In this document: positions 1-64,000 of the stretch, one piece after another | Position numbering within the stretch: position 1 is the first letter of the stretch | Layout: each line of letters starts with the position of its first letter | NCBI GenBank assembly: GCA_934167965.1 | Contig: CAKPMJ010000001.1 | Span: 108,487 to 172,486 of the forward strand | Reading direction: 5' to 3' | DNA length: 64,000 nt | From: an uncultured Clostridia bacterium | GTDB taxonomy: Bacteria; Bacillota; Clostridia; TANB77; CAG-508 | Notes under the pieces: generated by a model | Database searches by the model: none | What the model saw: only the letters and a program-made list of their open reading frames with translations | Told to the model about the DNA's origin: nothing | Program-made: the position numbers and the translations under genes

Positions 1-42
1 AAGATATAAGCACTGAAGAAACGAAAGGATATGAAATAAAAG

Positions 43-693
43 ATGATTTTAAAAAGATTACAAATAGATACTTTAATGGGAGGAGATCCAACCAATTGCT
101 ATATTGTTTTAGATCAAGAATCTAAAGAATTGATGGTTGTTGACCCAGGTGGAGATGTAGACAAGATAATAGAAATAATAAATATTTTACAGGGAAATTT
201 GAAATATATTTATATAACGCATTGTCATGGGGATCATATTTTAGGAGTAACTGAATTACAACAAAAAATGGGAGGAAAAATTTTAATACACCGTGATGAT
301 GAAGATGGATTAAACAATAAAGATATAAACTTAACAGGAATTGTTGGAACAAAAGAAATAGAACTAGAAGCGGATTCAAGAGTGGATGACGGAGATTTAA
401 TTCATTTAGGAGATTTAGAGTTTAAAGTAATACACACTCCAGGGCATACTGCTGGAGGAAGTTCTTTATACTGTGAAAGTGAAAAATTATTATTTTCTGG
501 TGATACTCTATTTAGAGGAACATGGGGAAGAACAGATCTCCCCACATCAGACTTTATGGCAATAATGGATTCAATAACAAATAAATTAATGAAATTACCA
601 GATGAAACTATTGTATATCCAGGTCATGGTAAATCTACAAAGATAGGAGAGGAAAAGCCTATTTACTTGGAATTAAAACCTAGAGGTTATTAG
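43..693 (+). CDS. MBL-fold metallo-hydrolase (hydroxyacylglutathione hydrolase-like)
   Basis: 216-aa ORF with the HCHGDH metal-binding motif plus downstream HTPGHT and PGHG motifs typical of the metallo-beta-lactamase fold. AAAGGA RBS upstream. Confidence 0.8.
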   Translation: MILKRLQIDTLMGGDPTNCYIVLDQESKELMVVDPGGDVDKIIEIINILQGNLKYIYITHCHGDHILGVTELQQKMGGKILIHRDDEDGLNNKDINLTGIVGTKEIELEADSRVDDGDLIHLGDLEFKVIHTPGHTAGGSSLYCESEKLLFSGDTLFRGTWGRTDLPTSDFMAIMDSITNKLMKLPDETIVYPGHGKSTKIGEEKPIYLELKPRGY

Positions 694-748
694 CATAAAA
701 TTAAGTAACATTGAATAAATATTATAAGAAAGGACAAGGAGAAATAAT

Positions 749-1922
749 ATGTTTAATGTTACAGTAATTAGATTAAAAGATGTAATAAAATATCCAGTAG
801 TATTTGCAATTGTAATGATTGTAATGTATTTTGCTACTAGATATTTTTTTAATGAAAATAAAATTTCTGAACCCAAGATAAATATAACCGAAAAAATAAA
901 GGTAAGTTTAAGTGAATATTCATTATATCCTATAGAAACAGAAATGCCAATAATAGAAGTGACCATAAATGCGAAAGAATCAACAAATGAAGAAAATGAA
1001 AGCACAGGAGATTTTACATCATATATTCTAAATAAAGCACTGAAATTACAGTTAGGTGTAATAGATGCGAAAGAGGTATCAAAAATTGAAGAGAAACAAG
1101 AAAATATAAAAGAAGAGGATGCTAATGAAGAAAAAAAAGAACTACAAATGGCTTCAAAAGAAGAGAATACAAAAGTAGTAACAAAAGATCCAATTGAGGA
1201 GAAGTATACAAATACATACAATGGTGTAAAAGTAAGAAATGGAACAAAATATTCACTTACAAAGGATATATTAAATCCCCAAAATTTAAAAATAGATAAT
1301 TCAAATGTATTAATTTTTCATACACATACATGTGAAAGTTACACCCAAAGTGAAGGATATACATACAAAGCATCAGGAAACTTTAGGACTCGTGATCAAA
1401 AATACTCAGTATGTAGGGTAGGAGATGAACTGGAAAGTTATTTAACTAAATATAAATTTAATGTTATACATAATAAGACATACCATGATTATCCTGCATA
1501 CAATGGTTCTTATTCTAGGTCATTAAGTACTGTAAAAAAAATATTAAAGAAACAAAAATCGGATATAATTATAGATTTACATAGAGATGCTATTGGAAGC
1601 AATAGTGGTTATGCACCAACAGTAAAAATAGGAAATGATTATTGTGCCCAACTCATGTTTGTAATGCGGAAGTGATGGGGGAGGATTAAATCATCCTGAT
1701 TGGAAAAATAATTTGAAGTTTGCTGTAAAGATTCAAGAAGAAGCAGAAAAGTTATATCCAGGACTATTTAAACCAATTTTGCTCAGAAATTCTAGATATA
1801 ACCAGCATTTAGGAAAAGCAGCTTGCATAATAGAAGTTGGTTCAACTGGAAATACATTAGATCAGTGCTTAAAGAGCATGAAATATCTATCTTTAGTAAT
1901 GAATGAGGCTTTAAAAAAATGA
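749..1922 (+). pseudogene. spoIIP: stage II sporulation protein P (SpoIIP), split by a +1 frameshift near 1665-1672
   Basis: ORF 749..1675 carries the SpoIIP-type LIFHTHTCESYT motif and ends ...QLMFVMRK*. ORF 1713..1922 (KFAVKIQEEAEKLYPG...IIEVGSTGNT) is the SpoIIP C-terminus in the +1 frame. Reading GGA AGT GAT GGG GGA GGA TTA AAT CAT CCT from 1668 gives GSDGGGLNHPDWKNNLKFAVK and joins the two halves. Confidence 0.7.
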
Positions 1923-2050
1923 TAAAATAAACATAATTTATTTTGGAAAAATCTTTGACTTTTGCCAAAATTTGTAGTATAATATAATTGTTGATTACAT
2001 AAAAGGTAACAAAAAATATATAAAAAAATTTGCTGAAAGGAGTGACATAC

Positions 2051-2608
2051 ATGTTTAATGTAGGTGACCAAATCGTTTATCCAATGCATGGAGCTGGAAC
2101 AATAGATTCAATAGAGGAAAAAGATATTTTAGGAGAGAAACAAGCTTATTATATTTTAAAAATGCCTGGAGAGATAAAGGTAATGGTACCAGTAGAAAAA
2201 GCAGAGCAAGTAGGAGTAAGGAACATAATAGATAAAACCTCAGCAGATAAAGTATTCAGTCTTTTATCACAAGATGAAACAGAGATGGATAAAAATTGGA
2301 ACAAAAGATATAGAGACAACATGGAAAAAATAAAGAGTGGAGATATATATGAGATAGCAGATGTTGTTAGAAATTTAAGCTTTAAACAAAAAGAAAAAGG
2401 ACTTTCAACAGGAGAAAAGAAAATGCTAACAAATGCAAAACAAATTTTAGTTAGTGAGTTAGTTTTAGCAGAACAATCAAATGAAGATGAGATAGAGGAA
2501 TTAGTAGACAACAAAATTAATACATCATTTATGTTATTTAGATCTGATGATGTTGTTAAAGAAAGTGTTGTTGAAAAATTTATTCCTTTTGATGGAAAAA
2601 ATGCTTAA
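2051..2608 (+). CDS. CarD/CdnL-family transcriptional regulator
   Basis: N-terminus MFNVGDQIVYPMHGAGTIDSIEEK...YYILKMP matches the CarD_CdnL_TRCF RNAP-interacting domain. AGGAG RBS about 8 nt before the ATG at 2051 (the ORF track starts earlier, at 2030). Confidence 0.8.
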   Translation: MFNVGDQIVYPMHGAGTIDSIEEKDILGEKQAYYILKMPGEIKVMVPVEKAEQVGVRNIIDKTSADKVFSLLSQDETEMDKNWNKRYRDNMEKIKSGDIYEIADVVRNLSFKQKEKGLSTGEKKMLTNAKQILVSELVLAEQSNEDEIEELVDNKINTSFMLFRSDDVVKESVVEKFIPFDGKNA

Positions 2609-2624
2609 ATAAATACATATATTT

Positions 2625-2666
2625 ATAAGGGTGTTTTATACTAAAATAAAGCACTCTTATATTTTT
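2625..2666 (+). terminator. intrinsic terminator after the CarD-like gene
   Basis: ATAAGGGTGTTTTAT / ATAAAGCACTCTTAT stem (with G-U pairs) followed by ATTTTT. Confidence 0.55.
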
Positions 2667-2700
2667 AAAAAAATTTTTATACTTTTTTTTGGATTTTGTA

Positions 2701-2729
2701 TTGACAAATTTCATCCTTAATTGTATAAT
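2701..2729 (+). promoter_or_regulatory. sigma-A type promoter for tRNA-Leu
   Basis: TTGACA (2701-2706), 17-nt spacer, TATAAT (2724-2729), about 35 nt upstream of the tRNA. Confidence 0.7.
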
Positions 2730-2764
2730 GATAATCGTTGTAAGACAAAAGCCAGTTTATAAAT

Positions 2765-2852
2765 GCAGATGTGGCGGAACTGGCAGACGCACAGGACTTA
2801 AAATCCTGCGGTTGAATAAACCGTGCCGGTTCGATTCCGGCCATCTGCACCA
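2765..2852 (+). tRNA. tRNA-Leu (anticodon UAA), CCA-encoded
   Basis: Acceptor stem GCAGATG/CATCTGC, anticodon stem CAGGA/TCCTG with loop CTTAAAA, long class II variable arm, T-arm GCCGG-TTCGATT-CCGGC, discriminator A plus CCA. Confidence 0.9.
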
Positions 2853-3194
2853 ATGACGTATCTGTTCGAACTAATAAAACAGATAGATACAAAAATCAAT
2901 CAGAAAATAAATCTGGTTGATTTTTTTGTTGCCTGAAAATAATAGAAAAATCATCCAAATGAAAGGATGGTGTTAAAATTGAAAATAATTAAAAAAGAAC
3001 TACAATTTGAAGAATGTCTAAAACAGAGACTTGAATTTATATGTGAATTTGCTAAAGTTACTCCTATGATGTGTATATTTCAAACTTATCTAAAAAGATA
3101 AAATTATCAGAGTTAGAAGAATATTTGAAAAAAATATAAATTATAAATGGTAAAATTAAGTGACGCAATTTGAAATAAAGATAGACACATAAAA

Positions 3195-3665
3195 TTACAA
3201 ATGATACAATGTGATTGACAAGAAAGAGAGCGCCACCGCAGTGAGGACAATAGAGTTCAATAGGAGTATTAATCCAATTATGACGACTAAAGTTAGTGGA
3301 ACAAACTTTACAGGAGAATTGCCCACGACCACCAGTATTGTCGTAGATATAGTTATGAGGAGCATTACAACAAGGGCAATGAACATGTTGAGGAACAGGA
3401 TTTTACCACGAGATTTAATAGGCTTTAAAGGTTTATTATGTTCTTTAAGATATTGTTCTAAAAGTTGTTTGTAGTCTTTCTTTTCAGGAACATGAATGAT
3501 AGGCAATTTATCGACTTTAAGTTTATTGTACTTAGGAGAAAACAAAGAATTATCCTTTTCTTTAAATTTTAAAGGTATATTTTTAACAATAAAATTAAAT
3601 AAAAATAAAATTTGTTTATTAAGCTCTTGAATATGAGCTAGTAATAGAGGTATAATAGTATACAT
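3195..3665 (-). CDS. hypothetical membrane protein
   Basis: 156-aa ORF with an AAGGAG RBS 9 nt before the ATG. The C-terminal half has two long hydrophobic segments. No family recognised. Confidence 0.4.
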   Translation of the reverse strand: MYTIIPLLLAHIQELNKQILFLFNFIVKNIPLKFKEKDNSLFSPKYNKLKVDKLPIIHVPEKKDYKQLLEQYLKEHNKPLKPIKSRGKILFLNMFIALVVMLLITISTTILVVVGNSPVKFVPLTLVVIIGLILLLNSIVLTAVALSFLSITLYHL

Positions 3666-3840
3666 GATACACCACTCCTTTATGGTTATTTGGTTGTTTG
3701 TTCAAAACTATTATACCATAAAAGAGGGGGTATCATTTTTTTGTTACAAAAAAGTGATATAACCCTAGAAAATACAGGGGTGTAACTAAATAGAAAATAA
3801 AATTAGTTTACACTACCATTTTTAAAGGAGGAAAAAAACT

Positions 3841-4101
3841 ATGAATAATGAATTACCAAAAACAAAAATTGATGAAAGAACAGGCGCTGAATATACTATA
3901 ATGCTAATGGACAGGACATTAAATACACACTTAAAAGAAATGGCAGATAATAGAGCCCAGCAGATTATTAGTGAGTTAAAAGCTAAAAGTGATTTGACAG
4001 AAGATATGAAAAATACTGATGTGCTTTATTGGGTTGGAACTATGAACTCTATTAAGGCACAAGCAGAAGAAATTGTTTTTAGTGAATTAATTTATTTGTA
4101 A
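3841..4101 (+). CDS. TnpV-like (transposon-associated) protein, short form/C-terminal fragment
   Basis: The C-terminus ...VLYWVGTMNSIKAQAEEIVFSELIY resembles the conserved tail of clostridial transposon TnpV proteins, from memory of that family. Strong AAAGGAGGA RBS. Confidence 0.45.
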   Translation: MNNELPKTKIDERTGAEYTIMLMDRTLNTHLKEMADNRAQQIISELKAKSDLTEDMKNTDVLYWVGTMNSIKAQAEEIVFSELIYL

Positions 4102-4299
4102 AATGTATATAAAAAGAACTTTAGAAAATGTTTCATTTTTTATTATTACATAATATAACTGAGCAAACTTGTAATTTTATGTAAAATGTTATATAATATA
4201 ATTATAATATTCGTGGGTACAGCGAAATATAACAAATGTACCACATTAGTAAATATCACTGACATTTTAGTGGTATGCTAAATGGATAAGGAGACTACT

Positions 4300-4767
4300 A
4301 TGAAACGGACTATTATAATCGAATGTCAGGCTTGTGGAGGAACTGGACTTTACAAAGGAATGGCTGAAAGAGATGGAGCAGCAGTTGTATGTTCTCATTG
4401 TCACGGAACGGGCAAAACCGAATTTACTTACAACGAATTTGAAGGACGTAAGGAAATGGACGGTGTAACCCGTGTGTTTGAAAGTAGCTTCGGATACGTG
4501 CACGCAGATAAGGACACTACAACAGAAGAAGGCAGAACTCTCCATTTCTCACAGTATGGCTGTTCTTATGAAGAATGGAAAGCAGGTGTTGAGCCTACTC
4601 CTATGGAGGAACTGTATTGCCCTTATATCTATCGCAATCGTGGTATTGGCAATGAGCCGAGTAGTCGTTGTGAAAAAGGGTGTGGCGGTTTTGAAAGTAT
4701 CAGCAACTGCAAGTTCTATTCCGACAAAGCAAAGTGCTGGGAAGAATGGCACAAGAATAACTATTAA
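4300..4767 (+). CDS. cysteine-rich protein with two DnaJ-type CxxCxGxG zinc-finger motifs, function unknown
   Basis: CQACGGTG and CSHCHGTG motifs plus further Cys in the C-terminal half. AAGGAG RBS before the ATG at 4300. Clearly higher GC than the flanks and uses codons rare elsewhere (CGG, ACG, GGC). Confidence 0.6.
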   Translation: MKRTIIIECQACGGTGLYKGMAERDGAAVVCSHCHGTGKTEFTYNEFEGRKEMDGVTRVFESSFGYVHADKDTTTEEGRTLHFSQYGCSYEEWKAGVEPTPMEELYCPYIYRNRGIGNEPSSRCEKGCGGFESISNCKFYSDKAKCWEEWHKNNY

Positions 4768-4895
4768 CCTTAATCCAAAAAAGAAAAATATTTCTTTTCC
4801 TCGCAAGAGGTTTCTTTTTTTCTTTAATTATAAAAATATGAAAAGTAAAATTTTTAATTCTACGTCAACGGCACCAATATTATTGCGAGTCTTGT

Positions 4896-4923
4896 AAAAA
4901 AGTCAGCCTAAGCTGACTTTTTT
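4896..4923. terminator. bidirectional intrinsic terminator
   Basis: AAAAAAGTCAGC-CTAA-GCTGACTTTTTT sits between convergent genes. Confidence 0.75.
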
Positions 4924-4932
4924 ACATAAAAA

Positions 4933-6009
4933 TTATTTTACATACTCATTCAAAGGTTTTACTCTATAATTTAATTCTCCAAACTTATCAGTTGTTACAT
5001 AACCAGGAGTACTATTTATAACATCTGGTATACGATTCACTACTGAAGCACAAGTTAATTCAACTGTTGCAGGTCTTGCAACTACAATAGTTGTATCTGG
5101 CTCACCATAAACTGTCCATTCGTTTTTGTCAAAATCTTCCTTAGAATATACTTTTCCAATACATTCTGTTTCAAGTGTGATTCCTTCTTTAGTAGTTGTA
5201 GTAACTACTGCACTCATACCTGTTGCATCTCCAGCTTTAACAGTCATTCCTAATGTAGAAGAATATATATCTTCTTTATAAGTTTGAGGAACTGTTTTTT
5301 GCGTTTGACTTTCAACTGTTAGTCCTAACTTAGAACATAGCCAACCATTTACATTCCACATATAAGATGGTAAGTATTTACCAGATTCAATAACTTTTTG
5401 TCTTTCTTCGTTACTTATTTTATCAACTGAAGCAACTTGTTCATCAAATTCTTGCATTGTTAGTCCAGAGCCATGAGCTTTAGCTAAAGCGATTCCATAA
5501 TCTTCAACATTGTAGCTTGAACTTCCTTTTATTTTTGTAATTTTATGTGTAGATCCTGCAATTGAACTAATTAGTTGTCCCCAATAAATATCTTGATATC
5601 CACTTCCTGTAATTGTGCATCCTGTTTCTTTTGCCATATCATCTAACTTTTTAGTTATTGTTGGATTTGAATTGGCAGGGAAAAATGCTTCTTCACATGT
5701 AGTAATTGCATTTATTCCAAGTTTTGCACATAACATTAAGCTATTTTCTACATCTGCAATTAAGCTCATTGTAGTAACTATAGCAATATCTGGCTTTACT
5801 TGTTTTAACATTTCTTCAGCGTTTTCTAATGCTGTTACAGTTACACCTTTATTTTCTCCTCCCATTAATTCATCGATATCTTTACCAACTACAGCAGGGT
5901 TTACATCGATAGCGCCAATTACTTCAGCACCTTTTTCAAAAACATAACGCATAGTATATATTGCCATTTTTCCTGTACCAAATTGTACAACTTTTACTTT
6001 TCTGTCCAT
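4933..6009 (-). CDS. DapB-like NAD(P)-dependent (amine) dehydrogenase family protein (2,4-diaminopentanoate dehydrogenase-like)
   Basis: N-terminal Rossmann motif VKVVQFGTGKMA, about 358 aa, overall resemblance to the DapB-N-like amine dehydrogenase family. GAGGAGG RBS favours the start at 6009 (MDRKVKV) over 6033. Confidence 0.5.
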   Translation of the reverse strand: MDRKVKVVQFGTGKMAIYTMRYVFEKGAEVIGAIDVNPAVVGKDIDELMGGENKGVTVTALENAEEMLKQVKPDIAIVTTMSLIADVENSLMLCAKLGINAITTCEEAFFPANSNPTITKKLDDMAKETGCTITGSGYQDIYWGQLISSIAGSTHKITKIKGSSSYNVEDYGIALAKAHGSGLTMQEFDEQVASVDKISNEERQKVIESGKYLPSYMWNVNGWLCSKLGLTVESQTQKTVPQTYKEDIYSSTLGMTVKAGDATGMSAVVTTTTKEGITLETECIGKVYSKEDFDKNEWTVYGEPDTTIVVARPATVELTCASVVNRIPDVINSTPGYVTTDKFGELNYRVKPLNEYVK

Positions 6010-6121
6010 AAAATATTCCTCCTCTTTTGACATTTATATTTAGATTATATACCAAAAATATAAATTTATACAATAGGAAAATTAAAGTTTTTAATTAATT
6101 TTAAAAGTAGATAATTGGTTG

Positions 6122-6403
6122 TTATATACAATAATATATCACTGCAAAAATAATAGTAACAATAAGGTATATAGAAATTATTTTATCGACAAGTGTTATT
6201 TTGATTTTATTTTGAACTATATTTATTACAGATTTAATTGCGTATACTAGCAAAGCAATTGAAAATGGAAATAATGGTAATGAACATATAAAATTAATAC
6301 CCATTGAATCAGGGTGCATAATTGCGTCTAAAAATGATATAAAAAAATCAATGGCTATTATAAAATAAATAATTGTTATTATAATCTTAAATATTTTCTT
6401 CAT
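6122..6403 (-). CDS. small hydrophobic membrane protein, hypothetical
   Basis: 93-aa ORF with three hydrophobic stretches. GGGAG RBS before the ATG at 6403. Confidence 0.35.
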   Translation of the reverse strand: MKKIFKIIITIIYFIIAIDFFISFLDAIMHPDSMGINFICSLPLFPFSIALLVYAIKSVINIVQNKIKITLVDKIISIYLIVTIIFAVIYYCI

Positions 6404-6583
6404 GTATTTTCTCAACTCCCAATAGTTTTTATTTATTAAATCAATAATATCATAAAAATTTAGCTATATCAATAAAATTAAGATAATTTTAAAATTGTAT
6501 ATAATTGTATATATAAGATATAATTAATATATAAAACCCTAAAATATCGCTATTTTAAAGAAAAATCTTTTATCTAAAATCTA

Positions 6584-6612
6584 TTGAAAAAAATTCCAAA
6601 AAGAGGTATAAT
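6584..6612 (+). promoter_or_regulatory. sigma-A type promoter upstream of der
   Basis: TTGAAA (6584-6589), 17-nt spacer, TATAAT (6607-6612). Confidence 0.55.
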
Positions 6613-6647
6613 AGTATATGTAGAAAAATGAGAGAAAGGAATAAAAA

Positions 6648-7979
6648 ATGTCAAAACCAATAGTAGCGATAATAGGAAAACCTAATGTAGGAAAATCTAC
6701 ATTTTTTAATTATATAGTAGGGAGTAGAATATCAATAGTAGAAGATACACCAGGAGTAACAAGAGATAGAATATATGCAGAAACAAACTGGAGAGGAAAA
6801 GACTTCACAGTAATAGACACAGCAGGTATTGAACCAGAGTCAAATGATATAATAATATCTCAAATGAGAAGACAAGCTCAAATGGCAATTGAAATAGCAG
6901 ATGTAATTGTGTTTTTAACAGATGTAAAGCAAGGAGTAACAGCAGCAGACCAAGAAATTGCATTAATGCTAAAAAAATCTAAAAAGCCGACAATACTTGT
7001 ATGTAATAAAGTAGATAGTTTTCAAAAATATCAAAATGAAATATATGAATTTTATAATTTAGGAATAGGAGAGCCATATGCTATATCTGCATCAAATGCA
7101 CAAGGGATAGGAGATGTATTAGATGCTATATACGAAAAATCACCAAAAGATGATAATGACAAAGATGATAATGAAAGAATAAAAGTGGCAGTAATAGGAA
7201 AGCCAAATGTAGGAAAATCTTCATTAGTAAACAAAATATTAGGAGAAGATAAAGCAATAGTAAGTGATATAGCAGGAACTACACGTGATGCAGTAGATTC
7301 ATATTTTGAAAACCAAAAAGGAAAATATATTTTTATAGATACAGCTGGTATTAGAAGAAAAAGCAAAGTTACAGAATCTATAGAAAAATTTAGTGTAATG
7401 AGGTCATTATTGGCTATAGAAAGAGCAGATGTAGCATTAATGATGATTGATGCTAATGAAGGAGTTACTGACCAAGATGCTAAAATAGCAGGAGAGGCTC
7501 ATGAAGCAGGAAAAGGTGTAATTATAGTAGTAAATAAATGGGACGAATATGAAAAAGAAACTGGTACAATGGAAGCTTATAAAAAACAAGTTTACAACAA
7601 ATTATCTTATTTGTCATATGCACCAATAATATTTATATCTGCTAAAACAGGACAAAGAGTTGAAAAATTATTTGATATGATTAATGATGTTGCAGAACAA
7701 AATGCCAAGAGAATACCAACTTCAACACTAAATCAAGTTATAAATGAGGCTATAGCAATAGTTCAACCACCTACAGATAAAGGAAAAAGACTAAAAATAT
7801 TCTATGGAACACAAGTTGCAACAAAGCCACCAACATTTATAATATTTGTTAACAAAAAGGAACTTTTCCATTTCTCATATGAGAGATATCTAGTAAATCA
7901 AATTAGGAAAGAATTTGGACTTACAGGTACACCAGTTAGAGTAATTGTAAGAGAAAAGCTAGACAAGGAGATGGAATAA
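6648..7979 (+). CDS. der: ribosome-associated GTPase Der (EngA)
   Basis: Two tandem GTPase domains, each with GKPNVGKS(T/S) P-loops and DTAG motifs, plus a KH-like C-terminus. 443 aa. Confidence 0.95.
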   Translation: MSKPIVAIIGKPNVGKSTFFNYIVGSRISIVEDTPGVTRDRIYAETNWRGKDFTVIDTAGIEPESNDIIISQMRRQAQMAIEIADVIVFLTDVKQGVTAADQEIALMLKKSKKPTILVCNKVDSFQKYQNEIYEFYNLGIGEPYAISASNAQGIGDVLDAIYEKSPKDDNDKDDNERIKVAVIGKPNVGKSSLVNKILGEDKAIVSDIAGTTRDAVDSYFENQKGKYIFIDTAGIRRKSKVTESIEKFSVMRSLLAIERADVALMMIDANEGVTDQDAKIAGEAHEAGKGVIIVVNKWDEYEKETGTMEAYKKQVYNKLSYLSYAPIIFISAKTGQRVEKLFDMINDVAEQNAKRIPTSTLNQVINEAIAIVQPPTDKGKRLKIFYGTQVATKPPTFIIFVNKKELFHFSYERYLVNQIRKEFGLTGTPVRVIVREKLDKEME

Positions 7980-8007
7980 TAGAAAATTGAAGATAGGGGG
8001 ATAATTA

Positions 8008-9384
8008 ATGGAATTAGATATAGAAGATAAGATAGAAGATAAAATAATTGATTTAATTCAATACAAAAAAATGAATGAATTACATGAATTATTAGAAGAT
8101 ATAAATCCTGCAGATTTTCCGGGCTTATTTGAAGATATGTCACAAGAATATATAAGTATAATATATAGACTACTATCAAAAGAAAAGGCCGCAGAAGTAT
8201 TTGCAGAATTAGACCCTGATGTACAAGAAAAATTAATAAATGTATTTACAGATAAAGAATTAAAATCTGTAATAGATGATTTATTTATGGATGATACAGT
8301 TGACTTAATTGAAGAGATGCCATCAAATGTTGTAAAAAGAATTTTGAAAAATATTAAGCCATCTGATAGAAAAATAATAAATGACCTTTTGAAATACCCA
8401 GAAGATAGTGCAGGAACAATTATGACAACAGAGTTTATCGATTTGAAAAAAGATATGACAGTTGAACAGGGCTTTCAAAAGATAAAAAAAATAGGATTAA
8501 AAAAAGAAACAGTTTATACATGTTATGTAGTAGATTCTTCAAGAAAATTAGTTGGATCTGTTGATATCAAAGAAATGTTAATTGCAGATAGAGATGACAG
8601 AATAGAAGATATTCTAGACGATAATGTTATAAGTGTATTAACAACTGAAGACAAAGAAGAAGTAGCCAAAATGTTTGATAAGTACAATTATGTGGCAATG
8701 CCAGTAGTAGATAAGGAAAATAGACTAGTTGGTATTGTAACAATAGATGATGCTATTGACGTATTACAAGATGAGAACACAGAGGACTTTGAAAAAATGG
8801 CAGCTATTCTTCCAAATGAAGATACTTATTTTAAAACGAAAGTAATTACACATGCTAAAAACAGAATAATGTGGTTATTAATTTTAATGCTTTCATCAAC
8901 TTTTACAGGATTGATAATAGAAAGATTTCAAAGTGCAATTGCAGCAGTGCCATTACTTGCTACATTTATGACAATGATATCAGGAACTGGTGGAAATTGC
9001 GGTTCACAAAGTTCAACTCTTATAATAAGAGGTTTGGTATTAAATGAAATAAAATTAACAGATATATTTAAAGCTATATGGAAAGAATTTAGAGTTGCTT
9101 TAATTGTAGGAATAATATTAGCAGCTGTTACAGGTCTAAGGATATATTTACAGTATCAAGGAAGCTTAGGATTAGATTATACATTAAAATTAGCAGAAGT
9201 TGTTGGAATTACATTAATTTTAACTGCTGTTATTGCTGAATTTATGGGATGTGTTTTACCAATGCTTGCTAAAAAGTTAAATTTAGACCCAGCAATTATG
9301 GCATCACCATTAATTACAACAATTGTTGATTTGTGCTCAATGTTGGTGTTCTTTAATGTTGCTGTGTCTGTTATGGGATTATGA
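8008..9384 (+). CDS. mgtE: magnesium transporter MgtE
   Basis: MgtE N-domain, tandem CBS region and a C-terminal 5-TM domain ending ...PLITTIVDL.... Confidence 0.9.
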   Translation: MELDIEDKIEDKIIDLIQYKKMNELHELLEDINPADFPGLFEDMSQEYISIIYRLLSKEKAAEVFAELDPDVQEKLINVFTDKELKSVIDDLFMDDTVDLIEEMPSNVVKRILKNIKPSDRKIINDLLKYPEDSAGTIMTTEFIDLKKDMTVEQGFQKIKKIGLKKETVYTCYVVDSSRKLVGSVDIKEMLIADRDDRIEDILDDNVISVLTTEDKEEVAKMFDKYNYVAMPVVDKENRLVGIVTIDDAIDVLQDENTEDFEKMAAILPNEDTYFKTKVITHAKNRIMWLLILMLSSTFTGLIIERFQSAIAAVPLLATFMTMISGTGGNCGSQSSTLIIRGLVLNEIKLTDIFKAIWKEFRVALIVGIILAAVTGLRIYLQYQGSLGLDYTLKLAEVVGITLILTAVIAEFMGCVLPMLAKKLNLDPAIMASPLITTIVDLCSMLVFFNVAVSVMGL

Positions 9385-9401
9385 TATAAAAAAGGAGAAA
9401 A

Positions 9402-10400
9402 ATGAAAGATATAATAACTTTAGGAATTGAATCGAGTTGTGATGAAACATCAGTAGCTGTAGTAAAAAATGGTAGAGAAATTTTATCAAATATAATAGAC
9501 ACCCAAATACCAATACACGAAAAATACGGAGGAGTAGTTCCTGAAATAGCCTCAAGAAATCATATAGAGGCTATTTCAAGAGTTACAAAAAAAGCATTAG
9601 AAGAAGCAAAAATAACATTTGATGAAATAGATGCAGTAACGCCTACTTATGGACCAGGATTAGTAGGAGCTTTATTAGTTGGTGTATCATATGCAAAGGC
9701 ACTAAGTTTTGCTATAAATAAGCCATTAGTTGGAGTAAACCACATTCAAGGTCATATTGCAGCAAATTATATAACATATAAAGAATTAGAACCACCATTT
9801 TTGTGTGTTCTTATTTCTGGTGGAAATACGCAAATAGTAAATGTAAAAAGCTATACCGACTTTGAGATATTAGGGAAGACACGTGATGATGCAATAGGAG
9901 AAGCATTTGATAAGGTAGCAAGAGTTGTAGGTTTAGGATATCCAGGTGGACCTAAAGTAGATAAGCTAGCAAAAGAAGGAAATCCAGTATATAAATTACC
10001 AAAAACACATTTTGAAAATAGTTTAGATTTTAGCTTTAGTGGAATAAAAACAGCAGTTATAAATTTAAATCACAATACTCCAAATATAAATAAAGCAGAT
10101 TTATGTGCAAGTTTTGAAAGTACAGTAACAGATGTATTAATAGAAAATATAAAAATAGCATTAAAACAAACAGGAAGTACTAAACTTGCTATAGCAGGTG
10201 GAGTATCTGCCAATTCTTATATTAGAAAAGCAGTATTAAATTTAGAAAAAGAAATCCAAAATTTAAAAGTATATATGCCTGATATGAAACTATGTACAGA
10301 TAATGCAGCCATGATAGCATCAGCAGGGTATTATAATTTTGCAGCAGGAAAAAGAGATGAACTTGATTTAAATGCAATACCAAATCTAAAATTAAACTAA
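9402..10400 (+). CDS. tsaD: tRNA N6-adenosine threonylcarbamoyltransferase TsaD
   Basis: [15 protein letters not shown]-terminus and the GGVSAN and CTDNAAMIA motifs of the Kae1/TsaD family. Confidence 0.95.
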
Positions 10401-10413
10401 AGGGGGGATTAAA

Positions 10414-11127
10414 GTGTCTTTATTTGTTATAGGAGATTTACATTTAGCATTAAATGAAGATAAGCCAATGAATATTTTTGGAGATAATTGGCTAAATCAT
10501 GACGAAAAAATAAAAAAAGATTGGGAGTCAAAAGTTACAGAAAAAGACACTGTAATTCTTGTTGGAGATTTTTCATGGTCTATGCATTTAAAGGATACAA
10601 TAAAAGATTTTGAATTTTTAAATAGTTTGCCAGGCAAAAAGATTTTATTAAAGGGAAATCATGATTTATGGTGGACAACCGTAACAAACATGAAAAACTT
10701 TTTGAAAGAAAATAATTTTCAAAATATAGATTTTTTACACAACAACAGTTTTTTAATAGAAAACAAAATCATAACAGGAACGAGAGGATGGACTTTAAAT
10801 ACAGAAGATCCGGAAAATAGTAAAAAAATAATAAAAAGAGAATGTATGAGACTCAAAATGTCAATTGAACAAGGAATTAAACTATATGGGGAGGACAAGG
10901 AAATAATAGTTTTTATGCATTACCCTCCAATTACAAATATAAATGTGTCAAAAAATGAAACGACAGATTTTATAAAGATTATGATGGATTATAACATAAA
11001 GAGGTGCTTTTATGGACATCTACATGGTAATTCTATTAAAGATGCTGTAGAGCAAAATATAAATGGAATAGAACTAAAATTAGTTAGCAGTGATGGACTA
11101 GATTTTAAATTATTTCAAATAAAATAG
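10414..11127 (+). CDS. metallophosphoesterase family protein
   Basis: The GDLHL, GDFSW and GNHD motifs of calcineurin-like phosphoesterases. GTG start after AGGGGGGA. Confidence 0.75.
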   Translation: MSLFVIGDLHLALNEDKPMNIFGDNWLNHDEKIKKDWESKVTEKDTVILVGDFSWSMHLKDTIKDFEFLNSLPGKKILLKGNHDLWWTTVTNMKNFLKENNFQNIDFLHNNSFLIENKIITGTRGWTLNTEDPENSKKIIKRECMRLKMSIEQGIKLYGEDKEIIVFMHYPPITNINVSKNETTDFIKIMMDYNIKRCFYGHLHGNSIKDAVEQNINGIELKLVSSDGLDFKLFQIK

Positions 11128-11138
11128 AAAGGGATAAT

Positions 11139-13184
11139 ATGGTTGATTTAAATAAAGAAGTACAATACATAAAAAATGTTGGACCAAATAGAGTAAAGCT
11201 TTTAAATAAATTAAATATATTTACACTAGGTGATTTAATAACATATTTTCCTAGAAACCATGAGGATAGGAGTATTCCTAAAAAGATTGCAGAAACAACA
11301 GATGGAGAAGAAGTTTTGATAAAAGCAACTGCAATTACAAAAGTAACTGAAATGAGAACAAGAAGAATGACAATATATAAACTAGTTGTAAGAGACGACA
11401 CAGGAGTATGTACAATAACGTGGTTTAACCAAAAATACTTAAAAGACAAAATAAAAATTGGAAATACATATCACTTTTTTGGAAAAATAGAAAATAAATT
11501 AGGCAGAATAGAAATGAATTCACCTGTATTTGAAGAAGAGGGAGTAGAAAAAAATACTGGTAGAATAGTTCCTATATACCCATCTACATTTAATCTTTCA
11601 CAAAACATGTTAAGAAAAGTAATGGAATCAGGAATAAATGAAGTATATGGAAAATTAGAAGAAACATTGCCTGAATACATATTAGAGAAATATAAATTGC
11701 TAGAAATTAATGAAGCAATAAAAAATATACATTTTCCAGAAAGTAACTCTGATTTTATAAGAGCAAAAAATAGGCTTGTGTTTGAAGAACTACTTGGAGT
11801 ACAATTAGCTCTTTTAAATTTAAGAGAGGGATATAATGTAGAGAAAAAAGGTATTAAATTCAATAAAGATGTAAAGATGAATGATATTATAGACACATTG
11901 CCATTTAAATTAACTAATGCACAACTTCGAGTATTAAAAGAAATAAATGATAATATGGAATCAGAAAAAACAATGAATAGATTGTTGCAAGGAGATGTTG
12001 GTTCTGGAAAAACAGTAGTAAGTATTATTTCAGCATATAAAGCAGTAAAAAGTGGCTACCAAGTAGCTATAATGGCGCCTACAGCTATACTTGCAGATCA
12101 ACACTTGAAGAACTTCGAAAAAACATTGAAAAATTTTAATATAAAATGTGAGTTATTGATATCAAGTGTTACTAAAAAGAAAAAAGAAGATATTTTGCAA
12201 AGATTAGCTAATGGCGAAATTGATATATTAATTGGTACACATGCTATTTTAGAAGAAAATGTTGTATTTAATAATTTAGGATTAGTTGTTACAGATGAGC
12301 AACATAGATTTGGTGTAAAGCAACGTGCTAAAATAGTAGCAAAAGGAAATAATCCAGATGTTATAGTTATGTCTGCAACTCCAATACCAAGAACTTTAGC
12401 ACTTATTCTTTATGGTGACTTAGATATTTCTATAATAGATGAATTACCACCAAACAGAAAGAAAATAGATACATTTGCAGTTACAAAAGAATATGAAGAA
12501 AGAGTAAATAATTTTGTAAAAAAACAAATAAATGAGGGCAGACAAGCATATATTGTATGTCCATTAGTTGAAGACAGTGAGGAGCTAGATTTAAAGTCAG
12601 TTACAGCATTATATGAAAAATATAAAAATGAAGTATTTTCAGAATATAAAGTGGAGTATTTACATGGAAAGATGAAAGCAAAAGATAAAGATGAAATTAT
12701 GAATAGATTTAAAGATGGTCAAATAGATATATTAATTTCTACAACGGTTATTGAAGTTGGAGTAGATGTTCCAAATAGTAGTATAATGGTAGTAGAAAAT
12801 GCAGAAAGATTTGGACTTGCTCAACTTCATCAGCTTCGTGGTAGAGTGGGAAGAGGAGAATATCAATCATACTGTATTTTGAAATATGAGGGAAAAGGAA
12901 AAAACACCAAAGAAAGAATGAAAATAATGTGTCAAACTAATGATGGATTTGTTATTTCAGAAAAAGATTTAGAGTTACGTGGTTCAGGAGACTTTTTCGG
13001 TACAGCACAACATGGACTTCCAGAACTTAAGATTGCGAATTTGTTTGAGGACATACAGGAACTAAAAGTAATTCAAGAGCTTGCTCAAAAAATCATTAGT
13101 GATGATCCTCTTTTGGAACAAGAGAAAAATTATAGATTAAAGAAATTAGTTGAAAATAAATTTACGAACAGAATTGAAATTTAG
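11139..13184 (+). CDS. recG: ATP-dependent DNA helicase RecG
   Basis: Wedge/OB N-terminal domain. Helicase motifs GDVGSGKT, DEQHRFG, SATPIPRT and QLHQLRGRVGRG. Confidence 0.95.
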   Translation: MVDLNKEVQYIKNVGPNRVKLLNKLNIFTLGDLITYFPRNHEDRSIPKKIAETTDGEEVLIKATAITKVTEMRTRRMTIYKLVVRDDTGVCTITWFNQKYLKDKIKIGNTYHFFGKIENKLGRIEMNSPVFEEEGVEKNTGRIVPIYPSTFNLSQNMLRKVMESGINEVYGKLEETLPEYILEKYKLLEINEAIKNIHFPESNSDFIRAKNRLVFEELLGVQLALLNLREGYNVEKKGIKFNKDVKMNDIIDTLPFKLTNAQLRVLKEINDNMESEKTMNRLLQGDVGSGKTVVSIISAYKAVKSGYQVAIMAPTAILADQHLKNFEKTLKNFNIKCELLISSVTKKKKEDILQRLANGEIDILIGTHAILEENVVFNNLGLVVTDEQHRFGVKQRAKIVAKGNNPDVIVMSATPIPRTLALILYGDLDISIIDELPPNRKKIDTFAVTKEYEERVNNFVKKQINEGRQAYIVCPLVEDSEELDLKSVTALYEKYKNEVFSEYKVEYLHGKMKAKDKDEIMNRFKDGQIDILISTTVIEVGVDVPNSSIMVVENAERFGLAQLHQLRGRVGRGEYQSYCILKYEGKGKNTKERMKIMCQTNDGFVISEKDLELRGSGDFFGTAQHGLPELKIANLFEDIQELKVIQELAQKIISDDPLLEQEKNYRLKKLVENKFTNRIEI

Positions 13185-13195
13185 GAGTGAAATAT

Positions 13196-13387
13196 ATGTT
13201 ACAAATTGTTTTGAAATTAATTGGACTTATTTTTGTTTTAGCAGGAATTATAATGGTTTATGATGCTAGAATTTTGACTAGGAATTGGTTTAGTTTTGGT
13301 GACCAAAATGAGGCTTCTACAGGATTTAAAATTTTAGGTGCTTTAGTTTGCATTATTGGGGCTGTTATAGTATACTTTAATAGATAA
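13196..13387 (+). CDS. small membrane protein, hypothetical
   Basis: 63-aa ORF with two hydrophobic helices. GGAG RBS before the ATG at 13196. Confidence 0.35.
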   Translation: MLQIVLKLIGLIFVLAGIIMVYDARILTRNWFSFGDQNEASTGFKILGALVCIIGAVIVYFNR

Positions 13388-13389
13388 CA

Positions 13390-13426
13390 AAAAATACCAA
13401 AGGTTAAATACCTTTGATATTTTTTA
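13390..13426. terminator. bidirectional hairpin between the small ORF and tRNA-Leu
   Basis: ATACCAAAGG-TTAAATA-CCTTTGATAT flanked by an A-run and a T-run. Confidence 0.55.
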
Positions 13427-13430
13427 TGTT

Positions 13431-13514
13431 TGGTGCGGATGAAGGGACTTGAACCCCCACACCATTGGTACTGGTTCCTAAGACCAGCGCGTCTGCCAAT
13501 TCCGCCACATCCGC
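13431..13514 (-). tRNA. tRNA-Leu (anticodon UAG), CCA-encoded
   Basis: The reverse complement gives acceptor GCGGATG/CATCCGC, anticodon stem CTGGT/ACCAG with loop CTTAGGA, a long variable arm, a GGGGGTTCAAGTCCC T-arm, and ACCA at the 3' end. Confidence 0.9.
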
Positions 13515-13597
13515 AAATCAATTACAAAATATATATTAACACAAACATAAATATATGTCAATAGATTTTTTGAAAAAAATAATAATGGAGGATTACA

Positions 13598-14975
13598 ATG
13601 AATATACCAGTAGAGAAAAATAATGAGTATATAGTAGATATAGTAGATAATGGCTATGAAGGAGAAGGTATAGCAAAAATAGATGGGTTTACAATATTTA
13701 TTCCAAATAGTATAAAGGGAGAAAAAATAAAGATATTAATAGTTAAAGTCTTGAGTTCACATGCATTTGGAAAAATAGTAGATATATTAGAACCATCAAA
13801 ACATAGAATTAAGTCTGATTGCAGTACATATAAAAGATGCGGAGGATGCAACCTAAGACATATTGATTATGAGGAAACATTAAATATAAAACAAAATGCA
13901 GTACAGAGTTTAGTCAATAAGACTTTAGAAAATAAGATAGAAGTAAAACCAACTTGGGGAATGGGAAACCCATATCATTATAGAAATAAGTTGCAATTTC
14001 CAGTAGGAATAGATAAAAAACGGAGAACCTGTAATGGGAGTATTTGCTAATAGAACCCATGAAATTATTCCAGTAGAAAATTGTATGATACAAAGTGAAT
14101 ATGCTCAACAATTAGCTAGATATGTAATTGATATCATAAAAAAATATAAAATAACCATTTACAATGAAAATACACAAAAAGGATTAATTAGGCACATAGT
14201 TATAAAAACAGGATTTAGAACAAATGAAATGATGCTAATTTTGGTAATGAACGGAAAAGAGTTACCAAATGCAAAATATATTGCAAATGATCTAAAAGAA
14301 AACTTTAAAAATTTAAAAACAATAGTTGTTAATTCAAACATGAAAAATACAAATGTGATTTTAGGAAGAGATAATCAAGTTATATATGGAGATGGATATA
14401 TTAACGATATATTAGGAGATTTTGAATTTAAAATATCACCTAATTCATTTTATCAAGTAAACCCTGTTCAAGCAGAGGCACTTTATAACATAGCAATTGA
14501 ATCAGCTAATATTACAAAAGAAGATGTTGTTTTTGATTTATACTGTGGAATAGGTACAATTTCTTTGTTCGCTGCAAAATATGCAAAAAAGGTGTATGGA
14601 GTTGAAATAGTTGAACAAGCAATAGAAGACGCAAAAGAAAATGCTGTGTTTAATAAAGTTGATAATGTAGAATTTATTGCTGGAGATACAGAAAAGATTT
14701 TAGATGATTTGATTAATGTAGAGAATATTATCCCTAATGTAGTTATTGTAGATCCTCCTCGTAAAGGATTAGATAGAACATCAATTAATAATTTATTAAA
14801 GATTTTACCTAAAAAGATTATTTATGTTAGTTGTAATCCCGCTTCTTTGGTAAGAGATCTATCTCTACTTGAGTCTGATTATGATATCAACATGATTCAG
14901 CCAGTTGATATGTTTCCGTTTACTAGTCATGTGGAGTGCGTAGCAGTGTTACAACTAAAGAAAGACATATATTAA
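13598..14975 (+). pseudogene. rlmD: 23S rRNA (uracil-5-)-methyltransferase RlmD/RumA family, split by a +1 frameshift (window 14013-14047)
   Basis: ORF 13598..14050 has the TRAM domain and CxxxxxxCGGC cluster. ORF 14034..14975 has the SAM-MTase motifs DLYCGIGT and DPPRKG and the catalytic SCNP. Removing one base at the A6 run/CGG (14015-14021) reads ...GIDK(N/K)GEPVMGVFANRTHEIIP continuously. Confidence 0.75.
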
Positions 14976-15048
14976 AAGGAGATGAAAAGCAAATGAAAAT
15001 ATTAATGGGAACAAAAAATCCAGGAAAAATAGAAGGTGTAAACAAACT

Positions 15049-15618
15049 ATGAAAATAGGAATAGATTTAGATGGAGTAGTTATAGATAGCGAAACAACTT
15101 TTAGAACATACGAAGAAATCTATGATATAGATATATTAAAAGGAAATAACTTGATAGATAGAAAAGAACCAAAATTTCAAACAAGATATAATTGGACGAG
15201 TGAGCAAGAAAAAGAATTTATAAAAAAATATTTCTTAAAAGTATCAAAAGAAAGTAATTTAATGTCAGGATTTATAGGCGTGTATAATTTATTAAAAGAA
15301 CAAGGACATGAGTTTGTAGTCATTACTGCAAGAGGTGGATTTATAAAAGAAATGAAAGATGATGCAATAAGATTATTGGATAAAAATAATATTAAATTTG
15401 ATAAGTATTATTGGAATGTTGAAGACAAATTAGAAATTTGTAAAAACGAAAAAGTAGATATTATGATTGATGATGATTGGAGAATCATAAAGAAGTTAGC
15501 AGATGATAAGATACGTACATTGTATTTTAGAGATACAAACTTAATGAAATTAGAAGAAAATGACTATATCAAAGAAGTTAATAATTGGGGCGATGTATAC
15601 AGATATATTAAAATATAG
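15049..15618 (+). CDS. HAD-superfamily 5'(3')-deoxyribonucleotidase-like hydrolase
   Basis: DxD motif I (GIDLDGVV), VITARG and IMIDDD motifs, about 190 aa, NT5C-like architecture. Confidence 0.6.
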   Translation: MKIGIDLDGVVIDSETTFRTYEEIYDIDILKGNNLIDRKEPKFQTRYNWTSEQEKEFIKKYFLKVSKESNLMSGFIGVYNLLKEQGHEFVVITARGGFIKEMKDDAIRLLDKNNIKFDKYYWNVEDKLEICKNEKVDIMIDDDWRIIKKLADDKIRTLYFRDTNLMKLEENDYIKEVNNWGDVYRYIKI

Positions 15619-15654
15619 ATTAATGGCATATAATGACATATGGAGGATCTTTAT

Positions 15655-16197
15655 ATGCATTATATAAAAGTCAATTACATAAGAGACAGTAAGGCAATTT
15701 TGATATTATCTAAAGGAAAACGAGAAATATTCGAAACAGAAGCATTTGTGGGAAAAAATGGAATTACAACAAATCATATAGAGGGAGACGGAAAAACACC
15801 ATTAGGAATTTATGAATTGGGAATAGTTTTTGGAACCCATCCAATAGAAGAAGTACAAATTGGGAATTATATTCAAATAAATGATGAATTATATTGGGTT
15901 GATGATATTGATTCTAAATATTATAATAAATTAGTCAATATTAAAAATGTAAAAAAAGATTGGACATCGGCTGAACACCTTATAGATTACCCAAAGAGAT
16001 ATGAATATGCAATTGAAATAAAAACAAACCTACAAAATATAAAAGGAAAAGGTAGTGCAATATTCTTGCATTGTAGTATAAACGAGCCAACACATGGATG
16101 TATTGCTATAGATAGAGAAGCTATGAAAAAAATAATTAATTTTATAAAAAGTGAAGGTAAAGATAATTTAAATATACAAATAAGTAAAGGAATGTAA
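15655..16197 (+). CDS. L,D-transpeptidase-like (YkuD fold) protein
   Basis: C-terminal ...IFLHCS..EPTHGCIAI resembles the H-x(n)-GC(I/V) catalytic motif of L,D-transpeptidases. GGAGGA RBS before the ATG at 15655. Confidence 0.5.
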   Translation: MHYIKVNYIRDSKAILILSKGKREIFETEAFVGKNGITTNHIEGDGKTPLGIYELGIVFGTHPIEEVQIGNYIQINDELYWVDDIDSKYYNKLVNIKNVKKDWTSAEHLIDYPKRYEYAIEIKTNLQNIKGKGSAIFLHCSINEPTHGCIAIDREAMKKIINFIKSEGKDNLNIQISKGM

Positions 16198-16200
16198 ATT

Positions 16201-17028
16201 ATGGATAATAGAGCAATTGGAATGTTTGATTCTGGAATTGGTGGAATCAACGTATATAAAGAAATTAAAAAAGTGTTGCCATATGAGCAAATAATATATT
16301 TGGGAGATACAAAGAGATTTCCTTATGGAAATAAAACCAAAGAAGAAATAATTCAAATATCAAGAGAAAACATAGAATTTTTAATTTCAAAAAATGTAAA
16401 ATGTATTGTAATAGCCTGTGGGACAGCGACAAGCCAAGCATTAGATATTGTTGCAAAAGAATATGATATTCCAATAATAGGCATAATAATGCCAACCATT
16501 GAATATGTAAAAGAAACGGTAAAAGACAATGAAATTATAGGTGTAATTGCAACAAAAGGATCTATAAGAAGCAAACAATGGGAAAATAGATTAATTGATA
16601 ATATTCCAAGTATAAAAATAATTTCTAAAGCAACCCCATTGTTAGCTGATATTGCAGAAGAAGGCAAAATAGATGAAGAAGAAAGCAAAGTGATAATTCA
16701 TGAATATATGAAAGATTTTGAAAATATTGATAGATTGATTCTAGGCTGCACTCATTATCCATTATTTAGAAGACTGATAGAAAATGAGTTAAATAATAAA
16801 GTAGAGATAATTGATATTGGAATAAATGCAGCAAACTTTTTAAGTAAAAGATTTAGAACTGATGGGATGAATGCAAATTCAACAATCAAAAAAGATACAA
16901 TTTATTTAACTAGTATAAAAGAGAATCTAAATCAATATGGAAGAATATTATTTAATAGAGAAAATATCGAAAAAGATTTTGAAGAAGAAAAATATAAAAA
17001 TCAAGTTATATTTAAAGTAGAAATTTAA
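16201..17028 (+). CDS. murI: glutamate racemase
   Basis: The GMFDSGIGG, VIACGTATS and LGCTHYPL motifs of MurI. Confidence 0.9.
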   Translation: MDNRAIGMFDSGIGGINVYKEIKKVLPYEQIIYLGDTKRFPYGNKTKEEIIQISRENIEFLISKNVKCIVIACGTATSQALDIVAKEYDIPIIGIIMPTIEYVKETVKDNEIIGVIATKGSIRSKQWENRLIDNIPSIKIISKATPLLADIAEEGKIDEEESKVIIHEYMKDFENIDRLILGCTHYPLFRRLIENELNNKVEIIDIGINAANFLSKRFRTDGMNANSTIKKDTIYLTSIKENLNQYGRILFNRENIEKDFEEEKYKNQVIFKVEI

Positions 17029-17107
17029 AATAAAATAGATTGACTTATTAATAAGAAAATATTAAAATAGAAGTATAAATATTTTTATTTTTTAAGGGGA
17101 TGAAATA

Positions 17108-19012
17108 ATGAAGAAAAATTTGAAATTTAAATTAGTAATTGCTGCAATATTACTAATTGCATTAATATTCTTAGTTGGAGGGAATGTTAAAGCAGCCAAT
17201 ATTGAGAAAATATTAATAAATCCAGCATACGAAAATGAGTTTTCAAAAGAAGAAAAAGAAATAATTACAAAAGAGTTAGAAGATACAAAAAATAATTCTA
17301 AAGATTCTAAGAAAAGAGCAAGAACATATAATGATGTAATATATACTGAGAATAATTATAATGACCTAATGAAAGTTATGCAAAATGCTTTTGTCAGTAG
17401 AAATGGTACAATAACTATTATGTATAAATGCAGTAAAAGGGATGACTCTATTCTTGATAAAATAATTGAAGATGCAATGTCAGAACAATATGCGAATTCA
17501 AATAATAAGGCGGGAGATTATATAAAATACTCATTCAAAGCATATAGGTCTGATGCTAGTATAAATATTAACCCTACAAGTTCTGAAGCAATTTACCATA
17601 TAACTTATACAATAACTTATTTTACTACTTATACACAAGAACAAGAATTGGATAATGCAATTAGTGCATATTTAGCAACTTATAATGCTAGTACAAAAAC
17701 AAAATATCAGATGATTTTAGATTTTAACAATTACATATGTGATAATGCAGAATATGATTATGATAATTTAAATGATCCAAATCACTTTTTAAAATTTACA
17801 GCTTATGCAGCATTAATAAATCATAAAGCAGTATGTCAAGGATATGCAACTTTATATTATAGGTTACTAAAAGAATGTGGTATAGATAATAGAGTAGTTA
17901 TAAGTAATGAAATTTGCCATGCATGGAATGTAGTAAACTACCTTAATAAATGGTATTATGTTGATACAACGTGGAATGATCAAACATTTAGAACAATGTA
18001 TTTCATGAAATCTGTATCTGATTTTACAGATCATGGAAGTTTAACAGATGTTAATCCTGCAATAAAAGATTACCCAATGTCAAATACAAGTTTAGATTTA
18101 AATCAAGCATCAAAAATTACTCAACAAGAAGAAATACAAATAGCTGCACGTAATGAAGAACAAAATAGATTAGAAAATTATATAAATCCAGTGAGTGGAA
18201 TAAAAGTAACTCGTACAACATCTACAGAAATAAGTTTAACATGGGATAGGATGGCTAATGCCACACATTATGAAGTGTATAGATATTATAACGGTAAGTA
18301 TAGTTTAGTAACAACTACATCGAATACTTATTATACAGATAAAAATTTATGGACTGGTCAAGGTTATACATATAAAATAATAGCAATAAATAAGAATAAA
18401 GGAATATCATCTGTTCCGACTTATAAAAATACATTTACAAATCCAGCTAAACAATCAGGAGTATTTGCTTCTAAGCAAAATTCATCGTCAATAAAACTTA
18501 TGTGGAACCAAATGAGAGGAACCACAGAATATAGAATATATAAATATGATGCTAAAAAGAAAAAGTATGTAGAAATTGCAAGAAATAAAGGTATAGGCAA
18601 GAACTATTATACAGATAAAAAGTTAAAAGCAGGTACAACATATAAATACAAAGTAAGAGCTTATAGAACACAAGATGGAGAAACTAAAGCAGGAGATTAC
18701 TCATCAGTATTTACTACAACAACAGCAACAAAAAATACAAAAATAAAGAAAATTTCAACTAAAAAGAAAAAAGTTACTTTAAAATGGAATAAGATATCTC
18801 AAGCAACTGGATATGAAGTATATATGTCGACAAATAAGAAAAGTAAATATAAAAGAATAAAAACTATAAAGAAAAATAAAACAGTCTCATATACTACATC
18901 AAAGTTAAAAAAGGGTAAGAAATATTACTTTAAAGTAAGAACATATAGAACAGTAAATGGAAAGAAAGTATACAGTGGGTACACATCAGTCAAAAACATA
19001 AAAGTAAAATAA
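17108..19012 (+). CDS. secreted transglutaminase-like protein with three C-terminal fibronectin type III repeats
   Basis: Signal peptide/TM at the N-terminus. Transglutaminase-core CQGYA...CHAWN...D. Three roughly 90-aa W..(V/M)..A(T/S)(G/E)Y(E/R)(V/I)Y repeats, the last one very lysine-rich. Confidence 0.7.
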   Translation: MKKNLKFKLVIAAILLIALIFLVGGNVKAANIEKILINPAYENEFSKEEKEIITKELEDTKNNSKDSKKRARTYNDVIYTENNYNDLMKVMQNAFVSRNGTITIMYKCSKRDDSILDKIIEDAMSEQYANSNNKAGDYIKYSFKAYRSDASININPTSSEAIYHITYTITYFTTYTQEQELDNAISAYLATYNASTKTKYQMILDFNNYICDNAEYDYDNLNDPNHFLKFTAYAALINHKAVCQGYATLYYRLLKECGIDNRVVISNEICHAWNVVNYLNKWYYVDTTWNDQTFRTMYFMKSVSDFTDHGSLTDVNPAIKDYPMSNTSLDLNQASKITQQEEIQIAARNEEQNRLENYINPVSGIKVTRTTSTEISLTWDRMANATHYEVYRYYNGKYSLVTTTSNTYYTDKNLWTGQGYTYKIIAINKNKGISSVPTYKNTFTNPAKQSGVFASKQNSSSIKLMWNQMRGTTEYRIYKYDAKKKKYVEIARNKGIGKNYYTDKKLKAGTTYKYKVRAYRTQDGETKAGDYSSVFTTTTATKNTKIKKISTKKKKVTLKWNKISQATGYEVYMSTNKKSKYKRIKTIKKNKTVSYTTSKLKKGKKYYFKVRTYRTVNGKKVYSGYTSVKNIKVK

Positions 19013-19028
19013 TTATGCAAACCAACGG

Positions 19029-19057
19029 TTGACAAATTTGAATTAGCATGATAAAAT
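19029..19057 (+). promoter_or_regulatory. sigma-A type promoter (extended -10) for the ABC-2 transporter operon
   Basis: TTGACA (19029-19034), 17-nt spacer ending in TGa, then TAAAAT (19052-19057). Confidence 0.6.
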
Positions 19058-19063
19058 ATAAAA

Positions 19064-19200
19064 CATATTTAAGAGTTTACCTAAAGCAATTAGCTTGAGC
19101 GGTAAAGAGTAGAAAATAAAAAACTACTTACACTAATAAAGTAAGATTTGAGGTCTTGCAAAGGAGTCTTAAAAGGGTTTCTTTGTAAGGCCTTTTAAGT
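19064..19200 (+). promoter_or_regulatory. structured 5' leader with a terminator-like hairpin (unclassified)
   Basis: Successive hairpins TTTACC/GGTAAA, AGTAG/CTACT and CTTAC/GTAAG, then AGGTCTTGCAAAG...CTTTGTAAGGCCT followed by TTTT (19151-19196), just before the RBS of the ABC ATPase gene. Confidence 0.4.
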
Positions 19201-19218
19201 GTATAAGGGGGATTTAAA

Positions 19219-20223
19219 ATGAATATTATTGAGGTAAAAGGGTTAAAGAAAAAATTTAAAATTAAAGAAAAAGAGAAAGGAATAAAAGGAAGTTTAAAGT
19301 CTATTATAAAGCCACAGTTTAAAGAAATAGATGCAGTTGATTATATTAACTTTACTGTTGAGAAAGGCGAAATACTTGCGTTTATTGGACCTAATGGCGC
19401 AGGAAAGAGTACAACAATAAAAATGCTTACAGGAATATTGTATCCGACAGAGGGAGAAATTAAAGTGCTAAACTTAAATCCATCAGAACAAAGAAAAAAA
19501 TTATCATATAAAATAGGAACAGTGTTTGGACAAAAAGAGCAATTATGGATGCACCTTACACCTTATGACAATTTTAAGTTTTTCGGTGCAATTTATGATA
19601 TACCAGAAAAAGAAATTGAAGAAAGAATTAAGGAATTAATACAAACTTTTGAATTAGAAAGTTTTATAAATACGCCTGTAAGAAATTTATCTTTAGGCCA
19701 AAGAATCAGGTGTGAAATAGTTGCAGCATTAATACATAAACCAGAAATACTTTTCCTAGATGAACCAACTATTGGGTTAGATCCAGTAGTAAAAGAAAAT
19801 GTTAGAAAATTAATAAGAAAGATGAACAAAGAGTTTAACACAACAATCTTTTTAACAAGTCACGATATAGGAGATATAGAGAAACTTTGTAAAAGAGTTA
19901 TTATAGTAAATCATGGAAAGATTATAATGGATGACACAATGAATAATCTAAAATATAATTATTTAAATAAAAAAATAATTGAATTGAAAACAAAAACTAA
20001 AATAGAGTTTGAGGAAACAGATGGAATAACAATATTAAAGAAAAATGGTAATAATTTGAAACTAGAAATAGATAGCAAAAAAAGAACAATAGCTGATATA
20101 GTTAAAAGACTGGATGCAGATGAAATAATAGATATAAATATATCTAATATACCTTTAGAAGACATAATTACACATATTTACAAAGGAGGGGAGAAGAATG
20201 AAAAAATACCTATTCATATATAA
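19219..20223 (+). CDS. ABC transporter ATP-binding protein
   Basis: Walker A GPNGAGKST, signature LSLGQR, Walker B ILFLDEPT. Confidence 0.9.
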   Translation: MNIIEVKGLKKKFKIKEKEKGIKGSLKSIIKPQFKEIDAVDYINFTVEKGEILAFIGPNGAGKSTTIKMLTGILYPTEGEIKVLNLNPSEQRKKLSYKIGTVFGQKEQLWMHLTPYDNFKFFGAIYDIPEKEIEERIKELIQTFELESFINTPVRNLSLGQRIRCEIVAALIHKPEILFLDEPTIGLDPVVKENVRKLIRKMNKEFNTTIFLTSHDIGDIEKLCKRVIIVNHGKIIMDDTMNNLKYNYLNKKIIELKTKTKIEFEETDGITILKKNGNNLKLEIDSKKRTIADIVKRLDADEIIDINISNIPLEDIITHIYKGGEKNEKIPIHI

Positions 20224-20989
20224 AGCAACATTTATAGAAAATCTAAGTTATGTAATGCCAATAATATTAAGACTTATAAACTTCTTTATTATGATGTTTG
20301 TATTTTTGAATTTATGGAATTATATGTATTCAGATAATACGCAAATTATAAATGGATATACCAAACAACAAATGATGTGGTATGTATTAATAGCAGAAGT
20401 ATTGTGGTTTAGTACTAGAAATAAAATATTAACAAATGAAATAAGTCAAGATATCAAGTCAGGAAATATTGCCTACAATATAAATAAACCATATAATTAT
20501 GTTTCTTATATAATATCCAAGCATTTAGGTGAAATAACAATGAAATTCATCGCATTTATTATAATAGGAATAATAACTGGTTTATGTTTTATAGGACCAA
20601 TACAAGGTTTTAGACTTGTAGATATGCCATTTATGATAATATCTGTGATTTTAGGAATATTAATAAATTCAATTTTGAGAATAGCAATCAGTATAATATC
20701 TTTTTGGATAGAAGATTCAACTCCTTTTCATTGGGTATATGACAAAATGATATTAGTTTTAGGAACTATGTTTCCAATAGAAATGTTTCCACCAATATTA
20801 AGACCAATAATGAAATGTACACCAATATTAGTAGTTACTTATGGACCTGCGAAATTAATAATAAATTTCACAATCAAAACTTTTATAGAGATATCAATAG
20901 CACAAATATTATATTTAATAATTTCAGTTGCTATTGTCATGATTTTATACAAGAAAGGAGTGAAAAAATTAAATGTTAACGGAGGCTAA
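20198..20989 (+). CDS. ABC-2 type transporter permease
   Basis: 263-aa polytopic membrane protein, translationally coupled (overlapping) with the ATPase gene. Confidence 0.65.
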   Translation: MKKYLFIYKATFIENLSYVMPIILRLINFFIMMFVFLNLWNYMYSDNTQIINGYTKQQMMWYVLIAEVLWFSTRNKILTNEISQDIKSGNIAYNINKPYNYVSYIISKHLGEITMKFIAFIIIGIITGLCFIGPIQGFRLVDMPFMIISVILGILINSILRIAISIISFWIEDSTPFHWVYDKMILVLGTMFPIEMFPPILRPIMKCTPILVVTYGPAKLIINFTIKTFIEISIAQILYLIISVAIVMILYKKGVKKLNVNGG

Positions 20990-21767
20990 AAATCAAATTA
21001 AAGTTATATTTTTATCTATCAAATATAATATAATGAGACAGATGACAAATAAAGTAACATTTATTACAAATGTTCTATTTATGATATTAAATAATGCATC
21101 TTTTATAATTCAATGGATAATATTATTTAATTTAAAAGATGAAATTGGAGGATATACAATTAGAGAAGTAGTTTTATTATGGGGAATAGCCTCAGGGACT
21201 TTTGGATTTGCACACATAATGTTTGACAAAGCATTTGAAATATCTGATTTAATAGTAAATGGAAAATTAGATACCTTTTTAGTACAGCCAAAAAATGTAT
21301 TTTTAAGTGTAATAACATCAAACAGTAGAGTATCTGCAATAGGAGATTTAGCTTATGGATATATTTGCCTTATTTTATATGGAATAACAATAAAAAACTT
21401 TGTATTATTCACATTATTTTTAATAACCGGAGGAATTATATCAACGTCGTTTGTCAGTATACTTGGAAGTTTATCATTTTGGCTAACAAGAGGAGACATA
21501 ATAGCAGATTCCTTAAATAATACAATGATAAATTTTGCTACATATCCAGGATCTATATTTAAGGGAGTAGTAAAAATTATATTATATACATTGATACCAG
21601 TTGGTATTGCAAATTATATACCGGTTGATATAATTATAAACTTTAATTTAAAAAATCTTATCATAGTTTTGCTATTTACAGTTTTTATTGCTACACTTGC
21701 ATTATTCATATTTAATAAAGGATTAAAAAGATACTCTTCATCAAATTTAATGGGAGCTAGGTTGTAA
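20973..21767 (+). CDS. ABC-2 type transporter permease (second subunit)
   Basis: 264-aa polytopic membrane protein that overlaps the preceding permease gene. Confidence 0.65.
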   Translation: MLTEAKNQIKVIFLSIKYNIMRQMTNKVTFITNVLFMILNNASFIIQWIILFNLKDEIGGYTIREVVLLWGIASGTFGFAHIMFDKAFEISDLIVNGKLDTFLVQPKNVFLSVITSNSRVSAIGDLAYGYICLILYGITIKNFVLFTLFLITGGIISTSFVSILGSLSFWLTRGDIIADSLNNTMINFATYPGSIFKGVVKIILYTLIPVGIANYIPVDIIINFNLKNLIIVLLFTVFIATLALFIFNKGLKRYSSSNLMGARL

Positions 21768-21780
21768 GCTCCCATTAAAA

Positions 21781-22404
21781 TCAACAATTAACATTAAATT
21801 CTGGTATACCACTTGAATAAGGAGCAATATCATAATGTTGAAAATATATAGTGACTCCTTGATTAGTTAAATAAAATTGGTTAGGATTAAAAGTCTCTAA
21901 AACAAGTTGGCAATAATCATCAAAATAAGTACCCGCTTCTGCAGATCTAATTTGCTCATTTATTTGTTTTAAAATACAAAGAATATAATCAGGGTTATTA
22001 TAATAAACATCACCCAGTGAGAATTGCTTATTATAAGCAAAATCCCAATTTTGAGATGTCCTAGTTGTATCTCCATGAGCACCACCAGTGAATATATACT
22101 CATCTTGGTATAAACTTAATATTGGTGGCTCATTATATGTTATTGTATATTTTGAAACAACTTCAAAAACCATAACAGGATAGCCATTAGAAACATTATA
22201 ATCATAAAGTTCTTTAGCTTGATTAAATAATGTTTCTCTAGCAGCTGTTTCTAGAAATAAGGCTTTTCTACGATTGAATATATTAAATTTTGAAGTATCA
22301 TAAGGCCCTGAAAAAATTTGAGGATATTCGATTTCATAAGTTAAAACTACAACACCTTTGTATTTTAATTCACTCTTAAGTATTCTTTTTTCTATATTAA
22401 ACAT
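21781..22404 (-). CDS. DUF3298/DUF4163 (RsiV/PdaC C-terminal-like) domain protein
   Basis: Contains the ...YIFTGGAHGDT... signature typical of DUF3298. AGGTGA RBS favours the start at 22404 (MFNIEKR). Confidence 0.55.
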   Translation of the reverse strand: MFNIEKRILKSELKYKGVVVLTYEIEYPQIFSGPYDTSKFNIFNRRKALFLETAARETLFNQAKELYDYNVSNGYPVMVFEVVSKYTITYNEPPILSLYQDEYIFTGGAHGDTTRTSQNWDFAYNKQFSLGDVYYNNPDYILCILKQINEQIRSAEAGTYFDDYCQLVLETFNPNQFYLTNQGVTIYFQHYDIAPYSSGIPEFNVNC

Positions 22405-22584
22405 AATATCACCTAATTTATAATATGAAAACAAATAAAATTGTGTTATAATAAAGTCATTCAATAATATTTCAATATGGTTGAAAAATATAGAAAAAAC
22501 CTATTGCATTGCAAAAAAATATGTGATAAAATATAAAACATAAAAAAATAAAAACAAAATTAAGGACACAATAAATAATACAAT

Positions 22585-22808
22585 AACTTTCAGAGAGCCT
22601 TTTATATGCTGAAAAAAAGGTAAGTAAAAATTATTTATCATCACCTTAATAAGTTGCATAACTGAACAAAAGTAAGTTTTGCCGTATATCTGCGTTAAAG
22701 AGGTAAAGAGAGTAACAAATTAAGTAATATAAATCATGGTTACTAAATTAGGTGGTACCGCGGAAAGAAATCCATTTCGTCCTAAAATATAGGAGAATGG
22801 ATTTTTTT
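22585..22808 (+). promoter_or_regulatory. T-box leader (Ile-specific) with terminator
   Basis: Stem I AGAGAG motif at 22591. ATC ATC at 22637-22642 is the candidate Ile specifier. Conserved T-box AAATTAGGTGGTACCGCGG at 22745-22763. Terminator AAATCCATT...AATGGATTTTTTT at 22768-22808. Confidence 0.85.
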
Positions 22809-22831
22809 GTGTTTAAAGGAGGAATGCAAGT

Positions 22832-23083
22832 TTGAGAGAATTAGAATTAAAAAGAGTGTATAAGCACTTTAAAGGAGACTACTATTTAGTAGAAGACATA
22901 GCCATACATAGTGAAACAAGAGAAAAACTAGTCATATATAGACCATTATATGGTGATGGAAAAACTTTATATGCTAGACCTTATGATATGTTTATGAGTG
23001 AAGTTGATCACGAAAAATATCCTAATGTAAAGCAAAAATATAGGCTTGAATTACAAGAAATAGAAAGTGTAAATAAAAAATAA
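22832..23083 (+). CDS. DUF1653 domain protein
   Basis: YKHFKGDYY...[14 protein letters not shown] matches the DUF1653 signature. TTG start 8 nt after GGAGGA. Confidence 0.6.
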
Positions 23084-23099
23084 GAAAGGGGAAATAATT

Positions 23100-26000
23100 A
23101 TGTACAAAAAAGTAGAATTACCAAAAGAGGGATTTGTAGGAATTGAAAGAAAAGTATCAGAAGAATGGAAGAAAAAAGACATCATAAAAAAGAACTTTGA
23201 AATGAATAAAGGAAAAAGATATTTTAATTTTTATGATGGACCACCAACAGCAAATGGAATGCCACATGTTGGACATATCGAAACAAGAGTAATGAAAGAC
23301 ATAATACCAAGATATAAAGTAATGAAAGGATACTATGTACCAAGAAAAGCAGGATGGGATACACATGGGCTACCAGTAGAACTTGAAATTGAGAAAAAAT
23401 TAGGAATATCAGGAAAAGAACAAATAGAAGACTATGGTGTTGAAAAATTCGTAAAAGAATGTAAAGATAGTGTATTTAAATATGTATCTGTATGGGAAGA
23501 AATGACTAATAAAGTTGGATATTGGGTAGATATGGATAACCCTTATGTAACATATCATAATAATTATATTGAATCAGTATGGTGGGCATTAAAAGAAATG
23601 TGGAAAAAAGGACTTTTATATGAAGGCCATAAAGTAATGCCATATTGTCCAAGATGTGGAACAGCATTATCTTCACATGAAGTTGCACAAGGATATAAAG
23701 ATGTAAAAGACTTAACATGTATTGCAAAATTTAAAGTTGTAGGCAAAGAAAACACTTATATATTAGCATGGACAACTACACCATGGACATTACCATCAAA
23801 CTTAGCTTTATGTGTAAATAAATCTTATGATTATGCAGAATATAAAGTAAATACAGGAACAGAAGAAGAACCTAGATATGAAAATTATATTTTAGCAAAG
23901 GATTTATCAAGTACAGTATTAAAAGACAAACAATATGAACTTGTGAAAGAATTTAAAGGAGCTGAATTATTAGGAATTAAATATGAGCAATTAATGCCTT
24001 TTGGAAAAGTTGATGGAAAAGCATTTGAAGTAATACATGGAGACTATGTAACATTAACAGATGGTACAGGTATAGTTCATATTGCACCTGCTTATGGTGA
24101 AGATGATAGTTTAGTTGCTAAACAAAATGGAATTGCATTTATAAACTTAGTAGATAAATCAGGAAAATTCGTTCCAGAAGTTGAGCCATGGGCTGGAAGA
24201 TTTGTAAGAGACTGCAATGAAGATATATGCAAATGGTTGGCTGAAGAAAATAAGCTATTTTCAAAAGAAAAGCATCTACACTCATATCCTCATTGTTGGA
24301 GATGTGATACACCACTTCTATATTATCCAAAAGCAAGTTGGTTTGTTAAAATGTCAAGTCTAAGAGATGAGTTAGTAGAAAATAACAGCAAAGTAAATTG
24401 GTACCCAGAAACTATAAAAACAGGTAGATTTGGTAAATTCCTTGAAAATGTAATTGATTGGGGAATTTCAAGAGATAGATATTGGGGAACACCACTTCCA
24501 GTATGGAAATGTGAATGTGGACATCAAGAATGTATAGGATCTATTGAAGAATTAAAAGAAAAAGGAATCAATGTATCAGAAAATATAGAATTACATAAAC
24601 CATATATAGATGAAGTTCATTTAAAATGTCCTGAATGTGGTAAAGAAATGACAAGATTTAAAGAAGTTATAGATTGCTGGTTTGATTCTGGATCAATGCC
24701 ATTTGCACAATTACATTATCCATTTGAAAATAAAGAATTATTTGAAAAAGAATTTCCTGCACAATTTATATCAGAAGCTATAGACCAAACAAGAGGTTGG
24801 TTCTATACATTAACTGCAGTAGGAACAGCTTTATTTAATAAAACACCATTTGAAAATTGTATAGTATTAGGACATGTATTAGATAGTAAAGGTCAAAAAA
24901 TGTCTAAATCAAAGAAAAATGGTGTAGATCCAATGGTATTATTAGACAGTGTAGGAGCGGATGCAACTCGTTGGCATTTCTATACATGTAGTGCGCCATG
25001 GCTTCCAACAAGACTTGGCTTAGAAAATGTACAAGAAACACAAAGAGGATTTATAAGTACTTTATGGAATGTATATTCATTCTACGTTTTATATGCAGAA
25101 ATAGATAAATTTAATCCACTAAAATATAATAACTTTAAGTCTGATCATATAATGGATAAATGGATAATTTCTAAATTAAATACATTAGTAAAAGAAGTAG
25201 ATGAAAAACTTGATAAATATGATATAACAAGTGCTGCAATTCAAATAGGTGATTTTACAGATGAATTATCTAATTGGTATGTAAGAAGAAATAGAGAGAG
25301 ATTCTGGAGCCAAGAACTTACAGATGACAAAATAGGAGCATATGTTACTTTATATAAAGTATTAACTACATTAGCTAAAGTTTCAGCACCATTTGTACCA
25401 TTTATAGCAGACGAAATATATGATAATTTAGTTTATGGTTTAGATAATACTGCTCCAGAAAGTGTTCACTTATGCTTATGGCCAGAAGTAGATGAAAGTG
25501 TTATAGATAAAAAATTAGAAGAAGAAATGGATTTAGCATATAAAATTGTTAAATTGGGAAGAAGTGCAAGAAATTCAGTTAATATTAAAAACAGACAGCC
25601 ACTTTCAAAAATGTTAATTTCAACTAAGAGTTTACCGGATTATTATAATGATGTTGTAAAAGAAGAACTTAATGTTAAAGAAGTTGTATTTGGCGCAGAT
25701 ATGAAAGATTATGTAAGTTTTGAAATTAAACCAAATCTTCCTGTACTTGGAAAAGAATATGGTAAATTAATTCCAAGAATTAAAGAAGAAATTGCAAAAT
25801 TTGACCAAATGGAACTTGCAACTAAAGTTCAAGCAGGTGGAATTGAATATATAGAGATAGATGATACACAAATTGCCTTATCTAGTGAAAACCTTCTTGT
25901 TACAATGCACGGTAAAGAAGAATTTGCTTTTGCAGGAGAAGGGGAGATAGGTGTTGTATTAAATACTCATATTACAGAAGAACTTAAAGAAGAAGGTTTC

Positions 26001-26243
26001 TTAAGAGAAATTTTATCTAAGGTTCAAAATATGAGAAAAGATAAAGGATTTGAAGTGTTAGATAGAATAAATCTTTATGTGGCAGAAAATGAGATGCTAG
26101 AAGCGGTTGTAAAAAAATACGAACAAACAATTAAACATGATACTTTAGCAGATAATATCTTCTATAATGAAGAAAAAGATACTTATACAGAGACTCCAAT
26201 AAATGGCGAAAAATTAATGATAGATGTAGAAGTTGTAAAATAG
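23100..26243 (+). CDS. ileS: isoleucine--tRNA ligase (type 2, long form)
   Basis: [12 protein letters not shown] (HIGH) and KMSKSKKN (KMSKS) motifs, CP1 editing domain, 1047 aa, preceded by an Ile T-box. Confidence 0.95.
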
Positions 26244-26269
26244 ATGTAATAAATAAAAGGAGAATCTAT

Positions 26270-26779
26270 ATGGAAATAAAAGAATTTATAAGTAAAGAAC
26301 AAATCGATAAAAAAATTGAAGAATTAGCAAAAATTTTAGACGGAGATTATGAAGGCAAAACGGTAGAATTTGTATGTGTACTAAAAGGTGCAGCAATATT
26401 TACAGTGGAACTTGCAATGAAAATGAAAACAAATGTAAGATTTGAGTTTATAGAAATTTCAAGTTATGAGGGAACAGAAAGTACAGGAAAAATAAAAGTT
26501 AAAAAAGATATTAGTGGAAATATAGAAGGAAAAGATGTGTTAATTGTAGAAGATATAATTGATACAGGAAGAACTTTAAAATTTCTAAAGGATTATCTTT
26601 TAAAGAAAAAACCTAAAAGCTTAAAAATATGTACATTAGTAGATAAGCCTTCAAGAAGAATAGCTGATGTTAATGTTGATTATAATGGATTTGAAATTGA
26701 AAATAAATATATAGTTGGACATGGATTCGATATAGATGGAGACTACAGAAATTTACCATTTATAGGAACAATTGAATAA
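26270..26779 (+). CDS. hpt: hypoxanthine phosphoribosyltransferase
   Basis: 169 aa. PRPP-binding motif VLIVEDIIDTGRTL. Typical Hpt length and C-terminus. Confidence 0.85.
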   Translation: MEIKEFISKEQIDKKIEELAKILDGDYEGKTVEFVCVLKGAAIFTVELAMKMKTNVRFEFIEISSYEGTESTGKIKVKKDISGNIEGKDVLIVEDIIDTGRTLKFLKDYLLKKKPKSLKICTLVDKPSRRIADVNVDYNGFEIENKYIVGHGFDIDGDYRNLPFIGTIE

Positions 26780-26820
26780 GAAATTAAGAGGGTATCTTTA
26801 TGATATCCTCTTTTAAAAAT

Positions 26821-27381
26821 TTAAAACATATTACAAGTAGGTATATAATTATCATCAGGAGGGTATACAAATTCATCTTCTGGTTTATCTATTATATTTA
26901 TGCTTTTGATATTAACAATAGCAATTTCGCCTTGAAAATCTCCTTTTTTAATTTCTCCAGTAATATCTACCCAGGTTCCATCTTCAAAATCTTTTGCTCT
27001 ATCATACTCACATAAAAAACCAACAACCAAACATTGTTTATCTTTAGACACAATCATATCACGAGCCAGAACGAATTGATTTTCATTAAAATCTAATAGT
27101 CTATATACATAGCCAGAAAAATGGATCTTACAACCTACATAATCATCTACATGATCATTAGCTGCCCTTAAAATATTTGTATAATTTTCGGGAGTGATCT
27201 CAAATACATCATCAGGTTTAATAGTATCAGAAACTTTTATAGTAGCACTTCGAACAATTTTTTCCTTCAAAAATATATTATAAATTCCAAAACTAAAAAT
27301 AATAAGTATAATTAAAATCATTATAGAGAACATAATCTTAGAGAATTTATTTCCATTAACCTTAAAATTAAAAATAAACAT
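26821..27381 (-). CDS. membrane-anchored DUF1980/TIGR03943-like protein, hypothetical
   Basis: N-terminal TM helix. The C-terminal domain pattern ...GYVYR...F.LAR..I...W(V)DITGEI...VYPP resembles the TIGR03943 C-domain but lacks its CCAAD motif. AAGGAG RBS before the ATG at 27381. Confidence 0.35.
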   Translation of the reverse strand: MFIFNFKVNGNKFSKIMFSIMILIILIIFSFGIYNIFLKEKIVRSATIKVSDTIKPDDVFEITPENYTNILRAANDHVDDYVGCKIHFSGYVYRLLDFNENQFVLARDMIVSKDKQCLVVGFLCEYDRAKDFEDGTWVDITGEIKKGDFQGEIAIVNIKSINIIDKPEDEFVYPPDDNYIPTCNMF

Positions 27382-27539
27382 ATATAATATCTCCTTATTT
27401 GTATTTTTAGTTAATTTTATGAAAAAAATCAATAAATATTACAAAAAAACTTGCTAAAAGTGAAGTTTAGTGTTATATTATTTATGTAAAAAACAACCAA
27501 CTAATAGAAGGTTTAAAAAGACAAGAATCGAGAGGATGA

Positions 27540-30305
27540 ATGAGAATGGGATTATTAAAATCATACAGTGAAAGAGAAGTCAAAAAACTAAAAAATACAG
27601 TAAAACAAATAAATGACTTAGAAGAAGAAATGTCAAAATTATCAGATAGTGAATTAGTAGGTAAAACAGCTGAATTCAAAAAACAACTAGCTGATGGAAA
27701 AACATTAGATGATATATTACCAGAAGCATTTGCAGTAGTAAGAGAAGCATCAAAAAGAGTTTTAGGAATGAGACACTTTGATGTTCAATTAATAGGCGGT
27801 ATCATTTTACATCAAGGAAGAATTGCAGAAATGAAAACTGGTGAAGGAAAAACATTAGTTGCTACATTGCCTGTATACTTAAATGCACTAGAAGGAAAAG
27901 GTGTTCATGTTGTAACAGTAAATGATTACCTAGCAAAACGTGATAGTGAATGGATGGGAAAACTATATAAATTCTTAGGTTTATCTGTAGGATTAATAAT
28001 TCCTGGACTAGACCCTAAAAAGAAACAAGAAGCATATAATTGTGATATTACTTATGGTACAAATAATGAATTCGGATTTGATTACTTAAGAGATAACATG
28101 GTAATATATAAAAACCAATTAGTTCAAAGAGAATTACATTATGCAATAGTAGACGAAATAGACAGTATATTAATAGATGAAGCACGTACACCACTTATAA
28201 TATCAGGTAGAGCAAATGCATCATCTGATTTGTACAAAAAAGCTGATAATTTTGTTAGAGGACTAGAAGCAAAAGTAATAATTGAAGAAGATGTAAAAGA
28301 TATTGAGCAAAATGAAGACAATGAAAAATATGATTACATTGTAGACTTAAAGGCAAAATCTGCAACACTTACACAAAAAGGTATTGCAAAAGCAGAAAAA
28401 GCATTTGGATTAGAAAACTTTAATGACTTAGAAAACTCTACATTAGTACACCATGTAAATCAAGCATTAAGAGCACATGGAGTAATGAAAAAAGACATTG
28501 ATTATATAGTAAAAGATGGAGAAGTCTTAATAGTTGACGAATTTACTGGACGTATAATGTATGGAAGAAGATATAATGATGGATTACATCAAGCAATAGA
28601 AGCAAAAGAAAAAGTTAAAATTGCTGATGAATCAAAAACATTAGCAACAATAACATTCCAAAATTACTTTAGAATGTATGGTAAGCTATCAGGAATGACT
28701 GGTACTGCTATGACAGAAGAAAGCGAATTCCAAGAAATATATAATTTAGATGTTGTAGAAGTTCCAACAAATAAGCCAATGATTAGAATTGATCAACATG
28801 ATATTATATACAAAAATGAATTAGGAAAATTTAAAGCAGTAATAGAGGACGTTAAACAAGCACATGCAAAAGGACAACCAGTATTAATTGGTACAGTATC
28901 TGTAGAAAAATCAGAAAAATTAAGCAAAATGCTTAAAGAGGCTGGAATAAAGCATGTTGTATTAAATGCTAAATACCATGAACAAGAAGCTGCAATAGTT
29001 GCACAAGCAGGTAAATTAGGTGCAGTTACAATAGCTACAAACATGGCAGGACGTGGTACAGACATTATGCTTGGAGGAAACAGTGAGTTCTTAGCAAAAG
29101 AAGAAATGAAAGCAAACAAAGTGCCAGAAAACTTAGTTGAAGAAGCTAACACATATTATGAAACTGATGATCAAGATATATTAAGAGCAAGAGAACAATT
29201 CAAATCATTAGAGAAAAAATATGAAGAAAAAATAAAAGAAGAAAAAGAGAAAGTTTTAGCTGCTGGTGGTTTAAAAATTATAGGAACAGAAAGACATGAA
29301 TCAAGAAGAATTGATAACCAATTAAGAGGACGTAGTGGACGTCAGGGAGATCCAGGAGAATCTCAATTCTATGTAGCACTTGATGATGATTTAATGAAAA
29401 TTTTCGGTGGAGATGCTATAACAAAAGTATATAACATGTTAGGTGTAGATGAAAATATGCCTATACAAGTAAGAACATTATCAAGAAAGATCGAGGGTGC
29501 TCAAAAGAGAGTAGAAGGAAGAAATTTCAGTATACGTAAAAACGTGTTAAAATATGATGATGTTATGAATGTTCAAAGAGAAGAAATCTATTCACAACGT
29601 AGACAAGTTTTAGATGGAATGGATTTAAGTTCAAATATTAAAAATATGATTGATTGGGTTGCAGAAGAGACAGTTCATACATTTAATGAAATGGATGAAA
29701 GAGGAAATGAAAAACTTAATGTTACATCATTAGCAACAGAAATTCAAAACATATTTGGTTTACAAATGTTTGACGAAATTAGAGCAAATGCAGAAAATCC
29801 TCAAGCAATAATTGACAGCTTAAAAGAACAAGCACATGCTAAATATGAAGAAAAAGAAGCAGAAATTGAACCAGACCAAATGCGTGAAATTGAAAGAATA
29901 GTAATGCTTAAAGTTGTTGATCAAAAATGGATGGATCATATAGATAATATGGAAGATCTAAAAAATGGTATAGGACTTCAAGGATATGGTCAAAAGGATC
30001 CAGTTGTTCAATACAGAATTTTAGGTACAGATATGTTTGATGAAATGATTGAATCTATAAAAGTAGATGTTGTGAAACTTCTTATGAATCTTCGTAAACA
30101 AAAAGATTTAAGAAGAAGTGAAACAGCTAAAATTACAAAAACAGCTCTTCAAGCAATAAATAGTGTTGATGGTGGTCAATCTACATTAGAAAACCCAGAC
30201 CTAGATAGAACAGTTGTTAGAGAGACTCCAAAAATAGGTAGAAATGACCCTTGTCCTTGTGGAAGTGGAAAGAAATACAAGAATTGTTGTGGAAAGAATC
30301 AGTAG
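27540..30305 (+). CDS. secA: preprotein translocase ATPase SecA
   Basis: DEAD-motor motifs MKTGEGKT and [20 protein letters not shown], plus the C-terminal SEC-C zinc motif [14 protein letters not shown]. Confidence 0.97.
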
Positions 30306-30458
30306 TATCAACGATTATATATTTGCAAATAAAGCAAAGGAAATTGTAGAAATGTTATCACTTGTGATAGCATTTCTTTTGCTTACACAAGTGATATGAG
30401 CTATTCCGATTTGTTGGATTATTGGATACAAAATATAAAATATAAGTAGACATAAATG

Positions 30459-30487
30459 TTGACTTTTATTAAAAAAAGTATTATAAT
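30459..30487 (+). promoter_or_regulatory. consensus sigma-A promoter of the 11-gene operon
   Basis: TTGACT (30459-30464), exactly 17-nt spacer, TATAAT (30482-30487). Confidence 0.7.
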
Positions 30488-30538
30488 ATTAGTATGTTTT
30501 GAAAAATAATAAATAGTAAAGATGTAAAAGATTGAAAA

Positions 30539-30584
30539 GGCATAAGGTATTCTAATGAGAAGTAAGTTACCTTATGCCATTTTT
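30539..30584 (+). terminator. leader hairpin/intrinsic terminator between the promoter and the first operon gene
   Basis: GGCATAAGGTA (30539-30549) pairs with TACCTTATGCC (30568-30578), followed by ATTTTT. It lies about 50 nt downstream of the -10 box and 25 nt upstream of the start codon. Confidence 0.6.
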
Positions 30585-30609
30585 ATAAATATTAAGGGGA
30601 TTGAAAAAT

Positions 30610-32007
30610 ATGGATTTAAAAAAACAGTTAGCTTTATATCAAGAAAAAGCAGAAAAATATTTGAAATTTGTAATTGAGAAATATGTTAAATTGAATTTTG
30701 AATTATATGATATTTTTGATAAAGAAACAGGTTCTGTATATTTAACTGATAAAGATAGTGTTCTATTAAATTCAAGAAATAAAGAACACTCTATTTTTAA
30801 AATTTTTGACATAGATTGTATAGAAAATCATAGAAAATATACATGCAATATGAATGACAGAATTTTATTAAGAGGACCTCTAAATTATTATTTTGGCTTT
30901 TGTTATTTAAGTGATTTAGATGTTACTAATGAACAAATATTAAATACTTTAGAATATGTTAAAAATTTTATCGTTATTAGTAAAGATGAAAAATATGAAA
31001 AATTTAATTATGAAAATATTTTAGATGTAAAAACTATTTTAGCAATTATAGATGTTATAAGAAATAGTATAATAATTAATTTGTTTTTTTGCCTGATGAA
31101 AGAGAATAATATAAAAGATATATATGTATATAAAGAAGAGGATAATGTTTTAGCTAATGAGTTTTATGAATTATTAAAAAAAGTTGAAAATAAAATTTAT
31201 GATATTGTTTTTGAACAAAGATACAGATTAGTAGAAGATTATGATGAAATAGTTGATGAATTTTTAAGATTACAAACAACATTAATTAAAGAAATAAAAG
31301 AAAATCAAGATGACTATAAAAATGATTTATATATAAGATACAGAAAATCAAGAGAAGCAGATTGTGTAATTGAAAATATAATGTGTATAAAATATGCTAT
31401 AGAAGAAATTTTAGAACAGAAAAAAGATATAATAAATAAAAATAATTTGTATGTACTAGGATTAAATTATGGTTCAATAGAGTTGATAGCTATTGTGGAT
31501 ATTATCCTAGAAAGAAAAGAAATAAAACATATATCTGGAAATATAATGAAAAAATTTAGAAAGGTATATGTAGAAGCAGTAAATAAACAAAATAACATAA
31601 TAAACAATAAAATAGAAAAAAATTCATACTATATAATTGTAGATGAAAACATAATGACAGGAAGAACTTTAGAAAATGCAAAAAACTATTTAGAAAACTT
31701 TAATTTGAAATCATTAGATACAATTATTATAAAGTATCCAACCATTGCTAGAATTAAAAATATAATTAATGTAGAAGAGAGTATTTACATAGAATTATTG
31801 AAAGAAATAAAGGGAATGTTAGTACCAACATACTATTCAAAGTTATGTGAGTATAGAAATGATTTTATATTTCCCTATGTGGATAAGTTGGGAACATTTG
31901 ATTTATATAAATATGAGCTTTTAAAAAACTTATATAAAAATGGAGAATATATAGAAGAATCAGCAGTTGGAAGAGTGGCAGGATACTATGAAAATATATT
32001 TTTTTAG
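30610..32007 (+). CDS. fusion protein: unknown helical N-terminal domain + type I phosphoribosyltransferase-like C-terminal domain
   Basis: The C-terminal YYIIVDENIMTGRTLENA matches the PRPP-binding loop pattern (four hydrophobic residues, D-[DE], x2, TG.T). The N-terminal 300 aa or so has no recognisable motif. AAGGGGA RBS before the ATG at 30610. Confidence 0.5.
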   Translation: MDLKKQLALYQEKAEKYLKFVIEKYVKLNFELYDIFDKETGSVYLTDKDSVLLNSRNKEHSIFKIFDIDCIENHRKYTCNMNDRILLRGPLNYYFGFCYLSDLDVTNEQILNTLEYVKNFIVISKDEKYEKFNYENILDVKTILAIIDVIRNSIIINLFFCLMKENNIKDIYVYKEEDNVLANEFYELLKKVENKIYDIVFEQRYRLVEDYDEIVDEFLRLQTTLIKEIKENQDDYKNDLYIRYRKSREADCVIENIMCIKYAIEEILEQKKDIINKNNLYVLGLNYGSIELIAIVDIILERKEIKHISGNIMKKFRKVYVEAVNKQNNIINNKIEKNSYYIIVDENIMTGRTLENAKNYLENFNLKSLDTIIIKYPTIARIKNIINVEESIYIELLKEIKGMLVPTYYSKLCEYRNDFIFPYVDKLGTFDLYKYELLKNLYKNGEYIEESAVGRVAGYYENIFF

Positions 32008-32016
32008 GAGATTGTA

Positions 32017-32595
32017 ATGAAATATGGTTTTGATTTAGATGACACACTTGCTGATACAGCTAGTGTTATAAATAAATATGCAATAAAGTTTGATAAAGAG
32101 TATCTTAATGGGAATGGAGACCTACAAGATATTAATAATTCGAAAAGTTATTATTATTTTGCAGAAGGATTAAATTGGAATAAAGAGAACATAGCAAAAT
32201 TTTTTGAAATATATTATTTAGACATACTTAAAGAAGTTAAAATAAAACCTTTTGTAAAAGAAACAATAAACAAATTGAAAAAAGAAAAAAATGAAGTTTA
32301 TATCATTACAGCAAGAAGGAAAAGAGAAGGTGAAATAGTAGAAAAAATTACAAATGAATGGTTAAATAATAACGGGATTTTGTATAATGAGTTATTTATA
32401 AACATTAAAGAAAAATCTAAAATAGTAAATCAATTAAAAATAGATATATTTATTGATGATAGTTATGAAAATTGTATAGATGTAAAAACAAATACAGATG
32501 CAAAAGTGTATATGTTAAGTACTAAATATAATACTGGAATTTTAGATAAGCAACTAGAGAGAATAAACAATATATATGAGTTAATTAGTAAATAA
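32017..32595 (+). CDS. HAD-superfamily phosphatase (NT5C-like)
   Basis: Motif I FDLDDTL, IITARR and IFIDDS. Same architecture as the ORF at 15049. Confidence 0.65.
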   Translation: MKYGFDLDDTLADTASVINKYAIKFDKEYLNGNGDLQDINNSKSYYYFAEGLNWNKENIAKFFEIYYLDILKEVKIKPFVKETINKLKKEKNEVYIITARRKREGEIVEKITNEWLNNNGILYNELFINIKEKSKIVNQLKIDIFIDDSYENCIDVKTNTDAKVYMLSTKYNTGILDKQLERINNIYELISK

Positions 32596-32610
32596 GAAGG
32601 GGAAATGTTT

Positions 32611-33360
32611 ATGAATATTGTGGTAACAGGAGGAAACGGAAAACTAGGACAGAATATAGTGGAAAGATTAAAAGAAAAGAATAATATTATGCTGCTTACA
32701 AGAAATATAGAAAAAACTAAAAAAATTTTTAATAAAAATAAAAATATTTATAATTATAAATGTGATTTAGAAAATAGTGAAGATATTAATAATGCGATTT
32801 TATCGATAATGCGAGATTTTAATAAAATAGATATAATAATAAATAATGCAGCAGTAGATATTGATCAGCCGATGATAGACACAACAAAAGAAGAATTTGA
32901 AAAAATTATGAAAATAAATTTATTTGCACCATATTATATATGCCAAAAGGTAATTCCTTATATGAAGAATATGAAATTTGGAAAAATAATAAATATATCT
33001 TCAGATTTGAGTGTTAGAACTGTAAAAAATGCAACAGAATATTCTATTTCAAAAGCAGGTTTAGATGCGTTGACAAGATCTATTGCAGTTGAATATGGAG
33101 AATATGGAATTAGAGCTAATACAATAAATATAAATGGAATGAAAGGATATACAACGAAAATAAATGAGATAACAGATATATTTAGCAAAAATGATGAAGA
33201 TTATGATGATTGGAAACAACCTAAAGAAAGAATACCTTTGAGTAGAAGAGGTACATTTGATGAATTTGTAGATGTAATTGAATTTTTATGTTCTGAAAAA
33301 TCTAATTATATTACTGGTGTTAATATACCAGTAGATGGTGGAATTATTGCAAAATTATAA
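32611..33360 (+). CDS. short-chain dehydrogenase/reductase (SDR)
   Basis: VTGGNGKLGQ (TGxxxGxG), NNAA, and catalytic S...YSISK (YxxxK). Confidence 0.85.
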   Translation: MNIVVTGGNGKLGQNIVERLKEKNNIMLLTRNIEKTKKIFNKNKNIYNYKCDLENSEDINNAILSIMRDFNKIDIIINNAAVDIDQPMIDTTKEEFEKIMKINLFAPYYICQKVIPYMKNMKFGKIINISSDLSVRTVKNATEYSISKAGLDALTRSIAVEYGEYGIRANTININGMKGYTTKINEITDIFSKNDEDYDDWKQPKERIPLSRRGTFDEFVDVIEFLCSEKSNYITGVNIPVDGGIIAKL

Positions 33361-33372
33361 AGGAGAATTAGT

Positions 33373-35130
33373 ATGTGTGGAATAGTAGGAAGATATAATA
33401 TTAACAAAAAGGTGGAAAAACATAATATAGAAGAAATGTTGAATTCTATAATACATAGAGGACCAGATGATAGTGGAATATGGGTAGAAAACAATATAGG
33501 ATTGGGTCATAGATTATTGAAAATACAAGATTTGTCAGAAAAATCAGTTCAACCATATAAATATCAAAACTTGGTAATGGCTTTTAATGGTGAAATATAT
33601 AATTATGAAGAATTAAAAAAAGAACTAAAGATAAAAGGCATACAATTTAATACTGTAGGAGATACAGAAGTTTTAATAAAGTGTTTTTATGAATGGGGTA
33701 TAGAGAAAACACTAAACAAGATAGAAGGTTGCTTTGCAATAGCATTATATGATAAAGAAAAAGAAAAGTTATATTTAATAAGGGATAGATTTGGAATTAA
33801 ACCTTTTCACTACTATAGAGATAATGATTGCATTTTATTTGGTTCAGAAATTAAAGCAATATTAAAAAATAAGGAAGTTAGAAGGGAATATAATAAAGAG
33901 AATGTTATGGTATCTCTAGCATGTAGATTATGGATGCATCCTAAATGGACTATGTTTAAAGATATTTATAATATTGAACCTGGTTCTTATATAGAAATAA
34001 GTAAAGATTCATTTGAACAAAAACAATATTATGAAATTAACTATGAAAAAGAAATATTAGATGAGAATGAAGCAATAGAAAGATTTGGAAAAGAATTTAA
34101 AGATTCTATTAATAAAAAATTAATATCTAAAGTACCAATTGCAGCATTTTTATCAGGTGGAATTGATAGTAGTTTATTATGCAAAACAGCACAAGATAAT
34201 TTAGAGGAACAATTAAACACTTATACAATTTGTTACGAAGATGATAATAACTTGGATTTAATACATGCAGAAGAATTAGCACAGAAGGAAAATTTTAAAC
34301 AAAATAACATACTAATAACAGAAGATTATTATACAATTGAAAATATAGACAAAGTAATACATTCAGTAGAGGAAATATTAATAGATAAAGTATATTTACC
34401 AGTATATTTTAATTATAAAGCAGCGAAAGATGATGGATTTACAGTTGTTTTAAATGGACAAGGTTCAGATGAAGTTTGGTTAGGATATATTTTTAATTGG
34501 AATATTTTTAATTATACTAAAGAAACAGATAGCATTGAAAAATTAATTAATGAATACTATATGCCTAATATTATATTTAAAGATAAATTTAGTGTTGAGT
34601 TTAAAGATAAGATAAAAGATACATTAAGAGAATATTTAGCAGATACTTTAACTAAATACTCTAAAGATAATGATAATGATAAATTGAATGAATATTCTAT
34701 CATGTCTATAAAGACAATTCTACATGATTTATTACTGCAAGAAGACAAATTAGCTATGGCCCATAGTGTAGAAAGTAGAGTTCCTTTTGTTGACAATCAT
34801 AGATTAGTAGAATTGTCAATGAAGATACCAGGAAAATTAAAAATTAAAGATGATAGAGAGAAATATATTTTAAGACAATATGGAAAAGATTTATTACCAG
34901 AAAGCATAATTAAAAGAAGAAAATATGCATTTCCAGAACCACCGAATGTTTATGATAAGAAAATAAGAAAAATTTGTGAAGAACACTGGAATGATATTAC
35001 AAAAAGTGTAATTGTAAATGAAATGATTGACAAACAATATTTAAAAGGAGCAGAGATGTTTACAGACAGAGAATTGTGGTGGATTTTAGTTTATTGGAGA
35101 TTTGAAAATATTTTCAAAATGGAGGTTTAA
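33373..35130 (+). CDS. asparagine synthase (glutamine-hydrolysing)-like amidotransferase
   Basis: MCGIVG N-terminal nucleophile, HRGPDD, GDTEVL, and the PP-loop AAFLSGGIDSS. 585 aa. Confidence 0.85.
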   Translation: MCGIVGRYNINKKVEKHNIEEMLNSIIHRGPDDSGIWVENNIGLGHRLLKIQDLSEKSVQPYKYQNLVMAFNGEIYNYEELKKELKIKGIQFNTVGDTEVLIKCFYEWGIEKTLNKIEGCFAIALYDKEKEKLYLIRDRFGIKPFHYYRDNDCILFGSEIKAILKNKEVRREYNKENVMVSLACRLWMHPKWTMFKDIYNIEPGSYIEISKDSFEQKQYYEINYEKEILDENEAIERFGKEFKDSINKKLISKVPIAAFLSGGIDSSLLCKTAQDNLEEQLNTYTICYEDDNNLDLIHAEELAQKENFKQNNILITEDYYTIENIDKVIHSVEEILIDKVYLPVYFNYKAAKDDGFTVVLNGQGSDEVWLGYIFNWNIFNYTKETDSIEKLINEYYMPNIIFKDKFSVEFKDKIKDTLREYLADTLTKYSKDNDNDKLNEYSIMSIKTILHDLLLQEDKLAMAHSVESRVPFVDNHRLVELSMKIPGKLKIKDDREKYILRQYGKDLLPESIIKRRKYAFPEPPNVYDKKIRKICEEHWNDITKSVIVNEMIDKQYLKGAEMFTDRELWWILVYWRFENIFKMEV

Positions 35131-35132
35131 TA

Positions 35133-36596
35133 GTGAAAAATATAATTGAAGAATGTTATTTGAATATGGAAAACAAAGAAAAAATCTTTGCAGTATATAG
35201 TGATATAAATTCAGAGGATAAGAAATTAACTTATGGAGAAATAAAAAATACTATAATTGCAATTAATAAAATTATAGGTGTAAATAATTATAAAAAAGCT
35301 ATAGGAATATTGATTGAGAATAAATTAGAATTTGTAAAAGCGTTTTTTGCTATACTATTTAATGGATATACTGTTGTTGGAATTGATCCTAAAATATCAG
35401 AAGAAGGATTAGATAAAATAATAGAAGATAATAAATTAACTACAATATTAACAAATGATAATAACATTTCAAAATTATCTAAATATAAAGATAAAAATAT
35501 TATAAATATAGAAAAAATTAATATACAAGTTAATGAAACAGAAAAATTACTTCCGATAGAAAGCAACTTTAATGATATAATAATAATTTCATATACTAGC
35601 GGAACGAGTGGCAAATTTTCAAAGGGAGTAAAATTAAGCAATGAAAATATATCATTTGTTTCAGAAGAATATAAAAAAGTATATAAATTAGATGAAAATT
35701 CTAAAATTATTACAGTGCTTCCGTTGTGGCATAACTATGCTATGTTTGCATGTCTAACAAGTGCAATGAGAGCAAATTCAGAAATAATAATTATGAATGA
35801 ATGGAACATGGATAATTTTATTTATATAAATAAAAAGTATAAACCAGATATTTTTCCAGGTTCCCCATATATGTACATAGATATTATAAATAGAGATTTG
35901 GATAGTATAGATATTTCTTCATTAAGAATTTGTGATTCAGGAGGAGATTCATTACCAATAGAATGTATAAAAAAATTCGAAGAAAAAACAAATGCTATAA
36001 TAACAGAAGGATATGGATTAACTGAAACAGCATCATTAACACATTTTAATTATTCAGCAAAGCAAAGGAAAATTGGAAGTCTAGGTAAATGTGTAACAAA
36101 TGTAGAATGTAAAATTACTGATTTGAATGAGAATATAATCGAAAATGGAAAATGGGGATTATTATGGATAAAAGGTCCAATGGTTTTTAAAGGCTATATA
36201 AAAAATGAAGAATTGACTAAAGAGGTTTTGGATGAAGATGGGTGGTTTAATACAAAAGATGTGGTAAAAGTAGATAATGAAGGATATTATTATATCGCAG
36301 GACGTTTATCCGATATTCAAAATTTTAGTCAGAATGATATAACGCTTAGAGAAATTGAAAACATATTATATAAATTTAATGGAATGAAAAGGGTATTTAT
36401 AAAAAAAGAATTTAACAAAGAAACTAAATTTTATTTTTATAATATATATGCTGTATTAAAAGATAAATATAATATAAGTCAATTATATGACTATATAAGA
36501 AAAGAATTAAATAATATAGTAGTAAATAATGTTGAAGTTTTAGATGAATTGCCAACAACAGGCACAGGAAAAATAAAAAGAAATAAATTAAAATAG
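35133..36596 (+). CDS. adenylate-forming enzyme (acyl-CoA synthetase/AMP-ligase superfamily)
   Basis: AMP-binding signature SYTSGTSGKFSKGV, EGYGLTET, and the C-terminal TGTGKIKRNKL. GTG start 7 nt after GGAGG. Confidence 0.85.
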   Translation: MKNIIEECYLNMENKEKIFAVYSDINSEDKKLTYGEIKNTIIAINKIIGVNNYKKAIGILIENKLEFVKAFFAILFNGYTVVGIDPKISEEGLDKIIEDNKLTTILTNDNNISKLSKYKDKNIINIEKINIQVNETEKLLPIESNFNDIIIISYTSGTSGKFSKGVKLSNENISFVSEEYKKVYKLDENSKIITVLPLWHNYAMFACLTSAMRANSEIIIMNEWNMDNFIYINKKYKPDIFPGSPYMYIDIINRDLDSIDISSLRICDSGGDSLPIECIKKFEEKTNAIITEGYGLTETASLTHFNYSAKQRKIGSLGKCVTNVECKITDLNENIIENGKWGLLWIKGPMVFKGYIKNEELTKEVLDEDGWFNTKDVVKVDNEGYYYIAGRLSDIQNFSQNDITLREIENILYKFNGMKRVFIKKEFNKETKFYFYNIYAVLKDKYNISQLYDYIRKELNNIVVNNVEVLDELPTTGTGKIKRNKLK

Positions 36597-36607
36597 AGGG
36601 GGAAAAA

Positions 36608-37669
36608 ATGGCTCATTGTAGAAAAAAATGTATAAGCATTTTACTTACAGATGATTGTAATTTAAGATGTAAATATTGTTATTGCGGAGAAGAAAGAAAA
36701 AAAGATAGTATTAATGTAAAATTTGTTAAACGTGCTATAAGTGATTTTAAAAATCAAGGTAATAAATTATTCGTAAGATTTTTTGGGAATGGAGAGCCCA
36801 CATTAGAATTCGAAAAAATAAAAGAAATAAATGATTATACCAAAAGTTTGGACAATGATGCAATATTTGAAATCCAAACAAACGGAACATTTAACAAAGA
36901 AATTGCTGAATGGATATCTGAACATATTGACATTGTTTGGATTTCATATGATGGAACAACGGAGACAAATGACTTTTATAGGGTTAATAAAAATAATGAT
37001 GGTGTTAGCAAAATAGTAGAGAACAATATAAAATTCTTAAATGGGAAAGTAAAAGAACTTGGAGTAAGAGCTACAATAGGTAATAAAAACCTATATAAAC
37101 AAATAGACATTGTTGATAAAATGGAAGAATTGGGGATTAAATATTTATATAGTGATTTAATGTTTGCTAATGTGGAAAATAAGTTATATTATGAAGATGA
37201 AATTAATCCACTTGAATATGCAAAAGAATTTTTGAAAGCAAGGAAATATGCAAAAGAAAAAGGTATTTATTATGGTTCTTTTTTTACAGTTAATTTTGAT
37301 GAAAAAACAAATATTTCTTGTAGAGCATGCATTCCAATGCCACATTTAACTGTAGATGGATATGTAAGTTGTTGTGATATGGGATATTCTGATGATAAAC
37401 TAAGTGAACTTTTATATGGAAAATATGATGAAAGTAAAGATATAATTATATATGATGAAGAAAAAATAAAAAATATAAAAGCAAGAACAGTAGACAATCT
37501 AAAAGAATGTAATGATTGTCCTGTTAAATATTATTGTGCAGGAGGCTGTATTGGTGAGGCAATTAATGAAAATGGAACTATATACAGTATAAAAAGTAAA
37601 AATTGTGAAGCTATAAAATATCTAGCTGAAGAATTGTTGCTAGAAAAAATACCTGCTTTACATCCATAG
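36608..37669 (+). CDS. radical SAM/SPASM domain protein
   Basis: Canonical CNLRCKYC (CX3CX2C), GNGEPTL, and the C-terminal SPASM cysteines CRAC...CC...CNDCPVKYYCAGGC. Confidence 0.85.
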   Translation: MAHCRKKCISILLTDDCNLRCKYCYCGEERKKDSINVKFVKRAISDFKNQGNKLFVRFFGNGEPTLEFEKIKEINDYTKSLDNDAIFEIQTNGTFNKEIAEWISEHIDIVWISYDGTTETNDFYRVNKNNDGVSKIVENNIKFLNGKVKELGVRATIGNKNLYKQIDIVDKMEELGIKYLYSDLMFANVENKLYYEDEINPLEYAKEFLKARKYAKEKGIYYGSFFTVNFDEKTNISCRACIPMPHLTVDGYVSCCDMGYSDDKLSELLYGKYDESKDIIIYDEEKIKNIKARTVDNLKECNDCPVKYYCAGGCIGEAINENGTIYSIKSKNCEAIKYLAEELLLEKIPALHP

Positions 37670-37686
37670 AAAGAAGGACAATGCAT

Positions 37687-38817
37687 ATGGAAAAATATAG
37701 AAATGAAAGTTATTGGAAAAAATATAATCCGGATTTGTATAAGACAATAGTAATTGTTTACAAAGATATAGAAGTTTTAGAATATATAGAGAGATATAAA
37801 AAAAATATAGATTATATATGTAATCCTAATGAAATTAAAATGTTAGAAAAATATGAAGCAATAATGAATATTCCATTGGAAAAAATAAAAGAATTGCCGA
37901 TTACTTACAATATAGTAGTTGATGAAATTAATGAATCAAACAATAATATGCTACAAGAATTAAAAAACATGAAATTTAAAATATATTGTTATACAGATGG
38001 AATACTGGAAAGATTAGATTATTTAGAACAGAAAATAGAAAAAAATATTTTAAAATATACAAACAGAATATCAATTGAATTATCTAATTTGTGTAACTAT
38101 TCTAGACAACACTTAAAATGTCCTTTAAACTCAACAAGTGTTGAAAAGAAAATATTATCTCTAAAAGTTATAGAAGGAATATTGAAAGAAATATCAGATT
38201 ATAATTTTGCGGGAATCATATCTTTTCATACATATAATGAACCATTAATTGATCCTAGACTTTTTTATATAATAGATATGACAAAAAAATATTGCCCAAA
38301 AGCAGAAGTTTTTATTTTGAGTAATGGATTTTATTTTAATCAAAATATAGCAAATGAATTAGTGGATATAGGTGTGGACCGTATAGATATTACAGCATAT
38401 TCGTTGAAGGAATTTGAAGAATTAAAAAAAATCAATGTAAAAATACCATATAGTGTTTTTCCGGCTTTTAAAATAACAGATTTAGATGATAGAAAAGATA
38501 TTTATAATAAAATAAATATTAGTGAAAAAATTAACAAACCATGCTATAATATATTAAATGATATGATTATAACATGTAATGGAAAAATTGATTTATGTTG
38601 TTTTGATTGGAAAAGAAAGTACTGTTTTGGTGATTTAGAAAAGCAAACTATAAAACAAATAATTGTGGAAACAGAGTTATATAAAAGTTTTATTGAATTG
38701 GCAAAAGGAGTAAGAAAAAAAGAAATTTGTCAAAATTGTATAAACTCAAAAACAAAACCAATTTTAGATTTTAATTTTAATGGTATAACATATAAAAGTA
38801 ATATTGGAGGAAATTAA
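37687..38817 (+). CDS. radical-SAM-fold-like/SPASM protein with degenerate N-terminal Cys motif
   Basis: ELSNLCNYSRQHLKCP (only C-x8-C) sits where CX3CX2C is expected, followed by a YNEPL(I) glycine-rich-equivalent region. C-terminal SPASM-like C...CNGKIDLCCFD...CFGDL...CQNC. Confidence 0.5.
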   Translation: MEKYRNESYWKKYNPDLYKTIVIVYKDIEVLEYIERYKKNIDYICNPNEIKMLEKYEAIMNIPLEKIKELPITYNIVVDEINESNNNMLQELKNMKFKIYCYTDGILERLDYLEQKIEKNILKYTNRISIELSNLCNYSRQHLKCPLNSTSVEKKILSLKVIEGILKEISDYNFAGIISFHTYNEPLIDPRLFYIIDMTKKYCPKAEVFILSNGFYFNQNIANELVDIGVDRIDITAYSLKEFEELKKINVKIPYSVFPAFKITDLDDRKDIYNKINISEKINKPCYNILNDMIITCNGKIDLCCFDWKRKYCFGDLEKQTIKQIIVETELYKSFIELAKGVRKKEICQNCINSKTKPILDFNFNGITYKSNIGGN

Positions 38818-38818
38818 A

Positions 38819-40201
38819 ATGAATGAATGTAAAATATTATTAATAGATCCTTTTTGTAAAAATCCTAAATATGAATCTCCTAATGCTAAATTAGGATATA
38901 CTAGTGCTATATTAGAAAAAAAAGGATATGAAACAGAAATATTAGACTTTTTAATTAATGAGATAGAAAATGTAAAAGAACAAGAATTTTTGAAATTGAA
39001 AAGACGTTTTTATGAACAAATTATAAAAGTAGCAAAAGAATACAAATTTGTATATATAAATTGTGAGTATGGATTATTAAAGACTTGCATTGATATAGCA
39101 AAAATGTTGCCTGAAAATATTGTTATAGTAGGAGGAACATTTACAAACTATTTATATGCTGCTAAACAATTAGATTTGAATAAATTAGAAGCAATTAATT
39201 ATATATCATTGGGTGATCCAGAATGTGATGTTATTAATATTGTTGAAAAGAAAGAAAAATATATAGTAGAAAAATATAAGGATATAAATCTTTACAATTC
39301 AGGAATGATTAATAAATTAGATGAAATTCCATATCCAAATTGGGGAAAATATGATTTATCAAAATATGATGGAAAATTATATTTAGTAGCTTCTAAAAGT
39401 TGTAGTTATAATAAGTGTAAATTTTGTGATGAAAGATTAATTTGGGGAAATAGATTTAGAATTAGAAATTATGAAAACATAATTGATGAAATCAAATATG
39501 ATATTGAAAATTATAATATTAATCAATTTTTCTTTTGGGATGCAAGTATTACAGCATATCCATATTTAAAAGAACTTTGTGAAAGAATAATTGAAGAAAA
39601 AATAGATTGTAAATGGACAGCATTGATAAGAGCAGATGAAATAACTGAAGAAATGGCAATATTAATGAAAAATGCTGGATGCTATTCTATTGAGATAGGA
39701 ATTGAATCATTAAATAATGAAGTTCTAGAATCAATGAATAAAGGTGAAGATGTTGCAACCATTGTTAAAGCTATTGAAATTTTGAAGAAAAATGATATTG
39801 TTGTTGAAGGTAGTTTTTTAATTGGATATTATGAAGATACAAAGGAAAGTATTTTAAATACAATTGAGGAATCTAAAAAACTAAATATAGATTTTTATAG
39901 ATGGCACAATTTAGAATTAGCGGCTGAATATTTATTAAATAATCCTAATGTAATTGAAGCAGAATGGCATGAATTAGATTTAAATTATCCAAATCAATTT
40001 TTAAATGAAAAAATTATAGGACATATAGCAGGATATTTTGATATGCATATTGTTTCAAAAATGGGAGATAAAAAGCCAAAAGAATATCCTAATATAAAAA
40101 TAGGAAATTTAACATTGATGGAAATTCATGACTTAACAAGAAAAGCAATAAATGAAACAGCAGATTTAATAACTGAAGAAGGTCATAATCCTTATATTTA
40201 G
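38819..40201 (+). CDS. B12-binding-domain (class B) radical SAM protein
   Basis: N-terminal Rossmann-like ILLIDPF...LGYTSAILEKKGYE..ILDF cobalamin-binding-type domain, then SKSCSYNKCKFCDE (CX4CX2C). GGAGGA RBS before the ATG at 38819. Confidence 0.7.
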   Translation: MNECKILLIDPFCKNPKYESPNAKLGYTSAILEKKGYETEILDFLINEIENVKEQEFLKLKRRFYEQIIKVAKEYKFVYINCEYGLLKTCIDIAKMLPENIVIVGGTFTNYLYAAKQLDLNKLEAINYISLGDPECDVINIVEKKEKYIVEKYKDINLYNSGMINKLDEIPYPNWGKYDLSKYDGKLYLVASKSCSYNKCKFCDERLIWGNRFRIRNYENIIDEIKYDIENYNINQFFFWDASITAYPYLKELCERIIEEKIDCKWTALIRADEITEEMAILMKNAGCYSIEIGIESLNNEVLESMNKGEDVATIVKAIEILKKNDIVVEGSFLIGYYEDTKESILNTIEESKKLNIDFYRWHNLELAAEYLLNNPNVIEAEWHELDLNYPNQFLNEKIIGHIAGYFDMHIVSKMGDKKPKEYPNIKIGNLTLMEIHDLTRKAINETADLITEEGHNPYI

Positions 40202-40209
40202 GAGGAAAT

Positions 40210-41104
40210 ATGGAAGAATATATTTTAGAAAAATATAAAGAATTTGAATTTAAAGAAATACAAAGTGGATATAGATGTAAAACATATCTAATAAGTAAAG
40301 ATGATAAAAAATATATTTATCAAATTTATTTTGGACACACAAAATATCAAGCAAATAAAAAAGAATATATTACAAAACTTATAAAAGAAAAAACGGAAAT
40401 AAATGAAATTCCTAATATTATCGAATTAGGAGAAAATAAAGAGTTTTCATATTTAGTATCAGAATTAAAGTCAGGGAAAGAACTAGCTTATAATGATAAA
40501 TTTGATTATGAAGTTTTTTATAAGGATTTAGCAAGAATATTAGCAAGAATTCATTCTGTTGAAATAGGTAGTAAATTTCGGATGGATAGGAATAAATGGA
40601 TTGGATGAAAAGGAATATTTTTATCAATATATAGAAGAGGATATAGATAGAAATATTGAAAGAATTAAAAAATATATTGAAGATAAGAATGTTTTAAAAA
40701 GTTTTATTAAAAAAGCTAATATGTCTGTGGAAAAATTGAAGATTATTAGTAATATAAAGCCCGTAATATGTTGGTATGACATTAATCCAAATAATATTTT
40801 AGTGAATGATAATTCTTCTATTACAGGATTTTTAGATCCGGGTGGGGCTAGATTTGCACCAAAAGAATGGGATTTAGCTTTTATTAAGATGGATTTATGC
40901 CAAAATAATAAAGAATATGAATTTTTTAAACAGATATATTCAAAACAAAAACCTATAAATGAAGAATTACTAGAAATATTGACAGTAGTAGTTGAACTTG
41001 ATGATATAGCATTTCAATTAGAAGCAAAAGTTAAATTGCCAATTGCTTTTGAATCTAATTTTAAAGCAGAAATAGAGTATATTCAAAAAGAATATTTAAA
41101 TTAA
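40210..41104 (+). pseudogene. APH/choline-kinase-family phosphotransferase, split by a +1 frameshift (window 40568-40605)
   Basis: ORF 40210..40608 is the N-lobe and ORF 40601..41104 is the C-lobe (WYDINPNNILV Brenner-like motif, FLDPGG). Removing one base at TTT-CGG (40576-40581) reads ...GSKFGWIGINGLDEKEYF continuously. Confidence 0.65.
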
Positions 41105-41120
41105 TTAAAAGAGGAATTTT

Positions 41121-41717
41121 ATGAAAATAAGTAAATTAGAGGGAATTAAATTGTTATCAGAATTAAATATGCCAACAGTAAAATTGTTAGATATAAGACA
41201 AATACTAGAGGGAAAAGAACCATTGAAAGAAGGAATTAGTGTCAGATTATCTCCTAAAAGTAAATTGGTGAAATGGAATGTTGGTCTACCATCAATAAAT
41301 AGAAGAACCAATTTAGATGAGATAAGAGAATTTGTTGAACAACATCAAAATCAATATATAGTTTTTGCACATAAGAGTGTTATACCAGAATCAATAGGAA
41401 CGTTATCAAAGCTAGAAGATTGTCTTGCAATTGAAACTTATAAAAGTTATGAAGATAAACATGATGAAATAATAGATAATAGAATTATTGTGCCAATGTT
41501 AGGAGACAAAATGCATATTAGTCATATGGAAATGTTAAGAGAAGATGAACAGGATTTTAAAAATTTCAGAAAGGTTTTAATGCATTTAAAAGGAATTCCT
41601 TTTAGTCAATATGAAATGGAATATGTTATTGAAAACGGAGATGTTGTGTTTATGGATTTCACAGTTTCAAATAATAGAGAATATCAAGTATATAAAGAAT
41701 TGAATGAAGGAAGATAA
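41121..41717 (+). CDS. hypothetical protein (no recognised domain)
   Basis: 198-aa ORF with an AGAGGA RBS, tightly packed between two kinase genes. Confidence 0.5.
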   Translation: MKISKLEGIKLLSELNMPTVKLLDIRQILEGKEPLKEGISVRLSPKSKLVKWNVGLPSINRRTNLDEIREFVEQHQNQYIVFAHKSVIPESIGTLSKLEDCLAIETYKSYEDKHDEIIDNRIIVPMLGDKMHISHMEMLREDEQDFKNFRKVLMHLKGIPFSQYEMEYVIENGDVVFMDFTVSNNREYQVYKELNEGR

Positions 41718-41718
41718 A

Positions 41719-42669
41719 ATGAATGAAGAACTAAAAGAACTCATAGAGAGGGCATTTAATCAAAAAATAGTTGATATACAAGAAATAAGTGGAGGATGGC
41801 TTACAGAAAAGTGGAAGGTACAATTTAAAGAATTATCAATTATGTTAAAAATAATAGAACATAAAAAAATAATTAGGAGAGACATTAATATTGAATTAGC
41901 AGCCAATTTACTAAAAACAGCTTATAATTTTGGTATAAAATGTCCCTGTATATATAAAATAAATGATAAATTAATAAATTATAATGAGAATAATAATCCG
42001 ATAGTAGTCATAGAATATTTAGAAGAAACTTTTTTAAAGGATCATACTAATATAAATAATGAAGATATTTTTTTAATAGGTGCTGAAATAGCTAAAATGA
42101 GAAAATGTTTTAATGAAATAAGTATAAAACAAAAAATTGATTATTCTGAACTAATTCAAAGAATGCATAAAGAATATGATAAAAGATTAAATGAAGGAAA
42201 GAATGAAATTTATTTACAAGATGTTCTTAAACAGAAAAGAATACTTGACGTATTAGGTTATGATTTTTTTGAAAACTTAGAAATTGGATATTGTCATGGA
42301 GATTTATCACAAGATAATATATTATTTGATAAGAATGGTTTTAAGGCTTTAGTAGATTTTGAAATTGCTAATGTATCTTTTATATTAAGAGATGTTGCGA
42401 GAATATTTTTAACATTTTGCCTAGATAATAATGGAAGAATAAATAAAGAATTGTTAACAAATTTTGTAGAAGGGTATAATAGCATTTCTAAATTAACGAT
42501 TAAAGATTTAATAAATGGGATAAAAATTTTATGGTGTTTAGAAGTAGGGTTGTGGATTAAAGAAGCATATTATATAGACAATACTCCTGAAAAAGTAAAA
42601 AAATTTATGTGTGAAATAAATTGGATAACAGATAATTGGTTTGATTTAGAAAATATTATAAAAATATAG
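41719..42669 (+). CDS. APH/homoserine-kinase-II-like phosphotransferase
   Basis: Catalytic loop CHGDLSQDNILF and the metal-binding VDFE motif. GAAGGAAG RBS before the ATG at 41719. Confidence 0.75.
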   Translation: MNEELKELIERAFNQKIVDIQEISGGWLTEKWKVQFKELSIMLKIIEHKKIIRRDINIELAANLLKTAYNFGIKCPCIYKINDKLINYNENNNPIVVIEYLEETFLKDHTNINNEDIFLIGAEIAKMRKCFNEISIKQKIDYSELIQRMHKEYDKRLNEGKNEIYLQDVLKQKRILDVLGYDFFENLEIGYCHGDLSQDNILFDKNGFKALVDFEIANVSFILRDVARIFLTFCLDNNGRINKELLTNFVEGYNSISKLTIKDLINGIKILWCLEVGLWIKEAYYIDNTPEKVKKFMCEINWITDNWFDLENIIKI

Positions 42670-42671
42670 AT

Positions 42672-42700
42672 AAAGGGATTAGTTATTAGCTAATCCCTTT
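42672..42700. terminator. bidirectional terminator closing the operon
   Basis: AAAGGGATTAG-TTATTAG-CTAATCCCTTTT between convergent genes. It overlaps the stop codon of the PHP gene. Confidence 0.65.
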
Positions 42701-43523
42701 TACAGTTTAAAAGACTTTTAACGATTATGTCCTCATTAGAAAGCTCAAATCCCATTTTTATTTGAGATTTTTCAGAATGCCAATCACTTCCGGCAGTTTG
42801 TAACAAATTATATTTTTGAGCAAGAGAATTATAAAAAATAATATCTTCTTTGGAGTGCTCGGGATAAAATGTTTCAATACCTAAAAGTCCTTTGAAAGTT
42901 AATTCTGCAATATATGAATTAAGAGCTTCATTTTTTTGAGGCAGACGACAAGGATGAGCGAGAACAGGAATTCCACCAGCCTTAAGAATTAAGTTAAGGA
43001 TAAAATCTACACCATAAAAGTTTCTTGGAATGTAATATTTCCCACTTGGATTTATAAAGTCTTTTTTCGCTTGACTAAAACTTTCATAATAGCCTTTTTG
43101 GTGAAGGAACATAGGAATATGATAAGCAGTTATGTGTAATCCTGGTGTTATAGAAGATATTTCTTCGTAAGATGTATATATTCCTAATGTTCTTAATAAT
43201 TTTACATATTCCTTTATGATATAAATTCTTTCTTCTCTTAATTTCATCAGATAATCATTTAGGATATTAGAGTCTTTGAAATTATACCCTAATATATGAA
43301 TGTACCGACTCCGACTAATGTCTGTTGCTGCTTCTAGTTCAACACCTGGAATAAAATGAATGCCTAATTGTTTACATAGCAATTGAGCTTCTTCAATGCC
43401 AGATATTGAATCGTGGTCTGTTAGGGATATAGTACTAATCCCTTTTTGTTTTGCCTTTCTCACTATTTCAGAAGGAGAAAGGTCACCATCTGAAACGAAT
43501 GAATGTAAGTGTAAGTCAATCAT
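42690..43523 (-). CDS. PHP-domain phosphoesterase (TrpH/YciV-like)
   Basis: MIDLHLHSFVSDG N-terminus, internal HILGY, and C-terminal GSDWH motifs of the PHP fold. Confidence 0.8.
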   Translation of the reverse strand: MIDLHLHSFVSDGDLSPSEIVRKAKQKGISTISLTDHDSISGIEEAQLLCKQLGIHFIPGVELEAATDISRSRYIHILGYNFKDSNILNDYLMKLREERIYIIKEYVKLLRTLGIYTSYEEISSITPGLHITAYHIPMFLHQKGYYESFSQAKKDFINPSGKYYIPRNFYGVDFILNLILKAGGIPVLAHPCRLPQKNEALNSYIAELTFKGLLGIETFYPEHSKEDIIFYNSLAQKYNLLQTAGSDWHSEKSQIKMGFELSNEDIIVKSLLNCKRD

Positions 43524-43647
43524 AGGTAAATCCCCCTTCTATAAAATGTAATTTACATAAATATTATATATTTTTTGCCTAAAAATGTCAATATTAAACA
43601 TTGATTATAGTGCAAAAACATTATATTTAGCTTTTTTTTGGAAAAAG

Positions 43648-43676
43648 TTGACATAAACGAGAAAAGATGGTATAAT
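43648..43676 (+). promoter_or_regulatory. sigma-A promoter upstream of argS
   Basis: TTGACA (43648-43653), 17-nt spacer, TATAAT (43671-43676). Confidence 0.65.
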
Positions 43677-43746
43677 AGCTATGTATGAATAAAAATTTTA
43701 TAGATTTTATAAAAATCTAAATATTTATGTAAAAGGTGATCATTAT

Positions 43747-45516
43747 ATGTCATTAATGAATTATTTAAATGATTTAGTAAAACAAAGTTTTTCAAACAAT
43801 GGTTATACAATAGAAAGCAAAGCTGTAAAATTATCAGACAGACCAGATTTATCTCAATTTCAATGTAATGAGGCTTTTGAAATTGCAAAAGCTACAAGAC
43901 AAAATCCTAGAGTTGTTGCTGAAAAGATAGCAGCAGAATTAAGACAAAATCCTGTTTTTAAAGATGTTTCAGTTGCAGGACCGGGATTTATAAATATTTC
44001 TTTAAGTGATACATTTTTAGCAAATTATATACAAGAAATGTCAATTGATCCTAAAATGGGAATAAGAGCAGATAAACCTAAAAAGATTTTAATTGATTAT
44101 GGTGGTGCTAATGTTGCAAAACCATTACATGTTGGACATTTACGTTCTGCAATAATAGGTGAAGGTTTAAAAAGATTGGCTAAAGAACTAGGACATGATG
44201 TTATAGGTGATGTGCATCTTGGAGATTGGGGAAGACCGCTAGGAATTGTTATATCTGAAATAAAAAGAAGAAATCCAGAATTAGTATATTTTGATGAAAA
44301 TTATACAGGTGAATATCCAAGTGAAAGTCCAGTAACTATGAATGATTTAAATGAAATATATCCAACGGCTAGTGCTGCAGCTAAAGAAGATGAAGAAAGA
44401 ATGAGAGAAGCTAGAGAAGCAACAGCAATATTACAAAATGAAGATAGACCTGGACATAGGGGATACTATGCTCTTTGGCAACATATAATTAATGAATCAA
44501 TTAAGGATTTAAAACAAAGTTATGACAAATTAGGAGTAAATTTTGAACTATGGAGAGGAGAAAGCGATTGCATTAAATCAATTCCAGAAATGATGGACAT
44601 TTTAGCAAAGAAAAATTTATTAAGACAAAGTAATGGTGCTACAGTAATGGATGTTGATGAACCAACAGATTCATCTCCAGTTCCTCCACTAATTTTAAAA
44701 ACACAAAGTGATTCGGTTGGCTATCAAACTACTGAATTAGCAACAATATATGAAAGAGTAAAAGAATTTGAACCAGATGAAATTTGGTATGTTGTTGATG
44801 GTAGACAAGAAATGCATTTCAAACAAGTATTTAGAGGAGCATATAAATCAGGAATTGTTCCAGAAGATATGAAATTAAGATTCATTGGATTTGGAACTAT
44901 GAATGGAAAAGATGGCAAACCATTTAAAACAAGAGATGGTGGAGTAATGAAATTATCAGACTTGCTTGAATTAGTGCAAAAGTCATCTGAAAAGAGATTG
45001 GAAGAGAGTGGAGTACAATTTTCTGAAGAAGAAAAGAAAGATAGCGCATATAAAATTGCAGATGCAACAATTAAATATGCAGATGCATTATCTAATAGAG
45101 AAACTGATTACATATTTGATATTGATAAATTCGTTGAAACACAAGGAAAAACAGGTCCATATATATTGTATTCAGCAGTTAGAATAAATTCATTATTAAA
45201 GAAAGCATTAGAACAAGGTATAGAACCAGGAAAAATACAAGAACCTTCTAAAAATGAAGAAAGAATGCTAATGTTAACAATATCAAGATTACCAGATATT
45301 GTAGATATGGCTTTTGAGAATAAATCGCTTACAGAAATAGCAAATTATTTATATGAATTAAATTCTGCTTATAATTCGTTTTATAATACAACAAAAGTAA
45401 TCGGAGAGCAAGATAAAGACAAACAAAAATCCTGGATTCAATTATCAAGTATGGTCGGAAAAATCAACAAGAAGTTATTAGATACAATGGCTATAGAAGA
45501 ACCAGAGAGAATGTAA
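43747..45516 (+). CDS. argS: arginine--tRNA ligase
   Basis: N-terminal Arg_tRNA_synt_N domain, ANVAKPLHVGHLRS (HIGH), DALR anticodon-binding C-terminus ending ...ERM. 589 aa. Confidence 0.93.
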   Translation: MSLMNYLNDLVKQSFSNNGYTIESKAVKLSDRPDLSQFQCNEAFEIAKATRQNPRVVAEKIAAELRQNPVFKDVSVAGPGFINISLSDTFLANYIQEMSIDPKMGIRADKPKKILIDYGGANVAKPLHVGHLRSAIIGEGLKRLAKELGHDVIGDVHLGDWGRPLGIVISEIKRRNPELVYFDENYTGEYPSESPVTMNDLNEIYPTASAAAKEDEERMREAREATAILQNEDRPGHRGYYALWQHIINESIKDLKQSYDKLGVNFELWRGESDCIKSIPEMMDILAKKNLLRQSNGATVMDVDEPTDSSPVPPLILKTQSDSVGYQTTELATIYERVKEFEPDEIWYVVDGRQEMHFKQVFRGAYKSGIVPEDMKLRFIGFGTMNGKDGKPFKTRDGGVMKLSDLLELVQKSSEKRLEESGVQFSEEEKKDSAYKIADATIKYADALSNRETDYIFDIDKFVETQGKTGPYILYSAVRINSLLKKALEQGIEPGKIQEPSKNEERMLMLTISRLPDIVDMAFENKSLTEIANYLYELNSAYNSFYNTTKVIGEQDKDKQKSWIQLSSMVGKINKKLLDTMAIEEPERM

Positions 45517-45518
45517 CA

Positions 45519-45557
45519 AGAAAAGTAGAAATGTAAATTCATTTCTACTTTTTTCTT
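45519..45557 (+). terminator. intrinsic terminator after argS
   Basis: AAAAGTAGAAAT-GTAAATTC-ATTTCTACTTTTTTC. Confidence 0.8.
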
Positions 45558-45582
45558 TAAAAAAAGAAGGAGATATAGCAAT

Positions 45583-46434
45583 ATGAATAATTCAAATTAT
45601 ATTTTTAAAGTATGCAGAGTTCATAATATTGAAGATTTAAAAATGGTTGCTAATAATGGTGCGAATATGATAGGTATCCATGCTGTATATATTGATACAA
45701 ATTCTTATTTAAGTAGTGAAGAAAAATATTTTCCTTTCAAAAGAAATTTAGAAATAAATGAGAATCTTCCACTATCATTTTTTGAAGTTGATAGTATTAG
45801 AAATATGCAAGATAGTATTCCAGATAATATAGACCAAGCAATTTTATTTCAAAGACCACTAGATATTAAATCAATGGAAAATTGTTGTAATATATATAAA
45901 ATGCCAATTAGTAATATGTATATCCAATTACACCATAGGACATCTAAAGAATATATCGATAATATAAAAGAAAAATTGTGTAAAAAGATAATAGCAGTAG
46001 TGGGGCTGTTTCAGGAAGATTTTGAAGAATATTTTTGGTATTTGCATAAGTCTTTAAATTGCGAAACTGATTATATATTAATAGACTTATCAGTACATCA
46101 GTCAGATTTATCGACATATAAGAATAATAGTGATAAATTAATGAAAATTAAAGAAATATGCAAAGTAATTGAAAATAACAAAGTTCCAATAATTCTTGCT
46201 GAAGATACAACTGTTAAAAAGATGCAATATTATTTAAAAGAAATAAAACAACATAATATTATTATAAAAGGTATAGATATGCAAAATGCAGTAGAAATTA
46301 GTAAAAAAGAACAAAGATATATCCTAATAAATAATAATGAAAAGGATTATCAAGCAAAGATTAGAAAGTCAAATGAAAAGTTAAAAGAATGGAAATATTT
46401 TCTTGAAAAAGATGGTAAAAAGTACTTTTCATAA
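45583..46434 (+). CDS. divergent TrpF (phosphoribosylanthranilate isomerase)-like TIM-barrel protein
   Basis: The N-terminus IFKVCRVHNIEDLKMVANNGANMIGIHAV parallels the PRAI KICG(I/L)T..ED...A...GAD..G(F/I) pattern. The rest is not obviously conserved. GAAGGAG RBS. Confidence 0.35.
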   Translation: MNNSNYIFKVCRVHNIEDLKMVANNGANMIGIHAVYIDTNSYLSSEEKYFPFKRNLEINENLPLSFFEVDSIRNMQDSIPDNIDQAILFQRPLDIKSMENCCNIYKMPISNMYIQLHHRTSKEYIDNIKEKLCKKIIAVVGLFQEDFEEYFWYLHKSLNCETDYILIDLSVHQSDLSTYKNNSDKLMKIKEICKVIENNKVPIILAEDTTVKKMQYYLKEIKQHNIIIKGIDMQNAVEISKKEQRYILINNNEKDYQAKIRKSNEKLKEWKYFLEKDGKKYFS

Positions 46435-46453
46435 ATTGTAAGGGGGGAGAAAA

Positions 46454-47650
46454 ATGAAGTGGATTAATAATTTTGAACCATTAAAAATAAAACAAGTAAA
46501 TGATAAAGATATAGAAATAAAAAATTATTGCAAAGATGTATGGATCATAAAAGAAGAAAATAGAGAATACTTAATGATAAAAAGGAATTTTAAAAATAAT
46601 TTTAAAAGAAATATGGATCAAGTAATAATAAAAGATAATGCAGAAATAAAAGTAAAGACAAATTATAATGATAAAAAACAAAGTTTATATCTTGATTATG
46701 GTGCAGATGGCTCTATAATCATTGATATGAATGGAATTGATAATTTCAGATTTGCAGAATCAGAAGTATTTAACGATTATACAATTAGAAAAATTGTTAA
46801 AAAAATGAATTTATTACCTGAAGGAGAATATTTAAGAATTGGTGCTTCCGGAGCAAGGGAAAACGGAAATCATCCAGGTGGAGAAGTTTTTGAATATTCA
46901 TTAATTCAAAATAATAAATGTGAAGGTTTATCACAAAATGTAAGTGGGTATTTGCAAAAAAATGAATGTTATAGTAGAAGTATTCCGTTATTTGAAGATG
47001 ATGAAAAAACATTAAGAGAAGAACGTATAGTATATTCACATACAGCTTGGTTAAAAAAAGGAGATTTTACAGATTCAAAAAGTGTATATATGAAAGTTCA
47101 ACCAAAGAAGTCAGAAGAAAGTTTATTAGATATTTTAAACCAAGCAGCTAGTGAATTGGGAATGAATTGTTTTTCTATTCAAATTTTTGTCAAATCACAA
47201 GAAGAAAATGATACAGAGGTAAATGGACGTGTATTAAAGCATATGCCAGAAAAACCATTTAAAGATATTCCAGAAGTAGTTGAGATTTCATATGAAAAAC
47301 GTTTTAAACTAGAACAATCTGATAAAATGTATGGAATGGGTACAAAATATGAAAGATATGAACCAGAATGGACAGAATTTACAAATGGAGGAAAATATGA
47401 ACGAAGAGGACATATACATGGAACTATTATAAGTAGTATAAAGAGTAACATTAAAAAGCATGAAACATTTCATTTACGCGATGTTTTTATATCTCCAACA
47501 AGTAATGTTGAAATTGTCTTAACACCAATAGATACAATATATAGAATATATCCAATACATAAGAAAAATAATATATATATTTGTGATGCTAGTAAGAAAA
47601 AAATTGATGAGTTAATTGAGAATATAAAAATTATAGATGATAAAAGATAA
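46454..47650 (+). CDS. hypothetical protein (398 aa, no recognised domain)
   Basis: Long ORF with an AAGGGGGGAG RBS, 19 nt after the preceding gene. No TM segments or known motifs seen. Confidence 0.5.
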   Translation: MKWINNFEPLKIKQVNDKDIEIKNYCKDVWIIKEENREYLMIKRNFKNNFKRNMDQVIIKDNAEIKVKTNYNDKKQSLYLDYGADGSIIIDMNGIDNFRFAESEVFNDYTIRKIVKKMNLLPEGEYLRIGASGARENGNHPGGEVFEYSLIQNNKCEGLSQNVSGYLQKNECYSRSIPLFEDDEKTLREERIVYSHTAWLKKGDFTDSKSVYMKVQPKKSEESLLDILNQAASELGMNCFSIQIFVKSQEENDTEVNGRVLKHMPEKPFKDIPEVVEISYEKRFKLEQSDKMYGMGTKYERYEPEWTEFTNGGKYERRGHIHGTIISSIKSNIKKHETFHLRDVFISPTSNVEIVLTPIDTIYRIYPIHKKNNIYICDASKKKIDELIENIKIIDDKR

Positions 47651-47852
47651 AATTTTGTAGCTATATTTTAAAGAATTTATAATTTATATTTTTAATATAT
47701 TGCTTTTTTTAATTAATTACTATATACTAATAATTATAATGAATGTAAACATTGTTTGCATTTTGTTTGCAAAAAGTTGGTACAATAAATAAAAATAGTA
47801 CAAATAATACAATAGATATAAATGATTATAATCTGCAATACAACTAGTATTC

Positions 47853-47942
47853 ATGGATATTTATAGTACAGATAATACAGTGAAAAAATCTCCTTGTGGT
47901 TCGGGCAAAAAGTATAAAAATTGTTGTGGAAAGAATGCATAA
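47853..47942 (+). other. 29-codon ORF ending in a SEC-C zinc-binding motif (probable gene remnant)
   Basis: [29 protein letters not shown]. The last 18 nt before the final two codons (AATTGTTGTGGAAAGAAT) are identical to the secA 3' end. No RBS. Confidence 0.25.
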
Positions 47943-48080
47943 AATTAAATTAAAGAAGTGTAACCTAGAAAGATCGGGTAACACTTCTTTTGATTAGTTA
48001 AATATTTATAATAAAAATATAGACTTTTAAGAAAAAATAATGTAAAATAGTAACATAATAAAAAAGAGGGAGATTAATAT

Positions 48081-49613
48081 ATGGAAGAAAATATAATAAT
48101 ATTAGATTTTTATGGACAATATAATCAACTAATAGCAAGAAGAGTAAGAGAATGTAATGTATACTCAGAAATATTACCATTTAATACATCAATAGAAAAA
48201 ATAAAAGCAAAAAATCCAAAGGGGATAATATTTACAGGAGGGCCAGCAAGCGTATATGCTGAAAATGCACCAATGTGTAACAAAGAAATATTTGAACTAG
48301 GAATACCTGTATTAGGAATTTGCTATGGAATGCAACTTATGACACACATGTTAGGTGGAAAAGTACAAAGGGCAGAAAAAAGAGAATATGGTGTAACAAA
48401 TGTAAAAATAAATAATGAATCAAAATTATTTAAAGGATTTGACAATGAGAACAATTTCTTAATGAGCCATACAGATTTTGTATTAAATTTACCAGAAGGA
48501 TTTGAGAATATAGGTTATACAGAACATTGCCCAAATGCAGCAATGCAAAATACAACTAAGAACTTCTATGGAATACAGTTTCACCCAGAAGTAAATGATT
48601 CTGTAAATGGAACAAAAGTAATTGAAAATTTTGTAAAAGATATTTGTGGTTGTTCTGGAAGTTGGAAAATGGCTTCATTTGCAACAAAAACAATAGAAGC
48701 ATTAAAAGAAAAAATAGGAAATAAAAAAGCATTATGTGCTCTATCGGGAGGAGTTGATTCTTCAGTTGCAGCAGCACTTATAAACAAAGCAATAGGAAAG
48801 AATTTAACTTGTATATTTGTAGACCATGGTTTACTTAGAAAAAATGAGGCAGAAGAAGTAGAAGAAATATTTACAAAACAGTTTGATGTAAACTTTGTAA
48901 AAGTAGATGCTAAAGAAAGATTTTTATCAAAACTTGCAGGAGTTACAGATCCAGAAACAAAAAGAAAAATAATTGGCGAGGAATTTATAAGAGTATTTGA
49001 AGAAGAAGCTAAAAAAATAGGTACAGTTGATTATTTAGTTCAAGGAACAATATATCCTGATGTAATTGAAAGTGGATTAGGTGCAGGAGCAAAAATTAAA
49101 AGTCATCATAATGTAGGAGGACTTCCTGACTATGTTGACTTTAAAGAGATTGTAGAACCTTTAAGAGACTTATTTAAAGATGAAGTTAGAAAAGTAGGTT
49201 TAGAATTAGGATTACCTGAATTTTTAGTATATCGTCAACCATTCCCAGGACCAGGATTAGCAATAAGAGTAATAGGAGATATAACAGAAAATAAATTAAC
49301 AATACTAAAAGATGCAGATTATATATTTAGAGAGGAAATTGCAAATGCAGGATTAGATAGAAATATAAATCAATATTTTGCTGTTTTGACAAATATAAGA
49401 AGTGTAGGTGTTATGGGTGATGAAAGAACATATGATTACACAATAGCACTTCGTGCAGTAGATACCTCTGATTTTATGACAGCAACTTGGAGTAAGATTC
49501 CTTATGAAGTATTAGAAAAAGTGTCAAGCAGAATAGTTAATGAAGTTAAACATGTAAATAGAGTAGTATACGACATTACAGGAAAGCCACCAGCTACTAT
49601 AGAGTGGGAATAA
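48081..49613 (+). CDS. guaA: GMP synthase (glutamine-hydrolysing)
   Basis: GATase-1 domain (GICYGMQ, HPE), PP-loop SGGVDSS, and C-terminus ...[10 protein letters not shown]. Confidence 0.97.
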
Positions 49614-49634
49614 AGAAAAGGAAGTGATACTTTA

Positions 49635-50730
49635 ATGATAGACTTAGAAGAATATAAAAGAAACTTACTAACTATGCAAGAAAAATTAAAAGGATTAGGT
49701 GATTCACTTTGACATCCCTAAACTAGAAAAAGAATTAAGTAGTTTAGAAAAACAAACAACAGAAAATGGATTTTGGGATAATCAAAAAGAATCAAATAAA
49801 GTACTAAGTAAAATTAAAAACATTAAAAGTAAAACAGTAAAATATAAAGAATTAGAAACAGAATTTGCAAATATATTAGAATTAATAGAATTAGTAGAAA
49901 CTGAATATGATGAAGAGTTAGCAAATGAAATAATATCAAATAATTTAGAAAAAGAACTAGAAAAATTTGAATTGCAAACATTGTTATCAGGCAAATATGA
50001 TAACAATAACGCCATACTTACATTGCATCCAGGAGCAGGAGGAACAGAATCACAAGATTGGGCAGAAATGTTATATAGAATGTACACTAGATGGGCAACT
50101 AAAAATGGTTTTCAAGTAAAAGAACTTGATTATTTAGATGGAGATGAGGCAGGAATAAAAAGTGTTACATTCGAAATAATTGGAGAAAATGCTTATGGAT
50201 ATATGAAGGGAGAAATGGGAGTACATAGACTAGTAAGAATTTCACCTTTTGATAGTGGTGGAAGAAGACACACTTCATTTGCTTCTCTTGAAGTTTTACC
50301 AGAAATATCAGATGATGAAGATTTATACATAAACCCAGATGATATAAAAATGGATGTATATAGATCATCTGGAGCTGGTGGACAGCATATAAATAAAACA
50401 TCTTCAGCAGTAAGATTAACACATATTCCAACAGGAATAGTGGTAGCATGTCAAACACAAAGGTCTCAATTGCAAAATAAAGAAAATTGTATGAAGATGC
50501 TTAAATCAAAATTACTTGATTTAAAAGAACGAGAACAAAAAGAAACAATTGAAGAATTAAAAGGAGTTCAAAGAGATATATCATGGGGAAGTCAAATACG
50601 TTCATATGTATTTTGCCCATATACACTCGTAAAAGACCATAGGACCAATTTTGAAGTAGGAAACGTACAAAGTGTTATGGATGGAGAAATTGATGGTTTT
50701 ATAGAGAGTTATTTGAAATCTAATTTGTAA
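49635..50730 (+). CDS. prfB: peptide chain release factor 2 (requires programmed +1 frameshift at 49707-49713)
   Basis: A 25-codon leader ends ...GAT TCA CTT TGA C. Shifting +1 on CTT-T reads GAC ATC CCT..., continuing into the RF2 body with SPF and GGQ (SGAGGQHINK) motifs. Confidence 0.93.
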
Positions 50731-50821
50731 TAGTAACTTATAAATTAGGTTCTAAATATAATATAAAAGGAGTATTTAGACTTAAATAGTCCTTTCTAAA
50801 CTAAAAAAGAAGGTGCCAAAT

Positions 50822-52003
50822 ATGGACACAGTAGTATTAAAATTTGGAGGAAGTTCAGTCTCAGACAACATAAAATTAAATGTTGTAGCTGATAAAGTAA
50901 AGGAGTTTTATAATAATAAAAATAGAATAGTAGTAGTCGTTTCTGCGCAAGGAAACACTACAGATAGCTTGATAAAAGAGGCAAACTCATTATCAAGTAT
51001 GCCAAATGAAAGGGAATTAGATGTTTTATTAAGTTCAGGAGAACAGATATCTATGGCAAAACTAAGTATTTTGCTTAACAGGTATGGAATTCCTGCAATT
51101 TCTTTAACAGGTTGGCAAGCAGGTATATATACAAATAATACAAATCAAGATGCAATAATAGAAGATATAGATACAACAAGAATAAATAAAGAACTTGATT
51201 TAGGAAAAGTAGTAATAGTTGCTGGTTTTCAAGGAATAAATGAAAATCTTGACATTACTACACTTGGACGTGGTGGCTCAGATACAACAGCAGTTGCAAT
51301 AGCGGCAAAATTAAAAGCAAACCATTGTTATATTTTCTCTGACGTAGATGGAGTATATACTACAGATCCTAATCAAGTAACAATAGCTAAAAAAATAGAT
51401 TCAATTTCTTATACAGAAATGTTAGACATTGCAGATGAAGGAGCTAAGGTTCTGCACAATAGATGCGTAGAAGTAGGAGAAAAGTTTAATATTCCGATAA
51501 TTGCTAAATCGACATTTAAACAAGGGCAAGGTACAACAATCAATAATAAAATTGAAGGTGTAATTATTAAAAATATTGTAAAAAACGATAAAATAATATA
51601 TGTTCATGGAACAGCACAAAACTATTCTCAAGAGATGTTTAATGAAATATATAAAAAATTTATTGATAATGAAATAGGTGTTAAAAATTTAGTAAATAGT
51701 AGTAATGAAAACTTAGATTTATCTTTTACAATTCCTAAAGATAAATTTAATAAATTTGCTCATTTATTGGAAACAGAATTAGAATACTTAGATTGCTCTT
51801 ATACTGATATTTCTCGTATTTCAATTATTGGAAACGGAATTATGAGCAATAATTTAGTATTAAAAAAGGTTATGCATATAATAGAAAATGCAAAATATGA
51901 TATTTTAAGTATGGAAATAAATGAATCTAAAATTGCAATTATGTTTAAAGAAATAGTATCTAATCATTTAGTAGAAGAATTGCATGAAATATTAATAAAA
52001 TAA
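50822..52003 (+). CDS. lysC: aspartate kinase
   Basis: VLKFGGSSV, GRGGSDTTA and two C-terminal ACT-like regions. GAAGGTG RBS before the ATG at 50822. Confidence 0.85.
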   Translation: MDTVVLKFGGSSVSDNIKLNVVADKVKEFYNNKNRIVVVVSAQGNTTDSLIKEANSLSSMPNERELDVLLSSGEQISMAKLSILLNRYGIPAISLTGWQAGIYTNNTNQDAIIEDIDTTRINKELDLGKVVIVAGFQGINENLDITTLGRGGSDTTAVAIAAKLKANHCYIFSDVDGVYTTDPNQVTIAKKIDSISYTEMLDIADEGAKVLHNRCVEVGEKFNIPIIAKSTFKQGQGTTINNKIEGVIIKNIVKNDKIIYVHGTAQNYSQEMFNEIYKKFIDNEIGVKNLVNSSNENLDLSFTIPKDKFNKFAHLLETELEYLDCSYTDISRISIIGNGIMSNNLVLKKVMHIIENAKYDILSMEINESKIAIMFKEIVSNHLVEELHEILIK

Positions 52004-52118
52004 AATTTGGAAAGAGTTATCCTAATAGATAGCTCTTTTTTGTGTTCTTTAGTTCTAAATGGTACCATACCTGAATATACTTAATTATGTAGAACAATTC
52101 ATAAGAGGAGGAGAAGAG

Positions 52119-52424
52119 ATGATAATAGAGGACAAGAAAGGAATCAATAACAATACAATAGGAGGACTAATACAAAATTTAGTATTAGAAAACAGAAATA
52201 AATTAAGTGTATCAGGAGTAAATGATGTGTTAAGCTTTGATGATCAAGTAGTAATAATGGAAACGGAATTAGGATTATTAACAGTAAAAGGTGAAAATTT
52301 AAAAATTAATAAACTAAGTATAGATACATCTGAGGTAATTGTAGAAGGAGAAATAAACAACTTAGCATATAGCGAACATCAAGGAAAATCTGAAGGTGGA
52401 TTGTTTGGCAAAATATTCAAATAA
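52119..52424 (+). CDS. yabP: sporulation protein YabP
   Basis: ...NRNKLSVSGVNDVLSFDDQVVIMETELGLLTVKGENLKI.. matches the YabP family. GAGGAGG RBS before the ATG at 52119. Confidence 0.8.
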   Translation: MIIEDKKGINNNTIGGLIQNLVLENRNKLSVSGVNDVLSFDDQVVIMETELGLLTVKGENLKINKLSIDTSEVIVEGEINNLAYSEHQGKSEGGLFGKIFK

Positions 52425-52433
52425 GGTGGTACT

Positions 52434-52901
52434 ATGGCAGGAAACCAAGCATATTTATTTTTAATTTTTACATTAATAGGAATCATAATAGGTTTTTTAT
52501 TTGACATATTTAGAATATTAAGAAAAAGTTTTAAAACAAATGATATAATTACATATATAGAGGATATTATTTTCTGGATAATATCAGGAATAATATTAAT
52601 TTATGCAATGTGTAAATTTACTGATGGAGAATTAAGATTTTATAATATAATTGGAGTATCACTAGGAGCCATAATATATCTTCTAACTATAAGCAAATAT
52701 GTTATAAAGATATCTGTATTTGTTATAAATATTTTAAAGAAAATACTATTATATCCATTATTAATAATATTTAAAATTTTACGAAAAATTATATTTAAAC
52801 CAATATCTATTGTATGTATAAATATAAAAAAAGATTTTTCAAAAATTACAAATAAAATCTATAAAAATATAAAAAATGTAAAAAAACTACAAAAAAAGTA
52901 A
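52434..52901 (+). CDS. yabQ: spore cortex biosynthesis protein YabQ-like
   Basis: Polytopic small membrane protein immediately after yabP (conserved synteny yabP-yabQ-divIC). Confidence 0.6.
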   Translation: MAGNQAYLFLIFTLIGIIIGFLFDIFRILRKSFKTNDIITYIEDIIFWIISGIILIYAMCKFTDGELRFYNIIGVSLGAIIYLLTISKYVIKISVFVINILKKILLYPLLIIFKILRKIIFKPISIVCINIKKDFSKITNKIYKNIKNVKKLQKK

Positions 52902-53007
52902 AAAATATTTGATAAAAAGGGGGATTTTATAAAAAAAAGGCGAAATATAAATATAGGGAATTTTTATTTCAGCCAAAATATATATTTTATAGAAAGAACA
53001 GGTACTC

Positions 53008-53283
53008 ATGAAGAAGTTAAAAAAATTTATAAAAAGGTTAATATGTATAACAATATTAATATATGCAATAGTAACATTTTGTAATCAACAAAAGATACTA
53101 AATACATATGCTTCAAATAAAGCTGTATTAAATAATCAGATAGAAGAAGCAAACAAAAAGAAAGAAGATTTAAATAAAATAAAAGAAAATGCAAATTCAG
53201 AACTATATATAGAAGATATTGCTAGAGAAAAACTAGATATGTATTTACCAAATGAAAGGGTATATATAAATAATGATAATTAA
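53008..53283 (+). CDS. divIC: septum formation initiator (DivIC/FtsB family)
   Basis: N-terminal TM helix, a coiled-coil region, then ...IEDIAREKLDMYLPNERVY typical of DivIC/FtsB. Confidence 0.7.
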   Translation: MKKLKKFIKRLICITILIYAIVTFCNQQKILNTYASNKAVLNNQIEEANKKKEDLNKIKENANSELYIEDIAREKLDMYLPNERVYINNDN

Positions 53284-53462
53284 AACAAAAGTGTCAAAAA
53301 AATTTGATAACTTTTGTTTTTTTAATGAAAAAGACTTCACAAAATTGGAAAAATATGTTATAATATAAACATTGATTTGAAAGATTGTTTTGTTTCTTAA
53401 AATAAATCCCACAAAAAAATTAAATAAAATAAATTAAGAGAACAAAAAGGAGGAGCATTTAT

Positions 53463-54809
53463 ATGCATAATTTAGAAGATATGACTATTGCTGAACTAAA
53501 ACAATTAGCAAAGGAAAACAATATAAAAAACATATCAAAACTAAAAAAGGAAGAATTAGTTAATATACTAAAACAAATACAAAATAAAACAGAGGAAACA
53601 GTTAATTTAAAATATGACTCTGAAGATGATGAAGCAGAAAATTTAGATGAATTAAACGAAAGCGTAATTACATATCAAGTAAACAATGAAGAAGACGAAA
53701 TAATAGAGGGAATATTAGAAGTATTACCTGATGGATATGGGTTTTTAAGAGGAGACAACTATTTATCTACTCCTAAAGACGTTTATATTTCGCCAATACA
53801 AATAAGAAGATTTAGACTAGAAACCGGCGATCTAGTAAAAGGAATCTCTAGATGTAAAGAAGGAGAAAAATTTCCATCACTTATATTTGTTGGAGAAGTA
53901 AATGGTGAACATCCAGAAAAAGCAATGAAACGTGTTAGATTTGATGAATTAACACCAATATATCCAAATGAAAGATTACGTTTAGAAACTCAAACAACAA
54001 AATATGCAACAAGAATAATAGATTTAATATCTCCTATTGGAAAAGGACAAAGGGGTCAAATTGTTGCACAACCTAAAGTAGGTAAAACAACATTATTAAA
54101 AGAAATTGCAAATAGCATATCTGCTAATAATCCTGAATGTGAATTAATTGTATTATTAATTGACGAACGTCCAGAAGAAGTTACAGATATGAAAAGATCT
54201 ATAAAAGGTCAAGTAGTATATTCAACATTTGATGAATTACCAGAACATCATGTAAAAGTTGCTGAGATGGTAATAGAAAGAGCAAAAAGATTAGTTGAGC
54301 AAAATAAAGATGTTGTAATATTATTAGACAGTATAACAAGACTCACAAGAGCATATAACTTAGTTATACCATCATCAGGAAGAACATTATCAGGAGGTAT
54401 TGATCCAGCATCATTACATAAACCTAAAAAGTTCTTTGGAGCAGCCAGAAATATAGAAAATGGAGGAAGTTTAACAATACTTGCCACATCATTGATTGAT
54501 ACAGGAAGTAGAATGGATGATGTTATATTTGAAGAATTCAAAGGAACAGGTAACATGGAAATACATCTTGATAGAAAACTATCAGAAAAACGTATTTTCC
54601 CTGCAATTGATATTAATAAATCAGGAACAAGAAGAGAAGATTTATTACTTTCTAAGAAAGAATTAGAAACAGTTTATGCAATTAGAAAAGCTCTTAATAA
54701 CTTACCAGTTGCTGATGTTACAGAACATATCATATCAGAAATGGTAAAATCTAAAAATAATGATGAATTCTTAGACAACATGGATGCATTTTTAAGAAGA
54801 TATAAATAA
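53463..54809 (+). CDS. rho: transcription termination factor Rho
   Basis: Rho_N ([11 protein letters not shown]...ELV), cold-shock-like RNA-binding domain (GYGFLR), and the P-loop AQPKVGKT. Confidence 0.95.
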
Positions 54810-54814
54810 TAGAA

Positions 54815-54850
54815 ACAAGTACCAGAATTGATTTTTTGGTACTTTTTATT
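54815..54850 (+). terminator. intrinsic terminator after rho
   Basis: AAGTACCA...TGGTACTTTTTATT. Confidence 0.7.
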
Positions 54851-54915
54851 GCTTAAAAAATATATAAATGTTATAATATATAGTATAGATATTATAAATG
54901 AAATGAGGGAATAAT

Positions 54916-57813
54916 ATGAAAAATCAAATGAAAAAAATTATTGCAATACTGAATTTAATTATGTTTTTAACAATATTTATGCAAACTTCTGTTATTGCAT
55001 CAGTTATTACAGCAAAGCAAGAAACATATGAGATTATTGATGATCTTAAAGATATGGAATATGAAGAAGGAGAAGTTATAATTTCATATAAACAAAATGA
55101 TAATATTTCAGTAAAAAGGTCAACAGCAAAATTAAAAGATCCAACAATAAAAAATGACATTATTTATGAAGATAATGAAGGTACAATTATTTCTCATATT
55201 ACAGCCGAAAAATCTTCAACTGAAGATTTAATAAAGAAGTTTAAAAATAATGGAAATATACTTTCTATTGAACCAAACTATATAATACATACAAGCGATA
55301 TCACAAATGATACTTATGAAAAATATCAATGGGCTATAGAAAATAGCGGACAGAATGCTGGAATATCAGGAAGAGATATTAACACTTTTCCAGCGACTAA
55401 AGAAAATAAAGATGAAAAGGTTATAGCAGTTGTTGATACAGGAGTTGATTATACACATCCAGATTTGAAAAATGCAATGTGGCACAATAACACAACAGTG
55501 CTTGATGGATTATATGGATATGATTTTGTAAATAATGATAATGACCCAATGGATGATAATGAACATGGAACTCATTGTGCTGGAATAATAGCTGCAACTT
55601 CAAATAATAATGAAGGAATAACAGGAGCTTTATTAGATAATAATAATGTTAAAATAATGGCTTTAAAAATAAGTGATGCAAATGGAAAGGGTAATCTCTC
55701 ATCAGCTATAAGTGCATATAAATATATAATACAAGCACAAGAAGCTGGAGTAAATGTAGTTGCTATAAATAATTCATGGGGAGGAACAGGTACATCAGAT
55801 ACTTTAAATAATCTAATAGATCAATCTGGACAAAATGGAGCTTTATCTATATGCGCAGCTGGTAATGAATCTCTTAATATTGACACAACAAAATATTTTC
55901 CATCTGGCTTAGATAGTGAATATATAATATCTGTTGCTGCTTCAAATGAAAAGGATGAATTAGCAGATTTTTCAAATTATGGATCTAATAATGTAGATAT
56001 TGCTGCACCAGGAACAAATATACTATCTACAGTTCCATACAATGTTTTTAATCCATCTATATATAGTGATTCTCAAATAAAAACGTTATGTAGCAAATAT
56101 GAAGATTTTGGTGGAAATAAAAGTGAAATAGATTCTCTATATGAATTATCTTCCGATGATTCGGGAAATGTTGGAGAAACCAAAATAAATAATCAGTCTT
56201 ATTTTGGCACTAGAAATAATCAATCATTAGAATGGACTATAGATGCTAAATCAGGTAAGACATACAATATATTATTTAAATTAGACACCGCTCTTACATC
56301 TGATCAAATTGCAAGAGCAATGGTAAAGATAAATAATTCATCTACTGATGGAAGGATTAGTGGATTATATAGCATGTCTACTGGAATTTCAAATGTAATT
56401 TCGGATACAGATTTACAAGTAAATGAAGTTAATTACTGGGACGCATTAATATTCAATTATCCTGCAGGTACCAAATATATAGGATATAGGTTTGTTGCTA
56501 AAAATGATTGTAAATTTTCTTTGATTATAGATGATTTTGCTGTTAGCAAAGCTGGGGTTAACAAAAATAATTTTGGAAAATATGAATTCTTAAATGGGAC
56601 CTCAATGGCAACACCTTATGTAACAGCAGCAATAGGAGTTTTATCAAATGAATTAGATAATAATACACCGCTAAATATTAAAGCACAAGTTCTAAATAGT
56701 GCAAGAAAATCAAGTATTGTAAATGGAAAGATTCAAGAAAATAGAATATTAGATATAGGTGAATTTAATAAATTAGAAAACAACAATAAAGTTCGTACTA
56801 GCTTAAGTGACAAATCTATATCAATAGCTAATATTTACAATAAACAATATACTGGAAAAGGTATTACTCAAAATCCAAAAATAATTTATGATAATTCATA
56901 TACTTTAAAAGAAGGAACAGATTATACAGTTTCATATAGCAATAATATTAACGTTGGCTTAGCTACAATAATTATAAAAGGGATGGGAAATTATAAAGGA
57001 ACAATTGAGAAAAGATTTCAAATAACACCTATCTCACTGAATGATTGTAGTATATCAGAAATATATAATAAAACGTATACTGGTAATGAAATAAGACAGA
57101 ACATCAAAGTAGCATATGGTTCAATAGTGTTAAAAGAAGGTACAGATTATACCCTTACATATAAAAATAATATTAATGTTGGAACAGCAGAAATTATAAT
57201 AGTTGCAAAAGGAAATTATACTGGAACTATAATAAAAACATTTATAATAAATCCTAAAAATGTAACAGGTTTAAAGCTATCTTCTCCGGATAAAACTAGT
57301 TTAAAAATAAAATGGGATAAACAAAGTGGAGTAAGTGGATATGAAATATATATGTATAATAGTTCTAAAAAGAATTATAAGTACATAGGAAGAACTACTA
57401 ATAATTCTTATACTATAAAAAAACTAAAAGCTGGTACTACATATAGTTTCAAAGTTAGAGCATATAAATCAGTAGATGGAAAAAATAGATATGGTGCATA
57501 TTCATCTGTTTTAAAAACTGCAACTAAAACAAATACACCTAAGATCTCTAAACTTACATCAAGTAAAAAGACTTTAACAGCTAAATGGAAAAAAGTATCT
57601 GGTTCAAGTGGATACGAAGTATATATAGCAACAAGTAAAAAAGGTAAGTATACAAAAAAGAAAACTATAAACAGCAGTAAAACAACATCTGCAAAAATAA
57701 AGAAACTAAAATCTAGAAAGAACTATTATGTAAAAATAAGAACATTTAAAACCGTATCTGGAAAAAAGATATATAGTTCTTATAGTAGTGTTAAAAAAAT
57801 AAAAGTAAAATAA
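54916..57813 (+). CDS. secreted S8 (subtilisin-like) serine peptidase with repeat and Fn3 C-terminal modules
   Basis: Signal peptide. Catalytic triad motifs VVDTGVD, HGTHCAG and GTSMATPYV. Two repeats of about 72 aa (...YTG..I.Q......L.EGTDYT..Y.NNINVG.A.III...GNY.GTI...F.I.P). Two Fn3 repeats ending ...KKIKVK. Confidence 0.85.
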   Translation: MKNQMKKIIAILNLIMFLTIFMQTSVIASVITAKQETYEIIDDLKDMEYEEGEVIISYKQNDNISVKRSTAKLKDPTIKNDIIYEDNEGTIISHITAEKSSTEDLIKKFKNNGNILSIEPNYIIHTSDITNDTYEKYQWAIENSGQNAGISGRDINTFPATKENKDEKVIAVVDTGVDYTHPDLKNAMWHNNTTVLDGLYGYDFVNNDNDPMDDNEHGTHCAGIIAATSNNNEGITGALLDNNNVKIMALKISDANGKGNLSSAISAYKYIIQAQEAGVNVVAINNSWGGTGTSDTLNNLIDQSGQNGALSICAAGNESLNIDTTKYFPSGLDSEYIISVAASNEKDELADFSNYGSNNVDIAAPGTNILSTVPYNVFNPSIYSDSQIKTLCSKYEDFGGNKSEIDSLYELSSDDSGNVGETKINNQSYFGTRNNQSLEWTIDAKSGKTYNILFKLDTALTSDQIARAMVKINNSSTDGRISGLYSMSTGISNVISDTDLQVNEVNYWDALIFNYPAGTKYIGYRFVAKNDCKFSLIIDDFAVSKAGVNKNNFGKYEFLNGTSMATPYVTAAIGVLSNELDNNTPLNIKAQVLNSARKSSIVNGKIQENRILDIGEFNKLENNNKVRTSLSDKSISIANIYNKQYTGKGITQNPKIIYDNSYTLKEGTDYTVSYSNNINVGLATIIIKGMGNYKGTIEKRFQITPISLNDCSISEIYNKTYTGNEIRQNIKVAYGSIVLKEGTDYTLTYKNNINVGTAEIIIVAKGNYTGTIIKTFIINPKNVTGLKLSSPDKTSLKIKWDKQSGVSGYEIYMYNSSKKNYKYIGRTTNNSYTIKKLKAGTTYSFKVRAYKSVDGKNRYGAYSSVLKTATKTNTPKISKLTSSKKTLTAKWKKVSGSSGYEVYIATSKKGKYTKKKTINSSKTTSAKIKKLKSRKNYYVKIRTFKTVSGKKIYSSYSSVKKIKVK

Positions 57814-57874
57814 AGATTTCAACAAGTATATTATTGAAAAGAAATAATATACTTGTTATCATGAGGAGATTACA

Positions 57875-58447
57875 ATGGGAATAATTGAAGTAATATTAAT
57901 AAGTATAGGGCTTGCAATGGACGCGTTTGCTGTGTCTATCTGTAAAGGCTTATCAATGAAAAAAATGAATTGGAAAAAAGCCTTAATAATAGGAGCATAT
58001 TTTGGAATATTTCAGGCATTAATGCCAACATTAGGATATTTTTTAGGTACACGATTTGAGCATTTAGTAATAAATATTGATCACTGGATAGTGTTTATAT
58101 TATTAGTATTTATTGGTGTAAATATGATTAGAGAAGCATTAGATACAGAATGCAAAGAAGAAAGCTCAAATGATACTATAAAATTTAAAGATATGGTTAT
58201 TTTAGCAATTGCAACAAGTATAGACGCATTTGCTGTAGGTATAACATTTGCATTTTTAGATACAAATATTATATTTGCTTTTTCTTCAATAGGTATAATT
58301 ACATTTTTAATATCTGTATTAGGAGTTAAGATAGGAAATAGGTTTGGAGACAAATATGAAAATAAGGCTGAATTTGTTGGAGGACTAATTTTAATACTTA
58401 TTGGATTAAAAGTGTTGCTTGAACACCTTGGAATATTAAATTTCTAA
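57875..58447 (+). CDS. mntP: manganese efflux pump MntP
   Basis: 190 aa, 6 TM, with duplicated DAFAV(S/G)I motifs of the DUF204/MntP family. Confidence 0.8.
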
Positions 58448-58506
58448 AATGACAAAATATTCATTTTAAAATAAGATAAATATATTATAATGTAATTGGT
58501 GGTATT

Positions 58507-59178
58507 ATGAAAAAAATATTATTGGTAGAAGATAATGAAACAATTATACTAGGATTAAAATATTTATTAGAGCAAGAAAATTTTGAAGTAACAGTTACCA
58601 AAAGTCTAGAAGAAACAGAAAAAGTAATTAAAACTACAAAATTTGACTTAGCTCTACTAGATGTTACACTACCTGATGGAAATGGATTTGAAATATGCAA
58701 AATGATAAAACAAATAGGAAAAACTGCTGTAATATTTCTAACTGCAAGGGATGAAGAAACAAATGTAGTCCTTGGGTTAGACTTAGGTGCAGATGACTAT
58801 GTTACTAAACCATTTAGATCAAGAGAATTAGTATCAAGAATAAATTCTGTACTTAGAAGATATGAAAGCAATGATTCTAAAAGTAATATTTTGACACATA
58901 AAGATATAAAAATAGATGTTAATTTAGCAAAAGTATATAAAGGTAATGAAGAAATATTTTTAACAAGTTTGGAATACAAAATATTGCTAATGTTATTTAG
59001 CAATAAGGATAGATTAATTACAAGAGAAGAACTTTTAGACAAAATATGGGATATAGCTGGAAATTTTGTAAATGATAATACTTTAACAGTATATATAAAA
59101 AGAATTAGAGAAAAACTTGGTGATGATTCGATTATACAAACTGTTAGAGGGTTAGGATATAGATTGGAAAATGAATAA
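58507..59178 (+). CDS. OmpR-family response regulator
   Basis: Receiver domain (LLVEDN, D at ALLDVTLPDG, KPF) plus a winged-helix C-terminus (...VRGLGYRL). Confidence 0.9.
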   Translation: MKKILLVEDNETIILGLKYLLEQENFEVTVTKSLEETEKVIKTTKFDLALLDVTLPDGNGFEICKMIKQIGKTAVIFLTARDEETNVVLGLDLGADDYVTKPFRSRELVSRINSVLRRYESNDSKSNILTHKDIKIDVNLAKVYKGNEEIFLTSLEYKILLMLFSNKDRLITREELLDKIWDIAGNFVNDNTLTVYIKRIREKLGDDSIIQTVRGLGYRLENE

Positions 59179-60385
59179 AAGCTTTAAAAAATTAATTATA
59201 CCTTTATTAATTATATTATTAATAACAAATACATTAACAATAATAATAACTTATAGACAACAAGCTAAATTAAATAAACATCTAAATTATATAATTTCTT
59301 CTATAGTAGCACAAGTTCAAGAAAAATATCCAGAAGTAGATAGTGAAGAAATTATTAATATATTAAATAACACATCAAATAGAAAAAATGGAGAAAAAGA
59401 ATTAAAAAAATATGGAATTGACTTAAGCAAAAATAAAGCCTATTTATCACTTGAAAAAGATACTAAAGCTAATTTAATATTGAATTGTATCATGGTAACA
59501 ACATTTGGAATAATATATGTTTCTATTTTTATTCTATATATAAAAAATAGAAACAATAAAATTAGTGAAATGACACAATATATAAATGAAATAAATGATA
59601 AGAACTATACATTAAAGATAGATGAAAATTCTGAAGATGAATTATCAAACTTAAGAAATGATTTATATAAAATAACAATTTTCTTAAAAGAAGAAACAGA
59701 AAGATCTAATAAAGATAAGCAAAAACTAAAAACATCTTTAGAAGATATTTCACATCAGCTAAAAACACCTTTAACATCAATATCTATAATGTTAGATAAT
59801 TTAATACAAAACCCAGAAATGGACAAGCAAACAAGAACAAAATTTATATATAAAATATCAGAGCAAATTGAAGGAATAAACTTTTTAGTAATTTCTTTAT
59901 TAAAACTTACAAAAATAGAATCCTACTCAATAGAATTTCAAAAGCAAAATATAAATGTAGCTAAATTAATCAATGAAAGTGTAAAAAAATTAGAAATACC
60001 TTTAGAAATAAAGAAGCAAGAAGTAATAATTAATGGCTCAAATGAAACAACATTTATTGGAGATTATAAATGGCAAACTGAAGCAATAACCAACATAATA
60101 AAAAATTGTATAGAACATACTCCAAATGATAAAAAAATATATATAAATTTTGAAGAAAATAATTTATTTACAAAAATAACAATAAGAGATGAGGGAGAGG
60201 GAATAGACAAAAAAGATATTAGACATATTTTTGAGAGGTTTTATAAAGGAACAAACTCATCTGACAATAGTTTTGGAATAGGTTTAGCCCTTTCAAAATC
60301 AATAATAGAAAGAGACAATGGATATATTAAATGTGAATCAAAAGTTGGTGAAGGAACAACTTTTATAATAAAATATATGAAGTGA
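59171..60385 (+). CDS. sensor histidine kinase
   Basis: Two TM helices, H-box ISHQLKTPLTSI, N/G boxes (DEGEGI, GIGLALS). Overlaps the response regulator gene by 8 nt. Confidence 0.9.
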   Translation: MNKSFKKLIIPLLIILLITNTLTIIITYRQQAKLNKHLNYIISSIVAQVQEKYPEVDSEEIINILNNTSNRKNGEKELKKYGIDLSKNKAYLSLEKDTKANLILNCIMVTTFGIIYVSIFILYIKNRNNKISEMTQYINEINDKNYTLKIDENSEDELSNLRNDLYKITIFLKEETERSNKDKQKLKTSLEDISHQLKTPLTSISIMLDNLIQNPEMDKQTRTKFIYKISEQIEGINFLVISLLKLTKIESYSIEFQKQNINVAKLINESVKKLEIPLEIKKQEVIINGSNETTFIGDYKWQTEAITNIIKNCIEHTPNDKKIYINFEENNLFTKITIRDEGEGIDKKDIRHIFERFYKGTNSSDNSFGIGLALSKSIIERDNGYIKCESKVGEGTTFIIKYMK

Positions 60386-60458
60386 CTAAATTTAAATTTG
60401 TTTAGTCACTTTATTGTCATTTTAATTAGATATAATCTTGATAGAAGGGATGGTAAAT

Positions 60459-61139
60459 ATGGAAATTTTAAGAACTGAAAATTTATGTAAAACTTATGGG
60501 AAAGGTGAGAACGAGGTAAAAGCAGTTGATAATATATCTTTTTCTGTAAACAAAGGAGAATTTGTTGCAATAATTGGAGCAAGTGGTAGTGGTAAATCTA
60601 CATTGTTACATTTATTAGGAGGAGTAGATAGACCTACATCAGGCAAAGTTTATATTGACGGCCAAGATATATATTCTTTAAATAATGATAATTTGGCTAT
60701 ATTTAGAAGAAGACAAGTGGGGTTAATATATCAATTTTATAACTTGATACCTATTTTAAATGTAGAAGAAAATATAACATTACCATGTAGTTTAGATGGT
60801 AAGAAAGTAGAGCAAAAACAATTAGATGAACTGTTAAAAACTTTAGGAATAGAAAAAAGAAGAAAGCATTTGCCTAATCAATTATCAGGAGGGCAACAAC
60901 AAAGAGTTTCTATTGGTAGAGCAATAATTAATAACCCGGCTATAATGTTAGCAGACGAACCTACAGGAAACCTTGATAGTAAAGTGTCTGAAGAAATAAT
61001 ATCTTTATTAAGATTATCAAATAAAAAATATAACCAAACTGTAATAGTAATAACACATGATGAAAAAATCGCTTTAGAAGCAGACAGAATTATTACAATA
61101 GATGATGGAAAGATAATAAAAGATGAAAGGAATAGATAG
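60459..61139 (+). CDS. ABC transporter ATP-binding protein (MacB/BceA-like)
   Basis: GASGSGKST, LSGGQQQRV and MLADEPTGNLD. Confidence 0.9.
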   Translation: MEILRTENLCKTYGKGENEVKAVDNISFSVNKGEFVAIIGASGSGKSTLLHLLGGVDRPTSGKVYIDGQDIYSLNNDNLAIFRRRQVGLIYQFYNLIPILNVEENITLPCSLDGKKVEQKQLDELLKTLGIEKRRKHLPNQLSGGQQQRVSIGRAIINNPAIMLADEPTGNLDSKVSEEIISLLRLSNKKYNQTVIVITHDEKIALEADRIITIDDGKIIKDERNR

Positions 61140-61141
61140 TA

Positions 61142-63667
61142 ATGAATGTTATTAAAAAATTAATCTTAAGAGATTTAAAACTAAACAAAAAAAGAACAAT
61201 TGTTACTATCATAGGAATAATACTTTCGACAGCAATGATATGTGCGGTTGCAGGGATGGTAACAAGTTTGCAAAAGACACTGGTTACATATACAAAAATA
61301 AAAGAAGGAAATTATCATACAATGTTTTGTAATGTACCCAAAAATGAACTTAAATATATAGAAAATAATATAAATATAAAAGATTATTATTTAGCTGAAG
61401 AGATTGGATATAGTGAACTCAAAGAATCTAAAAATGAATATAAACCATATCTAAATATTATATCAGCAAATGACAAGTATTTAAAAAATATGGGAATACA
61501 ATTAGTTGATGGTAGGTTGCCTGAAAATGATAATGAAATTTTAATATCAGAACACATTAAAAGTAATGGTCATGTAGAATATAAAATAGGAGAAGAATTA
61601 ACCTTAAATATTGGAAAAAGAGTAGATTCAAATGGTAGAGAATTGTCACAATTAGATTCTTTTGATCCTACAATAAAAGAAAAATTACAAGATACATATC
61701 AAAAGAAATATAAAATAGTAGGGATAATCGAAAGAATGTCTTATCAAGTTGAACCACGTAGTGCTCCTGGATATACAATTATAACCAAAATGAATGAAGT
61801 AAACAATAAAGCAGATATAGCAGTATTATATAAAAATGTATATAAATATGAAGAATTAAATAAAGAAATATCAAATGGAAAATATGAAATAGTAACAAAT
61901 AATTCATTATTAAGTTATGAAGGAGCATCATTAAACGATTCTCAAATGACAACAGTAATGCAATTGGCAGGGATAATAATAATTATTATTATTGTATCAA
62001 GTGTGTTTGTAATTAGAAACAGTTTTGCAATATCTACAACAGAAAGAATGAAGCAATATGGAATGCTTGTAAGTGTTGGAGCTACACATAAGCAAGTAAA
62101 GAAAAGTGTATTTTTCGAAGGATTTATACTTGGTTTAATAGGAATACCATTAGGCGTACTTTCTGGAATGCTTGCAGACATAGTCTTGTTAAATGTAGTA
62201 ACATATATATTAAAAGACTTATTATATGGTGTTAAATTAATGTATAGTATACCACTTATAGCAATAATAGCATCTATAATATTAGCATCAATAACTATTC
62301 TATTTTCTGCAAGAAGTTCAGCTAGAAAGGCAGCTAAAGTCTCTCCTATGGAATTAATTAGAAGTAATCAAGATATAAAAATAAAACCTAAAAAAATGAA
62401 ATCCCCAAAATTAATAAATAAAATTTGGGGAATCGGCGGAGACATTTCATATAAAAATTTAAAACGTAATAAAAAGAAATATAGAACTACAATCATATCA
62501 ATAATTGTAAGTGTTGTAATATTTATATCGTTATATAGTTTTATTGAAAATGGATTTAAGGCAAGTAACATATATTACACTAAATATAGTTATAATATAA
62601 ATTTATCATTACATTGTAAGGATAACAATCAGAAATTAGAAAAAAGAAATGATATTTTGAAACAGATAGGTAAATTTAACACTGTTAAAAAATATTCTAT
62701 TTTAAATGATACCCAGTTTAATGTATCAACAAAATATTTAAGTGACTTTGGAAAAGACCTTTATAATGAATATAATCCATATGCCGATGTCGCATCAATT
62801 GAAGTTGTATCAATAGGAGAAGATGCATATAAAAATTATGTAAGATCATTAGGTGGCAAAGTAGAAGAATATTCTAAAGGCGGTATATTAGTAGATGATT
62901 TTAATTATTCCAAAGACGAAAAATATCAGTTAGGAAATATATATAATATAAAAGTAGGGGAATCATTTGAAGGAAAATCAAATGAGAAAGACTGGAATAT
63001 AAGAGTAGTAAACAGGACAGATAAAAGACCTATGGGACTAGAAAAGGTATATAATGATGGTGGATTTTTAATTGTTAGTGACAATTTTATGGACGAAATT
63101 GGTGTTGGAAGTAACTATTCAAGAATGTATATAGAATCTTCTAATAGTTCAAAATTAGAAGATGATATAAATAATTTTATTGCAGATAACGATGATTTAA
63201 AATCTAATTTGGCAATATATAATGTAGATAAAGAAACAAAAGCTCAAAATTCTTTAGTGTTAGTTATATCAATATTCCTATATGGATTTATTGCTGTAAT
63301 AACTCTTATAGGTGTGACAAATATATTTAATACTTTAACAACTACAATGAATTTAAGAAGAAAAGAATTTGCAATGCTTAAATCTATTGGAATGACAACT
63401 AAAGAGTTTAACAGGATGATAAGATTAGAAAGTATATTTTATGGACTGAAAGCTCTGATAATAGGAATACCAATTGGTATAGGTCTTTCATATCTTATTT
63501 ATAAAGCTTTTCTAAATACTATGGATATGCCTTATGTCCTACCAATTGAAGCTATTGCAATATCAATAATATTTGTTCTTATTGTTGTTGGGGTTATTAT
63601 GAAGTTCTCACTAAATAAAATTAATAAACAAAATATTATTGAGACTATTAGAGAGGATAATATTTAA
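61142..63667 (+). CDS. FtsX-family ABC permease (BceB-like, 841 aa)
   Basis: Two FtsX 4-TM modules separated by a large soluble region, adjacent to a BceA-like ATPase and a two-component system. Confidence 0.8.
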   Translation: MNVIKKLILRDLKLNKKRTIVTIIGIILSTAMICAVAGMVTSLQKTLVTYTKIKEGNYHTMFCNVPKNELKYIENNINIKDYYLAEEIGYSELKESKNEYKPYLNIISANDKYLKNMGIQLVDGRLPENDNEILISEHIKSNGHVEYKIGEELTLNIGKRVDSNGRELSQLDSFDPTIKEKLQDTYQKKYKIVGIIERMSYQVEPRSAPGYTIITKMNEVNNKADIAVLYKNVYKYEELNKEISNGKYEIVTNNSLLSYEGASLNDSQMTTVMQLAGIIIIIIIVSSVFVIRNSFAISTTERMKQYGMLVSVGATHKQVKKSVFFEGFILGLIGIPLGVLSGMLADIVLLNVVTYILKDLLYGVKLMYSIPLIAIIASIILASITILFSARSSARKAAKVSPMELIRSNQDIKIKPKKMKSPKLINKIWGIGGDISYKNLKRNKKKYRTTIISIIVSVVIFISLYSFIENGFKASNIYYTKYSYNINLSLHCKDNNQKLEKRNDILKQIGKFNTVKKYSILNDTQFNVSTKYLSDFGKDLYNEYNPYADVASIEVVSIGEDAYKNYVRSLGGKVEEYSKGGILVDDFNYSKDEKYQLGNIYNIKVGESFEGKSNEKDWNIRVVNRTDKRPMGLEKVYNDGGFLIVSDNFMDEIGVGSNYSRMYIESSNSSKLEDDINNFIADNDDLKSNLAIYNVDKETKAQNSLVLVISIFLYGFIAVITLIGVTNIFNTLTTTMNLRRKEFAMLKSIGMTTKEFNRMIRLESIFYGLKALIIGIPIGIGLSYLIYKAFLNTMDMPYVLPIEAIAISIIFVLIVVGVIMKFSLNKINKQNIIETIREDNI

Positions 63668-63724
63668 AGTATTGACAAAATTAATTAAATTTAGTATTAT
63701 ATAAAAAAGAAAGAGGTAAAAATT

Positions 63725-63781
63725 ATGAGATTATTAATATTTTTAAACAAACAATTACATCATCATCGTAGGAGCTTGTAG
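63725..63781 (+). other. 18-codon ORF MRLLIFLNKQLHHHRRSL with its own promoter and RBS, followed by hairpins
   Basis: TTGACA (63672-63677), 17 nt, TATTAT (63695-63700). AAGAGGT RBS. Hairpin at 63798-63829 and terminator at 63860-63904 downstream. Confidence 0.25.
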
Positions 63782-63949
63782 CTATTGCACTCAATTGCGT
63801 AGGTACAGGCTAAGAAAGCTGTGCCTACGATAGTTTAAAAATATATAAAAAGATATATAAAAAATACTATTTGTAGGAATAAATCTTGCAAATAGTATTT
63901 TTTATATATCTATTTTTTAATCTTAAAATAAAAAAGGAGGAAGAAAATT

Positions 63950-64000
63950 ATGTTTAATGTTGAAAAAATTTTAAACGAATTAGTAAAATTCAATACAATT
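63950..64000 (+). CDS. 5' end of an M20-family peptidase/deacylase-like gene (partial)
   Basis: AAGGAGG RBS. The N-terminus MFNVEKILNELVKFNTI resembles ArgE/DapE-type M20 N-termini. Truncated by the window edge. Confidence 0.35.
   Translation, partial: MFNVEKILNELVKFNTI

What the first reader, a model, noticed from the sequence alone, without database searches (positions are those of the whole stretch)
30459..42700. Eleven-gene soluble-enzyme operon (PRTase fusion, HAD, SDR, AsnB-like, adenylating enzyme, three radical-SAM-type proteins, two APH kinases, one orphan) with no recognisable product class
Seen in sequence:
- There are 11 same-strand ORFs with gaps of only 1-17 nt.
- One consensus promoter (30459-30487) lies upstream and one bidirectional terminator (42672-42700) downstream.
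- The block is inserted between secA and argS.
- None of the proteins shows a signal peptide or TM helix.
- I find no glycosyltransferase, nucleotidyltransferase, transporter, regulator, PKS/NRPS module or short precursor ORF.

Established knowledge:
- Class B (B12) rSAMs are usually C-methyltransferases (GenK, Fom3).
- SPASM/twitch rSAMs include BtrN in aminocyclitol biosynthesis.
- AsnB-like and adenylating enzymes make amide or amidine bonds.
- APH-fold kinases phosphorylate aminoglycosides, choline or homoserine-like hydroxyls.

Inference: this is a cytoplasmic pathway building or tailoring a phosphorylated, amidated, methylated small molecule (nucleoside- or aminocyclitol-like). The gene combination does not match any pathway I can name.
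Basis: partly seen in the sequence, partly recalled or inferred. Interest (0 to 1): 0.85.

Follow-up and report, generated by a model that had tools for sequence, protein, structure and literature searches.

The report
Orphan enzyme operon tied to ArgRS
A real, tightly packed operon of soluble enzymes in an uncultured human-gut Clostridia bacterium belongs to a rare, undescribed family of gene clusters that always sit beside an aminoacyl-tRNA synthetase gene (here arginyl-tRNA synthetase), which suggests that it makes a ribose-phosphate-based small molecule aimed at, or built with, that enzyme.

Summary
The operon is real (30610-42669, + strand). It has a promoter-like site, a leader hairpin, strong ribosome-binding sites and a shared terminator. 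It has 12 mechanical ORFs rather than 11, because one kinase gene is split by a one-base frame change.

The block travels as a unit in about ten related metagenomic loci. No Pfam, NCBIfam, PADLOC, PDB or literature search matched a characterised pathway.

- **Hallmark protein.** The first protein is a ~250-aa domain with no family or fold match, fused to a type I phosphoribosyltransferase. Its family has only 71 representative clusters among 1.84 billion proteins.
- **Link to aminoacyl-tRNA synthetase (aaRS) genes.** Clusters built around this protein lie next to aaRS genes:
  - ArgRS here, of two unrelated types;
  - TyrRS, LeuRS and IleRS in cousin clusters;
  - a plasmid-borne MetRS in Bacillus cereus.
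  - In two cousins a TyrRS/TrpRS-like catalytic domain is fused to the hallmark protein.
- **True extent.** The cluster also includes a PHP 3'-phosphatase-like gene and probably argS plus two downstream genes.

Best reading (about 0.45): a ribose-phosphate or nucleoside-type metabolite functionally coupled to ArgRS, either as an inhibitor or made with Arg-tRNA/Arg-AMP. Against the classical version, the adjacent ArgRS looks like the ordinary housekeeping copy and the operon has no exporter.

The frame change sits at the cluster's only CGG (rare Arg) codon.

The parts
30459..30487 (+). Promoter-like site TTGACT-17-TATAAT
   Evidence: It matches 11 of 12 positions. It lies after the secA terminator-like hairpin at 30348-30377.
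30533..30590 (+). 5' leader hairpin followed by a U-run (terminator- or attenuator-like)
   Evidence: Folding gives dG -19.5 kcal/mol, z -2.7. Stem-loops of different sequence sit at the same place upstream of g1 in L002, L004, L009 and L010 (read by eye, not tested statistically).
30610..32007 (+). g1: novel ~250-aa N-domain fused to a type I PRTase; the hallmark protein of the family
   Evidence: - Pfam Pribosyltran matches residues 257-376 only.
- The AF2 model has pLDDT 82. Foldseek matches OPRT/HGPRT for the C-terminal half only.
- The N-domain modelled alone has pLDDT 84 and no PDB fold match (best E 0.24).
- There are 40 homologues among 5.8e9 proteins and 71 representative clusters among 1.84e9.
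32017..32595 (+). g2: HAD phosphatase (DxDxT motif, weak 5'-nucleotidase similarity)
   Evidence: Pfam HAD_2 scores 1.5e-7 and 5-nucleotidase 7.6e-4. The gene is present in all cluster types.
32605..33360 (+). g3: classical SDR oxidoreductase
   Evidence: Pfam adh_short_C2 scores 3.6e-47. No NCBIfam equivalog cut-off is reached.
33373..35130 (+). g4: AsnB-type glutamine-dependent amidotransferase (Cys at position 2 of the ORF, i.e. N-terminal once the initiator Met is removed)
   Evidence: TIGR01536 scores 437 bits against a cut-off of 267. The gene is 56-74% identical across all Arg-type loci.
35133..36596 (+). g5: ANL adenylate-forming enzyme, acyl/aryl-CoA-ligase-like
   Evidence: Pfam AMP-binding scores 1.1e-52. 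The nearest PDB sequences are 4-coumarate-CoA ligases, luciferases and MenE. It carries a 'WHNYAM' motif and a C-terminal GK, read from the sequence.
36608..37669 (+). g6: radical SAM/SPASM enzyme, PapB/CteB-like, without an RRE domain
   Evidence: The NCBIfam PapB model scores 131.9 bits against a cut-off of 340. PDB CteB 5wgg scores 1.6e-16 and aligns from its residue 97.
37681..38817 (+). g7: BtrN-like radical-SAM-type protein with an atypical CX5HX2C motif; an accessory gene
   Evidence: - PDB BtrN 4m7s scores 2.5e-19.
- The motif CNYSRQHLKC is conserved in L002 at 71% overall identity.
- The gene is absent in L001, L004, L009 and L025-L027.
38819..40201 (+). g8: large radical SAM enzyme, BchE/PhpK-like (possibly cobalamin-dependent)
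   Evidence: Pfam Radical_SAM scores 1.4e-19. NCBIfam BchE and PhpK hits score about 101 bits, far below their cut-offs. The PDB hits AprD4 and OxsB are weak.
40210..41104 (+). g9: APH/fructosamine-kinase-like kinase, split by a +1 frame change at UUU CGG A (40576-40582)
   Evidence: - Pfam APH and Fructosamin_kin hits fall on the two halves.
- The gene is intact (299 aa) in L002 and L014.
- The same insertion site occurs in L004, L005, L009 and L025-L027.
- The 132-aa ORF is seen on hundreds of contigs.
41121..41717 (+). g10: 198-aa protein with no family; present in type A clusters only
   Evidence: It has no Pfam, NCBIfam, PADLOC or PDB match. It is 49-54% identical in L002, L004 and L009.
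41719..42669 (+). g11: APH-fold kinase, homoserine-kinase-II-like
   Evidence: Pfam APH scores 7.6e-13. NCBIfam homoserine kinase scores 71.8 bits against a cut-off of 271. PDB 2ppq scores 4.7e-7.
42672..42700 (.). Hairpin shared by the operon and the convergent PHP gene (bidirectional terminator-like)
   Evidence: The scan reports 11 pairs with a loop of 7.
42690..43523 (-). PHP-family phosphoesterase, 3',5'-nucleoside-bisphosphate phosphatase / RNase AM-like; a cluster member
   Evidence: - The nearest PDB sequences are 3e0f, 2yb1 and 7ug9. NCBIfam NF041577 scores 154 bits against a cut-off of 400.
- The gene is always found with the cluster: convergent in type A, internal in type B.
- It is absent next to argS in cluster-less relatives.
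43563..43676 (.). Divergent pair of perfect-consensus promoter-like sites for PHP (-) and argS (+)
   Evidence: Both sites match 12 of 12 positions.
43747..45516 (+). argS: full-length arginyl-tRNA synthetase, the conserved neighbour of the cluster
   Evidence: - Pfam finds all three ArgRS domains.
- argS is adjacent in L001, L007/L008/L010/L030 and L014, and 7 kb away in L004.
- The enzyme is lineage-typical.
45583..47650 (+). d1 (283 aa, weak TrpF/PRAI-like) and d2 (398 aa, no family); possibly co-transcribed with argS; tentative cluster members
   Evidence: - No terminator-like site lies between argS and these genes.
- d1 hits the NCBIfam phosphoribosylanthranilate isomerase model at E 2.8e-7, far below its cut-off.
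- The same two genes follow argS in L014/L015 (by gene size and position; no sequence comparison was run) but not in cluster-less L012.

Best explanation
**What is shown**
- The 12 ORFs form one conserved operon.
- Its invariant core is g1 (unknown N-domain + type I PRTase), a HAD phosphatase, an APH/FN3K-like kinase, an AsnB-type amidotransferase, an ANL adenylating enzyme and an SDR, with a PHP 3'-phosphatase-like gene alongside in most loci.
- The core is always found next to argS.
- The g1 family as a whole is tied to aaRS genes of varying specificity.

**What is inferred**
The locus is the arginine-specific member of an undescribed family of biosynthetic clusters. These would make ribose-phosphate- or nucleoside-based, amino-acid-related metabolites functionally coupled to one aaRS. 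A likely route has five steps:
1. g1 uses PRPP to ribosylate a base or amine.
2. HAD, PHP and the APH kinases remove and add phosphates on the ribose. This may include phospho-masking of a toxic end product.
3. The SDR changes the oxidation state of a hydroxyl. A PLP aminotransferase does related work in type B clusters, and BtrN-like or SPASM radical SAM enzymes in type A.
4. The ANL enzyme and the AsnB homologue build an amide or amidine side chain that imitates arginine or arginyl-adenylate.
5. The remaining radical SAM enzymes tailor the product.

The product then either inhibits ArgRS in competitors, or is assembled from Arg-AMP or Arg-tRNA supplied by the neighbouring ArgRS. Co-directional placement upstream of argS could also couple production to target over-expression.
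For: **The operon is a conserved unit**
- The same gene order is found at 44-98% identity in L001, L002/L014, L004/L005, L009 and L025-L027.
- A reduced type B cluster occurs in L007/L008/L010/L030.

**argS adjacency holds whatever the ArgRS type**
- The window, L014 and L001 carry a 589-aa type (80% and 64% identical to the window's).
- L004 and L010 carry a 568-aa type that is 31% identical to the window's and 72% identical between the two.
- By pairwise identities (no trees were built), the cluster proteins and the ArgRS enzymes group the loci differently.
- Cluster-less relatives (ArgRS 75% and 64% identical) have neither the cluster nor PHP beside argS.

**The g1 family is linked to other aaRS genes**
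- P0255 and P0259 fuse N-domain + PRTase to a class Ic aaRS-like domain with PHIGT/PHLGT (HIGH-type) and KMSKS motifs. They sit next to a bona fide TyrRS (TIGR00234, 385 bits) or a B3_4-TyrRS fusion.
- L021 is next to LeuRS.
- L023 is next to IleRS, and L032 is next to a class Ia IleRS-like gene.
- Bacillus cereus plasmid pRML02 has a g1-like cluster with ABC exporter genes beside a plasmid-borne metG.
- If about 5.5% of random loci had an aaRS within two genes, six or more of eight evaluable cluster types would be expected with p about 7e-7. This is rough, the types are not fully independent, and the count of six of eight was set before L032 and L035 were found.

**The chemistry is nucleotide-centred**
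- The PRTase fold is supported by Foldseek.
- PHP is closest to 3',5'-nucleoside bisphosphate phosphatases.
- The HAD has weak 5'-nucleotidase similarity.

**Precedent**
- aaRS genes in biosynthetic clusters mark either inhibitors or tRNA-dependent steps (bioRxiv 10.64898/2025.12.02.691738).
- AcmD/AcmF in ascamycin and SbzA in SB-203208 combine both roles (PMC12945691).
Against: - The window's ArgRS looks like the ordinary vertically inherited enzyme. Its homologues form a continuous series from 99% to 60% identity in many uncultured Clostridia.
- A cluster-less relative's ArgRS (P0153) is as similar to some cluster-bearing ones as they are to each other.
- No residue is shared by five cluster-linked ArgRS and rare elsewhere.
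- L023's IleRS is likewise lineage-typical.
- The window operon has no exporter, regulator or recognisable immunity acetyltransferase.
- In L004, argS is 7 kb away with unrelated genes in between.
- L011/L033 relatives (HAD-N-domain-PRTase plus a PfkB-SIS fusion) have no aaRS nearby.
- No enzyme activity, product or transcript has been observed. The PRTase acceptor is unknown.
- Copy number of argS in these genomes could not be checked.
Confidence: 0.45

Rival explanations
1. The cluster makes a non-canonical amino acid (an arginine analogue) or a product containing one. The neighbouring aaRS matters because it must discriminate against, edit or supply that analogue, not because it is the target of an adenylate mimic.
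For: - tRNA-deacylase and editing functions mark clusters for non-canonical amino acids (PMC13149037).
- One cousin carries a TyrRS fused to a PheRS-type B3_4 domain. That B3_4 is an editing domain is from my own knowledge.
- After a generic PLP aminotransferase subfamily (NF005744, 268.7 bits), the type B aminotransferase's next named hit is an arginine-modifying PLP enzyme (GntC, 133 bits), and the beta-methylarginine aminotransferase model also hits further down. All are below cut-off.
- g11 weakly resembles homoserine kinases.
Against: - The invariant core is PRTase, nucleotidase-like HAD and a 3'-phosphatase-like PHP. This points to a ribose-phosphate scaffold rather than a free amino acid.
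- The aminotransferase is absent from type A clusters.
- No cluster-specific ArgRS substitutions were found.
Confidence: 0.15
2. This is a nucleoside-like or aminocyclitol-like secondary metabolite with no functional tie to ArgRS. On this reading, adjacency to aaRS genes reflects insertion hot spots or chance, as the first reader implicitly assumed.
For: - The adjacent ArgRS and IleRS are lineage-typical.
- Mobile-element genes flank several loci: recombinases in L002, L016 and L011, and an integrase/Mob/excisionase set in L026.
- Cluster genes 95-98% identical occur in contigs whose SecA is only 62-73% identical, which suggests mobility.
Against: - Five different aaRS specificities lie beside clusters of one rare protein family.
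- Two unrelated ArgRS types neighbour the same cluster.
- In two relatives an aaRS-like catalytic domain is fused to the hallmark protein itself.
- No integrase travels consistently with the cluster.
Confidence: 0.15
3. This is a RiPP maturation cluster (ranthipeptide- or sactipeptide-like) whose precursor peptide is encoded elsewhere or was missed.
For: g6 is closest to PapB and CteB thioether-forming maturases. AsnB homologues include lasso-peptide cyclases. PqqD and Rce1-like genes occur near class C cousins.
Against: - No conserved short ORF lies in or next to the operon.
- There is no RRE or PqqD domain, no leader peptidase and no transporter in the window.
- g6 scores 131.9 bits against a cut-off of 340.
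- Type B clusters lack all radical SAM genes yet keep the core and argS.
Confidence: 0.05
4. This is a housekeeping-type pathway, not an antagonistic metabolite. Candidates are synthesis of a cofactor or modified nucleotide, a tRNA or protein modification, or repair or catabolism of ribosylamine or Amadori-type adducts.
For: - The cluster appears fixed in the species. Cluster proteins and ArgRS are seen on similar numbers of contigs (about 350-670).
- There is no exporter.
- g9 is fructosamine-kinase-like.
- Distant relatives pair the hallmark protein with a PfkB-SIS fusion, which resembles fructoselysine kinase/deglycase (resemblance from my own knowledge; domains).
- d1 is weakly TrpF-like, i.e. 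similar to an Amadori isomerase.
Against: - The distribution is extremely patchy: relatives in 3 of 185,579 species representatives.
- GC is lower than in the flanks.
- Gene content varies, and some loci are mobile or plasmid-borne with ABC exporters. These are hallmarks of accessory metabolism.
Confidence: 0.12

Closest known systems
Ascamycin (acm) and SB-203208/altemicidin (sbz) clusters: aaRS-inhibitor pathways with a cluster-encoded aaRS or aaRS-like enzyme
   Same: An aaRS gene of one specificity sits with the biosynthetic genes. aaRS-like catalytic domains take part in biosynthesis (AcmF, SbzA), as in the P0255/P0259 fusions. Ascamycin has a nucleoside scaffold (PMC12945691).
   Different: - Those clusters are in Streptomyces, carry an extra resistant aaRS copy and use sulfamate or sulfonamide chemistry.
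- Here the ArgRS looks like the sole ordinary copy.
- The hallmark N-domain-PRTase has no counterpart there.
- No sulfur-activating enzymes were seen.
Tiarins (trifolitoxin family): aaRS inhibitors whose clusters carry aaRS genes of varying specificity
   Same: One cluster family is paired with different aaRS genes, so the neighbouring aaRS predicts the target. ArgRS is the target of trifolitoxin itself (bioRxiv 10.64898/2025.12.02.691738).
   Different: Tiarins are ribosomal peptides with precursor genes. In every case the aaRS was a duplicate. Here no precursor was found, and duplication is unproven or unlikely for ArgRS and IleRS.
Butirosin BtrN (radical SAM dehydrogenase of aminocyclitol biosynthesis)
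   Same: g7 aligns with BtrN over about 230 residues, including the auxiliary-cluster region (E 2.5e-19).
   Different: - The canonical CX3CX2C motif is replaced by CX5HX2C.
- No other butirosin or 2-deoxystreptamine genes are present.
- g7 is dispensable in near-identical clusters.
PapB/CteB thioether-forming radical SAM/SPASM maturases
   Same: g6 shares the radical SAM and SPASM architecture and gives its best family and PDB hits here.
   Different: It scores far below the family cut-off. There is no RRE and no precursor peptide. The substrate is probably a small molecule.
PRTase -> Amadori isomerase logic of tryptophan/histidine biosynthesis, and ketosamine kinases (FN3K, FrlD/FrlB)
   Same: The locus combines a type I PRTase domain, a weakly TrpF-like neighbour (d1) and a fructosamine-kinase-like kinase (g9). 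Remote relatives carry a PfkB-SIS fusion.
   Different: All similarities are below the family thresholds. The resemblance to these pathways is a lead from my own knowledge and was not tested.

Membership tests
aaRS-inhibitor (aminoacyl-adenylate-mimic) biosynthetic cluster | A gene for one aaRS is physically linked to the cluster | tested here: met
   argS lies within 0-1.1 kb in the window, L014, L001 and L007/L008/L010/L030, and 7 kb away in L004. Cousin clusters are linked to TyrRS, LeuRS, IleRS and MetRS.
aaRS-inhibitor (aminoacyl-adenylate-mimic) biosynthetic cluster | The linked aaRS is an additional, resistant copy distinct from the housekeeping enzyme | tested here: inconclusive
   - The ArgRS is lineage-typical and shows no cluster-specific substitutions.
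- L023's IleRS is also typical.
- Copy number per genome could not be counted.
- Only the B. cereus MetRS is clearly accessory, being plasmid-borne.
aaRS-inhibitor (aminoacyl-adenylate-mimic) biosynthetic cluster | Enzymes that build a nucleoside or nucleotide scaffold and join an amino-acid-like acyl group to it | tested here: inconclusive
   The right domains are present: PRTase, HAD, PHP, kinases, ANL and AsnB, plus an aaRS-like domain in cousins. No substrate or activity is known.
aaRS-inhibitor (aminoacyl-adenylate-mimic) biosynthetic cluster | An export or uptake-disguise (Trojan-horse) function | tested here: not met
   The window operon has no transporter and no membrane protein. Cousins have ABC, MFS or YgjV genes.
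RiPP (ranthipeptide/sactipeptide) cluster | A precursor peptide gene and an RRE-containing or family-level radical SAM maturase | tested here: not met
   No conserved short ORF was found. g6 scores 131.9 bits against a PapB cut-off of 340 and lacks the N-terminal RRE.
2-Deoxystreptamine aminoglycoside (butirosin-type) pathway | DOI synthase, paired aminotransferase and glycosyltransferases alongside BtrN | tested here: not met
   Only a BtrN-like protein is present. None of the other domains was found. g7 is absent from most related clusters.
Class B (cobalamin-dependent) radical SAM methyltransferase (g8) | An N-terminal cobalamin-binding domain plus a radical SAM core at family level | tested here: inconclusive
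   Pfam reports only Radical_SAM. NCBIfam BchE, PhpK and BzaD alignments include the N-terminal part but score 80-101 bits against cut-offs of 450-600. The best PDB hit, AprD4, is weak.
Anti-phage defence system (PADLOC models, viperin-like) | A match to a defence-system protein model beyond generic domain similarity | tested here: not met
   Only generic radical SAM similarity to pVip was found (E 5e-12 over about 110 residues). Seven of the ten proteins searched had no hit, g1 and both kinases among them; the HAD, AsnB and g8 gave only marginal hits. No viral contig or phage record carries g1.
Programmed +1 ribosomal frameshift (prfB/Ty1-type) in g9 | A slip codon that can re-pair in +1, followed by a slowly decoded 0-frame codon, conserved across lineages | tested here: inconclusive
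   - The site is UUU CGG A. UUU to UUC re-pairing is possible.
- CGG is the only such codon among 3,996 cluster codons, and occurs once in 12,158 flank codons.
- The site is conserved in the window, L025-L027 and L004/L005. L009 has the variant UAU CGG.
- The split ORF is fixed in the population.
- Against: L004 and L009 have an ATG in the +1 frame just upstream, so a two-polypeptide kinase is possible. The CGG string also follows from the Phe-Gly coding of the +1 frame.

The most novel reading that the evidence does not exclude
The window carries the arginine member of a previously unrecognised family of natural products made by gut Firmicutes and at least one Bacillus cereus plasmid.
- **Scaffold.** These would be ribose-phosphate or nucleoside antimetabolites built around a new enzyme (unknown N-domain + PRTase).
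- **Specificity.** The amino-acid specificity is swapped between clusters and can be read from the neighbouring aaRS gene: Arg, Tyr, Leu, Ile or Met.
- **Feedback.** In the Arg-type cluster, the self-protecting kinase is produced through a +1 frameshift at the only CGG (rare arginine) codon. Falling Arg-tRNA charging, the expected effect of the product, would therefore switch on immunity.
Probability: 0.25. Interest if true: 0.92.

Novelty: new variant of a known kind. Interest (0 to 1): 0.78.

Why it matters
- **A new antibiotic source.** aaRS inhibitors are validated antibiotics (mupirocin is one). Almost all known natural ones come from actinomycetes or proteobacteria. A family from human-gut Clostridia, with the target readable from the neighbouring gene, would offer a genome-mining rule, new scaffolds and a new enzyme fold to characterise.
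- **A new kind of association.** If instead the neighbouring aaRS is the ordinary housekeeping copy, the link is of a kind not described before. It could mean production coupled to target expression, or use of aa-AMP or aa-tRNA as a building block.
- **A testable regulatory device.** The frame change at the only rare arginine codon, in a cluster tied to ArgRS, suggests a regulator that senses tRNA charging.
- **An experimental route.** The Bacillus cereus plasmid homologue gives a culturable entry point.

Tried and rejected
1. **Defence system.** PADLOC gave only generic radical SAM hits. No viral or phage occurrence was found. Rejected.
2. **RiPP.** No precursor ORF or RRE was found. Kept only as a 0.05 rival.
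3. **Riboswitch or known RNA in the leader or elsewhere.** Rfam at gathering thresholds found only two tRNAs in the window.
4. **Fold of the g1 N-domain.** Two AlphaFold models were confident. Foldseek against the PDB gave nothing below E 0.24 for the N-domain.
5. **ArgRS as a resistance-adapted paralogue.** An alignment of 71 ArgRS sequences showed no cluster-specific residue. Not supported.
6. **PHP-argS as a generic conserved gene pair.** Rejected, because cluster-less relatives lack it.
7. **d1 as TrpF.** Pfam and PDB sequence searches were negative. Only a sub-threshold NCBIfam hit was found. Kept as a lead.
8. **Broad family scans of metagenome contigs.** Diverse alignments failed because no conserved stretch was available.
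9. **Literature.** Eight full-text searches found no description of this gene combination, of 'PRTase-CE', or of the B. cereus plasmid cluster.
10. **Phosphonate pathway.** g8 has a weak PhpK-like hit, but no PEP mutase is present. Rejected.
11. **Not possible with these tools.** antiSMASH and MIBiG comparison could not be run.

Full report
**1. The observation**

The window is AT-rich (26.8% GC). Between secA (27540-30305) and argS (43747-45516) it carries a + strand run of ORFs from 30610 to 42669.
- With the ATG starts at 30610, 38819 and 41719, the gaps are 1-16 nt. Every gene but one has a GGAG/GAGG-type ribosome-binding site.
- The promoter-like site at 30459-30487 matches 11 of 12 positions. 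The hairpin at 42672-42700 is the only terminator-like site at the 3' end. Promoter-like matches as a class are no more frequent than in shuffled sequence.
  - g1, PRTase fusion
  - g2, HAD
  - g3, SDR
  - g4, AsnB-type amidotransferase (TIGR01536, 437 bits)
  - g5, ANL adenylating enzyme
  - g6, radical SAM/SPASM
  - g7, BtrN-like
  - g8, large BchE/PhpK-like radical SAM
  - g9 and g11, two APH-fold kinases
  - g10, orphan
- There is no transporter, regulator, glycosyltransferase or PKS/NRPS domain. There is no membrane segment either. The one hydrophobic stretch in g1 falls in a modelled helix, H137-162.
- The cluster is 23.5% GC against 27-28% in the flanks.

Three corrections apply:
- There are 12 mechanical ORFs, because g9 is split.
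- A terminator-like hairpin lies in the 5' leader.

**2. The block travels as a unit, with variations**

g1 has only 40 homologues among 5.8 billion proteins, nearly all from metagenomes. Only 3 of 185,579 species-representative genomes gave a relative. That scan is pattern-based, so this is a lower bound. A metagenome scan places close relatives in human-gut assemblies.

Neighbourhoods fall into two types:
- **Type A (same order as the window).**
  - L002/L014 are 61-82% identical to the window. L004/L005/L009 are 55-80% identical. L025-L027 are 80-98% identical. L001 is 44-66% identical.
  - g7 is missing from all of these except L002/L014, even from loci 95-98% identical to the window.
  - L001 lacks g10 and g11. 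It adds a CatA-like acyltransferase, a carrier protein, a PaaK-like ligase and a second ANL enzyme.
- **Type B (L007/L008/L010/L030).** These keep g1, HAD, SDR, AsnB, ANL and one APH kinase. They add a PLP aminotransferase and have no radical SAM gene.

A PHP-family gene accompanies the cluster in all but L001. It is convergent downstream in type A and internal in type B. It resembles 3',5'-nucleoside bisphosphate phosphatases and RNase AM.

**3. argS is the conserved partner**

- In every locus with enough flank, argS lies next to the cluster. It follows directly in L001 and type B, lies after PHP in the window and L014, and is 7 kb upstream in L004.
- The ArgRS enzymes are of two types, only about 30% identical to each other. 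The window, L014 and L001 carry a 589-aa type. L004 and L010 carry a 568-aa type.
- By pairwise identities (no trees were built), the cluster proteins place L004 closer to the window than L001 is, whereas the ArgRS enzymes group the loci the other way. So the adjacency is not simply inherited with one argS gene.
- Relatives with ArgRS 75% and 64% identical, but without the cluster at that site, have neither PHP nor any cluster gene beside argS.
- secA adjacency is not conserved. L002 has recombinase fragments upstream. L026 has an integrase/Mob/excisionase element between secA and the cluster.
- In the window and L014, argS is followed by the same two genes, judged by gene size and position. 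No terminator-like site intervenes in the window. These are d1, which gives a weak phosphoribosylanthranilate-isomerase hit (E 2.8e-7, far below cut-off), and d2, which has no family.

**4. The wider family of g1 points the same way**

- The N-terminal ~250 residues of g1 have no Pfam or NCBIfam match. A confident model (pLDDT 84) finds no PDB fold.
- A profile of this domain finds 71 representative clusters among 1.84 billion proteins. Architectures vary: alone with the PRTase, with N-terminal extensions, fused to a Cof-type HAD, or fused to a class Ic aaRS-like catalytic domain. The last occurs in P0255 and P0259, which carry PHIGT/PHLGT (HIGH-type) and KMSKS motifs.
- Their neighbourhoods:

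| Locus | Neighbouring aaRS | Other notable genes |
|---|---|---|
| L016 | bona fide TyrRS | APH kinase, g1-type fusion (P0255), CatA-like acyltransferase, HAD, YgjV |
| L018 | TyrRS fused to a B3_4 domain | YgjV, g1-type fusion (P0259), CatA-like acyltransferase, 203-aa gene without Pfam at the HAD position |
| L021 | LeuRS | class C cluster |
| L023 | IleRS | class C cluster |
| L032 | class Ia IleRS-like | class C cluster |
| L035 (B. cereus HN001 plasmid pRML02) | metG, divergently oriented | ABC exporter genes |
| L011, L033 | none nearby | g1-like fusion paired with a PfkB-SIS fusion |

- A rough binomial estimate for six of eight evaluable types gives p about 7e-7, assuming a 5.5% chance per locus. 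That count was set before L032 and L035 were found. The types are not independent, so this is an order-of-magnitude argument only.
- Published precedent says that aaRS genes inside biosynthetic clusters mark either aaRS inhibitors or tRNA-dependent steps. One enzyme can do both, as with AcmD/AcmF and SbzA.

**5. What argues against the textbook version**

- The window's ArgRS has a continuous series of homologues from 99% down to 60% identity in uncultured Clostridia and Oscillospiraceae.
- A cluster-less relative's ArgRS is as similar to some cluster-bearing ones as they are to each other. No residue is specific to five cluster-linked ArgRS when compared with 51 others.
- L023's IleRS is equally ordinary.
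- The window operon has no exporter.

A dedicated resistant paralogue is therefore not supported for the Arg-type cluster. Genome-wide copy number could not be checked.

Alternatives that keep the link:
- ArgRS supplies Arg-AMP or Arg-tRNA.
- Co-directional placement upstream of argS couples production to target over-expression.
- The kinases and PHP keep the product masked inside the cell.

All three are inference.

**6. Mechanism proposed**

The domains and conservation are shown. The chemistry is inferred.
1. g1 transfers ribose-5-phosphate from PRPP to a base or amine.
2. The HAD, PHP and APH-fold enzymes edit the phosphates.
3. The SDR alters a ribose or side-chain hydroxyl. An aminotransferase or radical SAM dehydrogenase-type enzymes do related work in the variants.
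4. The ANL enzyme and the AsnB homologue form an amide or amidine. The ANL enzyme is 4CL/MenE-like rather than NRPS-type (and sequence).
5. g6, g8 and the dispensable g7 tailor the product.

The product is most probably an arginine- or arginyl-adenylate-like ribose-phosphate compound.

**7. The split kinase**

- Relative to the intact gene (GAA TTC GGA TGG in L002/L014), the window, L025-L027 and L004/L005 read TTT C GG(A/T) TGG. L009 reads TAT C GGA TGG.
- The conserved kinase motif FGWIG continues in the +1 frame.
- The 0-frame codon at the junction is CGG. It is the only CGG among 3,996 cluster codons, and occurs once in 12,158 codons of the flanking genes.
- The 132-aa upstream ORF is seen on hundreds of independent contigs, so it is not a sequencing error.
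- The downstream fragment is the only cluster ORF without a strong ribosome-binding site.
- UUU to UUC re-pairing followed by a starved rare codon is the classical setting for +1 frameshifting. 'Hungry codon' frameshifting is reviewed in PMC5009743. Slippage at UUU-pyrimidine sites is from my own knowledge.

Two caveats apply:
- L004 and L009 have an ATG in the +1 frame just before the motif, so a two-piece kinase is possible.
- The CGG string also follows from Phe-Gly coding in the +1 frame.

A rare arginine codon at this spot, in a cluster tied to ArgRS, is worth testing.

**8. Comparison and novelty**

- No defining feature set of RiPP, aminoglycoside, phosphonate or defence systems is met (see membership tests).
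- The closest known kind is an aaRS-linked natural-product cluster such as ascamycin, SB-203208, albomycin or the tiarins. The hallmark enzyme, the enzyme set, the hosts and the apparently housekeeping status of the partner aaRS all differ.
- I rate it a new variant of a known kind, with interest 0.78.
- The most novel reading still open is a specificity-swapping family of ribose-phosphate antimetabolites with a tRNA-charging-sensitive frameshift switch. I give that about 0.25.

Noticed in passing
window 40576-40582 (within g9, 40210-41104): The kinase gene is split by a one-base insertion at UUU CGG A, the only CGG codon in the cluster.
- The same site is found in L025-L027 and L004/L005, with a variant in L009.
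- The gene is intact in L002/L014.
- The split ORF is fixed on hundreds of contigs.
This could be a +1 programmed frameshift at a hungry arginine codon, or a two-piece kinase.
   Followed up: partly
window 37681-38817 (g7): The BtrN-like protein has CX5HX2C (CNYSRQHLKC) in place of the radical SAM CX3CX2C motif, and this is conserved in L002. The gene is present or absent among otherwise 95-98% identical clusters; it is missing in L025/L026.
   Followed up: partly
window 30533-30590; the same position in L002, L004, L009, L010: A stem-loop plus U-run sits just upstream of the g1 ribosome-binding site, downstream of the promoter-like site. Related loci have stem-loops of different sequence at the same place. 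This suggests attenuation control. No Rfam family matches.
   Followed up: partly
window 43563-43676: Two perfect 12/12 sigma-70-type consensus sites lie back to back between PHP and argS. The argS leader of about 70 nt looks too short for a T-box (typical T-box length is from my own knowledge).
   Followed up: no
window 45583-47650 (d1, d2): Two genes without Pfam families follow argS, with no terminator-like site between. They recur after argS in L014/L015 (by gene size and position) but not in the cluster-less L012. d1 gives a sub-threshold phosphoribosylanthranilate isomerase hit.
   Followed up: partly
L025, L026 (human-gut contigs): Cluster genes are 95-98% identical to the window, but SecA on the same contigs is only 62-73% identical and PHP is 89-90% identical. 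L026 carries an integrase/Mob/excisionase element between secA and the cluster. This suggests recent horizontal exchange of the cluster.
   Followed up: partly
L035 = Bacillus cereus HN001 plasmid pRML02, 99.7-115.0 kb: This is a cultured-organism relative. A plasmid-borne metG lies next to an aminotransferase, a g1-like protein, a CatA-like acyltransferase, a HAD, an ACP, a PaaK-like ligase, a PLP decarboxylase, an ANL enzyme and three ABC transporter genes. All but the transporters and generic enzymes are annotated as hypothetical.
   Followed up: partly
L018 545-2479: A TyrRS carries an N-terminal B3_4 domain (the PheRS-beta editing-type domain). It lies next to a g1-family fusion that itself carries a TyrRS/TrpRS-like catalytic domain.
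   Followed up: no
L011 8867-13329; L033; L034: A two-gene module recurs at 46-54% identity, and in L011 it sits in a mobile context (transposase, recombinase). It consists of a HAD-N-domain-PRTase fusion (826 aa) and a PfkB kinase-SIS fusion. It has no aaRS nearby. Its function is unknown.
   Followed up: no
L004 8742-10001: A 1.26-kb stretch upstream of g1 has no convincing ORF. It was not examined for RNA genes.
   Followed up: no
window 4933-6033 (-): A 2,4-diaminopentanoate-dehydrogenase-like gene lies in a local GC-rich, reverse-skew patch. It is 26% identical to an unassigned gene inside the class C cluster L023 (12214-13119).
   Followed up: no
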